A stretch of DNA of 64,000 nt from positions 65,164,001 to 65,228,000 of the forward strand of contig OZ076409.1 of NCBI GenBank assembly GCA_964187785.1, read 5' to 3'. This DNA is from Amphiscolops sp. MND2022. Lineage: Eukaryota. The stretch's first letter is position 1. The number at the start of each line of letters is the position of its first letter. The notes below the pieces were generated by a model that did not search any database, had not been told where the DNA came from, and saw only the letters and a program-made list of their open reading frames with translations. A program made the position numbers and the translations under genes. Shown here piece after piece: positions 1-64,000 of this stretch.

Positions 1-681
1 TCAGCAGCAGAGAGCATAAAACAACACGAAAACCCTCTGAATTTACCGATGATCGATCACTAGGTTCAAATATCAAATCTTCATTTCCTGACTTCAAGAA
101 CTTTATTTGGTGACTTATTTGTTAGTCCTCTTTTATAAATTTTTCAACTGTTTCCGGGGGGCTGATCCATAAAGGAAAATTCCAATCTCAAGCAATATTA
201 AATCTAATTGTTTGTCTCCCCGAACCGAAACATTTTAGAAACGATATTTGTATTCTGAAAATCTTGACCAATCAGCGATCATCATTTGTGTGCACCAGAG
301 TTTGAAACCATTTTGACGAAGTCTTTGGAAGAATATACATGTACAGTAGTAAGAACCTAAATATTTGTTGCTTTAAGAACCTGTATAATGCTTTAACTCT
401 TCTCGGGCCGAAACTGAAGAGGACGTAGCGCAGCCGGCGCCGCCGCATCGGAAATAAGAGTAAGTTTACAGTATACAATAGTTGTAATTGTAGAAGTACA
501 ATAGTGTAAGAAAAGAACTGAACCCTTATTTGTAAGAAATAATTTGGACTGCATGTAAACAGAGCTACATTAGCATTTCGCATGGGGATTTCGTTCATTC
601 TCTATTTTACCCATGAATTTAAGGGATTGGAAGGACAAATTGAATGTCTAAGATAATGGGCATAACCCCTTTCAAAAACTA

Positions 682-1343
682 CAGTACTGTGATTAAGAAA
701 TCGTCCCCCTATGCGCGTTATCAACCAATAAGAATTGCTTATTTGCTCTCACTTTCAATTCTGATTGGCGCATCAAGTGAAATCTCATGCGCAGAAAGAA
801 ACTTCTGCTATTTTCCCAGTTTTAGGAAGGTTTTTGAATTTTTTTCGAGATATTTTAAATTCATCAAATTGTGCAGATTGTTTAGAATTCAATGATACAT
901 TTTTTGTTTCAAAAACATTCTAAATGAAAAAATAATCGCAGTTTTTCGCCGCGAAACCTCCAATTCTTATCTCAATACATAGAAGTCGATGAAATTTTAC
1001 CTTTCGAGCATGATATTTCGAAAACGGTTGATAATTTTTGAATTAAAAAAATATCCATAGATTCAGTAGATTTGTGCGAGTTATTTGAGCATAAAACTTG
1101 CCAAAAAACATGTGGGTAACCGGGTCAAAAATTGGAAAAACGGAAAAATGTCCCAAATTTGCTCAAAATTAGCTATATGTAACTTTCTCAATTTTTGTCC
1201 CACAAAAATTATAAAATCACTAATATAAACTAGTTAAAATTCTAAGAAACTTTTGTTTCTGAAGTTTTTCAAAATTCTCAACAGATTTCGAGAAAATTGA
1301 GCCTGAAATCGCCCCGGGGGACGTTTTCTTAATCACAGTACTG
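682..1343. mobile_element. MITE with 28-bp TIRs and TA TSD (Tc1/mariner/pogo-type)
   Basis: Left end CAGTACTGTGATTAAGAAATCGTCCCCC is mirrored by GGGGGACGTTTTCTTAATCACAGTACTG at 1316-1343 (1 mismatch). TA flanks both sides (680-681, 1344-1345). No coding capacity. Confidence 0.85.
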
Positions 1344-2475
1344 TATATAATACCAATTATCTTGATGTAAAATAGTTGAATGGCTTCAGTAAATGAAGAA
1401 AGTACCTGACAAATAAACACAAGTTCCAAATTAGGTGCCAAATGTTACAAAATTGTCCAAAATGATGTCCCATATGCCAATTCAGTAGTAAATTTACTTC
1501 TTGCAATTCAGTACTTGCAAATAATTAGGAAGTTTCTTCATTATTTGCAAACCTACAAGTGCCCAACAAAATCTTAGAATGTTTGTTTATTTGATTTTCA
1601 AATAACTTGGATGATGGCAGGAATCAGAGCTAGTTTTGTTTTGGTCCAATTTTTTTTGTACAAATAAAGGTTTTTTTTCTTACACTATTGTACGGAATTA
1701 AGAAATAGCCTTTAAATTTCACGAGCAGACAATAGTTCACTGCCTCAGATCTCATATTCTAATACTTTTTCCCCAAACACGTTTTCCGCGAAATTAATAG
1801 AATGAAAGACGGGTAGATCAAAACAATCCTTTTTAATACTTCTGCTTTAGCAGGAATATTATTGAAATCTGGAAACGTGTACTTTTTTTTCAGAACAATT
1901 TTTCGGACGATCTGAATGTTTCGGATATTTTGTTTGGCAGTGAGTGTAAGCGAGAGAGCTGCCGAAGACAATTCAATTCTAGTGCGATGGAACGAGCGAG
2001 TGGTAATTATCCATTCGTATATTGACGTCATTGAGATGAAGCGAGCGAATGTTCGTAATTGTGCTTTCGTTGCCCCGAGTTATTGAGATGAAGCGAATGA
2101 GTGTTAATTATTCGTTCGTTGAGAGCTTCGCCTGCATTCAAATGCGAATGCGAAACTTCGTCTACGCTTAGTAGTTATATTTTCTTTAGTCCGAGAAAAA
2201 TGAAAGGCGGTGTAAACTTGTACAGTGATTAATTGTGCTCTAAGTAATTATTAAACGGGAGTGTATTGGTATTCCAGATATGATTCTTTTTTATTAATGA
2301 TTTTTTTGTTTCAAAAAAAATAAAGATTAAAGCAGAAATATTACTGAGCCCCGGAGGGGCCTATTTTCACTAACAGTCAGTTAAAGCGCTCTCAGAAGCG
2401 ATGCGAGTTTCTGCTGTTTAGCTTCAAAACTTAACATGAAACTTTTTTTGATCTTTTTGCTTCATGCCAGAAAAC

Positions 2476-2864
2476 GGTTCTAGGACAATACGCCCAAAGA
2501 CATTTCGCCCAAGGACATTACGCCCAAGGAAATTACGCCCAAACGGAAGTTACGCCCAAGGAAATTGAGCTATTCAAAGCGAATAACAGCGATTATTTTG
2601 AGGTTATTGTTTGAAGATGTTTACATATTTTTTGTATGGCTCGGTCGCTTCGCTCCCTTCGCCAAGTAGCAACATTGAGGCATGGCCATATGGCACGTCG
2701 CTCCGCTTCGCTTCGCTCCTGCATTTAGGGCACTAGGAGTATGTGTGAGTATATGCTGATTACATTATCGTAATGTCCTGTGCGTAATTTACGTTTGGGC
2801 GTAATGTCCGCTTTGGGCGTAATGTCCTTGGGCGTAATGTCCTTGGGCGTAATGTCCGGATACC
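2476..2864. mobile_element. Foldback/Mutator-like MITE with arms built of ~15-bp units (TTACGCCCAAGGACA)
   Basis: Tandem units on the left, inverted units (TGTCCTTGGGCGTAA) on the right, GG...CC ends, flanked by a CCAGAAAA duplication (2467-2474 and 2865-2872). Confidence 0.75.
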
Positions 2865-3673
2865 CCAGAAAATATCAAACTGTAGAACTTCAATCAGTCA
2901 AGTTGGATGAAAACTAGCGTTCATTTCAGAGTTTTGAAACCGCTAATTAGTGATTTAGCGAATTAGTACCCGCTGGGGAATTTTTCAGCGATTTAATTTG
3001 TGGTTCAAAATAGCGAAAACTATTAGAATGTCCAAATTCAAAATTCCCCTGTCTATAGCGGAATAACGATTTTTAAACCAGCGGTTTAGCTTTCAACAGA
3101 AAAAATTAGCGATGTCAAACCCTGGTTCATTTCGAATATCAATGCTTGTACTACGAAGACTGCATGTAGATAACGACTGCATCAGGAGCGTGAAAGAAGG
3201 AGCTACCTTAAACTGAAAACTTCGGATTAAAAAAATTTGAAAAACATTTTTTTGTTGAAAAAAAATTCCATTTGATTACCACAGCGTGAACTTTGGTAAT
3301 TTTGATGACTTTTGATTGTACTGTAGCACATATCCCACATTTTTGAAATGTCTAACTTTTGTCGCTGACAAAATCATTTTTATTGAATTTATTAAACTGG
3401 TTTTACATTAGATAAACTAAAATGCGTAGCTTTGATTTTCGAGCAAATTGTGAAACAAAGTTTCCTGCAATACATTCATTCAATTACCTAGAAGTGGCTT
3501 TGAGCGTCTTAAAAGTTCCAACATCCGGGCATATTCGAGTTTTTCTGTACCCACGCAAAAGGCTGACGATTGCTCATGAGTTGGGTTGGTAGAAAATTCA
3601 TAATGGGTTTGTCCGGATGTTGATGAACAAACTCTGATTAAATATCTAAAGACGTCTTTGAATACTTTGATTG

Positions 3674-4219
3674 GGGGGAAGTAAATAACTTCTAAATAAA
3701 TAACTTCTAATTAATATAGTAAACAACTTCTAAATAAATAAGTTCTAAAATTATTTTAGTAAATAACTTCTAAATTGCAATGGCATCTAGTAAATAACTT
3801 CCAAACAGCTATTTTGACGTAATTATTTCTATAACGTCGTTAGCTATGTTCACATACCCCTAGTGCCCTAAATGCAGGAGCGAAGCGAAGCGGAGCGACG
3901 TGCCATATGGCCATGCCTCAATGTTGCTACTTGGCGAAGGGAGCGAAGCGGCGACCGAGCCATACAACAAATATGCTAATCTTTTCAAATAACAGTTTTC
4001 GGAATAATAGAACGGTAAGTTTATTTTCGGAATAATGGAACGGTTAATTTATTTTCGGAAGAATGAATAGCAATCTTTACTAGAATGATTTCAGAAGTTA
4101 CCAGACGCAAATGCATTTTAGAAGTTATTTACTAATATAATTTTACAACTTATTTATTTAGAAGTTATTTACTAATATAATTTTAGAACTTATTTATTTA
4201 GAAGTTATTTACGTGATCC
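3674..4219. mobile_element. Foldback/Mutator-like MITE with arms of AAATAACTTCTAAAT-type units
   Basis: Repeated units at 3680-3835 are inverted at 4115-4212. An 8-9-bp duplication (C)TTTGATTG lies at 3665-3673 and 4219-4227. Confidence 0.75.
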
Positions 4220-5772
4220 TTTGATTGCTCCGTTTACACTCGAATATGTTGAATGGGATCAACGGTCAATCGTGAACCTTTGAAAATGACCCCTATTTCG
4301 TAGACTTTCGAGGGACTTTGACTCCATGGGAACATTTATACAGAAGCATGTGAATGGGCATGACCCTCGTTTTTCACCTGTCGTTTCATCATCTTCTAGG
4401 CAAATTGCTTCATCAAGTATACCAAGTAAATTACTCAATCAAAATAGAAGCAATAATCAATGCATTGCTCTGAAAAATAAATTGATGACAAAAACAACAG
4501 TTGTTTGATAATTTCTAGGTCCAAACTTCGGCGGTCTGAACTGACAATATTTGCGAAAACTAGAAAACTTCAAAAACATATTCCGCCAATTTCAAGTTCC
4601 GCCGTAAAATCACGCCATGAGCATTCTAATTGGTTGGAAAATCACGCTTATTCACGCGCGTGATTTTATGCTGGCCCTACTTACAATCATGTACAGTACA
4701 CTAGTGATATTTCTAAAAGCAACAAAAGACAAATCTCAAAATCGAATATCTCTAAAACAGCAGCGATTTTTGAAAAATGATAAAAGTGAAAGTTTCTTAG
4801 ATTTTGTTTCTGTAGACATGTTAAATTTAGTGTCAAGATATGTTAAGATACTCTCTAGCATTTCTAAGTTTCCATCAAAATTTGAGGGAAACAGTGGAAA
4901 TAAATATCAAAACGCTTAAACGATCATCAAAGCTACGCCTAGATTATCAAAATGAAAGATATTTGAAACCAATTCGGATCTTTGTTTTCTAGTTACCTAA
5001 ACATTTTTAAATCGACAAAATATTGTCGACCAATTTTTAATGTTAATTTCGACAATTTCACATTGCTTGAAATGAACTTTTAGATAGTTATCATAACTCA
5101 ACAGATGATAACTCAACAACTTTAGATTGATTGCATTTTTCGACTAGTCTTTAAATAATGAGTCGTCAAAATTGTTTACGTTTTACATGTGTTCATAGAC
5201 AGTTTGCTCTTTTTCATCCATGTCTGAAAAATAAATTGATGACATTTGATAGAAATGAGAAAACAAACTATTCTGAAGAATCCTACATCAACTGACCCAA
5301 GGTCAATTTAAGGTCAAGTTCTCAACGAAGGATTTAGGATTGCCATCAATCCAAGTTTCAGTCAAAGAAACATGAAAGAACATTTTGTAAATTATGATTT
5401 TGTTTAATGTTTCTTCATTCAGAATAATAACGTCTGGAAAAATGCTAGTTAACTATATCTAGTATATTTTCAGAGGTGCAATTATATGACCCATGTTTTC
5501 ATGTTTGCTGAATGGCGTCTCTAATGTCTAATCAAATTCGAATGTTGATTCTAAACTCGAAACTGTTTTGGTATCTAAATTACTACCTGATAGTTTTCAT
5601 AATTACCCGCCTACGCCATTTTATGAAAGGCACTTTCGGAGGTCCTATCAATTCCTTTAGAATGTAACAGGAATCATGGCATGAGAAATTGGCAATTGCG
5701 TATTGGTTGGAGCCTAATTAACTCAACCAACAACACATTATTCTTAGCTAAGTGAGTCAGTAATGGGTAATT

Positions 5773-6152
5773 TCCTTTCTTTCACACTTCCGCCTTGTTT
5801 ATAAAGCTTGTGTCAGAACAAACGTTGCTTTTTTCTCCAAAACCCATCCAGTTGACATAAAGGTTTTTTCTGGGCGAAAACTCGAGAATTTGAAAGTGTT
5901 GAAGTTTCAGCGAAATGGATCCGTGTCATCGCTGTTTAAATGTTTGACCATCTTACATGGTCTTACAATTCTTGCAGAAATTTTGTACTCAAGGAACTCC
6001 CCAAAATTTTCTTTTGATATCTACATTTATATGCTTTGATTACAAAGCACCATGTTTTTTTGCCCCCAGTTTGCGAGTCTTGTCGAGCAGGAAAGGTTTT
6101 GTTTTGTTCTGACATAAGCTTTATAAACAAGGCGGAAATGTGAAAGAAAGGA
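5773..6152. mobile_element. MITE with ~50-bp TIRs
   Basis: TCCTTTCTTTCACACTTCCGCCTTGTTTATAAAGCTTGTGTCAGAACAAA is mirrored at ~6103-6152. TSD not clear. Confidence 0.65.
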
Positions 6153-6520
6153 TTTTTTCTTTCGGAAAATGTCGCAAAGTGCCGAAAAATGCGATTTATT
6201 AAGATACATTCTGCTGCAAATTATCAAAAACTCGAAGTGGGGTCCTTTTGAGACAATGAACAAATTTCAAAAAAAGTCGCACAGTGCCGGAAAATCGAAG
6301 GGGGCCCTTTAGGATTGTCCGGTTTTTTAGGTTAAGTTAGAAAAGTAAAAACTGAAAGGGGCCCTTTTTACTAAGTTTGCCTATGCCGGACTTGGTCTGA
6401 GTAGTTTTAGTAGTTTCTGTAAAAAGTGGACCGATCAATGTGAGGTCTGAGTTCTGAAGAAAAAAGTCACTGTAGGAGTCGGGCTTCTTTCCTTTAGAGG
6501 AAAAAGCGCCATATAAAAAA
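6153..6520 (-). mobile_element. Partial Helentron/DINE-1-like non-autonomous element
   Basis: Shares GTCGCACAGTGCCG and AAGGGGGACCC blocks and the terminal palindrome (GTCGGGC...AAAAGCGCC) with the full copy at 6823-7310. Confidence 0.55.
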
Positions 6521-6822
6521 CAGCGCAATTTAGTCACTTCAGTCATACGAAATGCAAAAAGGGAAGCCATTTTCAAAAACGTGGAAAAATCCATCTATCA
6601 AGACGATGTATAGAACATTGAAATGCCAAACACGATTTAATCAATCACGAGACTTGAAAACAGATTTTGATGAAATGAATAAGTTTTTTACATCTAAAGG
6701 TCATAAACTCTTCCGGTAAGTACCAAAACAACATCTTGCCATTGCTCTCCCATGTTTTGATGAAACAATGGATTTAAATGTTACTAGTCACAAAGAAATT
6801 GCACAAATTACTTTAAAAATGA

Positions 6823-7310
6823 ACAAGACGGGAACGTCTAAAGTCGGCGCCATATCTAAGGCTCAAAAAGCACAAAAGATTTTTTTCGGAAAAAAATGAA
6901 ATTTTTGAAAAATTTTTTCTTACAAAAAAAGTCGCATAGTGCCGAAAAATGTAAAAGGGGGACCCTTCTGGATTTATTAACATACATTCCGTTGCAAAAT
7001 ATAAAAAAACTCGAAGGGGGGACCCTTTGGGGACAAAAAAATTTTCGAAAAAAAAGTCGCACAGTGCCGAAAAAAACTCAAAGGGGGACCCTATAGTCTC
7101 GTCCTGTTTTGTATCTTACGATAAAAATGGACTTACTGAAAGGGGGGACCCTTTGCACTATCTCAAATGCGCTGCCAGTATTTTAGTAGTAGTGTATTTA
7201 GTAGTTGAACGTTAATTTTAACGTTCGTCGCTTCGAGTCTGTCTTAAATAAAAAAAAACGAGTGACTGTAATAGTCGGGCTCTTTTCTTAAGAAAAGCGC
7301 CGGCTAAAAA
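6823..7310 (-). mobile_element. Helentron/DINE-1-like non-autonomous element (complete copy)
   Basis: On the minus strand: 5' sub-TIR with adjacent inverted copy (TAGCCGGCGCTTTT...AAAAGAGCCCGACTA), internal short repeats, 3' sub-TIR GCGCCGACT followed by hairpin AGACG-TTCC-CGTCT and TGTT. The same ends recur at 41407-42251, 42379-42964 and 43285/59835. Confidence 0.65.
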
Positions 7311-7529
7311 TAGAAAGAGTTCTGAACCTGATGGTATAAGCAATGAAAAATACTCAAATGCTGCTCACCCGTGGTCGAAGAGCATCTCTCTAAAGCATTC
7401 AAGGAATGCCTCAAGATTGGAATTTCGCCAGAATGCCCTAAAATTGTAAAGGTTATCGCGCTCCACAAAAAGGTGATTACAGTGATGCCGAAAACGACCG
7501 TCCTCCAAGTTTATTGAGTTCACTGAGTA

Positions 7530-8470
7530 AGGTCTTCGCGAAACTGTTATGCAACCGGATGATTCACTTTTTGTTAACAATGATCTTCTTACTCCAGGTC
7601 AGTTCGGCTTTTGGTCTAGCCATTCGTGTGTTCATGCTGTAAACGAAATTGCCCATTTCATATGTGATGCAATCGACAGAAAGTTTACGGGTCAAACATG
7701 TTTTTTTAACTCAGAAAAGCATTTTATTCCTTGGACTGTTTTCAATTGCTAAACAGATTGTACAATTACAACTTCAGAGAACCTTTATTTCATCTAATGA
7801 GTGACTTCTTACCAAATAGATGGCGATATGTATTTGATGATGAAAGAATTACCGGAAAACTTCCTGTTGTCAGGGCACTACCTTCATGTCTTTCCCTTTT
7901 TTGGTTTATATCAATAACCTGCCTGTTGTTTGTTCAACGAAAAGCAAAATCACAATATTTGCAGATGACACGGAAATTGGAATTGATTACCGATTCGAAA
8001 AGATTTGATTGAAATTACAAATTGGTTTGCTTGCAACAAGCTGTCCATCCTTGTATGGGACAAGGTTGACTAGTGTGGATCTGCTTCCCTTTAGCCTCAC
8101 CACTTCAACTGCAAGTTAAACAAAGCGCTATCTCAAGACTATCTGCAACTTGTACATCAAAGACAGTCAGGACTTGATAAACTTGTTTTTCAATTGAATT
8201 GATTGTTGAAACATATCTTTTTTTTTCGCTACACAGTTTCACCTATATTAACTTACCTTTCTTTACCTATCTTAACAGAGGTAAAATATAATTCACGTGA
8301 TAAGCAATGTTGAAAATCTTGCTATAGGTTGCTGCTTGATTGTATAACAGGACAGAGACTCGACGAGCTCCATAAGTTTTTTCTCTGTCCTTTTTAGATA
8401 TTATCAATGCATCTATATATGTATATAAAAACGTTTGATATTTGCATCTGAATAAATAAACTTCTTTCTC
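7530..8470 (+). pseudogene. Decayed non-LTR (LINE) reverse transcriptase fragment with possible 3' tail
   Basis: Frameshifted pieces translate to LLTPGQFGF..SHSCVHA, LLNRLYNYNFR.PLFHLMSDFL.NRWRYV and LVYINNLP...ITIFADDT, motifs typical of LINE RT. AATAAATAAA and a TC-rich tail follow near 8451-8475. Confidence 0.7.
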
Positions 8471-10544
8471 TCTTTGTTTTTTTCTTTGTTAATAAAGTTC
8501 GAAAAACAACGCTCGAAAAGAATGAGATTTTGTACTCCAATTAATTCCTATTTTTTTAAATGCTCACTACAGAAACTTCGCTTGAAAAACGCTCAAAAAT
8601 GGCTGAAGTTGTCCTTCTGAAATAATCTTTTTGAAGAAAGATCCGTATCTTCTGTTAGAAAGTCCTTCAAATTGACCCCAGAAAGTCGAAAACGTCACGT
8701 TGCACACTTGTATAGATTTTTTGTGCAATTTCTTATAAAGTTTCGTAAATGACAAGGTTTGTTAGGTTTCGAACGGAATATCTAACGAGGCAGTACGCCT
8801 TTCAGAGGAAAGTTGGCATTTTTTTAGAAACAACAATACCACAGATTGACCAAAATAGTCAAATTCAAAAACAAATCGAAAAGCTTCCAAATTTTGCCGT
8901 TTTTATTTTGCAAATTTTCCAGTTGGGATGTTGAAAAGATGTTTGCAGTTTCTAGTTAGAGATGCGCGTCAAAATTACCCGAAAGAGTCGAAATCAGTAA
9001 AGTTTTCCCTTTTTTGAAACTTAGGTCACTTTTTGTGTACAAAACAAATTTTTTGTCGGTTAGGTTCTTAAAGGTATTCACTTAGTTCAACAACAAAACA
9101 ATTCGATGGTGAGGGTATTCTTAAATCAGGTGTTTCCTTTGAAATTGGAGTGATATTAATCATAAAGTGCCAAAACTTTCAATCCTTCAAAATTCTAGGC
9201 ATTTTCATGGTGCATTGGCTACTTTTGATCCTCAAAATTGTGTCGTATTAGAACAGTTTGGGGCGGAAATTTGTTATCAATTTAAACGATTGCTATAAAT
9301 TGCTGCGAACAAATTGATAACTTAGTAATGGGCTGTGTCACCTCATTAAAATGGAGCGGAAAATTTTAAAATGGAAATTTTAAGGTAAAATTTAGTTTCT
9401 AACACATGTGGCGGGTAAAAAAAGCTGAATTTCAACAAATTTGCACTGATAGATGAGTACACAGCGAAATGGGGCATGAAATTTCGAGCGATAAGTGAAA
9501 ACTATGGTGGGATTAATTGAGAATCCCGAAAACGCATTTCCAATGATTTGTTCAAGTTGTAAGGACGTGTTAACTTCTTAACAAAGTTAGAGACTTCTAT
9601 CTACAAACTGCCCACCTTGAAAGTGAACTACAGGTTACTTTATACACGGAAAGTTTTCTCACAAAAGTTATTCCAAAAGAAGGAAATGAACGACCAAACT
9701 ACTTGGGACCGTTCTTATGCCTATTAATCATTGCGTTGGCTAAAGGTCAGTGTGGTTCCAATGAATGAGGATGAATTAGAACTTGTTCAAAGTTTTCACA
9801 TAATTCAGTGATCTCTTATTCAGTTGGTAATTCGAAAGCAAATTTAATATTGGAATAACATTCTGTTTTATCTGTTTTTGCCATGATTGCATGCAGTTAT
9901 TCGCGAATTATTGTTTGACATTCGGCAATAGTCAAGGTCGTCCCCGTGGTTCTGTTGTCAAATTTCTTTGTTCTTTGTTCACCAACTTCCTGTTGTCTGA
10001 CGTGAGTAAAAATAGTTTTCTCAAGTGTTTGAATCGGAAAGTCGCACGCATTCAATAGATCTTTGGAGCCTTAAAGGAAGCGTAGATTAATAAACCATCT
10101 CAATTGAATGAGACCCTCGCTATTGAATCAATCACACATGTTTGAACAGTGAATCAATCACAGAAAAATTTGAACTATTTTGTGAAACTAATAGCAACTT
10201 TGGCTCTTCTCTGTTTTCCCCCACCGCCAATTGCTTTTTTTGGAAAATTAGTGAGTTTAGAATTGCGATATAAACTGTGTTCACGCTATTTTTGCCTATG
10301 AAGTCATGCATTCTTGATGAAGAAATCAACAACTTCCTGTTTTGAGTCACAAAAAAACAAGGAATACGAACATAATTATAGTCAAAATGCGTGAAAAATG
10401 TTTTTGTTCAAACAAAAAAAATATTCTAATAGATGTTAACTTCCTGTTTTGAAAGAAGGCTTTAGTTTAAAATGGTCTATTCTGAAACTTTTAAAGAAAT
10501 TTACTTTCAACGTTTTGGTGGTTGTGGGGGGGGTTTAAACAGAA

Positions 10545-11116
10545 GGTTTAGTATTTCACCCCACGTTCATTTCAACCCACATTTAAATTATCAAATGCGT
10601 CTCAGATTAATGACTAAAGCAACCCAGACTAAAGCAACCCAGTTTCAATCTTAGCGCTAATAGAAAAGCGTCTTGCATCTAATTACCAGTTAGATAAGCA
10701 AACGATGCTTGCTATGTGAACCACAAAATCAGAACCGAAAAGTTTCATTTATCGGAATTGTAATACTTCTGAACAAGACGCTGAAAAAAACTTTTTTCTT
10801 CTGCTTCTGTCAATCAAAATTTACATTTATGGATACTGCGAATTTCCAACGAAAAATTTCCTATTCGGTTTTTTTACGGCAAAAAAATCCTACCGGCCAG
10901 AAATTGATAATCAAATCAAAGCTGACTCAAAGACAGTAGGCATCAAACTTTATGTGTTAATTGGTTAACTAAGGTGAGACACTTCTGTATAATTACAATA
11001 TGGTGTGAAATGAACGTGGGGTGAAATGAGTGGGGTGAAATGAATTTGGGGTGAAATGAACGTGGGGTGAAATGAATGTGGAGTGAAATGATATTAGTGT
11101 GAAATGAACGCACACC
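10545..11116. mobile_element. Foldback-like MITE with 15-bp units (GGGGTGAAATGAACG)
   Basis: About 7 units at 11002-11110 and 2 inverted units at 10553-10584. AACAGAA flanks both sides (10538-10544, 11118-11124). Confidence 0.6.
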
Positions 11117-11349
11117 GAACAGAAAAGCCGCAACTTTGAAGAATAGATATGAAAAATATCCTTTTACAGGCTATATTAAATTGTAAAGGAATCCTAATAA
11201 ATACCTGAAGAAATAGCATTGCATCAGGAAAATAATTTAGCATTAATGATTTTCCATGAAACTCCCAAAATCATGCTAAAAGTGTTTGGCAGCCTTTAAA
11301 ATCATACAAAAGTTTCAAGCAGTTTCAACTAGGGTATGCGGCTGTTTTT

Positions 11350-11745
11350 CCTTTTCCCCACACTTTTTAAAGAAAACAAACTCAACATAAAGAATTGTAT
11401 TTGACTATATTATTCAATAATTCTTCGAATAAGTCTTTCCCTTTGTTTTGTTGTCTCCACACTATTAGAGTAGTTTTCCGCTTGAACAAAACATTGTTCA
11501 CACAATTTGACTAATTATGTTCGTATGAGTGTTTATTGATGACTCAAAACAGGAAGCTGTTGATTTCTTCATCAAAAATGCGTAACTACATAGGGAAAAA
11601 GTGTGAACAAAGTTTGTATCTGAATCCTAAACTATCACCCTGAGAATAAATTTAAAACTGAACGGTTTCATTGGAAACGCAATTGAGATATAATTAATTG
11701 CAAAAACATCATCTTGAAAAGTGTGATGGGAAAAGGAAAAAGTTC
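11350..11745 (-). repeat. Dispersed repeat; inverted copy of the sequence interrupted by LTR element A (15150-15509 + 31353-31410)
   Basis: The reverse complement reads TATAGTCAAATACAATTCTTTATGTTGAGTTTGTTTTCTTTAAAAAGTG, which matches the joined flanks of element A. Related CTTCCTGTTTTGAGTCA units occur at ~10330, ~13220, ~15020 and ~15340. Confidence 0.8.
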
Positions 11746-13231
11746 CGGGTATGCTTTTGCTACACTAAAAGTCTCAACATACAAATTAAACTTCTGGTTC
11801 CCCATTGTGGCTCTTTTCCGCAACGCCCATGAAAATTTTCAATTCGAAATTTTGAAAAAGTTCTTCGAACTGTCTTGTTCAAAAGTGAAACCCCTTTCCA
11901 TAACAGGAATAGGTAATTTCTATTGGAATAGTATTTCGTTCGAACGAAATATTTTTCCAGAGATTTTGACTTGATTATATTTGAATTAACTGTTTTTGTG
12001 ACTCAGAAAAAGCTGGTGAATTCCTAATCAATAATGTATGAAATCATAAAAGGAAATAGTGTGAAAAAAGCTCATACATGTATCTGGATCTTAAACTGTC
12101 ACCTTGAAATTAATTTAAAATTGAAGTTTCTGGTTTGGTTTTTAATATTTTGTCCTATTATTTTAACTGAATTTCCAAAAAATATTTGGCGGTGGGGAAA
12201 ACGGAAAATAACCTACTGCGAACTATTTTCAGAATCATTATTGAAAATAATTATCACGTTTTCCGAATTTTGTCTCAATCATTTTTATGAAGGAATTATA
12301 TTTTTTTCGACGTTTTTTTCAAACTCAACCTTCAACATTTCAAGTTTTTCGTGAACTAATTCAAACTCTCTTCAGCAAAAATTCAAATGTGTCTCGTCTA
12401 GTAATAACTGCACAAAACCTTAAGTGTATCAGCTGGTGTGACAAAAAACCTTACATCATCAATTCACATGATTTTTTGTTTGTAATATTTGTGTAATAAA
12501 ATGAATGAAGACACTTGCAACACTGCATATTAGCTAACAATATTACGTAATAAGCATCTCTGGCTCGGTTGTCATCTAATATGATAGAAAAAATGAAACA
12601 ATACGAAATGTACAACATGTACCAGTAATTACGAAAATGTAATGAGAATTTTCAATTGAGAGCGGAATTTTCTTGAGAATAATAAGTCATTGACTTTGTC
12701 ATCAATCAATAACTTATGATTCATCAAATTAAAATGAGTGCGTATTCTGCGCCAAAAAAGTCACTTTATTCAAGGAGAAAGACACGAAATTGAGAAGCAA
12801 TAAAAAAGAAAATTCTCCAAAAAATCAAAAATGTGAACGAATCAGAGGGGCGGTTTTCTGACTTTTTTTCGTTTTAATTGAGATCTTGATAAAACGATGG
12901 CTTCTAATATCTCAACGAGGTGAAAAAGGTTCGAGTATGACAATTTTGAGGAAAAGACCAAGTTTTAAATTCTCATTACCCATAGTACAATGAAAACGAA
13001 GGAAAGGCACAGATCATTTGCTCAACAATGTTTCAAATCGGGGTTCTTTTCTGTCATCCCGACCCCATCCCCCCTCGCCACCGCCGATTTTTTTTTTGAA
13101 AAATCAGAGAAAATATAACAATAAAAATACTAAAACCACTCCAAAAACATTTAATTATTTTTCTATAATTTAGTATTTTTGTCCATTTATGAAGTCACTC
13201 ATTTTTAATTAAGAAATCAACAGCTTCCTGT

Positions 13232-15019
13232 CAAGGCTGGCATGTTAAATAACAGTGTTAATTAACAATACCTTATTTAACTGTTTTTAACACAAAGATT
13301 TTTAACAATGTGTTAATTATGTTAAATATTTCATTCAAATTGGGCATTTCAGATAGCCATGGGACGTGTTAAAAGTGACATATGGATACATTTTACGGAA
13401 GTTAAAGTGGGAGATGTTGTAAGAGCTCGTTGTAAGGGTTGTGATCACGAAATGGTGAACAACGCAGAGCGGATGAAAAGTCACTGGGCATCATGTTCCA
13501 AGAAAAATGATACAAGTGAAGGCCCTAGCGCCCCAAAACAGCCCCGTCTTACCCAGTCCACTTTAAGTATTCCAACAAATTCACACAAAAAGGAAGACGA
13601 AATTAACATGCTCATTGCCAAATTTATTATTGGAACCAACAGTCCATTTTTGCATGTCGAGAATAAAAACTTCTGTCGTCTTGTTGACGCCTTGCGCCCT
13701 GGAACAAAGATTCCAAATCGTCGAACACTTGCAGGTCCTCTTCTTGACAAGTTGTTTGAGCAAGAAAAGAATAAAATTGAACGACTTGTAAAAGGCCAAG
13801 TATGCACAATGATTATCGATGGCTGGTCTACAAAAATGATGGAACCAGTTATTGGAGTAGCAATAAATGTAGTGGGTAAAGGTTACCTCTTTGATACTCT
13901 TGACACTACTGGTCAGCCACATACAAGCGATTATCTCATTGATCTTAGTAAGAATCAGATAGCAAAAATAGAGAATGAGTGGGGTGTTCGTGTCAGTTCT
14001 GTTGTTACGGATAACGCCAGCAACATGGCAGGTTTTCGTCGTATGATTAAGGACCCTTCAGCACTATTGCATACATATGGGTGCCAAGCACATCATATGA
14101 ACTTACTGGCAAAGGAAATAGGAAGTAAAATGAAAGTCCCAATTGAAAAGATAGTGAAAGTGGTTAAACATTTGAGGAATCATCATGCTGAAAGTGCTTT
14201 GCTACGACAACATGAATTGCCCCGTCCCCCTCTCCCTGTTGAAACACGGTGGAACTCCCTGACCGATACTTTAAAGTATTTTGTTGACCACTGGTCGACG
14301 TTGGTTGTTGTTATCAATACAATCATGAAACACTGCTCAAAGCGACTCGTCAACTCTCAGCGAATGTCTTGAGCTTTGGTTTAATCTACGAATGAAAGTG
14401 CCCGAACAGTTTGCCCAAGAAATGAGCCATAGGTATAACAAAGCTGTATTGGATACTCCAGTGATGCTGGCAGCAAACCTACTTGACCATCGTTATGTTG
14501 GCCAAAATCTCGATTCCCAAGAAAATGCAAAAGCGCTCGCATATCTTAAAGAAATTAACGAAAGTATCATTCCAGAGGTAATGAAATACATTTCGAAAGT
14601 ACCACCATACAGCCAACATTATTTTGAAGGAACCTTTAAAGACGCTGACCCTGTATCATGGTGGACATCGGGATTAAGATTGGGGTTTGATAAAACATTG
14701 TCTGATATTGCTGTTTCGTTGGTGTCTTGTACAAGTTCTTCTGGGGGGATTGAACGTTGTTTTTCGACTTTGGGGGCAACCTATGGAAAACTCAGAACAT
14801 CGATGGGAGTTGAAAAAGCTGGCAAACTTGCATTTTTATACCGACAACTGAACCTCGACTGACTTATGTACTTAGTTAAATTCCTTAGGTAGACTTAGAT
14901 ATATCTTAGAATAGCTTAGATTTTATTTTTAACATTTTTAACAAATTTAACATGTTTTTTTCCATTTTAACTGTTTTTAACTGTTGAAAATATGTTTAAC
15001 TAACATTTTACCAGCCCTG
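13232..15019 (+). mobile_element. hAT DNA transposon (internally deleted)
   Basis: Perfect 8-bp TSD CTTCCTGT (13224-13231, 15020-15027). Imperfect TIRs CAAGGCTGG / CCAGCCCTG. Subterminal TGTTAA/TTAACA repeats. Encodes a hAT transposase. Confidence 0.92.
13359..14862 (+). pseudogene. hAT transposase with BED zinc finger, disrupted by a deletion/frameshift near 14330
   Basis: BED finger (IWIHF...CKGC...HWASC), IIDGWS, VTDNASNM, CQAHHMNL, TRWNS and C-terminal SSSGGIERCFS. The second frame resumes at ~14332 (AQSDSSTLSECLELW) and runs into ORF 14392-14862. Confidence 0.9.
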
Positions 15020-15509
15020 CTTCCTGTTTTACGCCACAAAAAAATGTTTCGAACATAATCACAGCCAAAATGAGTTTAAAATGTTTTGTTCAAACAAAAA
15101 ACTATTCCAATAGAAGGTAACTTCCTGTTGCGAAACAAGATTTCTCGGAACTTTTTCCTTCCCCCCCCACACACTTTTCAATATGATGTTTTTGCAATTA
15201 ATTATATCTCGATTGCTTTTCCAATGAAACAGTTCAGTTTTAAATTCATTCTCAGGATGATAGTTTAGGATTCAGATACAAACTTTGTTCACACTTTTTC
15301 CCTATGTAGTTACGCATTTTTGATGAAGAAATAAACGGCTTCCTGTTTTGAGTCATCAATAAACACTCAATACGAACATGATTATAGTCAAATTGTGTGA
15401 ACAATGTTTTGTTCAAGCGGAAAACTACTCTAATAAGGTGGGGACAACAAAACAAAGGAAAAGACTTATTCGAAGAAATATTGAATGATATAGTCAAATA
15501 TAATCCTTT

Positions 15510-17672
15510 TGTTGGAACTCTCGTTCCTAGACAAACTAGCTTCTTCTAGCTCTACAGTAGGATTTCCGCTATTTTCAGTCCTGGTCGTCGAGTAACCTTG
15601 TTCTGAATTAACGCTCGATAAACTGTCAACTTTGGACGACAGGTTCTCAATCAATTTTAATATCTCACGTTGATTGAGTTCAGTGTCTTTGAGACGTTTG
15701 GAAATTCTATTCTCAATTTTATTGGATATGTCTTCAAAATCCCTTTCCGAAAGTGTGGTGTTTTCGTCGTTAACAGAGCTTGCGGTTTCTACGTCAAACT
15801 GGCTAGTCGACTGATCACTCCTCAACTTCCGTTTTTGAGATTTCTCAGGCATCTTGTAAAAATAGTGGAGGAACAATATTCCAATTAAACTTGAATCGTT
15901 ACAAACGTAATGGAGGCTTCAGTTCAATGATTTTCCAAAGTTTTCCGAAACAAAAGTAATTATATTAAGCAAAGGCAATTAACTCGATTATTACAAAAGT
16001 AAAATTTTCAGAGAATGATTAATCAAACGCACTTGAAAAATAAAATTGTCTTCTCTCTTTTCCTAATCCCGCTTCAGGTATTTATACTTTACGCTAGACA
16101 CGCGGAGAAAAACCCCGCGCGTGAATTCACACCTTGTTCACCTCGGCGTCCTTTCTGAAGCGGGGAAATCCAAATAAGGTATTCTTCCTCGGGACTCGGC
16201 ATTCGGTTTCAACCCACTTTAAAGAAAAGTGGGAATTCACTTCCTGCCGCTTCCCAATTCCGCGTCCCTTTCTTCTTCATTCCCCGCCTTTTCAAGACGC
16301 CGAAGGTGAAGTTGGCACTGAAATTCATGAACCTAGCTACTGAAGCGGGAAAAGGAAATGAAATTATCACCGAACAATCCCAAATTTTACTACTAGTAAT
16401 TTAAGGGAAACATTAAAGAAATAAACTAACAGCACTGATTTCTTCTAAATCAGATGATTATGGCCGTTAATTAGCACTTTAAATTGAAGCTAACGAAAAA
16501 GTCCTGGGTGAACGCCAGGTAACGAATTTCATTTAGAGTGACCTGGCCGTTTGACCGGGCTATTGACTCAACTATGTATTAACAAAACATTGCATGTGAG
16601 GACTGGAAAAGGCAGCACTGGGGGTTGTTTTACTATATTATCGTCAAATATCGCATTTAGCAGGGGCAACATTGTTATTAGGTTAACTATAGGGCATGTA
16701 TTAATTGAATACGTTCGGTCAGCTGTCCAGGCTCTTGTAATATTAAAGAAATTTAGCGCTCCGCCTGGGAAGTTGACTCAACTACAAGGTGGACCGAACG
16801 CGTTAAAAATACTACAAGCATCATCGATTATTACTCATTGGAAATACTTTTGGTATTTAGCTTCTTTTAAGCCACAAAACATTTATCTAGAGTTAGCATC
16901 GATTATTTGTACTTGATTGATCAGTTAGAGTGACTGAACGAGCGTCCCGGCGGTCGTCCCAGATTATAAATTTAGAACGGTCGTCCCGGTGGTCGTCCCA
17001 GATTATAAATTTAGAACGGTCGTCCCGGCGGTCGTCCCAATTATCGGGATCGACAAATCTTCAATCACACCTTTTCATGCTATAAATATCACGTTTTCGA
17101 TCTTCACTATTGAATACTGCACAATTTAAGCTTCTTCTAAGCTTTGGATTTGTATTCACTTCACACGTGACGTCACTTAATATATTAGCACTTTGATTAA
17201 TTCGATCGAGCTCCCAGGCGTGCGTCCCAGTCTTTGCTGACCGGTGGCTTGACGAGTATAGTAGCTGAGTTAATACTGCACATTCGCGCTTGGCGCTGAT
17301 TGGTTAATTAAAAGGACAGTGAGAATTAGTGTGTTTTGCTACGCAGATATTGGGACGGTAGGCTGGTCAGTGCGCTGGTTGGAATAACTTCAATCAGCGT
17401 ATTGGTCAAGCTACTGCAAACAAATCACATTTACAACAAGTTATTATTATTTAATTATTTACATATTTATGTATTTCAGGTACTGCAGAGGATTGATGAT
17501 ATTAATATTATGCACTTACAGGGTTGTTCAATATCAATGAGTGTTTGTTTGTTGATTGTTTCCTTTCAGGTTTGTGATGGTTTATTAGCTTCTTCTTGGT
17601 TAATTTCTCCATTTCTTTCCTCTGGCGTTCTCTCTGTTCTTATTATTTCACGGCCCTGTGGCGGCTGTGACA
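15510..17672 (-). repeat. 3' LTR of element A
   Basis: Direct repeat of 29185-31347 (offset 13675); duplicated ORFs in the ORF track. Confidence 0.96.
16944..17039. repeat. 39-bp tandem repeat (~2.5 copies) in U3 of LTR A (also 30619-30714)
   Basis: Unit GTCCCGGCGGTCGTCCCAGATTATAAATTTAGAACGGTC. Confidence 0.85.
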
Positions 17673-18216
17673 GTCCCCGGCTTTGATGAGAGACGTCCAT
17701 TGTGGGAAGAAGTGGTGAAATTGGCCTGAATGGGGAAGAGATGGGGGGTTGAAATATAGACTGTACCATTGAATCATAAGACATCCAGGACGAATCTGTT
17801 GACCAGTCACTTCCTGAGAAGTAACCTATCGAACTAGAGTTACTAGAGATGGGGCTGATTGTCCCATCGTGCGGCCCGTATAGCCAATTGTCCATATTCT
17901 CGTAGTTTCTAGGGGGGCTCATGAATTCGTCGTCCGGGATAATTGGGTTGAAGTTTGTAAATTTCCTGGATGGTAATGTATCTGATTGGGCTGTTTCTAG
18001 TATAGATATAGGCGCCGACTCATGATAAAGGACAATATGTTCTGTCCCAGTATTGATAATCTCGTAAATATCTTCGATAATTGGTGTTTGAGTATTTTCG
18101 CAATTATCATCAAGCGCTGTAGGTGTTGAATGTGCGCGGGGGTTTACTGGGGCAGCGTCTTGGTCGCGGTCCAAAATGAAATAATCGGTTGAGGAATTGA
18201 GTGTCGATGAATTCAT
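17566..18216 (-). CDS. Element A sense accessory ORF (acidic, Ser/Pro-rich, unknown function) extending into the 3' LTR
   Basis: Open frame of ~216 codons from ATG 18216 that crosses the LTR boundary at 17672. Same position as ORF 57083-57865 in element B, with an SDWSTD vs SDCSTD motif. Confidence 0.6.
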   Translation of the reverse strand: MNSSTLNSSTDYFILDRDQDAAPVNPRAHSTPTALDDNCENTQTPIIEDIYEIINTGTEHIVLYHESAPISILETAQSDTLPSRKFTNFNPIIPDDEFMSPPRNYENMDNWLYGPHDGTISPISSNSSSIGYFSGSDWSTDSSWMSYDSMVQSIFQPPISSPFRPISPLLPTMDVSHQSRGLSQPPQGREIIRTERTPEERNGEINQEEANKPSQT

Positions 18217-18498
18217 TTGATCCGATGAGTAAATAAATTGTATGCAATAAATAGTAATAGTTGTAAGCAATGCTGAGCGGCTGTTCTGCGGAATGGTCGA
18301 GTAATTGAATGATAATTCCGTTCTTTTCTTCTGTTCACGCCGCTTGCATGAATGGGAAAGTTTTCAGCTGGCAGACTGAATGACTTCCATTACGTCATAC
18401 TAATAGTATCGAATAATAATAATCTCATTGGTTTTACGCCACGTCTTCTGTTGGTTTATCTTGGTAGTTATCTTTTAGATTGCTTTGGATAGTAGAAA

Positions 18499-21400
18499 AT
18501 GGCTGAGTCGACGGATGAGGATGCCGCGCGCTTTATGCGTTCGCGGGAGATTGGAGTATTGGAAAGTGAGTTCGAGTCGCGGGGCGGTGATGGAGAAAAT
18601 ACGGAGTGTGAGTTGACTTCTGGGAACGAGCAAGGATTGGGTGACGACAGTTCTGCTGCTGAGGGTCAATTGGTGATCGCAGAGGAGTCAGCTGATGTTG
18701 ATCGTGAGGAAGTAGCACAGTCTCCTGTGATTGCTGGTTCTGCTGTTCGGCCCGCGGCTGGTTTCGGCCAGATTGACGAGAGTGATAGTGAAGAAGGCGA
18801 TGTTGAAGGAGATGGAAACTGTGGCAACTCGGATCATTCCACTGAGAGTGACAACAGACATTCTCTGGATTATCTTTGTGACCGACAGGGTAAGTCCTTT
18901 AGCTATTTGTTAGTGGCCAGCTAACAGTTTTATGCTAGTAAACAGACGCGTCATTCTTCTAATGGAATATGGGTTTTGTGCAGGTGATAGTGATGATCCT
19001 CGTGATGCAGATTTTGTACCCGGTAGTTCTGTCGGTGGTTCTGGTGGGCGCCGTAGCAAGCGATTGCATTCTGTTCTTCCGGATGAGGCTACGAAACGCT
19101 CTCGGGTGTCTGTTGTGGATTCATCAGATGACGAGGGTAGTGATGACTCACTGTTTCTGCAGTTGCCCAAATCCAGTAGGTATTCGTTCTGTCATGGTCG
19201 TGTTACATCAGGACTGGTGATGTTGAGTATTGATTGTTTTCCAGGTAATACTTCGCCGATGCGTGGTGCGGGTACTCACCATGAGTCTGGTCCAGCTTCT
19301 GGCGATGTGACTTGCGGGACGTCTGCCAGCGTGGGTGGCACTGTTGCTTTCGAACCTGGGCCCTCTTCTGGGAAATCTCGGGAGCGCACCCAGCATTCTC
19401 GGCCTAGTGTAGGTCTGGAGCGTTCAGTCCTCCACAATGAATGGGAGAAAGGTAACTATTATTGGCGTTATGAACTTCGCTGCTTTATTTCCATGTCCTT
19501 CTTCGTATGCTCTGTAGGCTTGTGTCTCATCCTGGTTGGTTTCTTTAGCGGGTCTCTCGGATATCCCAGCTGGAGCGGTGTGCCTGTCCTCCTCACAAGT
19601 GCTGGCTTTCGGGCAGGCTGCTGTTCGACTGGAACGGAGTCAGAAACGGGAAGATGATCGTAGTCTGTCGAAACGTTAGTTTTCGTTGCATTTGAGTTTA
19701 TTTATGTGTTTGTTGGTTGATCTATCGTCTGGTCTGTTCTCACATTACTGGTTGTCTTCTATCAGTGTATGCTTCGGTGTATTGGTTTGTTTGTGTGTTT
19801 AGGTCTCACTGAAATCGTCCGCCTGTTGAAGTCAAAAGGGATTTACATGCAGTCCAGACAGTCCCAGATAAGTGTGGAAGAAGAGACAAAACGCCGGCTC
19901 TTTGCTAAGTATAAGAGGAGGAAACTGCGACAAGTGGAGCGGAATGTACTGCGGAAGGAAATGGCTAGTCATCCATTGCCGCAGCTATTTGTGAGTCGCA
20001 GATCTGACCGGAATCCCAATGGGTTCAATTGTGCTGTGTGTCGCCGAGACGTGTCTTTCCTCAGTCGGGGTGAGCCGGAGATTTGGCGTCACTTTACCCG
20101 CAAGAGCCATTTCTTAAAGGATCGGCGTTATCGTCTGGACCACGAAGATGTACTGTATACTACCCGATTCGATGAAGTGCCTGTGTCGTCTATTTCGGCT
20201 GAGTTGCGTGCAGAGATCGAGGAGACTCCTGTGGTAGTCTTGGGCAAGAAGAATCCTTTCATAGAAGATGAGGTCGATGCGTTAGTTGGGGTGGTTTCCA
20301 ACGTGCCATCTTCAACTCTGGTTGGAGGCCTATTTGAATTGCTTCGGAGTGGGGGTTCTCATCGTTTTCTGAGACGGTTGTGGAGCCAATTTCAAGCGGC
20401 ACTTCCAGTGGATTCAAATTGCGCTCAGGCGACCTGGAGCAAGACTGAAACGTTGGTGATTATTGGACAGACCCTATATCCCCGGATTCTCCGCCGGGTG
20501 CAAGGATGGGTGAAGGATTCCTTTTCCAGTGTTAGTCTGCGGGAGGATCGTGATGGTTTGCGTTTCAATGTACACTGTTTTGCTAGTGGTACTCTGCGTG
20601 AAGTTTGCATTTTGTGGGAACCTAACTCGCCGGGTCTCTGTGATTCTGAAATTATTGGTCTGACGCGGATATTTGCAATTCTACCAGCCGGGCAGTCACC
20701 TGTTTGCCTGCGAGGGTTTTCATCGACTCTCTTCAATGTGGTGACCGAATGGTGTGTCGAGCAGTGTCGCCCCAAGCCCATGTTCATTTCTGAATATACC
20801 CCAAAAGTATTCAAAGAGCATGTGCAAGAAGCTGGTAAAAATGGTTCTAGTGCTCTGGATTGCTTCGCTCTTATGGACTATCTGTTGTTGCGTTTACAAC
20901 GTGCTGTAAATCAGTCTTGGATGCTTGGACTTGCGACCTTGCGTCGTTGCATTCAACAGCGAGATATCCCTTTCACCTCTCTCAGTGTTGTTCTTGATGA
21001 GATCGTCAGTCATTGGGGAGATATTAAATTGTTCTTGGGGGAGGGTGGTGTTGTCTCGTCATCCCGGAGCAAAGTTCCGCAGGACCTGAGTCAGATGGTG
21101 TTGGCCGATGACCATATTTTGCCCCGACTGTGTGTGCTTCAAGTGCTGGTTCTGTGTTTCATGGCCAATTTTGAGAAACAGTTCGTGATGGAAATTACCG
21201 ACTACAGTTGTCGAAATTATAGTGAATTCTGCTTCTTTTATTGGAGTCTTCTTGGCAAAGTTAAGAAGCTGTCTGAACTTCCTGAAATTGATGCCTGGAG
21301 CGAGTATGTCGGCAAACCCTTGACTACCTGGTCAAACCTCTCATATGCGGAGTGTTTGGTTGGAGAGCCCATTGTGGTGAAGGCATTGGTTGGATCTACT

Positions 21401-22426
21401 GCTGCACTACGTCGTTCTTTCCTTCGCGAGGGTCACTCGCTGCTCATGGGATTTTTGAGAGTGTTGAATGAATCTGCCTTTATGAATTCTCGCCTGTCCT
21501 CCAGTTTGAGTTGTTTTTCGCCGGATATGTTGCTTCTTGGCGAGGAATCATATACTGTTGAGCTCTTTCGTGGTCTGGTTGCTTGTTACCTAGAGTGTGG
21601 ACGTTTGACTGATGTAGAGGCCGAAGGGTCCTGTAATGAATTCAAGTCCTTCTTAGTGGAATTGCGTCGACGGAATCGCCGAGTGGTGTCCAACATCAAA
21701 GACACTTTTAGCTTCATGCGGGAGTCTGAGGCTTTCGGTTGTCGGGACCATTTGTCGCGTGTTGTTCAGTTGTCCTCAGTTCTGGTGGTACCCCGTGAGG
21801 TGTCATATCCTGATGTGGATATCTCGTTGAGTGGTGTAGCTGTTCCAGCAAAGATTCTTACTTCAGCTATTCTCTCTGTGCAGTCTTACGTTTCCTTCTC
21901 TGGGTTCAGTTCCGGGGAGTTGTTGACAAAAGACTGTCTGGATGATTTAAAGGTCAATCTCCCTGCTGGAAAGAGTTTCATCGATGACGTTAGTTTCTCT
22001 CCATGGACATCGGTATATCAGCATTGCCACCAGGAGTTGTACCGCAGTTTGCGTGATCGTTTCGACGCGTATTTCCTGGAACAGGTGGATGATTGGCGTC
22101 ATCGTCTGGGCACTCTGTCAAAGATGGCTGTTGCAGGTACTGGTGGTTCTAGTGTTGCGCCGTCTGCCGATGCTGCTGTTGTCAGTCCGCATGCTGGGGC
22201 AAGTGTGTCCCGTGATGCTGGTAGTATTCAAGATGTTTCTCCCAGTACGCCACCTCCTTCAGCTGCTAATGTTGTCGATAAGTCGCTACTGATGTGTAGT
22301 CCTGTGCGGTCAAGTGACGTTACCCGGGTTTTGCAGCAAAGACGCCAGGAACGGAAAGAAATGTTGTCTTCGAATCAAGCTTCATCGAGTGCTTCAAAGG
22401 ACAAGAAGAAAGGAAAGAGGCGATGA
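18499..22426 (+). CDS. Element A antisense spliced gene: C2H2 zinc finger plus hAT-transposase-like body lacking recognisable catalytic motifs (~1175 aa predicted)
   Basis: Predicted exons 18499-18889, 18984-19175, 19245-19408, 19518-19674 and 19803-22426, all GT-AG and phase-consistent (introns 2 and 3 least certain). C-x2-C-x16-H-x5-H finger. Colinear similarity to the element B antisense gene. Confidence 0.8.
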
Positions 22427-22748
22427 TGATTTCGTAATTTGTTGGAACGTTGAACTGTGTATCTTTATAGTTTGGTCTTTATTGTTGTTGGCACTTTGTC
22501 TACTTTGTTCTGTATTATGTATGTTGTTGAATGGGCTGAAGTCTTTTAATCAAATGTAGTTAGTATTGCAGCCAAAGAAAAGGGAATGGATATATTTGTC
22601 CGTAGTGGGCATGGAGAGTCTGTAGTATATTTTTGGCTCTTTGTATTGTTTTTCCTTGAGTGCGTAGACGAGTTGTAGGGATTTGAGTCAGTTTTAGGTC
22701 AATTGAGTGAGTAGTAGGTGTACCATTTCATGAATTCATATTGGAAGT

Positions 22749-25700
22749 TTATTCATTTGAGCTAACAACCATTGGGTTGTAGTAGGCGTAGTCCCTTTTC
22801 CAATTTGAAGGGGGGTTGCTGCGAAGGTTATATTTGCCTTTGCGGGGGGAACTAGGCTCTGGGTTTGGGTTGGGTTCTGGTTGGGATTCCTGTTGTTCGG
22901 GTTGGGGTTCCGTTAGGATATCGTGGGTGTCATCCTGGGCAATGTTTTCTAAGACGTCATGACTATCTGTCGGGTTGATTGCCGATTCGTTGTTGGAATC
23001 GTGGTTATGGGTCATCACAAAGTGTTCAAACCCTGATTGCCAGGCTAGGGCGTATAGGTCATCGTGTAGGGTTTCAACTTCATCGTCTGGTTGAAAGTCC
23101 TTGGTTTGAACTTGTATATCGGGAAGGCGATTTTTCGTGGGACATGGTTTCAGTCGTATTCTGTGTAGAATTTGGGTCTTGTTCGTTTGTAATTTACGAA
23201 CTAGGTAGTTGTTGTTGGGAAGGGTTTTAACTACTACGAATGGTCCTGTCCATAAATACTCGCGGAAAGGTAGTTTCGATCCCTGGTTGTTTGCCTGGGG
23301 GTGTAAGGCGTAGCAGTAGTCGTTTGCTGCTAGGGGGTGGGCAGAAGCTTTTTTATCGTAGTACTGTTTGTACCGTATGTAGGAGTGGAGGAGGTGTTTG
23401 GTTACTGATTGGTGTATCATCCGGGTCTTCTGGACGACTTCTTCGCCTATGTCTGTTTTTGGGTTTTGGGTTTGGTTCTGTTTGAGACCGAACTTTAAGT
23501 CAAGCACATTGTATGGTATTCTGCCATGGAATACTCTACTGGGTTCGCACCCTAGTGCTGAGTGGTAGGTTGTGTTGTAGTTTAGTGTGGCGGTTGGTAC
23601 GAACTGGTGCCACATTGTTCTCCTTTCTCCTGTTGATATTTTCAGGGCTTCTTTTAAGGATGCATGACAGCGTTCTAGGATACCAATTGTTTGGGCATGT
23701 TTTGTAGTTGCGTGTCTCAATTGGATGCCTAGAACGCGTGTGGTGTCAGCCATTACTGCGGACATGAATTGAGTTCCTTTGTCAGTTATGATCGTTGTGG
23801 GCAGGTAAGCATGTCTTGTCATTATGTCTACCAGTACTCTTGCGATCGAGCGTGCATCTATTTTGGTGACACAATAGGTAAATAGGTAGCGGGAAAAGAC
23901 GTCCATGGCGGTGACTATCGCTGTGAATCCGTTGGATGGCTCGTCGAAGGGGACGATGTCCATTTGTAGGGCATCTTCCGGTCCCATTGCCAGTTTGGAC
24001 GTGTCGATCATTGGTGGGGTTAGGAGGCGATTGTCTGTTCGTTTTGTTTGCATGCATTTCATGCATTGGTTGATATGTTTGGCTATCCTTGCTGCGAGAC
24101 TTGGGTAGTAATACTTTTCTCTGCATTGTTGTATTACTTTCGTTATTCCCGGGTGTTTGTTGTGCATTCCATGGTGTGCCTCGATGAAGGAGTTGACCAG
24201 TTGCTCCGGGAGTAGTACTTGCAGGTGTTTGACTGTTCCGGTTTCTCCGAAGTACTGCCGGTATAGCAGCCCGTCCTTGAGTATGATTCTCGATTCTTGC
24301 GCTGTGTAACGGAGTGCCCTGTGGTCTGTGGCCATCAGGTGTTCATCGTATGGTTCCTTGAGGAGGCGCAGTTTGTAGTTTCTGAGGACACTGTCTTGGT
24401 CCTGTTGGTGTCGCATGTCAGTTGGGAGGGTGTTTTCTTTGTCTTCGGTGGTTTTGTTGTGTCTTGTTATTTCCGTTTGAAATATGACTGTGGTGTCTTC
24501 TGTTTGGACTGTTTCATTATTTGCTTCTTCTCCTGGCGTTGGCGGGGTGTCGTTCCCTAGAATTTTCTTGCGGGCTCTTTGCTTCCTCTCCCAAATCTGT
24601 TCTTCGGTTTCAATATCATCGTCGGGGAGGAAGTAGAACTGTTCCTCTTCTGCGACGTTGGAGGATTGAATGTGCACCTCTATTGGTGTTGTTTGAATGT
24701 CGTCTCGGATCAAGAGTTGGACTTTTTCCTTTGGGTCTAGGTCAAGTCGGGAAAGGAAATCAGCTGCGGTGTTCATGCGCCCTGGGACGTGGGCGATCGT
24801 AAAGTTGAATTGTAGGACGAAATCGCAGGCGTTCCACAAGGCTGGTGGTATTATTTTGGTTTGAAAAAACCGTGTGACGGACTTGTTGTCTGTTAGGACG
24901 ATGACCGGTTTGGTCGATCCCCACAATATGTGGCTGTATTCCATGAAGGCGAAATATATAGCCAAGAATTCTTTGGCATATATTGACATTTTGATTTGGG
25001 ACGGAGAGAATGTCTTGGAACCAAACGCCACCGGGGCGTAAGTCTTTTTAACTGAGGTCAGTTTTTCATCAGCGTTTTCTTCAATCATGAGGGCGTAGCC
25101 TGCATTTTTGAAGTTCGCGTCTGTCATGAGGACGTACTGTTTGTTGGGTAGTGGTTGTTTCAGCCATAGCCCACAAGCGTTGTCAAGTGCCTTGTTGATG
25201 TTGTCGAATGTCCCGATGATCTCGTTTGTGATCTTGATTGGTTTGTCTGCCTTGACTAATTCGTGGAAGGGTGCTATCTTTTCGGAGAGGCGAGGTATGT
25301 AGTTCCGATAATAATTAACGAAACCAATATACCTCTGGAGGCCCTTTTTGGTTTTTGGGAACGACAGTTTTTGTAGGTAGTTCTTGATCTTGTGACTCTG
25401 TGGGGCGATTCCTTCGGGTGAGACTGTTCGTCCAAGGAATTCGACTTCCTTGGCACCGAACTGACATTTAGCCATTGTCAGACGCAGACCTGCTTCTCTT
25501 ATGCACTGAAAGACCTCACGCAGGTTGTTCTTCAGCTCCTCGGCAGTATGGGTAGCTATCCCGATGTCGTCGACGTACTGGGCGCACTTGTCGGCTTTGA
25601 TGACTCGGTCAAGGTACTCCCGCATAAAGCTCGAGAAGGAGGAGAGAGATCTGCTGAGCCCTTGTGCGAGTCGCAGGTAGGCGAATGTCCGACTGGCAAA

Positions 25701-28124
25701 GTTGAACGCCAGGAGTTCCACTGATTTCTGGTCCGCCATTTGCAGGACATGGTAGGCTTGAGAACAGTCAAGCTTGCAAAACAGTTTCTTTCCGGCTAAA
25801 TGCTGAGCTGCATCCGAGAGGGTGCTCACAGGGTGATTATTGTTTATATAATCGTCGGAAATGAGGTTGTTGATCTTTCGTAAGTCAACTAGCAATCGTA
25901 GGCGTCCGTTTGGTTTTCTTTGGGCAAATATTGGGCTTGCGTACTTGCTGGAAGGGAGCGTGGTGATTATGCCGTAGTAGTGCATTAACGCCAATTCGAC
26001 TGTCAAGTCGTCTTTCAGGTTGACTGGGCAGGGTAGGCTTTGAGTGTACGCTGGCTGTTCGGATTTGGGGGTGAGCTTTATTTTGAATTCGTTGTTGATT
26101 CCGATATCAAGGCGGTGCCTTGCGAAGATATCGTTGTATTCTACAAGGATTGCTTCTATGTCCTTTTTGTCTTCATCACTGAGTTGTGAATCCGTCCACT
26201 TGAAATTGGATAGGAAAGTTGCTCTGTCCTCAGGGCTGTCATGAGGATTGAGTTTCTGGATGTTTTCCAGTTCTTCTATCTCTCTCAGTATCCTGCTCTG
26301 GATAGGTGTGTGTGTTGATGGGTCTCCTGGGTTTTCTGGTGTGGGGAACCAGAAATTTTGAACAGTCTGAGGCTTTTCAGACGATTTGAGGAGTTCGTTT
26401 ACGTATTCTAGCGCCTGTTCGGAATCGTCTTCTGCTAATACCTTTAGGGCTGCAGAGTTGAGTGGGTGGAGTTGCTTGGCTTCCTGGGGGGATAGAATGG
26501 TGAATTCTGCAAGATTTGTGTTCTTTTTGAGGGTGAATGGATTTGGAGATGTGTTGGTAACCCTGATTTCAATTTTGGAGTTTGTAACTGTTGATAGAGA
26601 GCTGGCTACTACCAGTTGGTGTTCTCCGGAGTATGGTTCAGTAGGGTTGATGATTCCTGTGGTGTTTGTCAGGGTACGTAGGTTGATGCCGGCTTCAATT
26701 GTTACACACTGGTCGGGCATGATGGTGAGTTGGGTTTTGGTAGTGACTTTGTGTTGTCTTGAGATTGTCTCGTTATCGTCTGCAGAAATTGCATAAGTCA
26801 GGTGAGGGAAATGTAAGAGGGCCTGACTGACGTCGAGGATTGCGCTATTGTTTTTAAGAAAGGTTAGTCCGAGGATGGGCCCTGTCATCTTTGTGGCTAC
26901 GATGAACGTCTCTTTGAACGTCCAGTCGCCTAGTTCAAATTGTAGTTGAACTGTTTTTGTGGGGGTTTCTATCTCGCCGTTTGCGACCTGCAATTTAAAT
27001 GTTGGTGGATCCATTTCCTTGAGGATGTTGTCTGGGCTTACTGTTTTGATTTTCTGGAACTCACTTTCTGGTAAGCAGTTGACGAGTGCTCCGGAGTCAA
27101 CAAGTGCGTCAACTGAAATGTTGTTGAAATCCATCGGGGCGAAGAGCATTTTCCTTTTCTTTTTCAGATTGATGGCCGAAAAAATTGGTATGCATTTTTC
27201 GCTTGTTTCTGGGTCCGTAATTGCAATTTCATGCAATTGTTTGTTGGTTTGAATCCATTCTTCATCTTGTTCTAGGTTGGTTGGCTCTTCTCTTGGGGTT
27301 TGGGTAGTGATGAGTGGGCTGTTTGTCGCTGTTTTATCTTCTGTTTGCTGGTTGAATTCGCAGGTCAGAGTTCGTTTGACGCGGCGAGTTCTCGGTTGTG
27401 TTGTGGGTGGACTTGCAATTGTTTGGTCCCCGGCTTTTGTGTCGTCAACCAGGGTTTTAGGGGTGGAGTATTTATGTTCAGGACTCTCTGGACTGGAGGG
27501 GGACGACGTCATAGCTGCCCGGATTTCATTGGGGGTGGCTGGGAGTTTCGTGGGTGACTGGAAGTCAACCTGTGGTGATTGATTGTTGTGTTTGAGGATT
27601 GACTTGAGGGAAGTCGTTGGAGGTGTTACGATCACAGTGATTTCTGTGTCGTATTCTTCTTCAGCCTGTGGTTCGGGAGTATGACTGAGGTCGTCTTTCC
27701 TTCTTGGAGTTGTCGAGATGTCCATGTTGGTTTTGGCTATGAATTCATGAAATGGTACGTTGATTGACTGTCTGAAGACAAGGTTTGTTGAGTCATATAG
27801 AGTGTCGTTGTAGTATGGGTCGCATTCGAAGTCGGGGTCGTAGATGTAAGTTTCAGGTGTGGAGCTGGGAAGTAATGGTCTGCGTGTTGTGTTGTATTGG
27901 GTGGGGTTTTGGGTGTACCAGTCTGGATAGGGGAGTTTGTCCAAGGTGTTTTTGTTGAATTTGATGATGCGTCTTATGAGCCATCGTCGCTGCCAGTCGA
28001 TCGATGGTTCACCTGAGCATTCCATAAATAATTCCTTGTCGAAGTCCTTCGGGGGTTCAGATATGGTGTAGTATCTGAAGTCGGTGTAGTCCCCGAAGCG
28101 AAGACGTGGCTTTAGTAGTTTTTT
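22749..28124 (-). CDS. pol: Element A Pol (protease, RT, RNase H, integrase) expressed by -1 frameshift
   Basis: LVDSGA protease, YVDD RT, TDANF/KEFLAI/TDNK/ADFLSR RNase H, HHCC + DDE integrase and WTGPF. The frame is open upstream of ATG 28025 to the AAAAAAC site (28124-28118). Confidence 0.95.
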   Translation of the reverse strand, partial: KKLLKPRLRFGDYTDFRYYTISEPPKDFDKELFMECSGEPSIDWQRRWLIRRIIKFNKNTLDKLPYPDWYTQNPTQYNTTRRPLLPSSTPETYIYDPDFECDPYYNDTLYDSTNLVFRQSINVPFHEFIAKTNMDISTTPRRKDDLSHTPEPQAEEEYDTEITVIVTPPTTSLKSILKHNNQSPQVDFQSPTKLPATPNEIRAAMTSSPSSPESPEHKYSTPKTLVDDTKAGDQTIASPPTTQPRTRRVKRTLTCEFNQQTEDKTATNSPLITTQTPREEPTNLEQDEEWIQTNKQLHEIAITDPETSEKCIPIFSAINLKKKRKMLFAPMDFNNISVDALVDSGALVNCLPESEFQKIKTVSPDNILKEMDPPTFKLQVANGEIETPTKTVQLQFELGDWTFKETFIVATKMTGPILGLTFLKNNSAILDVSQALLHFPHLTYAISADDNETISRQHKVTTKTQLTIMPDQCVTIEAGINLRTLTNTTGIINPTEPYSGEHQLVVASSLSTVTNSKIEIRVTNTSPNPFTLKKNTNLAEFTILSPQEAKQLHPLNSAALKVLAEDDSEQALEYVNELLKSSEKPQTVQNFWFPTPENPGDPSTHTPIQSRILREIEELENIQKLNPHDSPEDRATFLSNFKWTDSQLSDEDKKDIEAILVEYNDIFARHRLDIGINNEFKIKLTPKSEQPAYTQSLPCPVNLKDDLTVELALMHYYGIITTLPSSKYASPIFAQRKPNGRLRLLVDLRKINNLISDDYINNNHPVSTLSDAAQHLAGKKLFCKLDCSQAYHVLQMADQKSVELLAFNFASRTFAYLRLAQGLSRSLSSFSSFMREYLDRVIKADKCAQYVDDIGIATHTAEELKNNLREVFQCIREAGLRLTMAKCQFGAKEVEFLGRTVSPEGIAPQSHKIKNYLQKLSFPKTKKGLQRYIGFVNYYRNYIPRLSEKIAPFHELVKADKPIKITNEIIGTFDNINKALDNACGLWLKQPLPNKQYVLMTDANFKNAGYALMIEENADEKLTSVKKTYAPVAFGSKTFSPSQIKMSIYAKEFLAIYFAFMEYSHILWGSTKPVIVLTDNKSVTRFFQTKIIPPALWNACDFVLQFNFTIAHVPGRMNTAADFLSRLDLDPKEKVQLLIRDDIQTTPIEVHIQSSNVAEEEQFYFLPDDDIETEEQIWERKQRARKKILGNDTPPTPGEEANNETVQTEDTTVIFQTEITRHNKTTEDKENTLPTDMRHQQDQDSVLRNYKLRLLKEPYDEHLMATDHRALRYTAQESRIILKDGLLYRQYFGETGTVKHLQVLLPEQLVNSFIEAHHGMHNKHPGITKVIQQCREKYYYPSLAARIAKHINQCMKCMQTKRTDNRLLTPPMIDTSKLAMGPEDALQMDIVPFDEPSNGFTAIVTAMDVFSRYLFTYCVTKIDARSIARVLVDIMTRHAYLPTTIITDKGTQFMSAVMADTTRVLGIQLRHATTKHAQTIGILERCHASLKEALKISTGERRTMWHQFVPTATLNYNTTYHSALGCEPSRVFHGRIPYNVLDLKFGLKQNQTQNPKTDIGEEVVQKTRMIHQSVTKHLLHSYIRYKQYYDKKASAHPLAANDYCYALHPQANNQGSKLPFREYLWTGPFVVVKTLPNNNYLVRKLQTNKTQILHRIRLKPCPTKNRLPDIQVQTKDFQPDDEVETLHDDLYALAWQSGFEHFVMTHNHDSNNESAINPTDSHDVLENIAQDDTHDILTEPQPEQQESQPEPNPNPEPSSPRKGKYNLRSNPPSNWKRDYAYYNPMVVSSNE

Positions 28125-29527
28125 GGCTGGTATTGTGGTTGTGCCACGGTTTGTGGCTGCTGATTTGCTGAAGGTTGTTGGATAGTTTCGGGTGCAGAGT
28201 GTTGTGGTAGGGGTATACTGTTGGCGCCTGTTGATTTAGGCATTTTCCACCATGTAGGGCGGTTTGCCCAGTTCGCCCCAGAATAGCAGTCTTTAGTCTC
28301 GTGGCTTAATTTGCCACATGTTTCGCAGGGATCGGTGATGTTATTGCTGGGGGGTTTTTGGTTCCGTTTGTCTCGGTTTGTCTTCCTGCAGTTGCGGAGG
28401 AGGTGGCCCTGGTGTCCGCAGCCAAAGCACGTGCTTGCAGTTTTCGGGTGTCTCCCCTGATTGGATGTGTTGGCGGGTTCGACATTGTGTATGCCGGTAA
28501 ATGTAGTGGATTCTGGATTTGCCAATCCGTTGAGTTCCATCTCCCGCTCTAGGTGCTGGACCATCGTTTCATATGATGCTGTTTCGAGGCGTGCCTGATT
28601 TAACACTCTTTTGAGATGTATCGGCATTTTTGCGTAGAAGGAGGTTTCTATAAAGCGGGGTGCATCGTCGGCGTATGCCTCTTGGGCAAGTTTCTGGTAG
28701 TTCTCCAAGAAATCTTGGAATGTTTGGTTCGCCGGGTCGAATGTGAGGTTTTCCCACTTACACCTAGCAGTGGCTATTGACTGGGTTTTTACATATCGTC
28801 GTCTGAATCCGGCGATGATGTCGTTCAGGTTGGTTTTGGTTGTTTCGGTCATGTTCCGAAAGGTTTGCAAGGCGTCTCCTCGCAGTAGGGAGTGGAAATA
28901 ATGTATTTTCTCTTGCTCCGTTATTTGGGGATGGACCTTCAAGCTTGTTTGAAACAAATCCTCGAAGAGTTCAAACTTTTCGTTTTTGCCGTCGAATGTT
29001 GGCATTGTCGTGGCAAGCGTTTTTGGTAGACGGGGTAATTGTGCTGTCTGTTGTTGTGTTGCATACAGGGATTCTAACAGCTTGTCAATGATTTCGTCGG
29101 AGTGCCTCTGGTTTGGAGGCGGCAGGCTCGAAGACCGGGGGTGGGTGTTGCTGGAGGTCGGTTCGCTAATTACTCCTGTCACCATGTTGGAACTCTCGTT
29201 CCTAGACAAACTAGCTTCTTCTAGCTCTACAGTAGGATTTCCGCTATTTTCAGTCCTGGTCGTCGAGTAACCTTGTTCTGAATTAACGCTCGATAAACTG
29301 TCAACTTTGGACGACAGGTTCTCAATCAATTTTAATATCTCACGTTGATTGAGTTCAGTGTCTTTGAGACGTTTGGAAATTCTATTCTCAATTTTATTGG
29401 ATATGTCTTCAAAATCCCTTTCCGAAAGTGTGGTGTTTTCGTCGTTAACAGAGCTTGCGGTTTCTACGTCAAACTGGCTAGTCGACTGATCACTCCTCAA
29501 CTTCCGTTTTTGAGATTTCTCAGGCAT
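28112..29527 (-). CDS. gag: Element A Gag, starting inside the 5' LTR
   Basis: FDGKNEKFELFEDLF capsid-like region and two CCHC knuckles (CFGCGHQGHLLRNC, CETCGKLSHETKDC). ATG at 29527 lies within the LTR (29185-31347). Confidence 0.92.
   Translation of the reverse strand: MPEKSQKRKLRSDQSTSQFDVETASSVNDENTTLSERDFEDISNKIENRISKRLKDTELNQREILKLIENLSSKVDSLSSVNSEQGYSTTRTENSGNPTVELEEASLSRNESSNMVTGVISEPTSSNTHPRSSSLPPPNQRHSDEIIDKLLESLYATQQQTAQLPRLPKTLATTMPTFDGKNEKFELFEDLFQTSLKVHPQITEQEKIHYFHSLLRGDALQTFRNMTETTKTNLNDIIAGFRRRYVKTQSIATARCKWENLTFDPANQTFQDFLENYQKLAQEAYADDAPRFIETSFYAKMPIHLKRVLNQARLETASYETMVQHLEREMELNGLANPESTTFTGIHNVEPANTSNQGRHPKTASTCFGCGHQGHLLRNCRKTNRDKRNQKPPSNNITDPCETCGKLSHETKDCYSGANWANRPTWWKMPKSTGANSIPLPQHSAPETIQQPSANQQPQTVAQPQYQPKNY
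29173..29184 (-). promoter_or_regulatory. Primer-binding site TGGTGACAGGAG (element A)
   Basis: Immediately follows the 5' LTR end (...CCAACA) and is identical over 12 nt to the element B PBS. Confidence 0.85.
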
Positions 29528-31347
29528 CTTGTAAAAATAGTGGAGGAACAATATTCCAATTAAACTTGAATCGTTACAAACGTAATGGAGGCTTCAGTTC
29601 AATGATTTTCCAAAGTTTTCCGAAACAAAAGTAATTATATTAAGCAAAGGCAATTAACTCGATTATTACAAAAGTAAAATTTTCAGGGAATGATTAATCA
29701 AACGCACTTGAAAAATAAAATTGTCTTCTCTCTTTTCCTAATCCCGCTTCAGGTATTTATACTTTACGCTAGACACGCGGAGAAAAACCCCGCGCGTGAA
29801 TTCACACCTTGTTCACCTCGGCGTCCTTTCTGAAGCGGGGAAATCCAAATAAGGTATTCTTCCTCGGGACTCGGCATTCGGTTTCAACCCACTTTAAAGA
29901 AAAGTGGGAATTCACTTCCTGCCGCTTCCCAATTCCGCGTCCCTTTCTTCTTCATTCCCCGCCTTTTCAAGACGCCGAAGGTGAAGTTGGCACTGAAATT
30001 CATGAACCTAGCTACTGAAGCGGGAAAAGGAAATGAAATTATCACCGAACAATCCCAAATTTTACTACTAGTAATTTAAGGGAAACATTAAAGAAATAAA
30101 CTAACAGCACTGATTTCTTCTAAATCAGATGATTATGGCCGTTAATTAGCACTTTAAATTGAAGCTAACGAAAAAGTCCTGGGTGAACGCCAGGTAACGA
30201 ATTTCATTTAGAGTGACCTGGCCGTTTGACCGGGCTATTGACTCAACTATGTATTAACAAAACATTGCATGTGAGGACTGGAAAAGGCAGCACTGGGGGT
30301 TGTTTTACTATATTATCGTCAAATATCGCATTTAGCAGGGGCAACATTGTTATTAGGTTAACTATAGGGCATGTATTAATTGAATACGTTCGGTCAGCTG
30401 TCCAGGCTCTTGTAATATTAAAGAAATTTAGCGCTCCGCCTGGGAAGTTGACTCAACTACAAGGTGGACCGAACGCGTTAAAAATACTACAAGCATCATC
30501 GATTATTACTCATTGGAAATACTTTTGGTATTTAGCTTCTTTTAAGCCACAAAACATTTATCTAGAGTTAGCATCGATTATTTGTACTTGATTGATCAGT
30601 TAGAGTGACTGAACGAGCGTCCCGGCGGTCGTCCCAGATTATAAATTTAGAACGGTCGTCCCGGTGGTCGTCCCAGATTATAAATTTAGAACGGTCGTCC
30701 CGGCGGTCGTCCCAATTATCGGGATCGACAAATCTTCAATCACACCTTTTCATGCTATAAATATCACGTTTTCGATCTTCACTATTGAATACTGCACAAT
30801 TTAAGCTTCTTCTAAGCTTTGGATTTGTATTCACTTCACACGTGACGTCACTTAATATATTAGCACTTTGATTAATTCGATCGAGCTCCCAGGCGTGCGT
30901 CCCAGTCTTTGCTGACCGGTGGCTTGACGAGTATAGTAGCTGAGTTAATACTGCACATTCGCGCTTGGCGCTGATTGGTTAATTAAAAGGACAGTGAGAA
31001 TTAGTGTGTTTTGCTACGCAGATATTGGGACGGTAGGCTGGTCAGTGCGCTGGTTGGAATAACTTCAATCAGCGTATTGGTCAAGCTACTGCAAACAAAT
31101 CACATTTACAACAAGTTATTATTATTTAATTATTTACATATTTATGTATTTCAGGTACTGCAGAGGATTGATGATATTAATATTATGCACTTACAGGGTT
31201 GTTCAATATCAATGAGTGTTTGTTTGTTGATTGTTTCCTTTCAGGTTTGTGATGGTTTATTAGCTTCTTCTTGGTTAATTTCTCCATTTCTTTCCTCTGG
31301 CGTTCTCTCTGTTCTTATTATTTCACGGCCCTGTGGCGGCTGTGACA
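29185..31347 (-). repeat. 5' LTR of element A
   Basis: Direct repeat of 15510-17672. Candidate TATAAATA on the minus strand at 29761-29754, ~230 nt upstream of the gag ATG. Confidence 0.96.
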
Positions 31348-32239
31348 CCTTTATGTTGAGTTTGTTTTCTTTAAAAAGTGTGGGGGGAGGGGGGGGGAAG
31401 GAAAAAGCCGATTTCTCTTCTAATCAGGCCAGTTCGAAACAATTTTTGAAATTTTCCATTGAAAAAAAATGATGGTGGGGGCGGGGACAGAAGCCCAAAT
31501 TGGTAACGACTTAGGAAAGACGTTCAACAAATATTATATTCTCTCAATTATCAAACAATTACATTGATGATACAAAAACATGACATATCACTTTCGAAAT
31601 CTGGTAAATTTTGGCGTTTTTGAGCTTCGTGAAATTTTCCCAAGTTTTCCTGTTAATCCCTGCTGAAATATAGTGACATAGAATTCAAGTCGTACCATCA
31701 AAGTTCACTACTTTTTTCAACTCTCATCCCCTGACTCTAAAGACCTTTCAGATCGGAATTCGCTATATTTTTTTCATTTCTCATTTAAAGGAAGTCAACA
31801 GCTGGAGTTGACTTTTGAGTCATAAAAATACATGGATCAAAATCACGGTCTAAAAGAATATTTTTTGTTCAATAGTAAATTTTACCTCAGTGAAGTTAAC
31901 GCCCGGTACCTGGAAAAGCTTTCACTCAAAATAATAATAGTTTCAAAACATTTGAGAGATGTGCATCAGTTTTCGAAGGTGGGGAGAAACAGAAAAAAGC
32001 AGTTTTTTTTATGATTAAAGTGTTGACCTTATTCGATCTTGAATTGTTAATAACTTGAACTGAATAGTAACCGTTTTGATTGACACGAGACATCCCAAAC
32101 TCTTTTCTATTTTATTTGATTCAACATCAGTGAATGTGAAGTTTTACAATTTTTAACGATTACATTATAATTACAATTTTATATATACTTCAACGATATC
32201 AAATGAAGAGTGGAGTTTGATCATGCTTTTTGGTTTTAG

Positions 32240-32540
32240 GTCAACCTCGTCAGTGACGAAACGACGCAAATCGGTCAAGTTCAAACTAGAACCAGATGTG
32301 GTCGTGTTCAAAAAAGATTCAAACACGGAGTTGTCGCACCTCAAGACAGTCTCATTCCCTTCCTTATTTGGCAGTCCCAAAATCAAGCTGCTTATACACA
32401 CAAAAGTACCCTCTAGGAGCTTGGAAGACATCCACGTCGGCACTTCAGGTGACAGAAAAAGGACTCAAATCAGTAGAACTGTGACGTCAGTCAATTTCGC
32501 CAGCAACAGCAGTAATAGTAGTAGTAGTAGACATGATTGA
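32240..32540 (+). CDS. Possible terminal exon of a host gene
   Basis: Pyrimidine-rich acceptor TTTTTGGTTTTAG at 32227-32239, then an open frame to TGA containing RRKSVKF. No homology evidence. Confidence 0.25.
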
Positions 32541-34361
32541 TATGCAGTGAATATATTTACCTTTTTGGAAATTTGCTTATTACATTGCATTCAAAATGTT
32601 TCACAAGTGGGCGGCTGTACAAAAGCGCGAAAAAACTCATCCCGTTTGGACACTTTTGCGGTTTTTTACTTAAAGCCCCTGAAAACTTTTCTCATCTGGT
32701 TATTAAAATTACAATTCTCAAGCAAACGTAGATTCAAAAATATTTATCATTATGATGATTTTTGGAAAAAATCCTCCCAATTTGAAAAGTTTACCGCCCA
32801 ATTGAGAGTTCTCTTAACCGGGAAAACCCTTTGCCTGTCGAAGGTGCTATATTGCTCCTTTCTTTCCAAAAAAGTGCAAAACTAAAAAAACATTAGCGTA
32901 CTTCAATATAAAATTTATAAAACTTGTTTGACGTTTTTATTTTTGCTGATCCGTTTACGTAATTAGTATAATAAAATTTTCCCACCAAATCCTCTTTTAA
33001 TAACTTTATAGAAAAGATGTTGTACATGTATTTGTGATCACTATACAATATTTATTTTAGCATCATTTTAGCATCCAATTTAGCCTCCATTTTAGAAGGA
33101 GAAATTTTCTGACAAAACGAAAATTGACCACTGATCAATTTAAACGTAAATATCAATCGAAGATAATTTTAGAAATTCGAACATGAAGAAAAATTGAAAC
33201 CTCAAGTGGTGAATTTTGAGCACTCAGCATAATTAGATGCGGTTTTCCAAATGACTAATTGTTAAAAAGACTTTTGATGTCAGTCACATGCTAGTCGATT
33301 AATCATATTATGACAAGATACGTTTTAGAGGGCTTTGTCCTCTCATTCCAACCATACCAAATATGGGCGTGCGCTTGCTTTTAATATGCTCTCGTCTTCG
33401 GCCGAAAAACCAATCGTGTGTGAAATATTGTTTGAGGTGATCACTTCTGTTTTTGATCACGTTGGTTTTTTGCTGTGATGTCACAGGTTAAATTAGATTT
33501 AAATGACTCAGTTTTAAAGTTACTGAAGATCACAATGTTCCTGAAGTAGAAGGGCCGCAATTGAGTTCCGACAGAATCCTTCACAGCAATACTTCCAAAT
33601 TGTTAATAGCTCAATTTTCAGTTATATTGACATTGATACATGTTTGTTTGACGTTTGATGTCAACGTTTGTTTGACAGTTTATTGACCAAAAAAATAGAT
33701 TTAAAACAACTTTGTATGGACTAAAGCAAGAAATTTAAAGTAATTGAAAAAGCCGCATTTCTGCTGAAAATAAGGCAAACGTTCTACCACATTTTCAGCT
33801 ACTGTGATAAACTAAAGGTGAACTTGAGAAATTTATTACATATCTGTGAGTGCAGATCACAGGGAATTGAAACAAAACTCAGGAAAAAACATGTAACGGC
33901 ATCCTCTGGTACAGCAAAATCAGCCTTTTTGAAACCTCGACATGTTCAGAAATTCGGTCAAAAATTCCAATTTGATGTGTGCCGTGGCACTGAGCATGTG
34001 ATTGCTCTTTTTGTTGTTTTCGCCATTTTCAATGCAAAACGAAGACGAGAGCAAACCGAGCGAGAGCACAGAGAACGAGATGGCTTGAGAGTCCACATAG
34101 ACTGTAAAAACCTTGAGACTCTTTTTTTTTGGTGCTAACACCCGGTTTTCATCGATTTTCAGCATTAAGCTGCCCTATGTAGCGGAAACCGTTAAAATGA
34201 GTCTTTTCGCTTAAAGATCCTTGTTTGGTACGTGGAGCCTCTGCGCCCCAGCTTTTAGCTGGGTGGTCTCCCAGATTGATGCGTGCTTTGATGTATTTTA
34301 ACTGTTTTTAGCTGTATTTGCTAGTCCGAGAGCTCATTTTGGCAATTTTAGATATTATTCC

Positions 34362-37300
34362 TGTGACATGAATACAGTTGAAGGTCAATAGTAACGCAAT
34401 GTTACATAATTCTTACTTACTCTATTACCTTTTATGTTAATTACATAACATACCTGCTAGTAACTTTAATGTCATCTGTAGTACGATATAGTGGACACTA
34501 TAACTTAATCTTACGTACAATACAGTATTACATTCCCAAACTTCTTTATTCCATTGGTATACAACATGGCGCAGTCAGAATGAGTCAAAAGAACGAAAAC
34601 AACTCCGCGGAATCCAATAGCAGAAACTCTTCAAGTGAAGAATCTGGAGACAAAAAAGGACGGACAACAACACACCAAAAAATAACACTACCAATATTCG
34701 AGAAGAAAACCATACAAGAAGCGAAGCTATGGTGGCGACGATTTACTCAGTATGTCAAAATGACCCAGAAAATAGACTTGAATACAATGACAACAGACAA
34801 AGAGATATTGGAAGAATATCGAGAAGAATTGGAGATAAAAATAAAAGACATTTTTATCTGGGCATTGGGAGAAGAAGCCGTTACAGAAATGACAAAAACG
34901 GTGAGAGACAACGACCCAAACAAAATGAACATCAACCAACTCTACATATTATTCCGCCTCCACTTTATACCAGAAAGAAACAAATTCCACAGCCGGGCAG
35001 ATTTCTTCGGAATAACGAGAGAACCGAACGAAACGGCTGAAGACGTTTGGACACGAATATTGCAGACCGAGAAAAACTGCGAATTTGACAACGTTACCCC
35101 AGCCGAACTTATTGCATCGAAATTCCTATCCCTAATCGGGAGATCAACGGGAGACTACGAACTCAAAAAGAAAATCCGGAAAAGCAACATGACCATTGAA
35201 ACGATAACCGATCTAATACATGAATATATGTATGACCGGTTAAACGACTCAAACAATTCCAATGACGGAAGGAACATAAAACATGTACAAGAAATGTCGA
35301 AAAAAAGAAAATGGTCAGAGAGGACCAGTTACGACAAAAACAAAAAACGACCGGAGTACCAAAAACCAAGATACAAAGATAACCGGTGCGGACAATGCGG
35401 AGCACCTAACTGGTCCAGACAACACATATGCCCAGCCAAATCGGTAGATTGCAGAAATTGAAAAAAGAGGGGGCATTACGAAAAAATGTGTAGACTTCCG
35501 AAAATAATACAACATGTGGACAAAGTATCATCATCAGCAGAAGAAGACAACTGGGACTACAATAAAATACAAAGAATAAATAACAACAAAAAGAACGGAG
35601 AGTATCTACACGCAACACTATTGGTTAACAACGCACCAATAAAATTTATAATAGACAGCGGGTCCCCAGTAACTTTGATACCACAACGCTTATTTAACAA
35701 AATTACCGAAGTGGAAGAACTCAAAACCAATTACAAAGACGTAAACGACGACAAAATCGATTTCCTGGGACAAACAAAAGCACTGGTGAAAACCAACAGT
35801 ACAACACTCCAACTGCCACTATTAATTACCAAAACAAACATTACACCGTTAATGGGACTAGACTGGATGAAACGGCTTGGAATAACAGTAAACACAACAA
35901 CTGACGATATCAAAATACACAACATCAAAATGGACGAAACTGAAAAGAAGATCCTCAAACTGAAGAACGAATTTAAAGATCTATTTTACAACAACACGGA
36001 AATAAAAGATTTGGAAGTAAAAATCGACCTGAAAGAAGACGCAAAAATAATACAACAAAAGGGAAGACCAGTACCAATTCACCTTCAAAATCAAGTAGCG
36101 GAAGAAATAAAAAGACTAATCAAGAACGGATACTTGGAAAGGGCCACAGAAATAACCGAAGATTGTTTCGTGAGCCCGGCAGTCATCACGGTGAAGAAAG
36201 ACAAATCAATAAAAATTGCACTGGATTCAAGGAAATTAAACGAAGCAACAATTAAAAAGAAATCACAAATGCCGAACATGGAAGAGCTAATATCCAGAAT
36301 ATCACGGAAGATATCGAAAGAACAAGAAGGAGAAATATGGATAACAAAACTAGATTTCGATTATGCTTACAGTCAAATCAAATTGAACGAAAATACAAGA
36401 AATCTATGTATTTTCACAGTTACAGGCGGAGAATTTACGGGATACTACCGTTTCTTGAAAGGCTTTTACGGACTGGCGGACATACCAACAATTTTCCAGG
36501 AACGGATAGACAGAACACTGGAATTCAAACACCCCGCTTGGCTAGATGACATCATAATCGTAACCAAAGGAACAATAGAGAAACACGAGTCGGAAGTAAA
36601 AGAAACAATGAAAAAATTAGACGAAGCAGGATATAGACTACACCCGAAAAAATGCGAATTTTTCAAGAAAGAGGCTGAATGGGTGGGACACCAAATAAAC
36701 CAAGACGGCATCAGACCACTACAAGACAAATTGGAAGCAATAACAAAAACAAACATACCAAAAAACGAAAAAGAACTAAAATCCTTCCTGGGAGCAATAC
36801 AATATCTGTCAAAATACATCAAAAATCTATCAGCACAGACAGATATACTCAGAAAACTACTGAAAAAACAAAACGAATGGATCTGGACAGAAGAACACAC
36901 AGAAGCGTTCAACAACTTAAAGAAATTAATCACCCAATTGCCATGTCTAGCGCACTACAACTCGAATAAAGAAAATATCCTAACAACCGACGCAAGTACA
37001 AAGGGACTAGGCGCTACACTGTGGCAAAAACAAAAAGACGGAAATCTGAAGCCGGTTGGCTTTGCAAGCAGATTTTTATCGGACACCGAAAAAAAATATG
37101 CGATAAACGAGCTAGAGCTACTAGCAGTAGTGTGGGGACTGGAACATTTTCGCTTATATGTTTATGGAAAACCAATTGAGCTACTAACCGATCACCAAGC
37201 GCTGGAACCACTAATTAAACGAAACAGATCAAATAAAACTTATAGCGCAAGATTAACAAGATGGTTGGATCGATTAGCACACTTTGATATAAACATAAAG

Positions 37301-40300
37301 CACATTGCTGGCAAGCATCTAAAATTGACGGATTATTTGAGTAGAAACCCGATTTCAAAGCCGGAGCCAATTGAGAATTACGACGAAGAATACGTAATTA
37401 ATTGCGTAATACCCTTACTGGAGTTCATCAACACACACGGTAGCATCACCAATGAAAGGAAAGTAGAAGCACAAACGGACGAAGTAGCAGCGTCAGCAAA
37501 CAACCAATCACAAACAAGAAGCGTGAACAAAATACAGCTCAGCGAGTACGAACAAGACAAACAGTGGTCATTGAAATCTTCAAAAAGCAAAGTACGTTCA
37601 AATACAGCTGACACAAACCAAACCGTACAAAACAGAATGGATATTAAAACAATCGAATCTATCGAAAAGGACGACCCATCGGAAGAAACACTGAGATTAA
37701 CAACAAGATGGAAGGAGATAACAAAACCAGACGACTACAGATTCACGCAGGGACAATGGAAAAAATACAACCCATCCAGAGCACTGCGGGCAGAACCGAT
37801 ACGAATCGAAGTTGAGCTGTGGCAGAAAAGAAACAGATTGTTATCGAAACGAATGGAAAATAACAGCAGAGAGACAGAAGAAGAACTAGAGAGAAAAAGA
37901 GAATTCCATAGAGTTATCGAAAAAATCAGAGCGAAGCCAAAAAGGGACGACACCGGGACAAGCAGTAACACACAACAACCACAAGAACAAGACGAAATAG
38001 AAACAATGTCGTCGGACTCCGACCAAACAATCGCTGTACCGGCGATCAACTTCAAGAGATACCTGGGGGCGACCAGTGTACGATACATACAAATGGAAAC
38101 GGCGAGCAAAGTGCAATACAACGAAGAATGGGACTTAGAAGAAACCATTCGTCAGGCCGAACAAAAGTTTTCAACCGATTTAAGAACAATTGCAGACGAA
38201 ACAACAAACGACGAAAAGTTAATCAAAACACTGGTATGCCTGGAGAGGAGAAGTTACGAACAAACACTAGACGAATACAAAGAACACCACAAAAACATGT
38301 CGACACGATTTGGAGTAGTGTTCTATAATGACAAAATAGTAATCCCGAAGCCACTACGAAAAACAGTCATCTTATTACTACACAAAGGCCACCCCGCCAT
38401 CAACAAGATGACACATGCAGCCAAACCCTTCTGGTGGCCAAAACTCAACAAGGACATTCAGACGAAATGCAACGAGTGCATTCCCTGCAAAATGTCAGGT
38501 AAGATTATAAAACCACAAAAAACAATGACGGAGATAAATTACTTACCTCCGGTAGAAATACCAAACGAGGAAATCCAATTGGATTTCATCGGACCAATAA
38601 GATTCAAACACCGGCGATTTTACATACTGATATCTATTGACCGGTATAGCAGATGGCCGGCAGCCTGCATATGTGAAGCTCCTACAGGCAAAACAGCGAA
38701 AATTTTTCTACAACAATACATACTACTGAACGGTATCCCACAAGTAATTAGAACAGATAAAGGTACCGCCTTTACCGGAAAAGAGTTTAGACAAATGTGT
38801 AAAAACCTACACATTAAACTAATATATGGCACACCATATATACACACAGCTACGGGACTAGTAGAAAGGGGAATAAAAACACTGAAAGATCTAATGAGAA
38901 CTAATTTAGAAGACAAATGCAACTTAAATGATGCTCTATACCAGTCCCTGATGGTAATGCGAATGACCATCCACTCAAAAACTAAAGAAACACCGTTCGA
39001 AAGACATTATGGTCGAAAGCCACGAACGGAATTAACCAGCTACTTAAACTTACCAACGGACAAAAATAATTATGTTTCAGCACAACCGGAGACCCTACAA
39101 GTCTACTCGTTCAACAACGGGCGAGGAGGATATGATCAACTCATCATGAAAACCCCTTCGAAAGCTGAAATGCGATGTTAGTAATAACCTTCCATACAAA
39201 TTCCTAGAGAAAAAACAAAATAAAAACAAATTTGAAAGTGAATACGATACAAATCCACAAACAGCAGTAGCTGAAACCAAACACACAATAACGACGGATA
39301 CAAATAAAATAATACACAAGAAACGGATAAGTAAACCATTACCAAACTCATTTCAGAACCCCCTATCAAGAAGAGGAGAAAACCGTCGAGGCACAGACGG
39401 AAGATTTGTCCAGACATCCATACAATCAGACTCAGAAGACGAAGAAGAAGAAGAAGAAGAAACACAAACCGAAACCGATGAAAGACGAGCAAGTACTCCA
39501 ACGGCAGAAACATCAGTAGAGGGGATGGAAACCAGCTTTGATTTCACACCACCGATACAAATCGGAAGAGGAAGAAAGAAGACAACCAAGGAAAAAACCC
39601 CGGGAGAAAAAAACCTAAAACTCCACGTGGACAGAATGAGTGAAGAACAACTAGAGCAAGCAATGGAGGCAATAGCCGAGGACCCGACAACAATCACCAT
39701 CGTCGACAACAACGGTAACGAAAATCAAAACCAAAACAACCAAAACCAAATAAAAACTGAAATAACGGAGTTACCAGATACAATTGAAACAAACAATACC
39801 AACATACAAACTAGAAAATCTTCTAGAATAAGAACAAATAATCCGATAATAAGATACGGAAATCCAGTAACATTCTGATATTTACAGGAAACACCGTTAA
39901 ACGAATAAACAGCCAAGCCAGCGGAAACACACAATCAGACTGAGGAGGACCGGAAGAGAAAACAGGAGGAACGTGAAGAAACCATAACATGGTATCGAGG
40001 CGAGAAGCACCGTCAAATCTTAAACAAGAAACTGAACGGACTCATTATCAACAATTGAGTTGATACAACCTTTTTGTTTATACATGTAATCTAAATTTGT
40101 GTTATAAAATACAGTTATCAATTATACTAGATAACTTCCTACCAGGGGGGGAATGTGACATGAATACAGTTGAAGGTCAATAGTAACGCAATGTTACATA
40201 ATTCTTACTTACTCTATGACCTTTTATGTTAATTACATAACATACCTGCTAGTAACTTTAATGTCATCTGTAGTACGATATAGTGGACACTATAACTTAA

Positions 40301-40358
40301 TCTTACGTACAATACAGTATTACATTCCCAAACTTCTTTATTCCATTGGTATACAACA
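34362..40358 (+). mobile_element. Ty3/Gypsy LTR retrotransposon C (6.0 kb, short LTRs)
   Basis: 205-bp LTRs 34362-34566 and 40154-40358 (1 mismatch seen), 5-bp TSD ATTCC, PBS TGGCGCAGTCAG at 34567 (tRNA-Ser-like), PPT AGGGGGGGAA at 40144-40153. Confidence 0.96.
34580..39878 (+). pseudogene. Element C gag-pol, single frame interrupted by TGA (35459-35461) and a +1 frameshift near 39157
   Basis: Gag knuckles, IIDSGS protease, AWLDD RT, TDAS/ELELLAV RNase H and integrase DDE. The frames on either side of the TGA are continuous. After 39159 the +1 frame runs open to 39878. Confidence 0.88.
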
Positions 40359-41406
40359 ATTCCTATGTCACCCTGAAACTGGAAAATTACCTTATTCTTG
40401 GCATTGTTTTTATGCGCTAGTTACACGGTGGTCTGATGCAGGTTACTTTTAGCAATCAAAGTCTAGGACCGGTTGGTCAGTATTCGTCGAAGCACCCACG
40501 GCCCCGGGACGTATTTCACCCCTGGAGGCAAAATAGATCTGTGGTGATGAACGCGTTAAGCGACCGAAAACAGTTTACAATAGCTGCGACTTCATTGAGC
40601 GTTGATTGGAGCGTTGTCGTTCCTCGTAATTCATTCTAATGTTACTTTGTCGTGTCATAATTTTGGGCCTCGAACTAGGTTCTCAAAAATTTTGAGAAAA
40701 CGCATTTTTCAAGATTTTATGAGACTTTTAGCCGAACTTCCCGGATCATGGCTTGCACGTTTTTTTTTGAAAAAAACTCTCACTGGCACCTGATCCTTGG
40801 TAATACAAAGGTTTATTTATTTCCATAATTTGCTGTTTCTGAAATCGATGCGATGGAGTTTCAGAAAAACGCAAGAAAACGCAGTTTGTGTCCGAAAGAA
40901 TTTATGTTTTGAAAAGTCATTGCTGAATGAGTAAACAAAGACTAAAACAAACACAATTGGACAAATAATGATTGATGTACGGTATAAGAAAATACTGATA
41001 TGATGATACTGAATGGGCGAAATGGTCAGAATAAAAAAATGTTAATTTTATCAGTTTAAAGATCAGTTCGCTGGGCCAAATGGTACAATTTGGCCCTCTA
41101 AAACCTTTGGCCCCCTTAGAACTTTGTAGAACTATTTTTGCCGGTTTGTGTGGAATGAAACAAGAGTCACTATTAAAATCGCGTTCCCCTTCAGGAAGCA
41201 CCGACTAAAAAACAGGAGTTTGACATGGAATGTCACATCAAGACGACTCAAAATAAAGGTATGTGTACATTCACGACAACCATACTAGAACGAAAAGTGG
41301 ATCTGAAACACTACAAACCCTTCATCAATCTTGAACTAATTCTAGATATGGAGAGGTGCGAGAATTTCTTCAAACAATGAATGCGGGAAATCAGCTCCTC
41401 TTAATC

Positions 41407-42251
41407 TTTTTTGGTTGACGCTTCGAAGAAAAGTGCCACCTATTACATAGGCTAGTTTTCTTTTGAACAACCACAGATCTCACCCTTTGTGTACCACTTT
41501 TTGTGCGCAGTGCACTTTTACCATAAGTCCTTAGTACTTGATTTTTAACGAATCCAAAGCCTCTAACATGAAATACAAAACCATTGCAATGCAGAAGGGT
41601 TTTCGCCTTCCCAGTTTTTTTTTGATATTTTGCAACAAAATGGGTGTTGTAAAAGCCCAAAGGTGCGTTTTACTTTTTTGGCAATATGAGACTATTGAAA
41701 GTTCTCATTTTTTGAACATTTTCGAAACTTTTTGAAATGTCTCTAAAGGGACCCCCTATCAATATTCTGATACTTTATAACAAACTGGATTTTCAAAAAG
41801 CTCAAAGGGTCCCCCTTTGTACAATTTTCGGCATTTTGAGACTTTTCGAAATGATTATTTTACGTTTTGCAATTTGGTTTTCTCAGTGGACCAGCACAAT
41901 ATATCCGAATTTTTGGCACTTTGTGACTTTTTTCCAATTTGTTTTTTTTTCGAAGCTACTCAACGTTCACTGGAAACAAAAAATTTTGCGAGCATAGAGA
42001 TCTCCTCAGGAATTTCAGCACTAAGCACTAAACGACCTGTCCCGAAAGAAAAAATCCATTTTTTCCCAACAAAAAGTTCTTTTTCAGTGAGTGAAAAGTT
42101 GTTTCCGAGTCATATTGAGCGTGAAAAGCACGCTTTGCGTTTTTCGAAACTGTTTTTTGATTTTTTCATAACAACTACTTGGGCATATTTTAAAGACTTT
42201 GCGTTTCTTGAACCTTAGGTATAGCGCCTACTTTAGACGTTGCCGTCTTGT
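41407..42251 (+). mobile_element. Helentron/DINE-1-like non-autonomous element (diverged)
   Basis: Degenerate 5' palindrome and 3' end ATAGCGCCTACTTTAGACGTTGCCGTCTTGT. Confidence 0.55.
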
Positions 42252-42378
42252 CTAATCTAGTTTTAGGTAAAGGAAAAGTCCATGGTGAATCCGCTTCGTG
42301 GATTAATTGTACAATTCATAAAAAAAGAACAACTCTAACCCAGACCGTGGAATTTTTTACCTTGCAGTGGGAAGGTGC

Positions 42379-42964
42379 TTTTAGTCGGCGCTTTTCCAGT
42401 GAAAAGAGCCCGACTATTACAGTGGCTAGTTTTTTTCTTTTTGCTTCGTCAGACCAGAGACCTCACCGTGAATGTAGTGAATGTACCACTTTTTAGTACA
42501 GACTTTACTCGGTTTACAGTGAACCCAGCAGTCACGCGTTCGATTCCTTGCTTTAGCCAGAAACTTTTCCGAGCATTTGCGGAAACGGACGAGACTGAAG
42601 GGTCCCCTCTTTCAATTTGTTTCGGCACTATGCAATTTTTTCGATTTTTTTTGCCTTCAAAGGGCCCCACCTTCGAGTTTTTTTGATATTTCGCAGCAAA
42701 CTAAAGTGCCAAAAAACCCCAAAGGGTCTCCCCTTTCAAGTATTGCGGCACTATGAGACTGTTCAAAGTTCTCATTTTTCGTTTTTTTTTTCGAAAACTT
42801 CAAAAAAATTGATTTTTTTGTCTCCAAAGGGCCCTTCAATTTTTTTGATATACTGCAGCAAACTGGATTTTCAAAAAGCCCGAAGACTCCACCTTTTACA
42901 GTTTCAAAACCTTTGCGCTTTTTGAGCCTTAGATATACGCCTACTTTAGACGTTCCCGTCTTGT
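42379..42964 (+). mobile_element. Helentron/DINE-1-like non-autonomous element (uninterrupted paralog of element B's target)
   Basis: TTTTAGTCGGCGCTTTTCCAGTGAAAAGAGCCCGACTA ... CGCCTACTTTAGACGTTCCCGTCTTGT. Confidence 0.65.
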
Positions 42965-43431
42965 TGTCATTTGCATTTCGAATTGAACGTTTTTTTTATA
43001 CGAAGAAGAGAACTGGTTGGAAACAGGCCGACCGTTGAGAATGATACATATGTGATATCCAAAAGTTTCTTCAACTAAAATACTTTCTCTGTAACTGGCA
43101 AACGGCAAACGGCTACGGCACCTTTTTTGATTATGGAAAAACATTCGATATAATATTGTTAAAAGAGCCATTCTTTGGAAGGAGTTTTACTATAGTACTA
43201 TGAAAATGAAAACTTTCAACGTCATACGTGGTCTTTCCGCAAGAAAAAAAGAAGATGATAAAGAAGCGTTCGACAAGTGTTATATTTTTAGTCGGAGCTT
43301 ACTTAGTGAAAAGAGCCCGGCTATTACAGTGGCTAGTTTTTTTCCTTTGTTTTTTTTCGTCACACTACAGACCTCATCGTGTATGTGCCATTTTTTAGTA
43401 CACACTTTACTCGGTTTACGGTGAACCCAGT

Positions 43432-45210
43432 TGTCGCAGGCTGCCGCCTGTGATGGCAACAACTATACGACCTCGGGATACGGACAAGAAATTACCCCAG
43501 GTACATTACCCATTTATTAAACTCAAAACTGCAATTGCCAAGACTCGCTTTAACTATTTTAGTTTATTTATCCAAACTGAATATTAGTCTGTTAAGTACA
43601 ATTTGGAATTGTCCAAATTGGGATGTTTTATGTTGCAAATGTGTTGAATACAATTACAGCAGAGCAATGTAATATAAAGCAACTGTAAGGCAGTATAGGA
43701 AACGTGTTCAAGTGATGCTAAGCGCTGATCCAAAAGCGTCACTTGAGCGCATTGTCTTATCCAATCAGAGCGCTGTATTTGTTGTGCTATATTAGCTTTG
43801 TTGCTATCATGGCCTAATTAGGCCTATTTCCTAAATAACGCTTGCTGTACTGTATTACTTGGTCAAACGGCCGGTTCCGGCCATTTTGTACAAATAGTTA
43901 ATTGACGTTGCTTTGATAGTAATAACCGGACCTATTATTTCAAATTCACTTTAGTCCACTTGTTGATGCTATAATTATACTCCCCGTCTGCCTAAATGTG
44001 AGAAATGAGCATAATAATAATTGCAGTTGGAATGAAGCCTCTCCCCACCTTTTCCCAGTGCAAGACTGAAACCCCGGACATGGCCAGTTTCGGCCTCGTG
44101 AAAATAACTTGCACCAATTTCACTGCTGCGTTTGTTGATCATGATTTATTCAATTTGATACGTGAATTAGACGGCACATGGCAAGCCGCGTGGCAGCACG
44201 TGCTGTCTCAACACCTTGTAATAAGGAATGCAATGAACAGTGCATTGTTAACATTTTTGTTATTTGTATTGATGTTAAGTACGTTAGTTATTTGTTTGAT
44301 GTTAACTCACGGTCGATGTAAGTTGGGCACGCCGCCTGTCACACCTATAACCACGTGATGTTTGGAATAACATTTGACCTTACTAGGACGAATTCCTGAA
44401 AGTCTTTGAGGTGCTAACTATCTAACTGTATGTCGGTCCTCATGACCATTAAGGAATTTGTCGATTACAAATGGAATTTGATCACACTTGTAAGGGTATA
44501 TATAGCAATGTTTCCTTGAGGTGATTATTAAATCCATACCGATTGTTCAGATCAGTTGATTTGTTTCGCATTTATAGATTGCAAGACTAGATTACCAAAT
44601 AAAATATTCAACCTTGAAATCTTGATGCCTACTACAAGGAAACAAAAGAAAGCTAGAAAGTCTAGAGGAATTGAGATGCTTTCTGACTTGGAGAACCTTG
44701 ACATAATGCTAGGGGAAAACCACTTCAATAGAAATGAAAGGGACGGAAGTGTTAGTAGCAATTTCGGCAGAAGGCCTGGTAGTACCTCTGCAGATGAACT
44801 AGGAAGTAATGGTGAAAACAGGCACTCAGCCACAAGGGACATTGATCCTGGTAATAATGCCGATTATGGTCGAAACTCAATTGGTGGCAACTCTAGTGCT
44901 GAGATTAACAGGTTGTCAAGTGAATTGAACTCTAGATTATCAAGAGAGTTAGATGATATGATGTGTAGTGTCAATTCTCAGATCCAAAGGGCAATTAGTG
45001 ATGCAATAAGCAACCAAGTACTCCCACAAATCCAATCCGCCCTTAGTGCCGGGTCAGGACACATGACACAAAACAGATGGGACATTCCGTCCGAGAGACC
45101 GGAAATAAATTCCGAAGGACTGCAAAATACTAACCCCAAAGACAGTTCAACTAGCAAGCATAACCATGACCATCAGAATGATGGTGGTATCAATTTAAAT
45201 GCTTACGACA
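43432..45210 (+). repeat. 5' LTR of element B
   Basis: Direct repeat of 57777-59555 (offset 14345). Candidate TATATATA at 44497-44504, upstream of the gag ATG at 44625. Confidence 0.96.
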
Positions 45211-46337
45211 TGGTGACAGGAGACAACGAATCTCCGAATCAAGTTCCTGAGTTTCTCACAGGACGGATTCTATCGCGGAATCATCTTGACCAGTCCTATG
45301 AAGACATCAACCTTAACACGACGATCCCAGCACAAGAAAGACCCGCTCCGGTTGCCGAATCTGATCCAATTACTAGACTGGCAGATGTCTTGACAAACAT
45401 GCAGAATCGACCAACAGCCCAACAACTCACCATACGCCCGGTCAACTCAAATACCATGACCTTTGACGGCAAAAGTGAGAAATTTGAACTGTTCGAAGAT
45501 CTGTTTCATACTATGATCAAGATGCAGCCAGAAATGACTGAACAAATGAAGATTAACCATTTCCACTCGCTTTTGAGGAAGAATGCTCTTCAGACGTTCA
45601 GAAATATCAACTCGACCAACCGACAGACTCTTGAAGACGTTTTGGTCATTTTCCGACGAAAATACGTCAAACCCGAGTCACAAGCGACTGCCAAGCACAA
45701 ATGGCACCGCTTGGTCTTTGATCCCAACACGATGAAATTACCGGATTTCCTTGAAGAATTGAATCAAGGGGCAGAAAAAGCATTCGGCGATCATGCACAA
45801 AAAATGATTGACAGCCTATTGTACGCAAAACTGCCTCCGAAACTCAAGCGATCAGTCAACATGGCCAGATTAGAAAATGGCTCTTACGACGAAATAGTTG
45901 CTCATTTGGAGAGGGAACTAGAGCTTAACGCCCTTGAGGAGTCAGATGACCTACCCATGGCAACAATGACCTCCTCATCCTCCAAGACTAAAACCCCTCT
46001 GTCCACTAATCAAATGTCAGATATAACTTGCAACTACTGCAAGGAAAAGGGCCACATGGTCAAAGACTGTGAAAAACTCAAAAAGAAGAAAGAAAAAGAT
46101 GCCCAACAAGGCAAATCGACGGAGAAGAAAACGTACCCTAAATGCGGGACTTGTGGCAAGAAAAATCATCCAGAGGAGCGATGTTGGCAGGGAGCAGGTG
46201 CTCACTTGAAACCCAAACGAACCAGACCTGAAGATTCTTCAGACACCGACAATGACTCCAAGGCACCCAAACCACACAACAAACCAACGTCCTCCAATAC
46301 CCAATCCTCATCAAACAAAGATGAGTCAAAAAACTAA
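44625..46337 (+). CDS. gag: Element B Gag, starting inside the 5' LTR
   Basis: FDGKSEKFELFEDLF region as in element A, and CCHC knuckles CNYCKEKGHMVKDC and CGTCGKKNHPEERC. About 195 codons lie in the LTR. Confidence 0.92.
   Translation: MPTTRKQKKARKSRGIEMLSDLENLDIMLGENHFNRNERDGSVSSNFGRRPGSTSADELGSNGENRHSATRDIDPGNNADYGRNSIGGNSSAEINRLSSELNSRLSRELDDMMCSVNSQIQRAISDAISNQVLPQIQSALSAGSGHMTQNRWDIPSERPEINSEGLQNTNPKDSSTSKHNHDHQNDGGINLNAYDMVTGDNESPNQVPEFLTGRILSRNHLDQSYEDINLNTTIPAQERPAPVAESDPITRLADVLTNMQNRPTAQQLTIRPVNSNTMTFDGKSEKFELFEDLFHTMIKMQPEMTEQMKINHFHSLLRKNALQTFRNINSTNRQTLEDVLVIFRRKYVKPESQATAKHKWHRLVFDPNTMKLPDFLEELNQGAEKAFGDHAQKMIDSLLYAKLPPKLKRSVNMARLENGSYDEIVAHLERELELNALEESDDLPMATMTSSSSKTKTPLSTNQMSDITCNYCKEKGHMVKDCEKLKKKKEKDAQQGKSTEKKTYPKCGTCGKKNHPEERCWQGAGAHLKPKRTRPEDSSDTDNDSKAPKPHNKPTSSNTQSSSNKDESKN
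45211..45222 (+). promoter_or_regulatory. Primer-binding site TGGTGACAGGAG (element B)
   Basis: Directly follows the LTR end ...TTACGACA and matches the element A PBS. Confidence 0.85.
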
Positions 46338-49300
46338 CTTCGCCACGACTCCAATACAACCAACTAATATCCGTCCGTCAATACATCAGGTCGGATCCTC
46401 CGACGAAAACTTTCCATGAATACCAACAACAATTGATGGGTTACCCCTCTGTTGTCTGGCAGCAACAGATGGAAAAAGCTACCATTATCACCTATAATAA
46501 TACCCATTTGCTCCAAAAACCAATTCCTGTATGGGACCCTGATTACACATCTGCTTTCACTAGCCGATTCAGGCCCATTCCCTTGGTAGACGACTACAAC
46601 CCTACCTACATAGATCCTGACTACGGACGAGATCCCTATTGGGATACCGAACTTTACAACCAGGATTTGTTGCAATTCCAATACGTTATCGATGACATAG
46701 AACTCTATAACAGATCAGTCCACGACAATCCACCAATCACCCATAACAAGAAAACCAGAGCATTGATTGAAACATGGCAGATGAATGATGGTACAAGACA
46801 TCCGGTGTTCCCAAACCCCTTGGGGACCGAAACCTCAGACAAACCAGAAGAAACAATACCACAGTCACTACTTGATGAAAGTCAGTTCCAGAACATCCTC
46901 ATCACTAGAGAAGGAGAACCAGACTGTATTCCTCTGTCCACCAGCATAAACTTGAAATGCAAAAAACGCATGCTGTATTTCCCTATGGACTTTGGGGAAC
47001 TGACCATAGATGGACTTATTGACACTGGTGCTTTATCCAGTGCAATCCCTGAAATGGACCTCCGGAAAATCAGGCTCCTATCGCCGCAATCAGTCATCCG
47101 GGAGGGTCCACCTCCGAATTTCCAGATAATGGTCGCAAATGGGCAACTAGAAACTCCAAAGAGTACGATAGAGCTCAAATTTGAAGTTGGTGACATAGAG
47201 TTCCATGAAATTTTCATAGTAATGGAACACTTGACAGGACCGATTATAGGACTCATGTTCCTACAGAGAAACCATACAGTTCTGGACATGAGGCAAGGAA
47301 TACTGAACTTTCCATTCTTTTCGATGCAGCTCAAAACAGCTGATCACAAATACTCGAATGTACTCGAACCAATTTTGAATCCTACCGAAATAACCATTCC
47401 GTCAAATGACAGAGTCCTAATTAGGACCAATTCCCTATTGTACCCTGAAAACACGGTCACAGGGATTTTACAACCGAGCGACCTTCTCCATGAAGAAGGC
47501 GACATCACATTCTGTCCAGCCTTGGTCAGTTTGAATGATGGCAATATACAGATACAGGTAAACAATTTCACAGACCACCCTTACAAGCTCAAAAAGGGAC
47601 TCCATATTGCCAGTTTCTCAGTCATGACGCCAGAACAGATGAAATACGTTAAACCGGTAGACCCAGCTTCAACCTGGCATTTGCTACAAAATGACCAAGA
47701 GCAGGCAGCCCATTACGTCAGTAGTCTCATCAAGACTAACAAGAATCCACAAAATACCGAAAACTACTGGTTCCCAACCCCAGAGAACCCAGGGAATCCG
47801 GAAGAACATACACCAATCCAAAAAAGGATACTCCGTGAATTACTAGCCCTACAGGAACTAGAATCACTTGATCCCACAAAGGACGAGGAATCTAGAACAA
47901 AATTCCTGGAAAACTTTGACTGGAAAGACTCCACATTCACACCTGATGAAAAAGAGAAAATCGAACGATTACTAGTGGAGTTCCATGATATTTTTGCGAG
48001 ACATAGATTCGACATAGGCATGAATGAGGAATTCAAAGTGAAGCTGACACCCAAAGATGATTCCCCAGCCTATAGTCAGAGCCTCCCTGCACCGATAAAC
48101 TTAAAGGAGGACATATTAGTTGAATTAGCCATGCTCCACAAATATGGCATAATAACTACCTTACCGTTCTCGAAATACGCCAGCCCAATATTCGCACAAA
48201 AGAAGCCGAATGGGAAACTGAGACTTCTGGTTGACTTGAGAAAAATCAACAACCTAATCTCTGATGATTATATTAACAATAATCATCCAGTCAGTACCCT
48301 AGTCGATGCCGCCCAACACATGGCAGGCAAGAAACTCTTTTGCAAGTTAGACTGTTCACAAGCGTATCATTGCCTTCCGATGGCTGACCAACGTTCAATC
48401 GAAATGTTGGCCTTTAACTTTGCAAGCCGCACATTTGCATATAGACGACTGGCACAAGGCCTTAATAGAGCACTGTCCGCATTCTCCAGCTTTATGAGAG
48501 AGTACCTTGACAAAGTCATAAAAGCGGACCAATGTGCACAGTATGTAGACGATATTGGCATCGCAGCCAACGACGCCGATCACCTCATTGCTAACCTGAG
48601 AGCAACTTTCAAATGCATCCAGGAAGCAGGCCTTAAATTGACGATGCACAAGTGCCATTTTGGTGCCACAGAAATCGATTTCCTTGGCAGGACAATAACC
48701 GCACAAGGCGTCAAGCCCCAACGGCAGAATGTTCAGAATTTCCTAGAAAAAACCAAATTTCCGAAGTCGAAAAAGGCTCTACAGAGATATTTGGGTTTCT
48801 TGAACTACTACCGGAATTATGTCCCAAGACTGTCTGAACGCCTTGCTCCGTTCTACAAGATGCTGAAGAGTGACGAAAAAGTCCTAGTGTCCAAAGAACT
48901 GGTTCAACAATTTGAGGAAATCAATCGAGCTCTGGACAAATGCTGCGACTTGGCCCTACAACAACCCATCCCGAACAAGCAAATTGCCCTAATGACAGAT
49001 GCAAGCTTTGGTGCTGCAGGATATGCAGTACTAATTGAAGATGACCCGAGTCAGAAATTCACGTCAATCCGCAAATCATATGCACCGGTCGCTTATGGTT
49101 CAAAAACCTTCACCCCAGCCCAGATAAAAATGTCGATTTATGCAAAGGAATTCCTCGCGATTTATTTCGCATTCAAAGAATTTGGGCATATTTTCTGGGG
49201 AGCGCCGAAACCGGTCATAATCCTAACTGACAACAAAGCCGTAACGAGATTTTTCCAGACGAAAATCGTACCCCCAGCCCTGTGGAATGCATGCGACTAT

Positions 49301-51541
49301 GTAATTCAATTCAATTTTGTCATCGCGCACATCCCAGGAGCGCAAAATACGGCCGCGGATTATTTATCCCGATTGGAAGCCGATCCGAAAGACAAATTAG
49401 TCATGAAAATCCGCGAAGATGTACAAACACTGCCAGTAGAAATAAACGTCCAATCAGCCGGAGTCTCACAGGAAGAGCAAATCTTCTACACAAATGACGA
49501 CGATGAGACTGAAGAACAATATTGGGCGAGGAAAGAAGCAATCAGGAAAAACCCTGTAACTGAAGAACCTACTGTCACAATACAAACTCTATCTACTAAC
49601 TTAGTCAAACAACAACCTGAAATACAGGTCCGATTGAGGAAAACGAACCAGATAATTATTGAGCAATCCAAAGATACAGTACTGCAACAACTGAAAGCGA
49701 AGCTCCTTCATGAAGAGTACTCAGAAAACATACTGCAACAAGATGCTCGATACAGGCATTACGCTAATAATCTGGAAAGAATTGTCATCAAGGAAGACAT
49801 ACTAACAAGGCAATATTTTGATGAAACTGGGAATATAAAATACCATCAAATTCTTCTCCCGCAACACTTGCTGCCAGAATTGCTTCAGTCCCTACACGGG
49901 ACAGCCCACAAGCACCCAGGCATTTCAAAGATGCTGCAGGAGATCAGACAGAGATACTATTATCCCAACATGGCGAAACATGTCAAAAAGTGGGTACAAG
50001 GGTGTGAACAATGTGCAAAGGACAAACGAGTCCCAAATGCAACAATCACGCCCGAACTACTTAACTTGCCGGAATGGGACCTTGGACCCGAAGACGCCAT
50101 GCAAATCGACTTATTGCCGAATCTTCCCCCAAGTGGAGGATACGAAAATGTTTTAACTGCAATTGATGTCTTCTCTCGATACTTGTTTGCTTATCCTCTT
50201 ACGGACGCATCAGCGATCAATGTAGCTAAAGCAATCATTGATATTATGACCAAACATTCTTACCTACCGACGACGCTCATTACGGACAAGGGAACTGCCT
50301 TTACCTCCACGATCATTGCGGAAATTACACAGATTTTAGGCATTACCCTAAAATGTGCAACGACCAAACACCCGCAAACTATCGGGAAGTTAGAGCGAAC
50401 ACATGCCTCATTGAAAACGAATTTGAAAATGGCATGTGGAGAATATCGCCGACAATGGCATAAGTATTTGCCTTTAGCAGTTCTCAATCATAACACTAGT
50501 TATCATGCCAGTATCGGATGCGAACCGACAAGAGTGTTCCATGGGAGAATCCCATATAACATCTTGGATCACAAACTTGGAATGAACCCAAATGAGCAAA
50601 TCCATCCGACTACTGAATTCGCAGAAGAAATCCAGAACCGAACCAAACTCCTTATTGACAAGACAAAGCAGAACATCATGCAGTCATATATCAAATATAA
50701 GGAGTATTACGACAGGAAAGCCAAAGCCGCCCCACTCAAAGAGGGCGATTACTGTTTTGTATTACAACCGAAAGCGGATCATCAAGGATCAAAAATTCCA
50801 TTTAGGGATTATCGTTGGGTTGGACCGTTCATAGTCCAGAAGATTTTACCTAATGAGAACTACATCATCCGCAGGCTTAATACAAATAAAACGCAGATTT
50901 TGCATCGAATTCGTCTCAAAAAGTTTATTCCGAATCAGCCACTTGAGGACAATTTCCGAGAACAGCGCCTACAGCCGGACGACGAAATAATCATTCCGCA
51001 AGACGACTTGTATGTAATAACGTGGGAAACAAACTTTGGTGAGCAACTAGCTACACGAGGCAACGAGCCGATTCCGGCTAGCCTGACGAATGGCGAGAGG
51101 CCGACTACGCCAGAAACGAATGTGAATGATGCAAACGAGAATGAAAGTGATTATGTAATCACGACTGATTATCCGAATGACGTCAACGACGCTGTGCGCA
51201 GTAGAACCGAAAGAATGAGAAATGACGTCAGCAATGCTAATGAACCTAGTGAAGCAAATGAGAATGAAAACTCTGATTGGCCGAATCCGGCCGTTTCCAC
51301 AACGGATCAAGAAAAACCTGTGCCGAATACGGTTGAAAGACTAAAAGACGATGCGAATTTTCCAGAAAAGAATTTGATGAATGAAAACGATGCACAAAAT
51401 TCTCCGAAAAAGGGGGATGATATTATCGTGCCCGAAATATCGCAAAATGATGCTAGAAAAGAGAGCTTGAGCCCCAGAGGAGGGAAATATAATCTCAGGC
51501 CTAATCCTAACCCAAACTACTCAGAAGACTTCAGATACTAG
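46328..51541 (+). CDS. pol: Element B Pol (protease, RT, RNase H, integrase) expressed by -1 frameshift
   Basis: LIDTGA, YVDD, TDASF/KEFLAI/TDNK/ADYLSR, integrase HHCC + DDE and WVGPF. The -1 frame is open from AAAAAAC (46328-46334). Confidence 0.95.
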   Translation, partial: KKLTSPRLQYNQLISVRQYIRSDPPTKTFHEYQQQLMGYPSVVWQQQMEKATIITYNNTHLLQKPIPVWDPDYTSAFTSRFRPIPLVDDYNPTYIDPDYGRDPYWDTELYNQDLLQFQYVIDDIELYNRSVHDNPPITHNKKTRALIETWQMNDGTRHPVFPNPLGTETSDKPEETIPQSLLDESQFQNILITREGEPDCIPLSTSINLKCKKRMLYFPMDFGELTIDGLIDTGALSSAIPEMDLRKIRLLSPQSVIREGPPPNFQIMVANGQLETPKSTIELKFEVGDIEFHEIFIVMEHLTGPIIGLMFLQRNHTVLDMRQGILNFPFFSMQLKTADHKYSNVLEPILNPTEITIPSNDRVLIRTNSLLYPENTVTGILQPSDLLHEEGDITFCPALVSLNDGNIQIQVNNFTDHPYKLKKGLHIASFSVMTPEQMKYVKPVDPASTWHLLQNDQEQAAHYVSSLIKTNKNPQNTENYWFPTPENPGNPEEHTPIQKRILRELLALQELESLDPTKDEESRTKFLENFDWKDSTFTPDEKEKIERLLVEFHDIFARHRFDIGMNEEFKVKLTPKDDSPAYSQSLPAPINLKEDILVELAMLHKYGIITTLPFSKYASPIFAQKKPNGKLRLLVDLRKINNLISDDYINNNHPVSTLVDAAQHMAGKKLFCKLDCSQAYHCLPMADQRSIEMLAFNFASRTFAYRRLAQGLNRALSAFSSFMREYLDKVIKADQCAQYVDDIGIAANDADHLIANLRATFKCIQEAGLKLTMHKCHFGATEIDFLGRTITAQGVKPQRQNVQNFLEKTKFPKSKKALQRYLGFLNYYRNYVPRLSERLAPFYKMLKSDEKVLVSKELVQQFEEINRALDKCCDLALQQPIPNKQIALMTDASFGAAGYAVLIEDDPSQKFTSIRKSYAPVAYGSKTFTPAQIKMSIYAKEFLAIYFAFKEFGHIFWGAPKPVIILTDNKAVTRFFQTKIVPPALWNACDYVIQFNFVIAHIPGAQNTAADYLSRLEADPKDKLVMKIREDVQTLPVEINVQSAGVSQEEQIFYTNDDDETEEQYWARKEAIRKNPVTEEPTVTIQTLSTNLVKQQPEIQVRLRKTNQIIIEQSKDTVLQQLKAKLLHEEYSENILQQDARYRHYANNLERIVIKEDILTRQYFDETGNIKYHQILLPQHLLPELLQSLHGTAHKHPGISKMLQEIRQRYYYPNMAKHVKKWVQGCEQCAKDKRVPNATITPELLNLPEWDLGPEDAMQIDLLPNLPPSGGYENVLTAIDVFSRYLFAYPLTDASAINVAKAIIDIMTKHSYLPTTLITDKGTAFTSTIIAEITQILGITLKCATTKHPQTIGKLERTHASLKTNLKMACGEYRRQWHKYLPLAVLNHNTSYHASIGCEPTRVFHGRIPYNILDHKLGMNPNEQIHPTTEFAEEIQNRTKLLIDKTKQNIMQSYIKYKEYYDRKAKAAPLKEGDYCFVLQPKADHQGSKIPFRDYRWVGPFIVQKILPNENYIIRRLNTNKTQILHRIRLKKFIPNQPLEDNFREQRLQPDDEIIIPQDDLYVITWETNFGEQLATRGNEPIPASLTNGERPTTPETNVNDANENESDYVITTDYPNDVNDAVRSRTERMRNDVSNANEPSEANENENSDWPNPAVSTTDQEKPVPNTVERLKDDANFPEKNLMNENDAQNSPKKGDDIIVPEISQNDARKESLSPRGGKYNLRPNPNPNYSEDFRY

Positions 51542-51794
51542 GAAAAGAGTAAATTGCGTCCAAAAGAACGCTTAGCTCATTTTCTTTTTCCTTTTATTTC
51601 TTTTTTTTCTGGCCCCGGAAGCTGAATTTTCAGAATAAACAACAAGGCATTAAAGCAATGATCCCGCACAAGTGAATAAATATGGGATCATGAAACAAAG
51701 AAATGATAGCAGAATACAAATGTGACAACAAAATGAGAAATAAAGAAATCAACAGAGTTTACAGTTTGATGTACATAAATACATATGTACAGAA

Positions 51795-54700
51795 TCAGGA
51801 TTTAGTAGAAGAATCCTTACTAGGACTACCAACGACAGAGGATGACGATGATCGGGAAACACTCCTTCCCTTCTTCCGCTTCTTGCTACTGGGGATCCTT
51901 ACTGCGGACTGATCTTCAACGGTACTACTCTCTGCCAAATTGACCTGCGTTGAAACCCTCTTCGGAGCTGAGTCGGCTTTGCGGTGAGTGGACAGGAGAT
52001 ACTTATAGATTCTTGACCGACCGAAAGTGTCAGTATAAACCCAAGGATCGTACTCTGAGGAAAAGGCAGCACGTCCAAAGGACTCAGCTAGAGCAGAGAA
52101 CTTGGCCAAGTGGGAGTCTTCACTGCTCCGTAAAACCGATCCGGCAACATTGGCCATGTAACTCTGGCAAGGCAAGACCAGGTCCGTAAATCTGCTTTGC
52201 CCTCCTGCAGTGGTGACCTCTCCAAAGGTGACATCTGGGTAACTTGGGCTGACGGTGGTTGAACACAAACAACTCAATTTGAAGAGATATAACAAGTGTG
52301 GACGCTCATGAAGAAAATCAAGCCCCATCAGGAATTGAATCAAATCGGGTTCCACGCTAGTGATATCAAAGCTGGAACCGAAGGCAGTCTGGAGATGGTC
52401 CAGCAACTGAATATACTGGTCCCGACACTGAGACTCATTTGAATCTTCAACCCAAGATCGAAGTACAAAGGTGTTGTAGAGTACCTCGAAGTGCCGCAAA
52501 GCTACATCCGTGGGTCGCTTCAGCATTATATAAGGATCAAAGGCCGCCAATCCTTTTATGAGGTTGGTGCTGAAAGCTGTCTTCTCGAGTACTCCATTAA
52601 TCAAAAACTGGATGTACTGCTGGCTGTCCTTGACGAAATCAGCTTTTACCTTATCGGCAGTGGCCAGGATGGCAGGACGTTCAGTTTTCTGGCCGAAATG
52701 GATTCCATCAGCCTTGACTCTGCTTGCCGTTGCCACTCGATTGCTCATCTTGAGACGAATCAGGTATTCGTCTCCGGGGAGGAAAGTACCCTCACTGGTC
52801 TGGAACCGGAGGAGGAGAAACCAAGCGTTGGCAATTGGGGCAGTGTCCGGAGTATAGATTCGGGAGCAAAGCAGGCTGAGGAAGCGGCTAACTTCTCCGC
52901 ATAGATAGAAGGAAGCATCCCGGCGGTATTGCAGATTCACTGTGAAGCTGGAAACGACTAAAAACAAAACTGATGTCCAACTCAAGACAGTTTTCTCTCA
53001 CGAAAATTGTACAGGACTACACTCACAGTCATTGACGATCTTGCTGAAGAACTCCAGCTTAACGGTGAAGAATTCGTCACATATCAGTGACCACTCGAAA
53101 CTTTGTGCCTGGAACAAACATATGGCCAATTGACGATTGGAAAACGGACCTTTAGTTTGTTTGACGGATAAGGACAACCCAAACCCTTAGGGGCTTAAGT
53201 GCAGATAAGGAAATCTAACCCTTCCTCTGGAGCCAGATCCTTCTTGCAAGGGTGCGTGATTAGTGAGGTAGCGCACCACAGACTTCCACTCGGCAATGAG
53301 CTCTCGGCAAAGAATGGGCAGGGTTGGTACTTCTAGCTTGCAACTGGTTATGGCCTGAAATACCAATTAAACCTGCGTTAGCATGATAGGGATATCTAAA
53401 CGTCCTGACCCAGTTCCCGTTCCCTAGATGAAGATTCTATAAGAAAACTACTCACCTTGGTGAGCTCAGGACTTCTGATGACCCAGTCTTCCATGAGAGA
53501 ACCGCCCAGAGAGACCATCAGAGCTTGCAGGACAGAGAAAAAATCTATTTTCCCAAAGACGCTGTAGCTGGTTTTATGCATGAGGCAAGCTAGGGAGAAA
53601 TGTTCAAATCGAGGACAGCTCTGAACCCCTTGGTTGTAATATCCAGACTCATCAATGGTTCTGGGTAGATCTGGATGACATCCCGAACAGGCGACTATTC
53701 CGGGCTTTGTGGACACAGCGGAGAGGAGGCGAGAAAGAGATCCCAGTTCGCCGGTAACATCTGTAGTGAATCGGGAGCTACGACAGACGAACACCCTACA
53801 GAGTTCAGACCCCTTCCAGAACTTGATGGACATGTGTTTGAAAATTCCTACTGTTTCAAATTCGAGGGAGAAGCACTGTTGGGAGTTGACTTGCTCCGCG
53901 ATTTCATCAAGACAACAGATGAAGAAATGTTGGAAAATCGCCTAAAGACAGAAAGCACCTTTTGGACTAAATAGGAAAGAGGAAGACTTAGGAGAGACTG
54001 TCAATGAGTGAAGCGAAAAGTACTTACCGACAATCTTTCTTCACCCCAATCAAAATCGTTGAAACTGCTTTGATGGTTGGTGAACGATCCAATTCGGGAC
54101 CACAGGTTGCGCAAGACCATCATATCGCCTTGGGTCCTGATGTAATCCCCAACCAGGCAGAGCTGAGTTTTGAGGCGAGCTTCAGGGGTGGCCATGGTAG
54201 TGGTGGAGCCTTTGACGAAGTCGTCATAAAAAGGAAAGCGCTCACCAATGTCCACTAATTCAACATTCCTGAATTTAGGCAGCTCTCTAGCTAACTCCAC
54301 CTTGGTCAGGAGTTTCCCGTTCCCACCTCGGACTCGGTGTTGCGTCTTCCCTGTGACTGGATCGACACTGCGGAGGTGTTCGTATCGCCAACGCTGGTCT
54401 CGCCGCAGATGACGTGCAGTCCGATGGTGCCTGAGGATTTCGTATGGCCCCTTTGACTTTATGGAAAAATTCTTTTTACAAATGTGGCACCAGACCATGA
54501 GTGGATTATGAAGAGGATCTGCTGGGCCAGAAATGAAGGATCTCGTCCATCCAATTTTGCTAAAGAATTCCTCCCGCATAGGGACCCCACGTCTGGAGAG
54601 GGCCTTGCTTCCTTTCTTCTTTTTAGTCCCGGAGGATCCAGCGCTGGGTGCGGCTAGAGCTTGATTCCTAACCTCAAGCAACGTATCATCTTGGCTACTG

Positions 54701-56019
54701 GACTCTGGGGCATCAATCTCAACATCCTGTGATATGTCTTGACTGGGAGTTTGCGGTTCAGGAGCGCCTTGACCTTGTGTGACCTTCTTGAAGGACTTGG
54801 TTATAAGATCCATTTCCGTTGCGCTGTCAGTCTCCCCATAATAGGAGGACTCTCCTGTCATTTCAGTCTCAGTTGATCCAACATCTCTGTTCCCCAGAGT
54901 GGCTTCCCTTTCGGTGTCACTTCCGCTGGAATCTCCCATGGCTGCAGGTCCAGGAGTCTGAGCTCGTCTACCCGAGTAGAAATGTGCAGTCCTGGATGGA
55001 GCAATGGCTGGCCTGCCTCGAACCGCATCAATAACCATTTTTTCCATGGTTGAGAAGGACCGTCCTAGAGTCTCATCGGTAAGGACTCTCAACAAGTGAT
55101 ATACTTGCGGCTCTGTGAAGGTGACGGTGGATTGGCCTACGGGGAACCTCGAGGATGGCGACTCATCGAAATACTCCTTGAGAATTGCCCGACTCCTTCC
55201 TGAGAGGTGTGGTGGTTCTTTCTGAGTTGCGCCTTGCCCGGACGACGGCCCACTGGTACCTGGAACGTGAGGGTCAGGCCCAGTTTCGTCCCCTCCATCT
55301 GTTCCAGAGGCGTGAGAGAAAGGATGACTTCCATATAAAGCTACTGGAGCTATCACGCTGGACTGGTCGGTTGCCCCCTCATCTCCGCTGGGCTCTGTGA
55401 GGTATCGAACTCTTACTTCCCCACCGGGGAGGGGTGGAGCGTCTCCTACCGAGGAAGCTGCTTCCGTGTCCTGCTGCAGGGTTGGGCTATCTCCAGTGGT
55501 GTTGGCTGAAAGATCAATATCCACAAGTTCAACTAATTGGGATCCGGGTGTCCCGACTACTCGAAAGGCTGACTCTAGAGCAGAAAGGTCAGCACTTGGG
55601 GTCTCCCCCACATTATCAGAAAGTGGGGTGCTCGCTCTTCTAGGCTCAGTGATGGGCGTAATGACAGGATCCTTTGGGGTATCAAGATTGACTTCTGAGA
55701 ATTGGCCTCTTTGCTCTGTCTCCTCTTGCGGAAGGCTTGATGTTTGCGCTCCCTCCAACTGACGTACCATATTGTCTGCATATGTAGTAACATCTGGGTC
55801 ACTATCGGCGTTATGGGAAGAAGTGGCTTCGTCAATTCGTTGGCCGTGTGATTCTTGGGACGTAGCTGGATGCTGGACTTGCTCAGTCTGTTCAGACAAG
55901 GGGTTGCTTGTCGAAACGCTGTCAGAGGGGTTAGCTGGTGTATTCACAACTTCAGTTGTTTGGTTCTCTAAACGAAAAGAGATAAAATTTGGCGGTATGC
56001 TTCCTCGAAAAGAATCCAT
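51795..56019 (-). CDS. Element B antisense spliced gene: C2H2 zinc finger plus hAT-transposase-like body lacking recognisable catalytic motifs (~1285 aa predicted)
   Basis: Predicted exons 56019-54028, 53941-53456, 53354-53220, 53108-53027 and 52957-51795. Donors GTAAGT/GTGAGT/GTTAGA/GTGAGT, acceptors TTTAG/TTCAG/TCCAG/TTTAG. The joined frame is stop-free and colinear with the unspliced last exon of the element A gene. Confidence 0.85.
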
Positions 56020-57082
56020 ATTACCGCGTTAGAAATCTTCCGGAAGTATCTTAGACTTGAACAAAACGTGTTATCACGTGCCTATTAGTGGAAACAGGAA
56101 GCGCTGTACGAACGAAATTTAGCCCTGATCAAGCTAAGCTAGTTCAACATGTGAAAACCAGACCAACCTGTACTCGAAGACATGCTTCTCCAGTATCGTT
56201 AGTCCAAAGTAGAAGAATGAGGAACAACGAAGGGACTGTGTGATTGAGCCAATCTCGGCTGGGGAAGGAAGGAACCAGAGATTCTCTGAGAGGGAGATGC
56301 CACTCGTGATGAGAGGAAAGGACGTCGTAATAGCAAAGTGTAACGAATATGCAAATGTGTTGAATTTGAATGGAGACAAATGGAAGTTAGATGGAATTGA
56401 AAATGTAACAATCAGATAGGATCGGAGAGTTGGAGTTCGTGGCTGAAGATTTACCAGACTAATATTATTCGATTATCTACATATTTAAAACTGTACACGG
56501 AGTCTGCCAGCGAAATGTACAGAAAATTCCTCGTTATTTATAACTTCGTTAGTTGAGTGGCCGATTACGGCCTTTTACCCTACTTACCTTTACCGTTTTG
56601 TTCCGTTGCCTTTATTACCCTTAGTTAGAAATCGCCATTTTAGAATAGTCAAAATTATTATTTTTCGCCATTTTATTTATTAATTTTTCATTTTATCAAC
56701 GGGTAATTCTGATTGGCTAACGCCATGTTGAGAAAGAGCTACGACGAGCGCAGTTAATTACCTTCAAGCGACCTGTTAATTACCCACTTGAAAATAGTGA
56801 AGTTGGTTTTGATGACTCGAGTGTTATTCACACCTCTCCAAGCGGTGTAGTAGATGGGGGGTAAACATTGGATTATCAAAGGCAGCCAACTAATTATGGA
56901 ATTCCATTCAAGAATGTTTATGTCGGATTGGGAGATTCGACTGAGGAATTCTACCGCCACAACGAATTGCCGGGAAAAGACCGAACTCGGCTAATACCCT
57001 AAGTTTGATAAATTCATTCAATCTCATATTTCATCGACAAACAGTTGACTTGCCTAGACTCAAAATTGCAAAGAAATACATA

Positions 57083-57865
57083 ATGAGCAAATTTAACCTC
57101 TCAAGGAAATTATTTGATCTTGAAGGTTGCGACTCAGATGAATCTACTGATTCAGTAATCTACATCTCTAGCGACGAAGAAGAGTCCTCATACTGGGAAT
57201 CGGACTGTTCTACCGACACGGAACAATTAATCGCCCGCATAGAGAAAGAGGTTACGTCGAGCCCAATGCTGATCGCAGGACGAATTATGACGGTGGACAC
57301 AACGGAAAATGATATGGTGGCTGGACCAAGCACGTCAAAGACGGACACTGAGATGACACCTAAACTGGATCACAGGTATTTCGACATAGACAGGTGCTAC
57401 GCCCCCCCGAAGAAGGCCGGAAAATCAAAAATCGAGATTTGTAGTACGATTTTGCCAGTTTTGGAGTCGCCCCTATCTCCCCCGGATCACGAAAAGGGCC
57501 CAAGCAAAGACACCCCTTTGGTCCAATCAACTAGTGGGAGCTTCCGTGCCTCATATCATATTCAGAACTCGAGGCCCTACGACGATATAAGCAGACAACG
57601 GTGTACTAGTTGCATGGTCTGCGGGAGAGCAGTAGATGAAATCAAAGAGGAAAAAATCAAGTGGTATATGGACAGATCGACCCCCAGAGGAGAGCCTGAG
57701 TACATCACCAAATTGAGGCGGGAAGCGTACGTGAACGGTCTTAACGCCGGCAGCTTACTTTTCATTGCACCCGCAGTGTCGCAGGCTGCCGCCTGTGATG
57801 GCAACAACTATACGACCTCGGGATACGGACAAGAAATTACCCCAGGTACATTACCCATTTATTAA
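57083..57865 (+). CDS. Element B sense accessory ORF (acidic N-terminus, CxxCxxC) extending into the 3' LTR
   Basis: Open frame of 260 codons from ATG 57083 that crosses the LTR start at 57777. Same position as ORF 17566-18216 in element A. Confidence 0.65.
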   Translation: MSKFNLSRKLFDLEGCDSDESTDSVIYISSDEEESSYWESDCSTDTEQLIARIEKEVTSSPMLIAGRIMTVDTTENDMVAGPSTSKTDTEMTPKLDHRYFDIDRCYAPPKKAGKSKIEICSTILPVLESPLSPPDHEKGPSKDTPLVQSTSGSFRASYHIQNSRPYDDISRQRCTSCMVCGRAVDEIKEEKIKWYMDRSTPRGEPEYITKLRREAYVNGLNAGSLLFIAPAVSQAAACDGNNYTTSGYGQEITPGTLPIY

Positions 57866-59555
57866 ACTCAAAACTGCAATTGCCAAGACTCGCTTTAACT
57901 ATTTTAGTTTATTTATCCAAACTGAATATTAGTCTGTTAAGTACAATTTGGAATTGTCCAAATTGGGATGTTTTATGTTGCAAATGTGTTGAATACAATT
58001 ACAGCAGAGCAATGTAATATAAAGCAACTGTAAGGCAGTATAGGAAACGTGTTCAAGTGATGCTAAGCGCTGATCCAAAAGCGTCACTTGAGCGCATTGT
58101 CTTATCCAATCAGAGCGCTGTATTTGTTGTGCTATATTAGCTTTGTTGCTATCATGGCCTAATTAGGCCTATTTCCTAAATAACGCTTGCTGTACTGTAT
58201 TACTTGGTCAAACGGCCGGTTCCGGCCATTTTGTACAAATAGTTAATTGACGTTGCTTTGATAGTAATAACCGGACCTATTATTTCAAATTCACTTTAGT
58301 CCACTTGTTGATGCTATAATTATACTCCCCCTCTGCCTAAATGTGAGAAATGAGCATAATAATAATTGCAGTTGGAATGAAGCCTCTCCCCACCTTTTCC
58401 CAGTGCAAGACTGAAACCCCGGACATGGCCAGTTTCGGCCTCGTGAAAATAACTTGCACCAATTTCACTGCTGCGTTTGTTGATCATGATTTATTCAATT
58501 TGATACGTGAATTAGACGGCACATGGCAAGCCGCGTGGCAGCACGTGCTGTCTCAACACCTTGTAATAAGGAATGCAATGAACAGTGCATTGTTAACATT
58601 TTTGTTATTTGTATTGATGTTAAGTACGTTAGTTATTTGTTTGATGTTAACTCACGGTCGATGTAAGTTGGGCACGCCGCCTGTCACACCTATAACCACG
58701 TGATGTTTGGAATAACACTTGACCTTACTAGGACGAATTCCTGAAAGTCTTTGAGGTGCTAACTATCTAACTGTATGTCGGTCCTCATGACCATTAAGGA
58801 ATTTGTCGATTACAAATGGAATTTGATCACACTTGTAAGGGTATATATAGCAATGTTTCCTTGAGGTGATTATTAAATCCATACCGATTGTTCAGATCAG
58901 TTGATTTGTTTCGCATTTATAGATTGCAAGTCTAGATTACCAAATAAAATATTCAACCTTGAAATCTTGATGCCTACTACAAGGAAACAAAAGAAAGCTA
59001 GAAAGTCTAGAGGAATTGAGATGCTTTCTGACTTGGAGAACCTTGACATAATGCTAGGGGAAAACCACTTCAATAGAAATGAAAGGGACGGAAGTGTTAG
59101 TAGCAATTTCGGCAGAAGGCCTGGTAGTACCTCTGCAGATGAACTAGGAAGTAATGGTGAAAACAGGCACTCAGCCACAAGGGACATTGATCCTGGTAAT
59201 AATGCCGATTATGGTCGAAACTCAATTGGTGGCAACTCTAGTGCTGAGATTAACAGGTTGTCAAGTGAATTGAACTCTAGATTATCAAGAGAGTTAGATG
59301 ATATGATGTGTAGTGTCAATTCTCAGATCCAAAGGGCAATTAGTGATGCAATAAGCAACCAAGTACTCCCACAAATCCAATCCGCCCTTAGTGCCGGGTC
59401 AGGACACATGACACAAAACAGATGGGACATTCCGTCCGAGAGACCGGAAATAAATTCCGAAGGACTGCAAAATACTAACCCCAAAGACAGTTCAACTAGC
59501 AAGCATAACCATGACCATCAGAATGATGGTGGTATCAATTTAAATGCTTACGACA
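57777..59555 (+). repeat. 3' LTR of element B
   Basis: Direct repeat of 43432-45210. Confidence 0.96.
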
Positions 59556-60853
59556 CCAGTAGTCACGGGTTCGGGTCCCTGCTCTAGCCAGAAACTTTTT
59601 CGAGCATTTGCGAAAGCGGACGAGACTGAAGAGTCCCCTCTTTCAATTTTTTTCGACACTGTGCAACTTTTTTTCCAATTCTTTTTGCCTTCAAAGGGTC
59701 CCATCTTCAAGGTTTTTGATATTTTGCAGCAAACTATAGTGCCAAAAAGCCCGAAGGTCCCTTTTTTATAGTTTAAAAAACTTTGCGCTTTTTGAGCCTT
59801 AGATATAGCGCCAACTTTAGACGTTCCCGTCTTGTTTTCCATAAAAGCTTGACGTTACGCAGGGCGACAATTTATCACGATTTTCGTTGACGATTTGTGT
59901 CAACGATTTCATAGCGTACTTGAACGATCACTGTAACAGATAGAAATTTCTATCGAACTTACATGAGAACAACTTGAACCTCTCTGCTGAGGCAAAATGG
60001 GTTTTTCTGTATGAAGACGACACCAAAATTTGACTGAAAGCGAAAACGACAAGCTGAAAATTTCAGACACTGCATATCAATTGTGCATTAAGTTCCATAT
60101 CGATAAAATGGGTTCCTGAAGAAACTCTCTGACATTCACCCAAGGCAATTTCCGTGAAACTTCGGCGGTATTTATAAATGGCAGCCAAATTGAACGACTT
60201 GATTCCTTTGGTTGTTCAAGTGTGATTGTCAAGTCGACAATTCAATCCAGCTATTGATTAAAACAACAACCTTGAAGAGCGAAAAAGCGATATTAAAATT
60301 GAAAACAGATACAAGCGGTCATTGATACAAGCGGTGTTGACAAAACAGACTAAAATACAAATATTCTATTCAATTATGTTATCGATTGTAATTTATGGCT
60401 GTGACATTTGAGGACATGAGCATTTTGGCAGAATGAAATTTTTCATCTTATATTTTGCGAACCCTTCGGAATGTTCGTCACGGTACACTGAAGGCAACTA
60501 TTTAAGGACACCTAGGTAAAAGAAACTTTACAAACAGTTATGGATGCCGTGCTTAGATTTCGTAGAATGTTGAGAAACAACGAAAACAAACATTTGTCCC
60601 CAATGTACCTATTTTTCGGATCTATCAATCTATCGAGCCGGAAAATAACAGAGATGTATTCAGTATGAGTCTGTTAGGATCTCTGATTCTACTGTTTTAA
60701 CGGCTTGACATGTAACAATATCTTCAACTTTTTACTCTCAAAACTATCTCAACAATGAAACGATCAAGCAGTTGCATATACTGAATAAGGTAGTAAGACA
60801 GCAATCTAATTTGAATTTGTGAAACAACAACTCTTTCTCTCTCTCTCTGAGCT

Positions 60854-63800
60854 TGTTAAAATTGAATGTGGCAGTTTAACCTCTGCATTCCACATTCTCC
60901 CCTCCTGATAAAATCGGTTGTCTGAGAAGGAGAGTAGTAGTTGTACCCTATACTACGACTTGTATGGAGCTTAGCTAAGGTTGTCCGCCCTCTAGGGTTT
61001 TCCACCTCCTCATTGTTGCTTCTCCTTGGCTGGCTGTTCTGGTTTTCCTGTTGAATACATTGGTTACTTGAAAACTTTATATTACTGTTAGTATAGCACG
61101 GTACGCAGCCTTGTTTTTCGGTTTGTTTTGCATAGAGCAGTCTCTTTGATTTTCTCAACGTTCGGTGCGGTTCGGTAAGTTCGGTGTTTTATACCTTTCT
61201 CCCGAGTAAGATTTGTTTCCTTTGGTAGAAGTTGAAGGGCGTCTTCAATATTCGTGTGATCTGGTTTACCATCACTATTGTTATAGCACTGAAATCATCT
61301 GATTCAGATACAGTGCTTAGGTCGAGCACGTTTGGATTTATTGGGCTGGTGAACTGGCCTCTCTCATTTCGCGGCTGTTAAAATTTTCAGCAAGGCCTCA
61401 TTTTGTTCCATGTAACCAAGGCGTGGTGGATCTTTTCCCCTGTATCCACGATACATCGCAGGTTCGACAGCTTTCGAACTGGGTGGTCAGTCGATTACGA
61501 CCGTCATCCTCGTGTTGACCCGCTTTGTCAGTGTAACTGAGTTCCGAAAAAGAATTGACTTAGATATTCTTTTTCTAAGTAGGATTTTGTTTTTCTCATT
61601 AGTTACGGTGCGCTTTGTTCCAGAAATTGTAGAAATCAATTTTACTCGAGAAGTAACTGTTTTGTGGGACTGTTTATAGAAAGTAAACGGATAGTTTCAA
61701 TTTCTATTAGATCTTTCTGTATTCCATAGTTTTTCGTCATGTGTGAACGTCATCCACTTCATACTTCGGTCATTGACTTTTTGGACTTCACCAGGTGATC
61801 CATTGTTCTTCAGGCGGATTTGGGGGTGATATAGACTGTTACATTTTTTGAGATAGATGAAACGGTAACTTTTAGGACAAACACTTTTGTTCCAGTTTTC
61901 GACCAGAATGTAGTTCGCGCGAGACTTTTTTGTCTTTGAATGTGTGGTGAATCTGATGATGAATAGCGTTTTATTCAGGCTTTCGCGTAGGCTTTGATCA
62001 TGTACTAGATTTCTTTTTGTCAGATTTTTCAGTGATTTGTTGGTTCCCTCGGCCAATCCTGTGCCGGTATGTAGAATTGGCGTACCGTAACGTTGGATTA
62101 CACTATGTTCATTACAGAAGCTTTTGTATACTTTGGAGATGAACGTATGCGTTTTTTATATAGTTGTTGCTAAGGGTCGTGATTGGTGTTTAATCCCAAA
62201 CTGCCTGCGTCTATTTTCATCTACAGCGACTATTACAACTGGGGAGGATGTGAGAGAATCTTTATTCAAATTTCACGTTGAGTCTCTATGAACTTCTTTT
62301 GAGTTTTTTGGCAGTTTAATCCTTGATTTTTCATTGCTATTAATTTGGTGTGTTAAATTCTTACCGGTATTCAGGTAGGTGGAGCAGGTATTTGATTTTC
62401 TCTCAATGTCGGACTGCATGCACGGCCACCAGAAGATTACTGCATCACTGCACATTTCAATTATTCCTGCGTGGCTGAAATAAAGTGCCGCGTAGCATTG
62501 ACTTTTTGTGATGATGATGCGGTCGACGACCATCGTAATCCCTGACGGTGTAAACCTTTGTGGCCACTTGATAGACGTCTGGGATTCGTTGCATGTTGTT
62601 GTCTTCCAGACAGCTTTGCAGCTCGGTCCAACGCGGGTCCACTGTTGTTTTTCTGTTTAAAGTTTCCTGATTGAGCATAAGATCTAACTCGGCGGATAGG
62701 ATGTTTCTTCAATCGGTCCGTCGCGGTATTTTTAAACGGGGGCTCCTGTGTAGGCTCCAAGTGTTGTAATTGGCGCTTCCGGAGTCGACGAGACAGTAAA
62801 TTCGGTGTGCTCTGTAAGTTTTTGTATTCTCATTGCCTCCGGATTGGGTTCGATTGATGATACTGGCCTTGACCATGTTTCATTGCTGAAATCCTTGCGG
62901 CATTCATCTTTTATCCGTAGCTCGATGTGGCGTCTCTTTTTTTTCATTGATACCTGCATCAACGGGTCTTTGGGGACTGAAATCTCATTAACCAGTTTCT
63001 TGTGCCATTTGTGGCGCATGCAGCCCGGTTTCGTCAACTCGATTCTCCTTTCCACGAGCTCTCTAACCTCGGGGAACCATCTTTTCTGCTAATTTTGTTC
63101 ATTATCTTGTCTTCTGCAACCCAGTGAAAAATTGACCTGCCGTCTCTCAAGAATCTCCCCGGATTTTGTCGGTTGTTAATTTTGTCGTTCGTTCTTGAAT
63201 GTGAATAATCAATGTTTACGGTGTTGATCTGATTAGCAGTCAGTTGTGTACGAGAATGGTGCTTGTTTGTTTAGCAGCGGTGCGTACCAGCTTGCGTGCG
63301 CTTATCATGCATGCTTGCCGTCTGGTCAGTGTTCGCGCCTTCTTATTGGCTGAAAATTAGTCGCACATGGCCTTATGCCGTTGCAAGTCGCGATGGAGTT
63401 AATGACAAACTTTTCTTCGTAATTATCTTCCGCTTTCGCGTTTTTTGTTGGCTCACCGCTTGCAAAATCAGTAAATTTGATTTTTTGTCAACTGCGTACT
63501 TCAGAGTATTGTCGAGCTGATTTAATCTGTCTAGGTATCGTGTTCATCGAGCGCTATACTGTTTAATCCTTTTTTTCGGTAGCAGTTGTATGGCTTGGTG
63601 GTCGGAGCGTAGTTGGAGTTATTTCCCGTACAACAGAAATCTGAATCGCTCGAGGCCTCCAACTACCGCTAACAAATCCTGGTTAACCGACGGAATTTTT
63701 CCTTTCTGAATCGTTAAGGTATCGGCTGGTAAAAACGATGGGTTTTAGTTCACCGATAATTTTTGTTTGCCGCCATAGTTCCATTCCGAGTCCGGTGTTG

Positions 63801-64000
63801 CAGGCGTTTGTTCTGGCGATATTTTCTTTGTTACGGTTCTTCTTCTTTCGTGTCGTCATCTCAAAAGTCCAGCAACTCCTTTTTCCAACCATTGAACTTA
63901 GTTGGGTCGAGCCTCAAAACACCTTGTTTTCCAGAGGGGGTTTTGAGACATTTGCATTGTGACAGTATGTGCTCGGCTGTTTTGGGGGGCTTCACAACAG
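60854..64000 (-). pseudogene. Heavily decayed Gypsy pol (RNase H/integrase) related to element C, with PPT and a short LTR remnant
   Basis: Fragments NACNTGLGMELWRQ..GELKPIVFTSRYLNDSERK, HAGI....IFWWPCMQSDIE and TGLAEGTNKSLKNL. PPT AGGAGGGGAGAA is followed by TGTGG at 60894. Runs off the window end. Confidence 0.75.

Follow-up and report, generated by a model that had tools for sequence, protein, structure and literature searches.

Two LTR retrotransposons carrying antisense genes

The window, which is the whole stretch of 64,000 nucleotides analysed, contains two LTR retrotransposons, elements A and B. The carrier elements and a nearby DNA transposon gene are laid out as follows.

15510-17672, minus strand: 3' LTR of element A
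17566-18216, minus strand: fourth gene of element A, sense, 216 aa, ending within the 3' LTR
22749-28235, minus strand: pol of element A (PR-RT-RH-IN), with Pfam matches
about 28112-29593, minus strand: gag of element A, starting within the 5' LTR
29185-31347, minus strand: 5' LTR of element A
43432-59555, plus strand: element B, with LTRs at 43432-45210 and 57777-59555
13359-14862, plus strand: ordinary hAT transposase gene of DUF659 type, in two frames, for comparison only

Element A is a Ty3/Gypsy LTR retrotransposon, as identified by its LTRs, target duplication, primer-binding site (TGGTGACAGGAG), gag and PR-RT-RH-IN order. The LTRs are 2163 nt each, 99.954% identical, end in TG...CA and are accompanied by a 5-bp target duplication (CCTTT). 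The insertion is young. A clear polypurine tract was looked for in element A and none was seen. The 216 aa product of the fourth gene has no Pfam match, and this gene forms a divergent pair with the antisense gene described below. Element B has the target duplication CCAGT and contains gag, pol, an antisense gene and a sense ORF at 57083-57865. The gene at 13359-14862 had been read as a true hAT, and we found DUF659 and Dimer_Tnp_hAT matches there. It is not the donor lineage of the antisense gene. Element A itself is inserted within the terminal inverted arm of a neighbouring hAT, a single case.

A spliced gene opposite gag-pol

In element A, the antisense gene lies in the space separating pol from the 3' LTR and is encoded by the strand opposite gag-pol.

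18405-22680, plus strand: exchangeable cassette with sharp borders
18499-18889, plus strand: exon 1, with ATG start; acidic, predicted disordered
18890-18983, plus strand: intron 1
18984-19175, plus strand: exon 2
19245-19451, plus strand: exon 3
19549-19674, plus strand: exon 4
19803-22426, plus strand: exon 5, encoding the zinc finger, helical region, hAT-like core and low-complexity basic tail
20030-20110, plus strand: C-x2-C-x16-H-x5-H zinc finger, in the place of the hAT BED finger
20408-21913, plus strand: region aligned with Hermes 133-609 (exon-5 query residues 202-703)

Exons 1-5, when joined, encode 1179 aa with no internal stop. A sequence-only reading of this DNA had proposed five GT-AG exons opposite gag-pol, which stands, and a product of ~1175 aa, which was slightly short. 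Its acidic N-terminus, finger and basic tail were all found; residues 1-200 are 24% D/E and the tail is at the C-terminus. The exon structure is predicted from comparative genomics. All four introns (94, 69, 97 and 128 nt) are GT..AG, and 27 of the 30 genomic copies examined retain every one of these pairs. The joined reading frame is intact in 19 of these 30, and 44/52 exon-5 matches contain no stop. Ten diverged copies (L018-L027) show no length change in exons 1-4, whereas their introns vary, with intron 1 at -1 and intron 2 at +1 in 10/10. From this comparison of copies, the antisense gene is almost certainly a real gene. Position 19517 was considered as another exon-4 acceptor and discarded, because its AG is not conserved and the frame stops at 19657. 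An env-like gene was also rejected, the gene being antisense rather than sense. Hydrophobicity in exon 5 peaks in a 19-mer (KD 1.96) that forms one of the insertion-domain helices in the model.

Intron 1 is unusually conserved, with 90-96% identity against 73-81% for the flanking exons. Hence, it probably holds a cis element. An RNA hairpin in intron 1, considered as a dimerisation or packaging signal, was not significant (folding z 0.0 to 1.3, five strands).

Across copies, dN/dS was 0.22-0.29 for exon 1, 0.15-0.18 for exon 2, 0.44-0.50 for exon 3 and 0.08-0.11 for exon 4. For the finger and core it was 0.03-0.08 (against three diverged copies, with dS saturated in one C-terminal segment). 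Control frames on the opposite strand gave 0.18-0.20, 1.05-1.11 and 3.3-3.5, and pN/pS among 15 young copies was 0.28. The check proposed earlier, dN/dS across copies, thus returned purifying values, 0.05-0.08 for the core, where dS is near or above 1. We conclude that the finger and the whole transposase fold are under strong purifying selection.

A colinear homolog in element B had been proposed, and its presence was confirmed. The motif pairs first named are present in the translations.

51795-56019, minus strand: element B antisense homolog, 1285 aa, five exons
56019-54028, 53941-53456, 53354-53220, 53108-53027 and 52957-51795, minus strand: its exons

When 1162 ORFs of the window were compared with an A-family profile, only A itself and three B ORFs passed the inclusion threshold (E 1.6e-9, 1.3e-7 and 1.1e-6), the latter in colinear order. 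Intron positions differ; those of element B fall in the folded core and those of element A in the N-terminal part. The place of the gene is the same across lineages about 20-25% identical. Pol adjoins the antisense gene, on the opposite strand, at 31/31 A-type, 31/31 B-type and 1/1 third-lineage loci, although the 62 A- and B-type loci represent few subfamilies and are not independent. Metagenome and viral contigs gave no confirmed relative with context outside this genome. A search for fused forms of 1559-4450 aa found none, which is weak evidence.

The gene is also exchanged between backbones. Within the cassette, identity to A is ~50-86% (50-nt windows, both ends), and on both sides it is mostly 94-100%. 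For one pair of copies (L001/L019) the genes are 76% identical and pol 99%; for another (L001/L018) the values are 82% and 65%. Because different alleles occur in 99%-identical backbones, we conclude that the antisense gene is swapped as a cassette. No remnants of terminal inverted repeats (TIRs) were detected; there is no inverted match >10 nt between the flanks of the A gene, or >8 nt in B. The earlier proposal of capture and repurposing draws support from the purifying selection, the fixed place beside pol and this lack of TIR remnants.

These data bear on one rival reading, a passenger. The gene would then be a decaying nested DNA transposon of no benefit to the retrotransposon, or its fold match would be due to chance. 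Nested insertions are common, and sequence methods give no hAT match for the product. Against this stand the core dN/dS at high dS, the conserved splice sites, the shared place in diverged lineages and the stop-free exon-5 matches. Splice-site conservation and dN/dS largely refute the passenger reading, which we regard as scarcely credible.

Relationship to hAT transposases

We modelled the antisense product with AlphaFold2 (pLDDT 72.8, pTM 0.64; moderate). The best ten Foldseek rows were all Hermes hAT transposase, with E 1.8e-5 and TM of 0.31 (query) and 0.44 (target). With VIA, Hermes gave Z 12.7 over 398 aligned residues (rmsd 5.1) and the next best match Z 6.1. Hermes was the only chain among 48,161 with Z of at least 8. 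Z against Hermes reached up to 13.8, although helical models may hit Z about 13 by chance. In the model, an all-helical insertion domain divides the RNase H-like core of the Hermes-aligned region, and strands and helices follow the order expected of such a core. As in hAT transposases, a finger, a helical region and an RNase H-like core with helical insertion domain follow in the same order, and about 400 residues are predicted to superpose on Hermes 133-609. A structural search of BFVD placed a viral hAT-domain protein second. Language-model neighbours were hAT families, of the DUF4371/FAM200-ZBED5/C17orf113-like branch.

Sequence comparisons gave a different picture. A hAT Pfam search matched none of 32 homologs or 21 finger-region rows, and a PDB sequence search with the product found no match. 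Comparison by hhalign with 28 DUF659/ZBED1-type hATs, a set outside which the closer DUF4371-type lineage lies, gave a probability of <=0.6%. The hAT-like fold read from sequence is therefore upheld by AlphaFold2, Foldseek and VIA, and not by the Pfam and profile-profile tests. On the modelled structure, we consider a hAT origin highly probable. The gene differs from hATs in lacking TIR remnants, in its identity of about 10%, in having an acidic N-terminal extension of about 300 aa and in being mobile only within the retrotransposon. A homodimer prediction for residues 45-345 scored 0.00, with the alignment unused and the fold uncertain.

The finger residues are kept in most non-redundant rows (C 15/20, C 16/20, H 18/19 and H 19/20) and the finger modelled alone has pLDDT >90. 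A structural search with the finger alone gave no significant match, Hermes being first at E 1.8, and no BED Pfam match was found in the finger region of 21 rows. The only VIA rows over this region were fingers of the RNA enzymes TUT4 (Z 4.2) and TUT1 (Z 3.7). This raises an RNA-directed role, in which the finger would bind (double-stranded) RNA and the protein would suppress small-RNA silencing, or aid export or packaging of genomic RNA. Sense and antisense transcripts overlap by design, and the H-x5-H ending resembles that of matrin/JAZ-type fingers. However, the TUT4 and TUT1 values are at background level, and conservation is as strong over the whole DNA-handling transposase fold as in the finger. 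We consider an RNA-directed role improbable.

The sequence-only reading had also held that the catalytic motifs were lost. We compared the catalytic columns, whose putative register follows the ends of strands and the range offsets given by VIA, with 28 control hATs (D 26/27, D 28/28, C 28/28, H 28/28, R 28/28, E 22/24). Asp occurs in at most 12/58 rows in the D1 zone (columns 244-250, for Hermes D180), and D/E in at most 2/27 non-redundant rows in the D2 zone (columns 301-305, for Hermes D248). CxxH occurs anywhere between D2 and W in 6/57 rows. The putative TRW Trp, W372, is present in 22/22 non-redundant rows and would be equivalent to Hermes W319; the column before it, where R318 would fall, is P/A/S, not R. 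Column 672 (D672), within the zone of the catalytic Glu (Hermes E572), is acidic in 70/83 rows. Other columns of this zone are less so (E665 14%, D670 22/82), and the model has no helix at residues 661-681, the expected Glu position. In element B, column 672 is Thr and the D2 column is Ser. Hence, loss holds for both Asp and for CxxH, but the TRW Trp is apparently kept and an acidic column lies near the Glu position. Unlike hATs, the product is predicted to lack conserved D, D, CxxH and R, as well as a helix at the Glu position. With both Asp positions and CxxH unconserved and an equivocal Glu position, the protein has probably lost its catalytic activity; from the modelled register, absence of DDE catalysis is likely.

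If the protein were still a nuclease or recombinase, its site rebuilt (for example D672 with turn acids 248/250), perhaps mobilising or converting the cassette, this would account for invariant W372, the mostly acidic D672 and the movement of a sharply bordered cassette between backbones. The domesticated Kat1 offers a precedent for a hAT remaining active (PMC4763223). Neither Asp zone holds a conserved Asp, CxxH is not conserved and element B departs at both columns 672 and D2. There is no TIR remnant, and ordinary template switching accounts for the swaps. An active enzyme is very unlikely.

Possible role and comparison with known systems

The best overall explanation, with an evenly balanced chance of being right, is that a captured hAT transposase became a nuclear DNA-binding accessory factor, an activator or anti-silencer. 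Briefly, an ancestor of this Ty3/Gypsy clade would have gained a complete hAT transposase gene, probably by reverse-orientation insertion between pol and the 3' LTR. Terminal repeats would then have been lost, and the catalytic Asp, Asp and CxxH, in the register used here, are no longer conserved. The finger and fold were kept, and the product has an N-terminal arm that is acidic and a tail that is basic. An own internal promoter may drive the gene, back to back with the fourth sense gene. Because the gene is antisense to genomic RNA, its introns would stay unspliced in packaged RNA and so persist through reverse transcription. The protein would enter the nucleus, where the finger would bind DNA of its own element and the acidic arm would boost or protect transcription. 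Recombination, probably by template switching, shuttles whole alleles among backbones, as expected of a specificity or counter-silencing factor. A DNA-binding role in transcription or anti-silencing is, by itself, about as probable as the alternative. A more specific version is tentative. Here, the gene would be a swappable, sequence-specific counter-silencing or activating module, the retrotransposon counterpart of VANC, with alleles traded in the course of an arms race against host silencing, and would have aided expansion of the roughly 14-kb, four-gene clade to hundreds of copies.

We searched for binding sites and found none. Motifs shared by LTRs or by promoters were matched in 53/200 and 31/200 shuffles, respectively. 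A 12-mer common to the A and B LTRs, the motif matched in 53/200 shuffles, was rejected (803 occurrences versus 69 for a control pattern); it is not specific, because it also occurs as pairs spaced about 5.9 kb, which leaves too little room for gag-pol and the antisense gene. A 9-mer with five repeats in LTR A was rejected too, having no LTR B counterpart and not exceeding shuffles.

Two other non-catalytic roles were weighed. In other elements, chromodomains or accessory targeting proteins guide integration. The dead transposase could likewise act as a tether or import factor, binding chromatin or a target sequence and guiding the integrase complex. The DNA-binding architecture and basic tail are kept, element A lies in a hAT arm and nuclear import is among the roles proposed for antisense ORFs (PMC7264820). 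However, the gene is swapped independently of integrase, which argues against tight co-adaptation, and in a genome rich in repeats, a lone insertion landing in one of them is to be expected. A tether is unlikely. The second role is that of a decoy or dominant-negative protein, sequestering host hAT-derived repressors or competing with hAT transposases to indirect benefit. Alleles are exchanged, the full fold is kept without conserved catalytic residues and hAT C-terminal domains number at least 150 in the host genome. No similarity to the hATs tested is detectable, so mixed oligomers seem unlikely, and no host partner was identified. We view a decoy as quite improbable.

The DNA-binding accessory factor has parallels. 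ZBED/DREF-type proteins are host-domesticated hAT proteins without DDE. DAYSLEEPER, another host-domesticated case and a DDE-less hAT DNA-binding protein of nuclear role, likewise keeps the hAT fold and finger and has lost the catalytic motif and TIRs (PMC8616336). The antisense gene differs from all of these in that its owner is another transposable element, and in its high copy number and allele exchange. VANC of VANDAL elements is a family-specific anti-silencer (PMC6719617). VANC and En/Spm TnpA (PMC6719617, PMC13547354) are element-encoded accessory proteins acting on their own family, which the antisense product may resemble in function. Unlike it, they are encoded by DNA transposons and derived from MAIN/plant-mobile-domain proteins.

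In position, antisense in the stretch from pol to the 3' LTR, the gene resembles Retand TRP28/PF04195, Grande gene23, RIRE2, PvRetro13 and Boty brtn. Boty brtn is reportedly multi-exon, so introns alone may not be new. The gene is family-wide, conserved and proposed to be regulatory, as are other antisense extra ORFs (PMC7264820, PMC11963269); Grande GENE23 is nuclear and has its own promoter (PMC7264820). Unlike them, whether plant or fungal, it shows no sequence relation to the group; PF04195, the Retand TRP28 domain, has no Pfam match in the element A gene at E<=1. Known antisense extra ORFs are of unknown origin, with no similarity to other transposable elements, and a 2020 review weighed a nested transposon as their source and found no support, similarity being lacking (PMC7264820). 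In the literature searched, with subscription papers, Repbase entries and supplements outside its scope, no LTR element with an accessory gene derived from a hAT came up. The earlier remark that no description of a spliced, hAT-derived antisense gene was known agrees with that search.

Where the antisense accessory genes of LTR retrotransposons come from is an open question, and the element A family offers an identifiable donor, hAT. Unlike for other antisense extra ORFs, the donor class appears identifiable by structure, and it is visible only in that way, suggesting fold-based re-examination of other orphan antisense ORFs. The case would be one of one transposon class domesticating another (class I owner, class II transposase), and illustrates how an intron-containing gene rides in a retroelement. 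Natural alleles within near-identical backbones make its function testable by comparison.

The antisense gene and its copies

The two long Ty3/Gypsy elements of the window, A and B, each carry an antisense gene between pol and the 3' LTR.

15510-17672 and 29185-31347, minus strand: LTRs of element A, 2163 nt each, 99.954% identical
18499-18889, 18984-19175, 19245-19451, 19549-19674 and 19803-22426, plus strand: five exons of the A antisense gene, 1179 aa
20030-20110: CCHH finger of the A protein
43432-59555, plus strand: element B, same build as A

The sequence-only reading had proposed five GT-AG-joined exons encoding about 1175 aa. This structure was recovered, with four introns, all GT..AG. 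The product has the acidic N-terminus (24% D/E in residues 1-200), finger and basic tail described there. The B gene also has five exons and encodes 1285 aa. It had been called a colinear homolog. Among 1162 window ORFs, a profile built from the A-type gene recovered nothing but A and three pieces of B, which are colinear with it.

We searched the host genome (1.07 Gb) for copies. Exon 5 gave at least 52 matches (60-100% identity) and the last exon of B at least 117. With a more distant homolog as the query, at least 150 matches were listed, at 34-39% identity. Of the 52 exon 5 matches listed, 44 lack an internal stop. In the 30 best A-type loci, fetched for splice-site and frame comparison, all four GT..AG pairs are kept in 27 and the joined five-exon frame is intact in 19. 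The ten diverged copies (L018-L027) have exact exon 1-4 lengths, with base gains or losses in the introns. Similarly, core-exon lengths and GT..AG pairs of the B gene are unchanged in a 77% subfamily. Hence, conservation of splice sites and frame across copies indicates that the transcript is probably spliced. We conclude that a conserved, intron-bearing antisense gene is well supported as real.

Selection was assessed by comparing the A gene with three diverged copies. For exon 5, dN/dS was 0.07-0.08 (dS 1.0-1.6), so evolution is not neutral. The finger and core segments gave 0.03-0.08 (one segment saturated), exons 1-4 gave 0.08-0.50 and the tail about 0.3. Opposite-strand control frames gave 0.18-0.20, 1.05-1.11 and 3.3-3.5. 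The 15 young copies compared gave a pN/pS of 0.28 (71 nonsynonymous and 78 synonymous variants). That the gene is simply a passenger is barely credible.

The four A introns lie in the N-terminal arm, with none in the core, whereas the four B introns lie in the core. In the profile, fragments of divergent homologs often stop around positions 200-210 and 390-410 and begin around 430-450. These ends coincide with the B introns, suggesting that the A lineage has lost introns. Intron 1 of A (18890-18983) is more conserved than the exons (90-96% against 73-81%). It is alignable even in a 60% subfamily and contains an inverted repeat centred on a TGGCCA palindrome; its predicted RNA folding was not significant.

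Fold and catalytic residues of the encoded protein

Sequence searches did not connect the protein to hAT transposases. Pfam returned no family at a meaningful level for A and B pieces, and no hAT match in 32 homologs or 21 finger-region rows. There was no match in the PDB sequence search. The profile match proposed as a check also failed; hhalign against 28 DUF659/ZBED1-type hATs gave probabilities of at most 0.6%.

Structure comparison gave the expected link to the Hermes transposase. An AlphaFold2 model from a 39-sequence alignment (pLDDT 72.8, pTM 0.64) has three antiparallel strands, a helix, a strand and a helix at residues 241-345, followed by a large all-helical region. All top ten Foldseek rows were Hermes (E 1.8e-5 to 4.7e-4, TM 0.28-0.34 by query). 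Among 48,161 representatives searched with VIA, Hermes was the only chain with Z>=8 (Z 12.7, rmsd 5.1 over 398 aligned residues, with model residues 202-703 placed on Hermes 133-609); the ISCth4 transposase followed at Z 6.1. Re-alignment to six Hermes entries gave Z 12.7-13.8. In BFVD, an unnamed protein (TM 0.08) preceded a Pandoravirus hAT-domain protein (probability 0.99, E 1.5e-3). In the ESM Atlas, two unnamed clusters were followed by Dimer_Tnp_hAT, DUF4371, FAM200/ZBED5 and zf-C17orf113 clusters (0.89-0.92); residues 160-460 alone found the same families (0.87), which we treat as a lead only. The finger alone has a confident predicted fold but no significant match in structure searches. 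The modelled fold is thus hAT-like, and the gene is very probably of hAT origin. A protein of such a fold might act as a decoy for host hAT-type proteins, which we consider improbable.

Hermes is reported to require D180, D248, R318, W319 and E572 (PMC6027215) and a CxxH motif (PMC4763223). We placed these on the model using strand ends and VIA range offsets, giving inferred positions of 245-249 (D1), about 303 (D2), about 331-334 (CxxH), 372 (W) and 663-672 (E). Columns were counted across aligned homolog pieces (201 rows). At 244-250, Asp occurs in at most 12 of 58 rows in any column, while turn columns 248 and 250 have D or E in 15/25 non-redundant rows. In columns 301-305, acidic residues appear in no more than 2/27 non-redundant rows. 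CxxH occurs anywhere from D2 to W in only 6/57 rows. The same motifs are nearly invariant in 28 control hATs. Hence, at these inferred positions, conserved catalytic residues have been lost. The claim that no motif is recognisable held for the Asp zones and CxxH but not throughout: W372, apparently the Trp of TRW, is invariant (22/22, preceded by P/A/S), and D672, in the Glu zone, is acidic in 70/83 rows, though it is Thr in B and its segment is modelled without a helix. A rebuilt nuclease is highly improbable. With no conserved Asp at D1 or D2 and so few CxxH motifs in this register, we rejected an active hAT transposase; the protein is likely a catalytically dead enzyme. The finger is retained, with ligands conserved in 15/20, 16/20, 18/19 and 19/20 rows.

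Cassette exchange, precedents and putative function

Opposite-strand pol lies beside the gene at 31/31 A-type and 31/31 B-type loci, which stem from a few subfamilies. The one third-lineage locus tested has the same arrangement, with integrase encoded in an 851-nt piece at the predicted offset. No TIR remnant was found flanking the gene. Copies such as L019-L022 and L024-L026 match A at mostly 94-100% identity as far as ~18404 and again from ~22700. Between these points, sampled windows are only ~50-86% identical. Gene core and pol identities are 76% and 99% for L001/L019, and 82% and 65% for L001/L018. One copy combines a 68% allele with a fourth gene (the sense gene that ends inside the 3' LTR) 94% identical to that of A. 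These alignments demonstrate allele exchange, in which the antisense gene moves as a cassette between element backbones.

The homologs found outside the assembly are all unnamed records, comprising 39 ENA proteins and 777 cluster representatives (E<=0.001); 150 of the latter were examined. Ten records looked up had no names. Active donors could be among the remaining 627.

As the sequence-only reading anticipated, we found no hAT-derived accessory gene of an LTR retrotransposon, spliced and antisense or otherwise, in the open-access literature searched. Boty brtn is reportedly multi-exon. Several known elements (Grande, RIRE2, Retand, PvRetro13, Boty) have an antisense ORF located between pol and the 3' LTR. 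A review gives the origin of such ORFs as unknown and takes their dissimilarity to other elements to argue against a nested-transposon source (PMC7264820). A TRP28 domain occurs in 97% of Retand clusters, and the word 'intron' is absent from the available text of that study (PMC11963269). The product studied here is not a TRP28 protein, and its gene is well supported as hAT-derived. Functional models are DAYSLEEPER, a host-owned dead hAT (PMC8616336), and VANC, an element-owned anti-silencer (PMC6719617, PMC13547354). The putative working mode resembles a domesticated hAT regulator, and the position an antisense accessory ORF.

The gene may have been captured from a hAT insertion in reverse orientation, and would share an internal promoter with the fourth gene. 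Its introns would be protected because packaged RNA carries them in antisense. The protein would enter the nucleus, bind DNA and activate or protect transcription of its own element, for which we put the chances at about even. It might also prove to be a swappable counter-silencing factor. A binding-site search found no site; the shared 11-mer and 12-mer were not clearly above shuffles. An integration tether is an unlikely role, and RNA-directed suppression of silencing, or RNA handling, a similarly unlikely one.

The 11-mer lies upstream of both antisense genes (18367 and 56501). The 12-mer is common to both LTR types (16545, 30220, 43861, 58206) and, genome-wide, marks LTR pairs ~13.7, 14.4 and 5.9 kb apart. 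The fourth gene (A, 17566-18216, minus strand; B, 57083-57865, plus strand) lies divergently next to the antisense gene and ends inside the 3' LTR. It had no significant Pfam match in A or B. At least 150 (A) and 147 (B) genomic matches, most with open frames, extend down to 60% and 70% identity, respectively.

Further features of the carrier elements

Element A has a 5-bp target duplication, a primer-binding site, gag, and pol with PR-RT-RH-IN domains. The A and B pol proteins are 52% identical across most of their length, compared with only 21-26% between A and a third Gypsy element (34362-40358; short LTRs, 205 nt), which gave no match to the antisense-gene profile. Upstream of the 3' LTRs of A and B there is no clear polypurine tract. 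In both, the gag frame opens within the LTR and runs on across the primer-binding site (A, 29185-29530; B, 44625-45210); hence, each 3' LTR also carries a gag start (ORF 58877-59587). Residues 353-433 of B pol (46325-51541), between protease and RT, have weak dUTPase-like similarity (E 0.21). The A LTRs contain a 39-nt tandem repeat with a 9-mer x5 (16936-17039 and 30611-30714). Element A sits within the right terminal inverted arm of a neighbouring hAT element (15509/15510 and 31348-31385), and this arm resumes beyond the far end of A.

Follow-up and report, generated by a model that had tools for sequence, protein, structure and literature searches.

How can a gene with several introns persist inside an element that is copied through RNA, and how did two related genes of this kind come to be interrupted at different places? 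Both questions are raised by a 64,000-nucleotide stretch of the genome of Amphiscolops sp. MND2022, the whole of which is called the window here and in which three LTR elements were found. Two of them, A and B, are very young Ty3/Gypsy retrotransposons with paired LTRs ending in TG..CA, a target-site duplication and an intact gag gene followed by an intact pol gene of PR-RT-RH-INT order (Pfam). The LTRs of B (43432-45210 and 57777-59555) differ by 3 mismatches in 1779 nt and those of A (29185-31347 and 15510-17672) by 1 in 2163 nt. In each element a long extra gene occupies the opposite strand between pol and the 3' LTR; the two encoded proteins are homologous but distant, with 26% identity in a finger region and 18% in a C-terminal stretch. 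In the 1.07-Gb genome, each search with the antisense gene returned about 6,800-9,100 first-look candidates, figures that are not copy numbers.

Table 1 Features of elements A and B (positions of the window; gene structures of the antisense strand are predicted).
Feature	Position	Strand	Remarks
Element B	43432..59555	+	Complete Ty3/Gypsy LTR retrotransposon; LTRs, 5-bp target duplication
B gag	44532-46337	+	Intronless
B pol	46325-51541	+	PR-RT-RH-INT (Pfam); intronless
B antisense gene	51795..56183	-	Predicted hAT-fold protein, ~1285 aa
B antisense exons	56183-56168 (likely), 56003-54028, 53941-53456, 53354-53220, 53108-53027, 52957-51795	-	
B fifth intron (likely)	56167-56004	-	164 nt, phase 1; after 16-nt ATG exon; branch-point-like CTAAC 29 nt from end
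B intron i1	54027-53942	-	86 nt, phase 0; also in clades C and D, absent in clade A
B intron i2	53455-53355	-	101 nt, phase 0; in B and D, absent in A and C
B intron i3	53219-53109	-	111 nt, phase 0; also in C and D, absent in A
B intron i4	53026-52958	-	69 nt, phase 1; also in C and D, absent in A, precisely lost in one C subfamily
Element A	15510..31347	-	Complete Ty3/Gypsy LTR retrotransposon; LTRs, 5-bp target duplication
A gag	28112-29593	-	Intact
A pol	22749-28235	-	Intact
A antisense gene	18499..22426	+	1179 aa predicted
A antisense exons	18499-18889, 18984-19175, 19245-19451, 19549-19674, 19803-22426	+	
A introns 1 to 4	18890-18983, 19176-19244, 19452-19548, 19675-19802	+	94, 69, 97 and 128 nt; all phase 1
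Folded body of A protein	19934..22126	+	CxxC..H..H finger and hAT transposase fold (RNase H core with helical insertion)

The surroundings of the two antisense genes hold further features. The third element, a young Gypsy element unrelated to A and B, lies at 34362-40358 (+), with 205-bp LTRs that are 99.5% identical, a 5-bp target duplication and a sense ORF3 (39150-39878, 242 aa) that had no Pfam match. Additional sense-strand ORFs, measured from stop to stop, run into the 3' LTR in B (56945-57865, +, 306 aa) and in A (17566-18363, -, 265 aa); Pfam searches with both were blank except for a weak zinc-finger score in that of B (E 0.051). A purine-rich tract is absent beside the 3' LTR of A (17673-17700) and of B (57745-57776), so the plus-strand priming site looks atypical. 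Outside the elements, a DUF659 (hAT-type) transposase ORF at 13326-14862 (+) is apparently split over two frames.

The interruptions of the antisense genes are predicted to be U2 spliceosomal introns, a reading well supported by comparative evidence. They have GTRAGT-like donors and T-rich acceptors, and their GT/AG ends are kept across subfamilies past synonymous saturation. Among 24 B-like loci, the donor GT was found in 24/24, 24/24, 24/24 and 23/24 at i1 to i4 and the acceptor AG in 24/24, 24/24, 22/24 and 21/24, the misses coming from two loci that are rearranged and from two point mutations, which bears out the four introns of 69-111 bp that an earlier note on this DNA had placed in the conserved body of B. 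Its four predicted N-terminal introns of A (69-128 bp) also hold: all 16 A-like loci have a donor GT at each of the four and an acceptor AG at three, the acceptor of intron 2 occupying the same column in ten loci and being shifted by 12 nt in six. The body of A is likewise uninterrupted as described, its frame being open from 19803 to 22426. Intron lengths in B-like loci drift through all classes modulo 3, internal exon lengths are constant in intact copies, and in diverged intact copies introns are about 33-70% identical as against 57-85% for exons. Removal of the predicted introns leaves single frames of 1179 aa in A and 1285 aa in B with zero internal stops, and a profile built from intronless A-type proteins alone found the same four junctions in B, albeit with splice-site matrices trained on the very same sites. 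That the gaps instead separate distinct ORFs, as spacers in decay or stretches with frameshifts, is hardly credible: a branch-point-like CTAAC or CTAAT is present in the last 55 nt of only three of nine introns, which would suit it, but the conserved GT/AG ends, the T-rich acceptors, the free drift in length, the exact restoration of the frame and the intronless homologues of clade A all speak against it. The antisense gene is under purifying selection, with dN/dS in the spliced body of 0.02-0.10 in eight of the nine measurable pairs (of 28); the ninth, a near-identical pair, gave 0.40 and the other 19 were saturated.

At its 5' end, B likely has a fifth predicted intron, for which the upstream ATG (56183) and the donor are kept in 26/26 loci and the in-frame acceptor in 25/26. 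A second in-frame ATG, at 56019, is conserved as well (24/26 loci), so that two starts are possible for the B gene. A GTAAGA near 55416, put forward earlier as a donor within the first long exon of B, did not withstand comparison, as its GT occurs in B only (1/15 aligned loci), its best acceptor scores 2.3 against 12-15 at true sites and the frames are open in 15/15 loci. The related statement that B is one open frame where A has introns stands only in part: the long exon of B does read through, but the N-terminal regions of the two proteins do not align, which precludes a position-by-position comparison, and the likely fifth intron adds an interruption to B. The first introns of both genes contain blocks above ordinary intron conservation, at 18910-18940 (+) in A and within 56004-56167 (-) in B, where they include CACGTG and CTTCCGG/CTTCCTG motifs; these blocks are possible promoter or enhancer elements.

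Intron positions were then considered across the family, on 142 annotated loci comprising A, B and 140 loci fetched with outside-type proteins as queries. These were taken from top-150 match lists for diversity and are not a random sample; they were annotated by profile-guided spliced alignment, with a later profile trained on predictions from the same clades and hence partly circular. Among the loci covering each site, i1, i2, i3 and i4 were present in 0/30 at each in clade A, in 27/27, 27/27, 25/26 and 25/25 in clade B, in 69/69, 0/66, 64/65 and 59/65 in clade C, and in 15/16, 16/16, 16/16 and 16/16 in clade D. Clade C (69 loci) combines three of B's introns, whose junctions were also found there with the A-only profile, with the last one of A, and all four of B's occur in clade D (16 loci). 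Intron 4 of A, which ends its N-terminal series, and the last N-terminal intron of C are both phase 1 and occupy the same aligned position before the same helix. Intact copies have four phase-1 N-terminal introns in A, three in C (four in two subfamilies), one in D and likely one in B; ab initio calls in this region were noisy in decayed copies, and we relied on them only when copies gave the same result. Nearly all N-terminal introns of intact copies are phase 1, which makes the exons symmetrical, so that skipping one could leave the frame intact. The claim that intron positions differ completely is thus correct for A and B as a pair and fails for the family, in which B, C and D share sites.

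In clade D (L079, L081-L090) the last body intron measures 372-866 nt and contains tandem repeats in 7 of 11 scanned loci, mostly of 32-33-bp (or 65-70-bp) units with the common core CCGCATAGTGACGTATA. This array, which resembles the subterminal repeats of hAT elements, could be protein-binding.

An antiparallel RT/RH lies downstream of the antisense gene in 136/142 loci, and the RT/RH tree of 118 loci resolves four monophyletic groups that correspond to the antisense clades, which indicates one capture. Independent captures of two different hAT genes by A and B, each bringing its own introns, would accord with the low identity of the two alignable segments and with the unalignable N-termini; since clade C links A and B by its sequence as well as by the sites of its introns, and the RT groups coincide with the antisense clades, we reject this as largely refuted and very improbable.

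The direction of change could be read at some of the sites. A profile search of cluster representatives revealed exon-sized proteins that end exactly at the i1 junction of B and yet are closer relatives of A. When a tree was built from the finger exon (166 columns), A nested in the outside proteins P0187/P0191/P0194, then P0236, then P0245, with support of 100, 99 and 97. The ORFs of these proteins, known here as proteins alone, stop at the i1 site, where the read-through is donor-like, from which we infer that i1 also occurs in these outside relatives. Because A is nested among presumed i1-bearing relatives, the missing i1 of A is read as a loss. A has likely lost three adjacent 3' introns (i1, i3 and i4) precisely, the outside relatives polarising i1 only and the loss of i3 and i4 resting on midpoint rooting and parsimony. 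Coding length is equal at sites with and without an intron, with 33 residues between conserved anchors across i2 in 16/16 loci and 61-64 across i3/i4 in 15/16. A second loss is seen in a subfamily nested deep in clade C (L056, L091-L094), where 5/5 copies lack i4 only and the flanking exons join at the exact nucleotide at which relatives carry an intron of 67-144 nt. The RT tree rooted with element C of the window was unstable, FastTree and IQ-TREE disagreeing, and the midpoint root falls between A+C and B+D; with the root among the four clades unsettled, i2 and the internal N-terminal introns are unpolarised, and i2 could be a gain.

Candidate gains were found in the N-terminal region. L041-L043 have an extra phase-1 intron of 74-76 nt that divides into 108+111 nt the 219-nt exon of their sister group and is absent from three successive outgroups; it is a candidate gain, although the site might be homologous to that of the third intron of A and have been lost repeatedly elsewhere. 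A similar extra phase-1 intron in L073-L075 is also a candidate gain. These two C subfamilies, with L041-L043 nested among groups without the intron, the restriction of i2 to B+D and the A-rich genomic strand (A 0.31-0.33 against T 0.20-0.24) would fit an intron-poor ancestor followed by separate gains in each lineage, aided by the U-rich antisense strand, which is the history closest to that of the earlier note. We nonetheless hold a gain-dominated turnover to be distinctly unlikely, as B, C and D agree in three body positions and in the phases of these, outside relatives that are nearer to A than C is would also have i1, and parsimony argues against repeated gain at the same sites. A wholesale move to new positions accordingly finds no support as the difference between A and B: C and D have the sites in common, the introns persist beyond the point at which synonymous sites saturate, and the changes that could be polarised are losses. 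Changes in presence or absence do occur, and in this respect the family can serve for studying intron change, as had been suggested.

Several apparent losses were discarded, namely L081 (the donor is hit by a deletion of 12 bp), L120 (which retains the intron), L021 (acceptor mutated) and, as a precise loss of i4, L128 (an imprecise deletion in a decayed copy with 4 frameshifts). Extra introns called in the low-complexity C-terminal tail or at scattered sites (for example 791/0, 762/0 and 484) did not recur from one profile or copy to another, and we discounted them as artefacts of alignment or as insertions. Among ten loci picked for long open frames, no processed retrocopy was found, all ten retaining i1.

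The persistence of these introns is likely explained by their orientation, as the earlier note had argued. On the genomic RNA the introns are present as their reverse complement and would therefore survive copying, the principle on which reverse-oriented globin vectors rely (PMC6775231). Over both antisense genes and over gag-pol, the genomic-RNA strand contained no donor/acceptor pair at a threshold that detects the four introns of B, the matrices used having been trained on family introns, which makes the scan circular for the positives. Near-identical copies of B at different places matched across the whole four-intron region in 40/40 of those scored. The predicted introns have thus been stable through many rounds of copying, with rare and mostly precise loss.

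The encoded protein was characterized by structure prediction, an alignment-based model (109 rows) reaching a pLDDT of 91.8 and a single-sequence model 35. In Foldseek, the model matched the Hermes hAT transposase (E 1.7e-5), and all 7 matches at E<=0.001 were Hermes; in VIA, Hermes scored Z 12.9 (rmsd 5.4, 402 aligned) and the next match Z 6.0. The Hermes structures were PDB 8edg/4d1q, and the C-terminal helix of the model matches the end of Hermes. Neighbours in the Atlas, taken as a lead only, were mostly hAT-type families with scores of 0.86-0.90, including ZBED1, FAM200/ZBED5 and KIAA0543. The CxxC and two His of the finger are kept in 81-82 of 82 loci, without a zf-BED Pfam match. A conserved DDE triad was not found at the columns expected for it, which vary at the end of beta1 (R/Q/E/V), at the end of beta4 (R/S/E/L) and after the insertion (D/V/A), as placed from the secondary structure of the model and the Hermes positions, which we take to be D180/D248/E572. 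Pfam and PDB sequence searches returned no family for the antisense protein, and a metagenome scan gave 190 pattern matches and no confirmed relative. The modelled protein thus has the fold of a hAT (Hermes) transposase without the conserved acidic triad, and is likely a catalytically dead, putatively DNA-binding accessory protein. With hAT transposases and domesticated hAT proteins it has in common a C2H2-type finger and an RNase H core with helical insertion, and it differs from them in the triad, in lacking a Pfam hAT match, in its long acidic N-terminus and in being borne by a retrotransposon, not by a DNA transposon or at a host locus.

Taken together, we consider it probable that a conserved hAT-fold gene lying antisense to gag-pol descends from an intron-rich ancestor, likely with introns of both the A and the B set, and differs between A and B mainly through rare, precise intron losses, likely templated by its own spliced mRNA, with perhaps a few gains besides. 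The history would have begun with a single capture of a genomic, unspliced copy of a hAT transposon in reverse orientation. DNA transposase genes often bear introns (PMC12477816), which fits such a capture. The donor hAT element was not found, and a DUF4371 search for a host donor gave no match, its controls being unmatched as well. The captured protein would have lost catalysis and been reused as a DNA-binding accessory protein, expressed from an antisense promoter of its own. The spliced antisense mRNA may occasionally have been reverse-transcribed by the RT of the element; having the polarity of minus-strand DNA, it could template plus-strand synthesis or give a cDNA for gene conversion. 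Intron-less cDNA would then enter an element by template switching or recombination, and amplification of the recipient would fix the intron-less state in a subfamily. Under the RT model for how introns are lost, losses are precise, affect adjacent introns together and involve the 3'-most one (PMC3652778); as this model predicts, both polarised losses are precise and extend to the 3'-most intron, three neighbours having gone together in one of them, although two events are too few to establish a 3' bias.

Two observations complicate this account. B and D are without the internal 5' introns of A and C yet keep the 3' ones, and such 5' absences, if they are losses, are a misfit to a simple poly(A)-primed RT model. 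In addition, A and L001/L007/L010/L013 differ in RT by a dS of only 0.03-0.05 and in their antisense genes by a dS of 1.8 or saturation; the antisense cassette has been exchanged between near-identical pol backbones within a clade. Recombination in this region is thus frequent, and such exchange can confound parsimony. The same loss history could have come about without cDNA, the introns being deleted at the DNA level in a master copy by double-strand-break repair or microhomology. The 5' absences of B and D, a misfit to poly(A)-primed RT, speak for this, microhomology-mediated intron loss is reported in animals (PMC3698931), and the deletion of i4 in L128 demonstrates that DNA-level removal also occurs. 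That deletion, however, is inexact and belongs to a copy carrying four frameshifts, in contrast to the exact fixed losses; inspection by eye of the i4 ends in the relatives of L056 revealed no obvious repeat, and A lacks three adjacent introns with its coding length unchanged. We therefore regard deletion at the DNA level as unlikely and retain loss through spliced mRNA as the preferred reading.

Among known elements, introns on the sense strand occur in Penelope-like retroelements, and HBZ of HTLV-1 is a spliced antisense gene with a single splice. Our literature search, which covered mainly journals open to all readers and no Repbase-type reports, retrieved no paper on an antisense gene of hAT origin with several introns inside a Gypsy element. 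The closest counterparts are the antisense ORFs between pol and the 3' LTR termed aORF-3R, in maize Grande, rice RIRE2, Retand (TRP28/PF04195) and Botrytis Boty (PMC7264820, PMC11963269), which have the same position and orientation in Ty3/Gypsy elements, are kept in most copies and, like the present gene, have no assigned function. The main text of these papers does not contain the word intron (PMC7264820, PMC11963269), whereas the present gene has 4-7 predicted introns; and the aORFs are said to lack similarity to other transposons and their origin is called unknown (PMC7264820), whereas the present protein has a Hermes/hAT fold. PF04195 (Transposase_28, Retand TRP28) had no Pfam match in the window proteins, in 28 A-type members or in 35 fragments. 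Antisense transcripts of Drosophila TART have multiple introns, which this retrotransposon likewise keeps because they are spliced on its antisense strand, but TART is a non-LTR telomeric element for which antisense transcripts are described, and not a conserved coding gene with lineage-specific intron loss (PMC1636488). Reverse beta-globin lentiviral vectors share the mechanism, orientation blocking loss through splicing, and are engineered (PMC6775231), whereas the present case is natural, long-lived and multi-intron. Rotifer LTR elements are also retroelements with extra genes, their captured ORF3s being GDSL, DEDDy or env-like (PMC5408684). Antisense extra ORFs at the aORF-3R position are known in plant and fungal Gypsy elements, and what is added here is the loss and gain map of predicted antisense introns.

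How introns are lost and gained has long been asked, usually by comparing distant species; here the process can be followed in one gene family for which a single genome yielded thousands of first-look candidates. With 4-7 predicted introns inside an RT-encoding element, exact losses have been fixed in datable subfamilies, alongside candidate gains. Compared with RT-mediated loss elsewhere, equally precise, adjacent and 3'-most, the affected gene sits within an amplifying element that itself encodes RT, with two polarised cases to date. For antisense accessory genes, whose origin has been called unknown (PMC7264820), our results support one origin, the insertion of a DNA transposon in reverse with its genomic exon-intron structure retained. 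More tentatively, and on balance with some doubt, the element may edit its own cargo gene, the spliced antisense hAT mRNA being copied by its own RT and recombined back to give exact subfamily losses, while the U-rich strand breeds new introns. If this is true, the datable copies, thousands in one genome, would constitute a natural record of RT-mediated intron loss and gain and would offer a bench assay for both.
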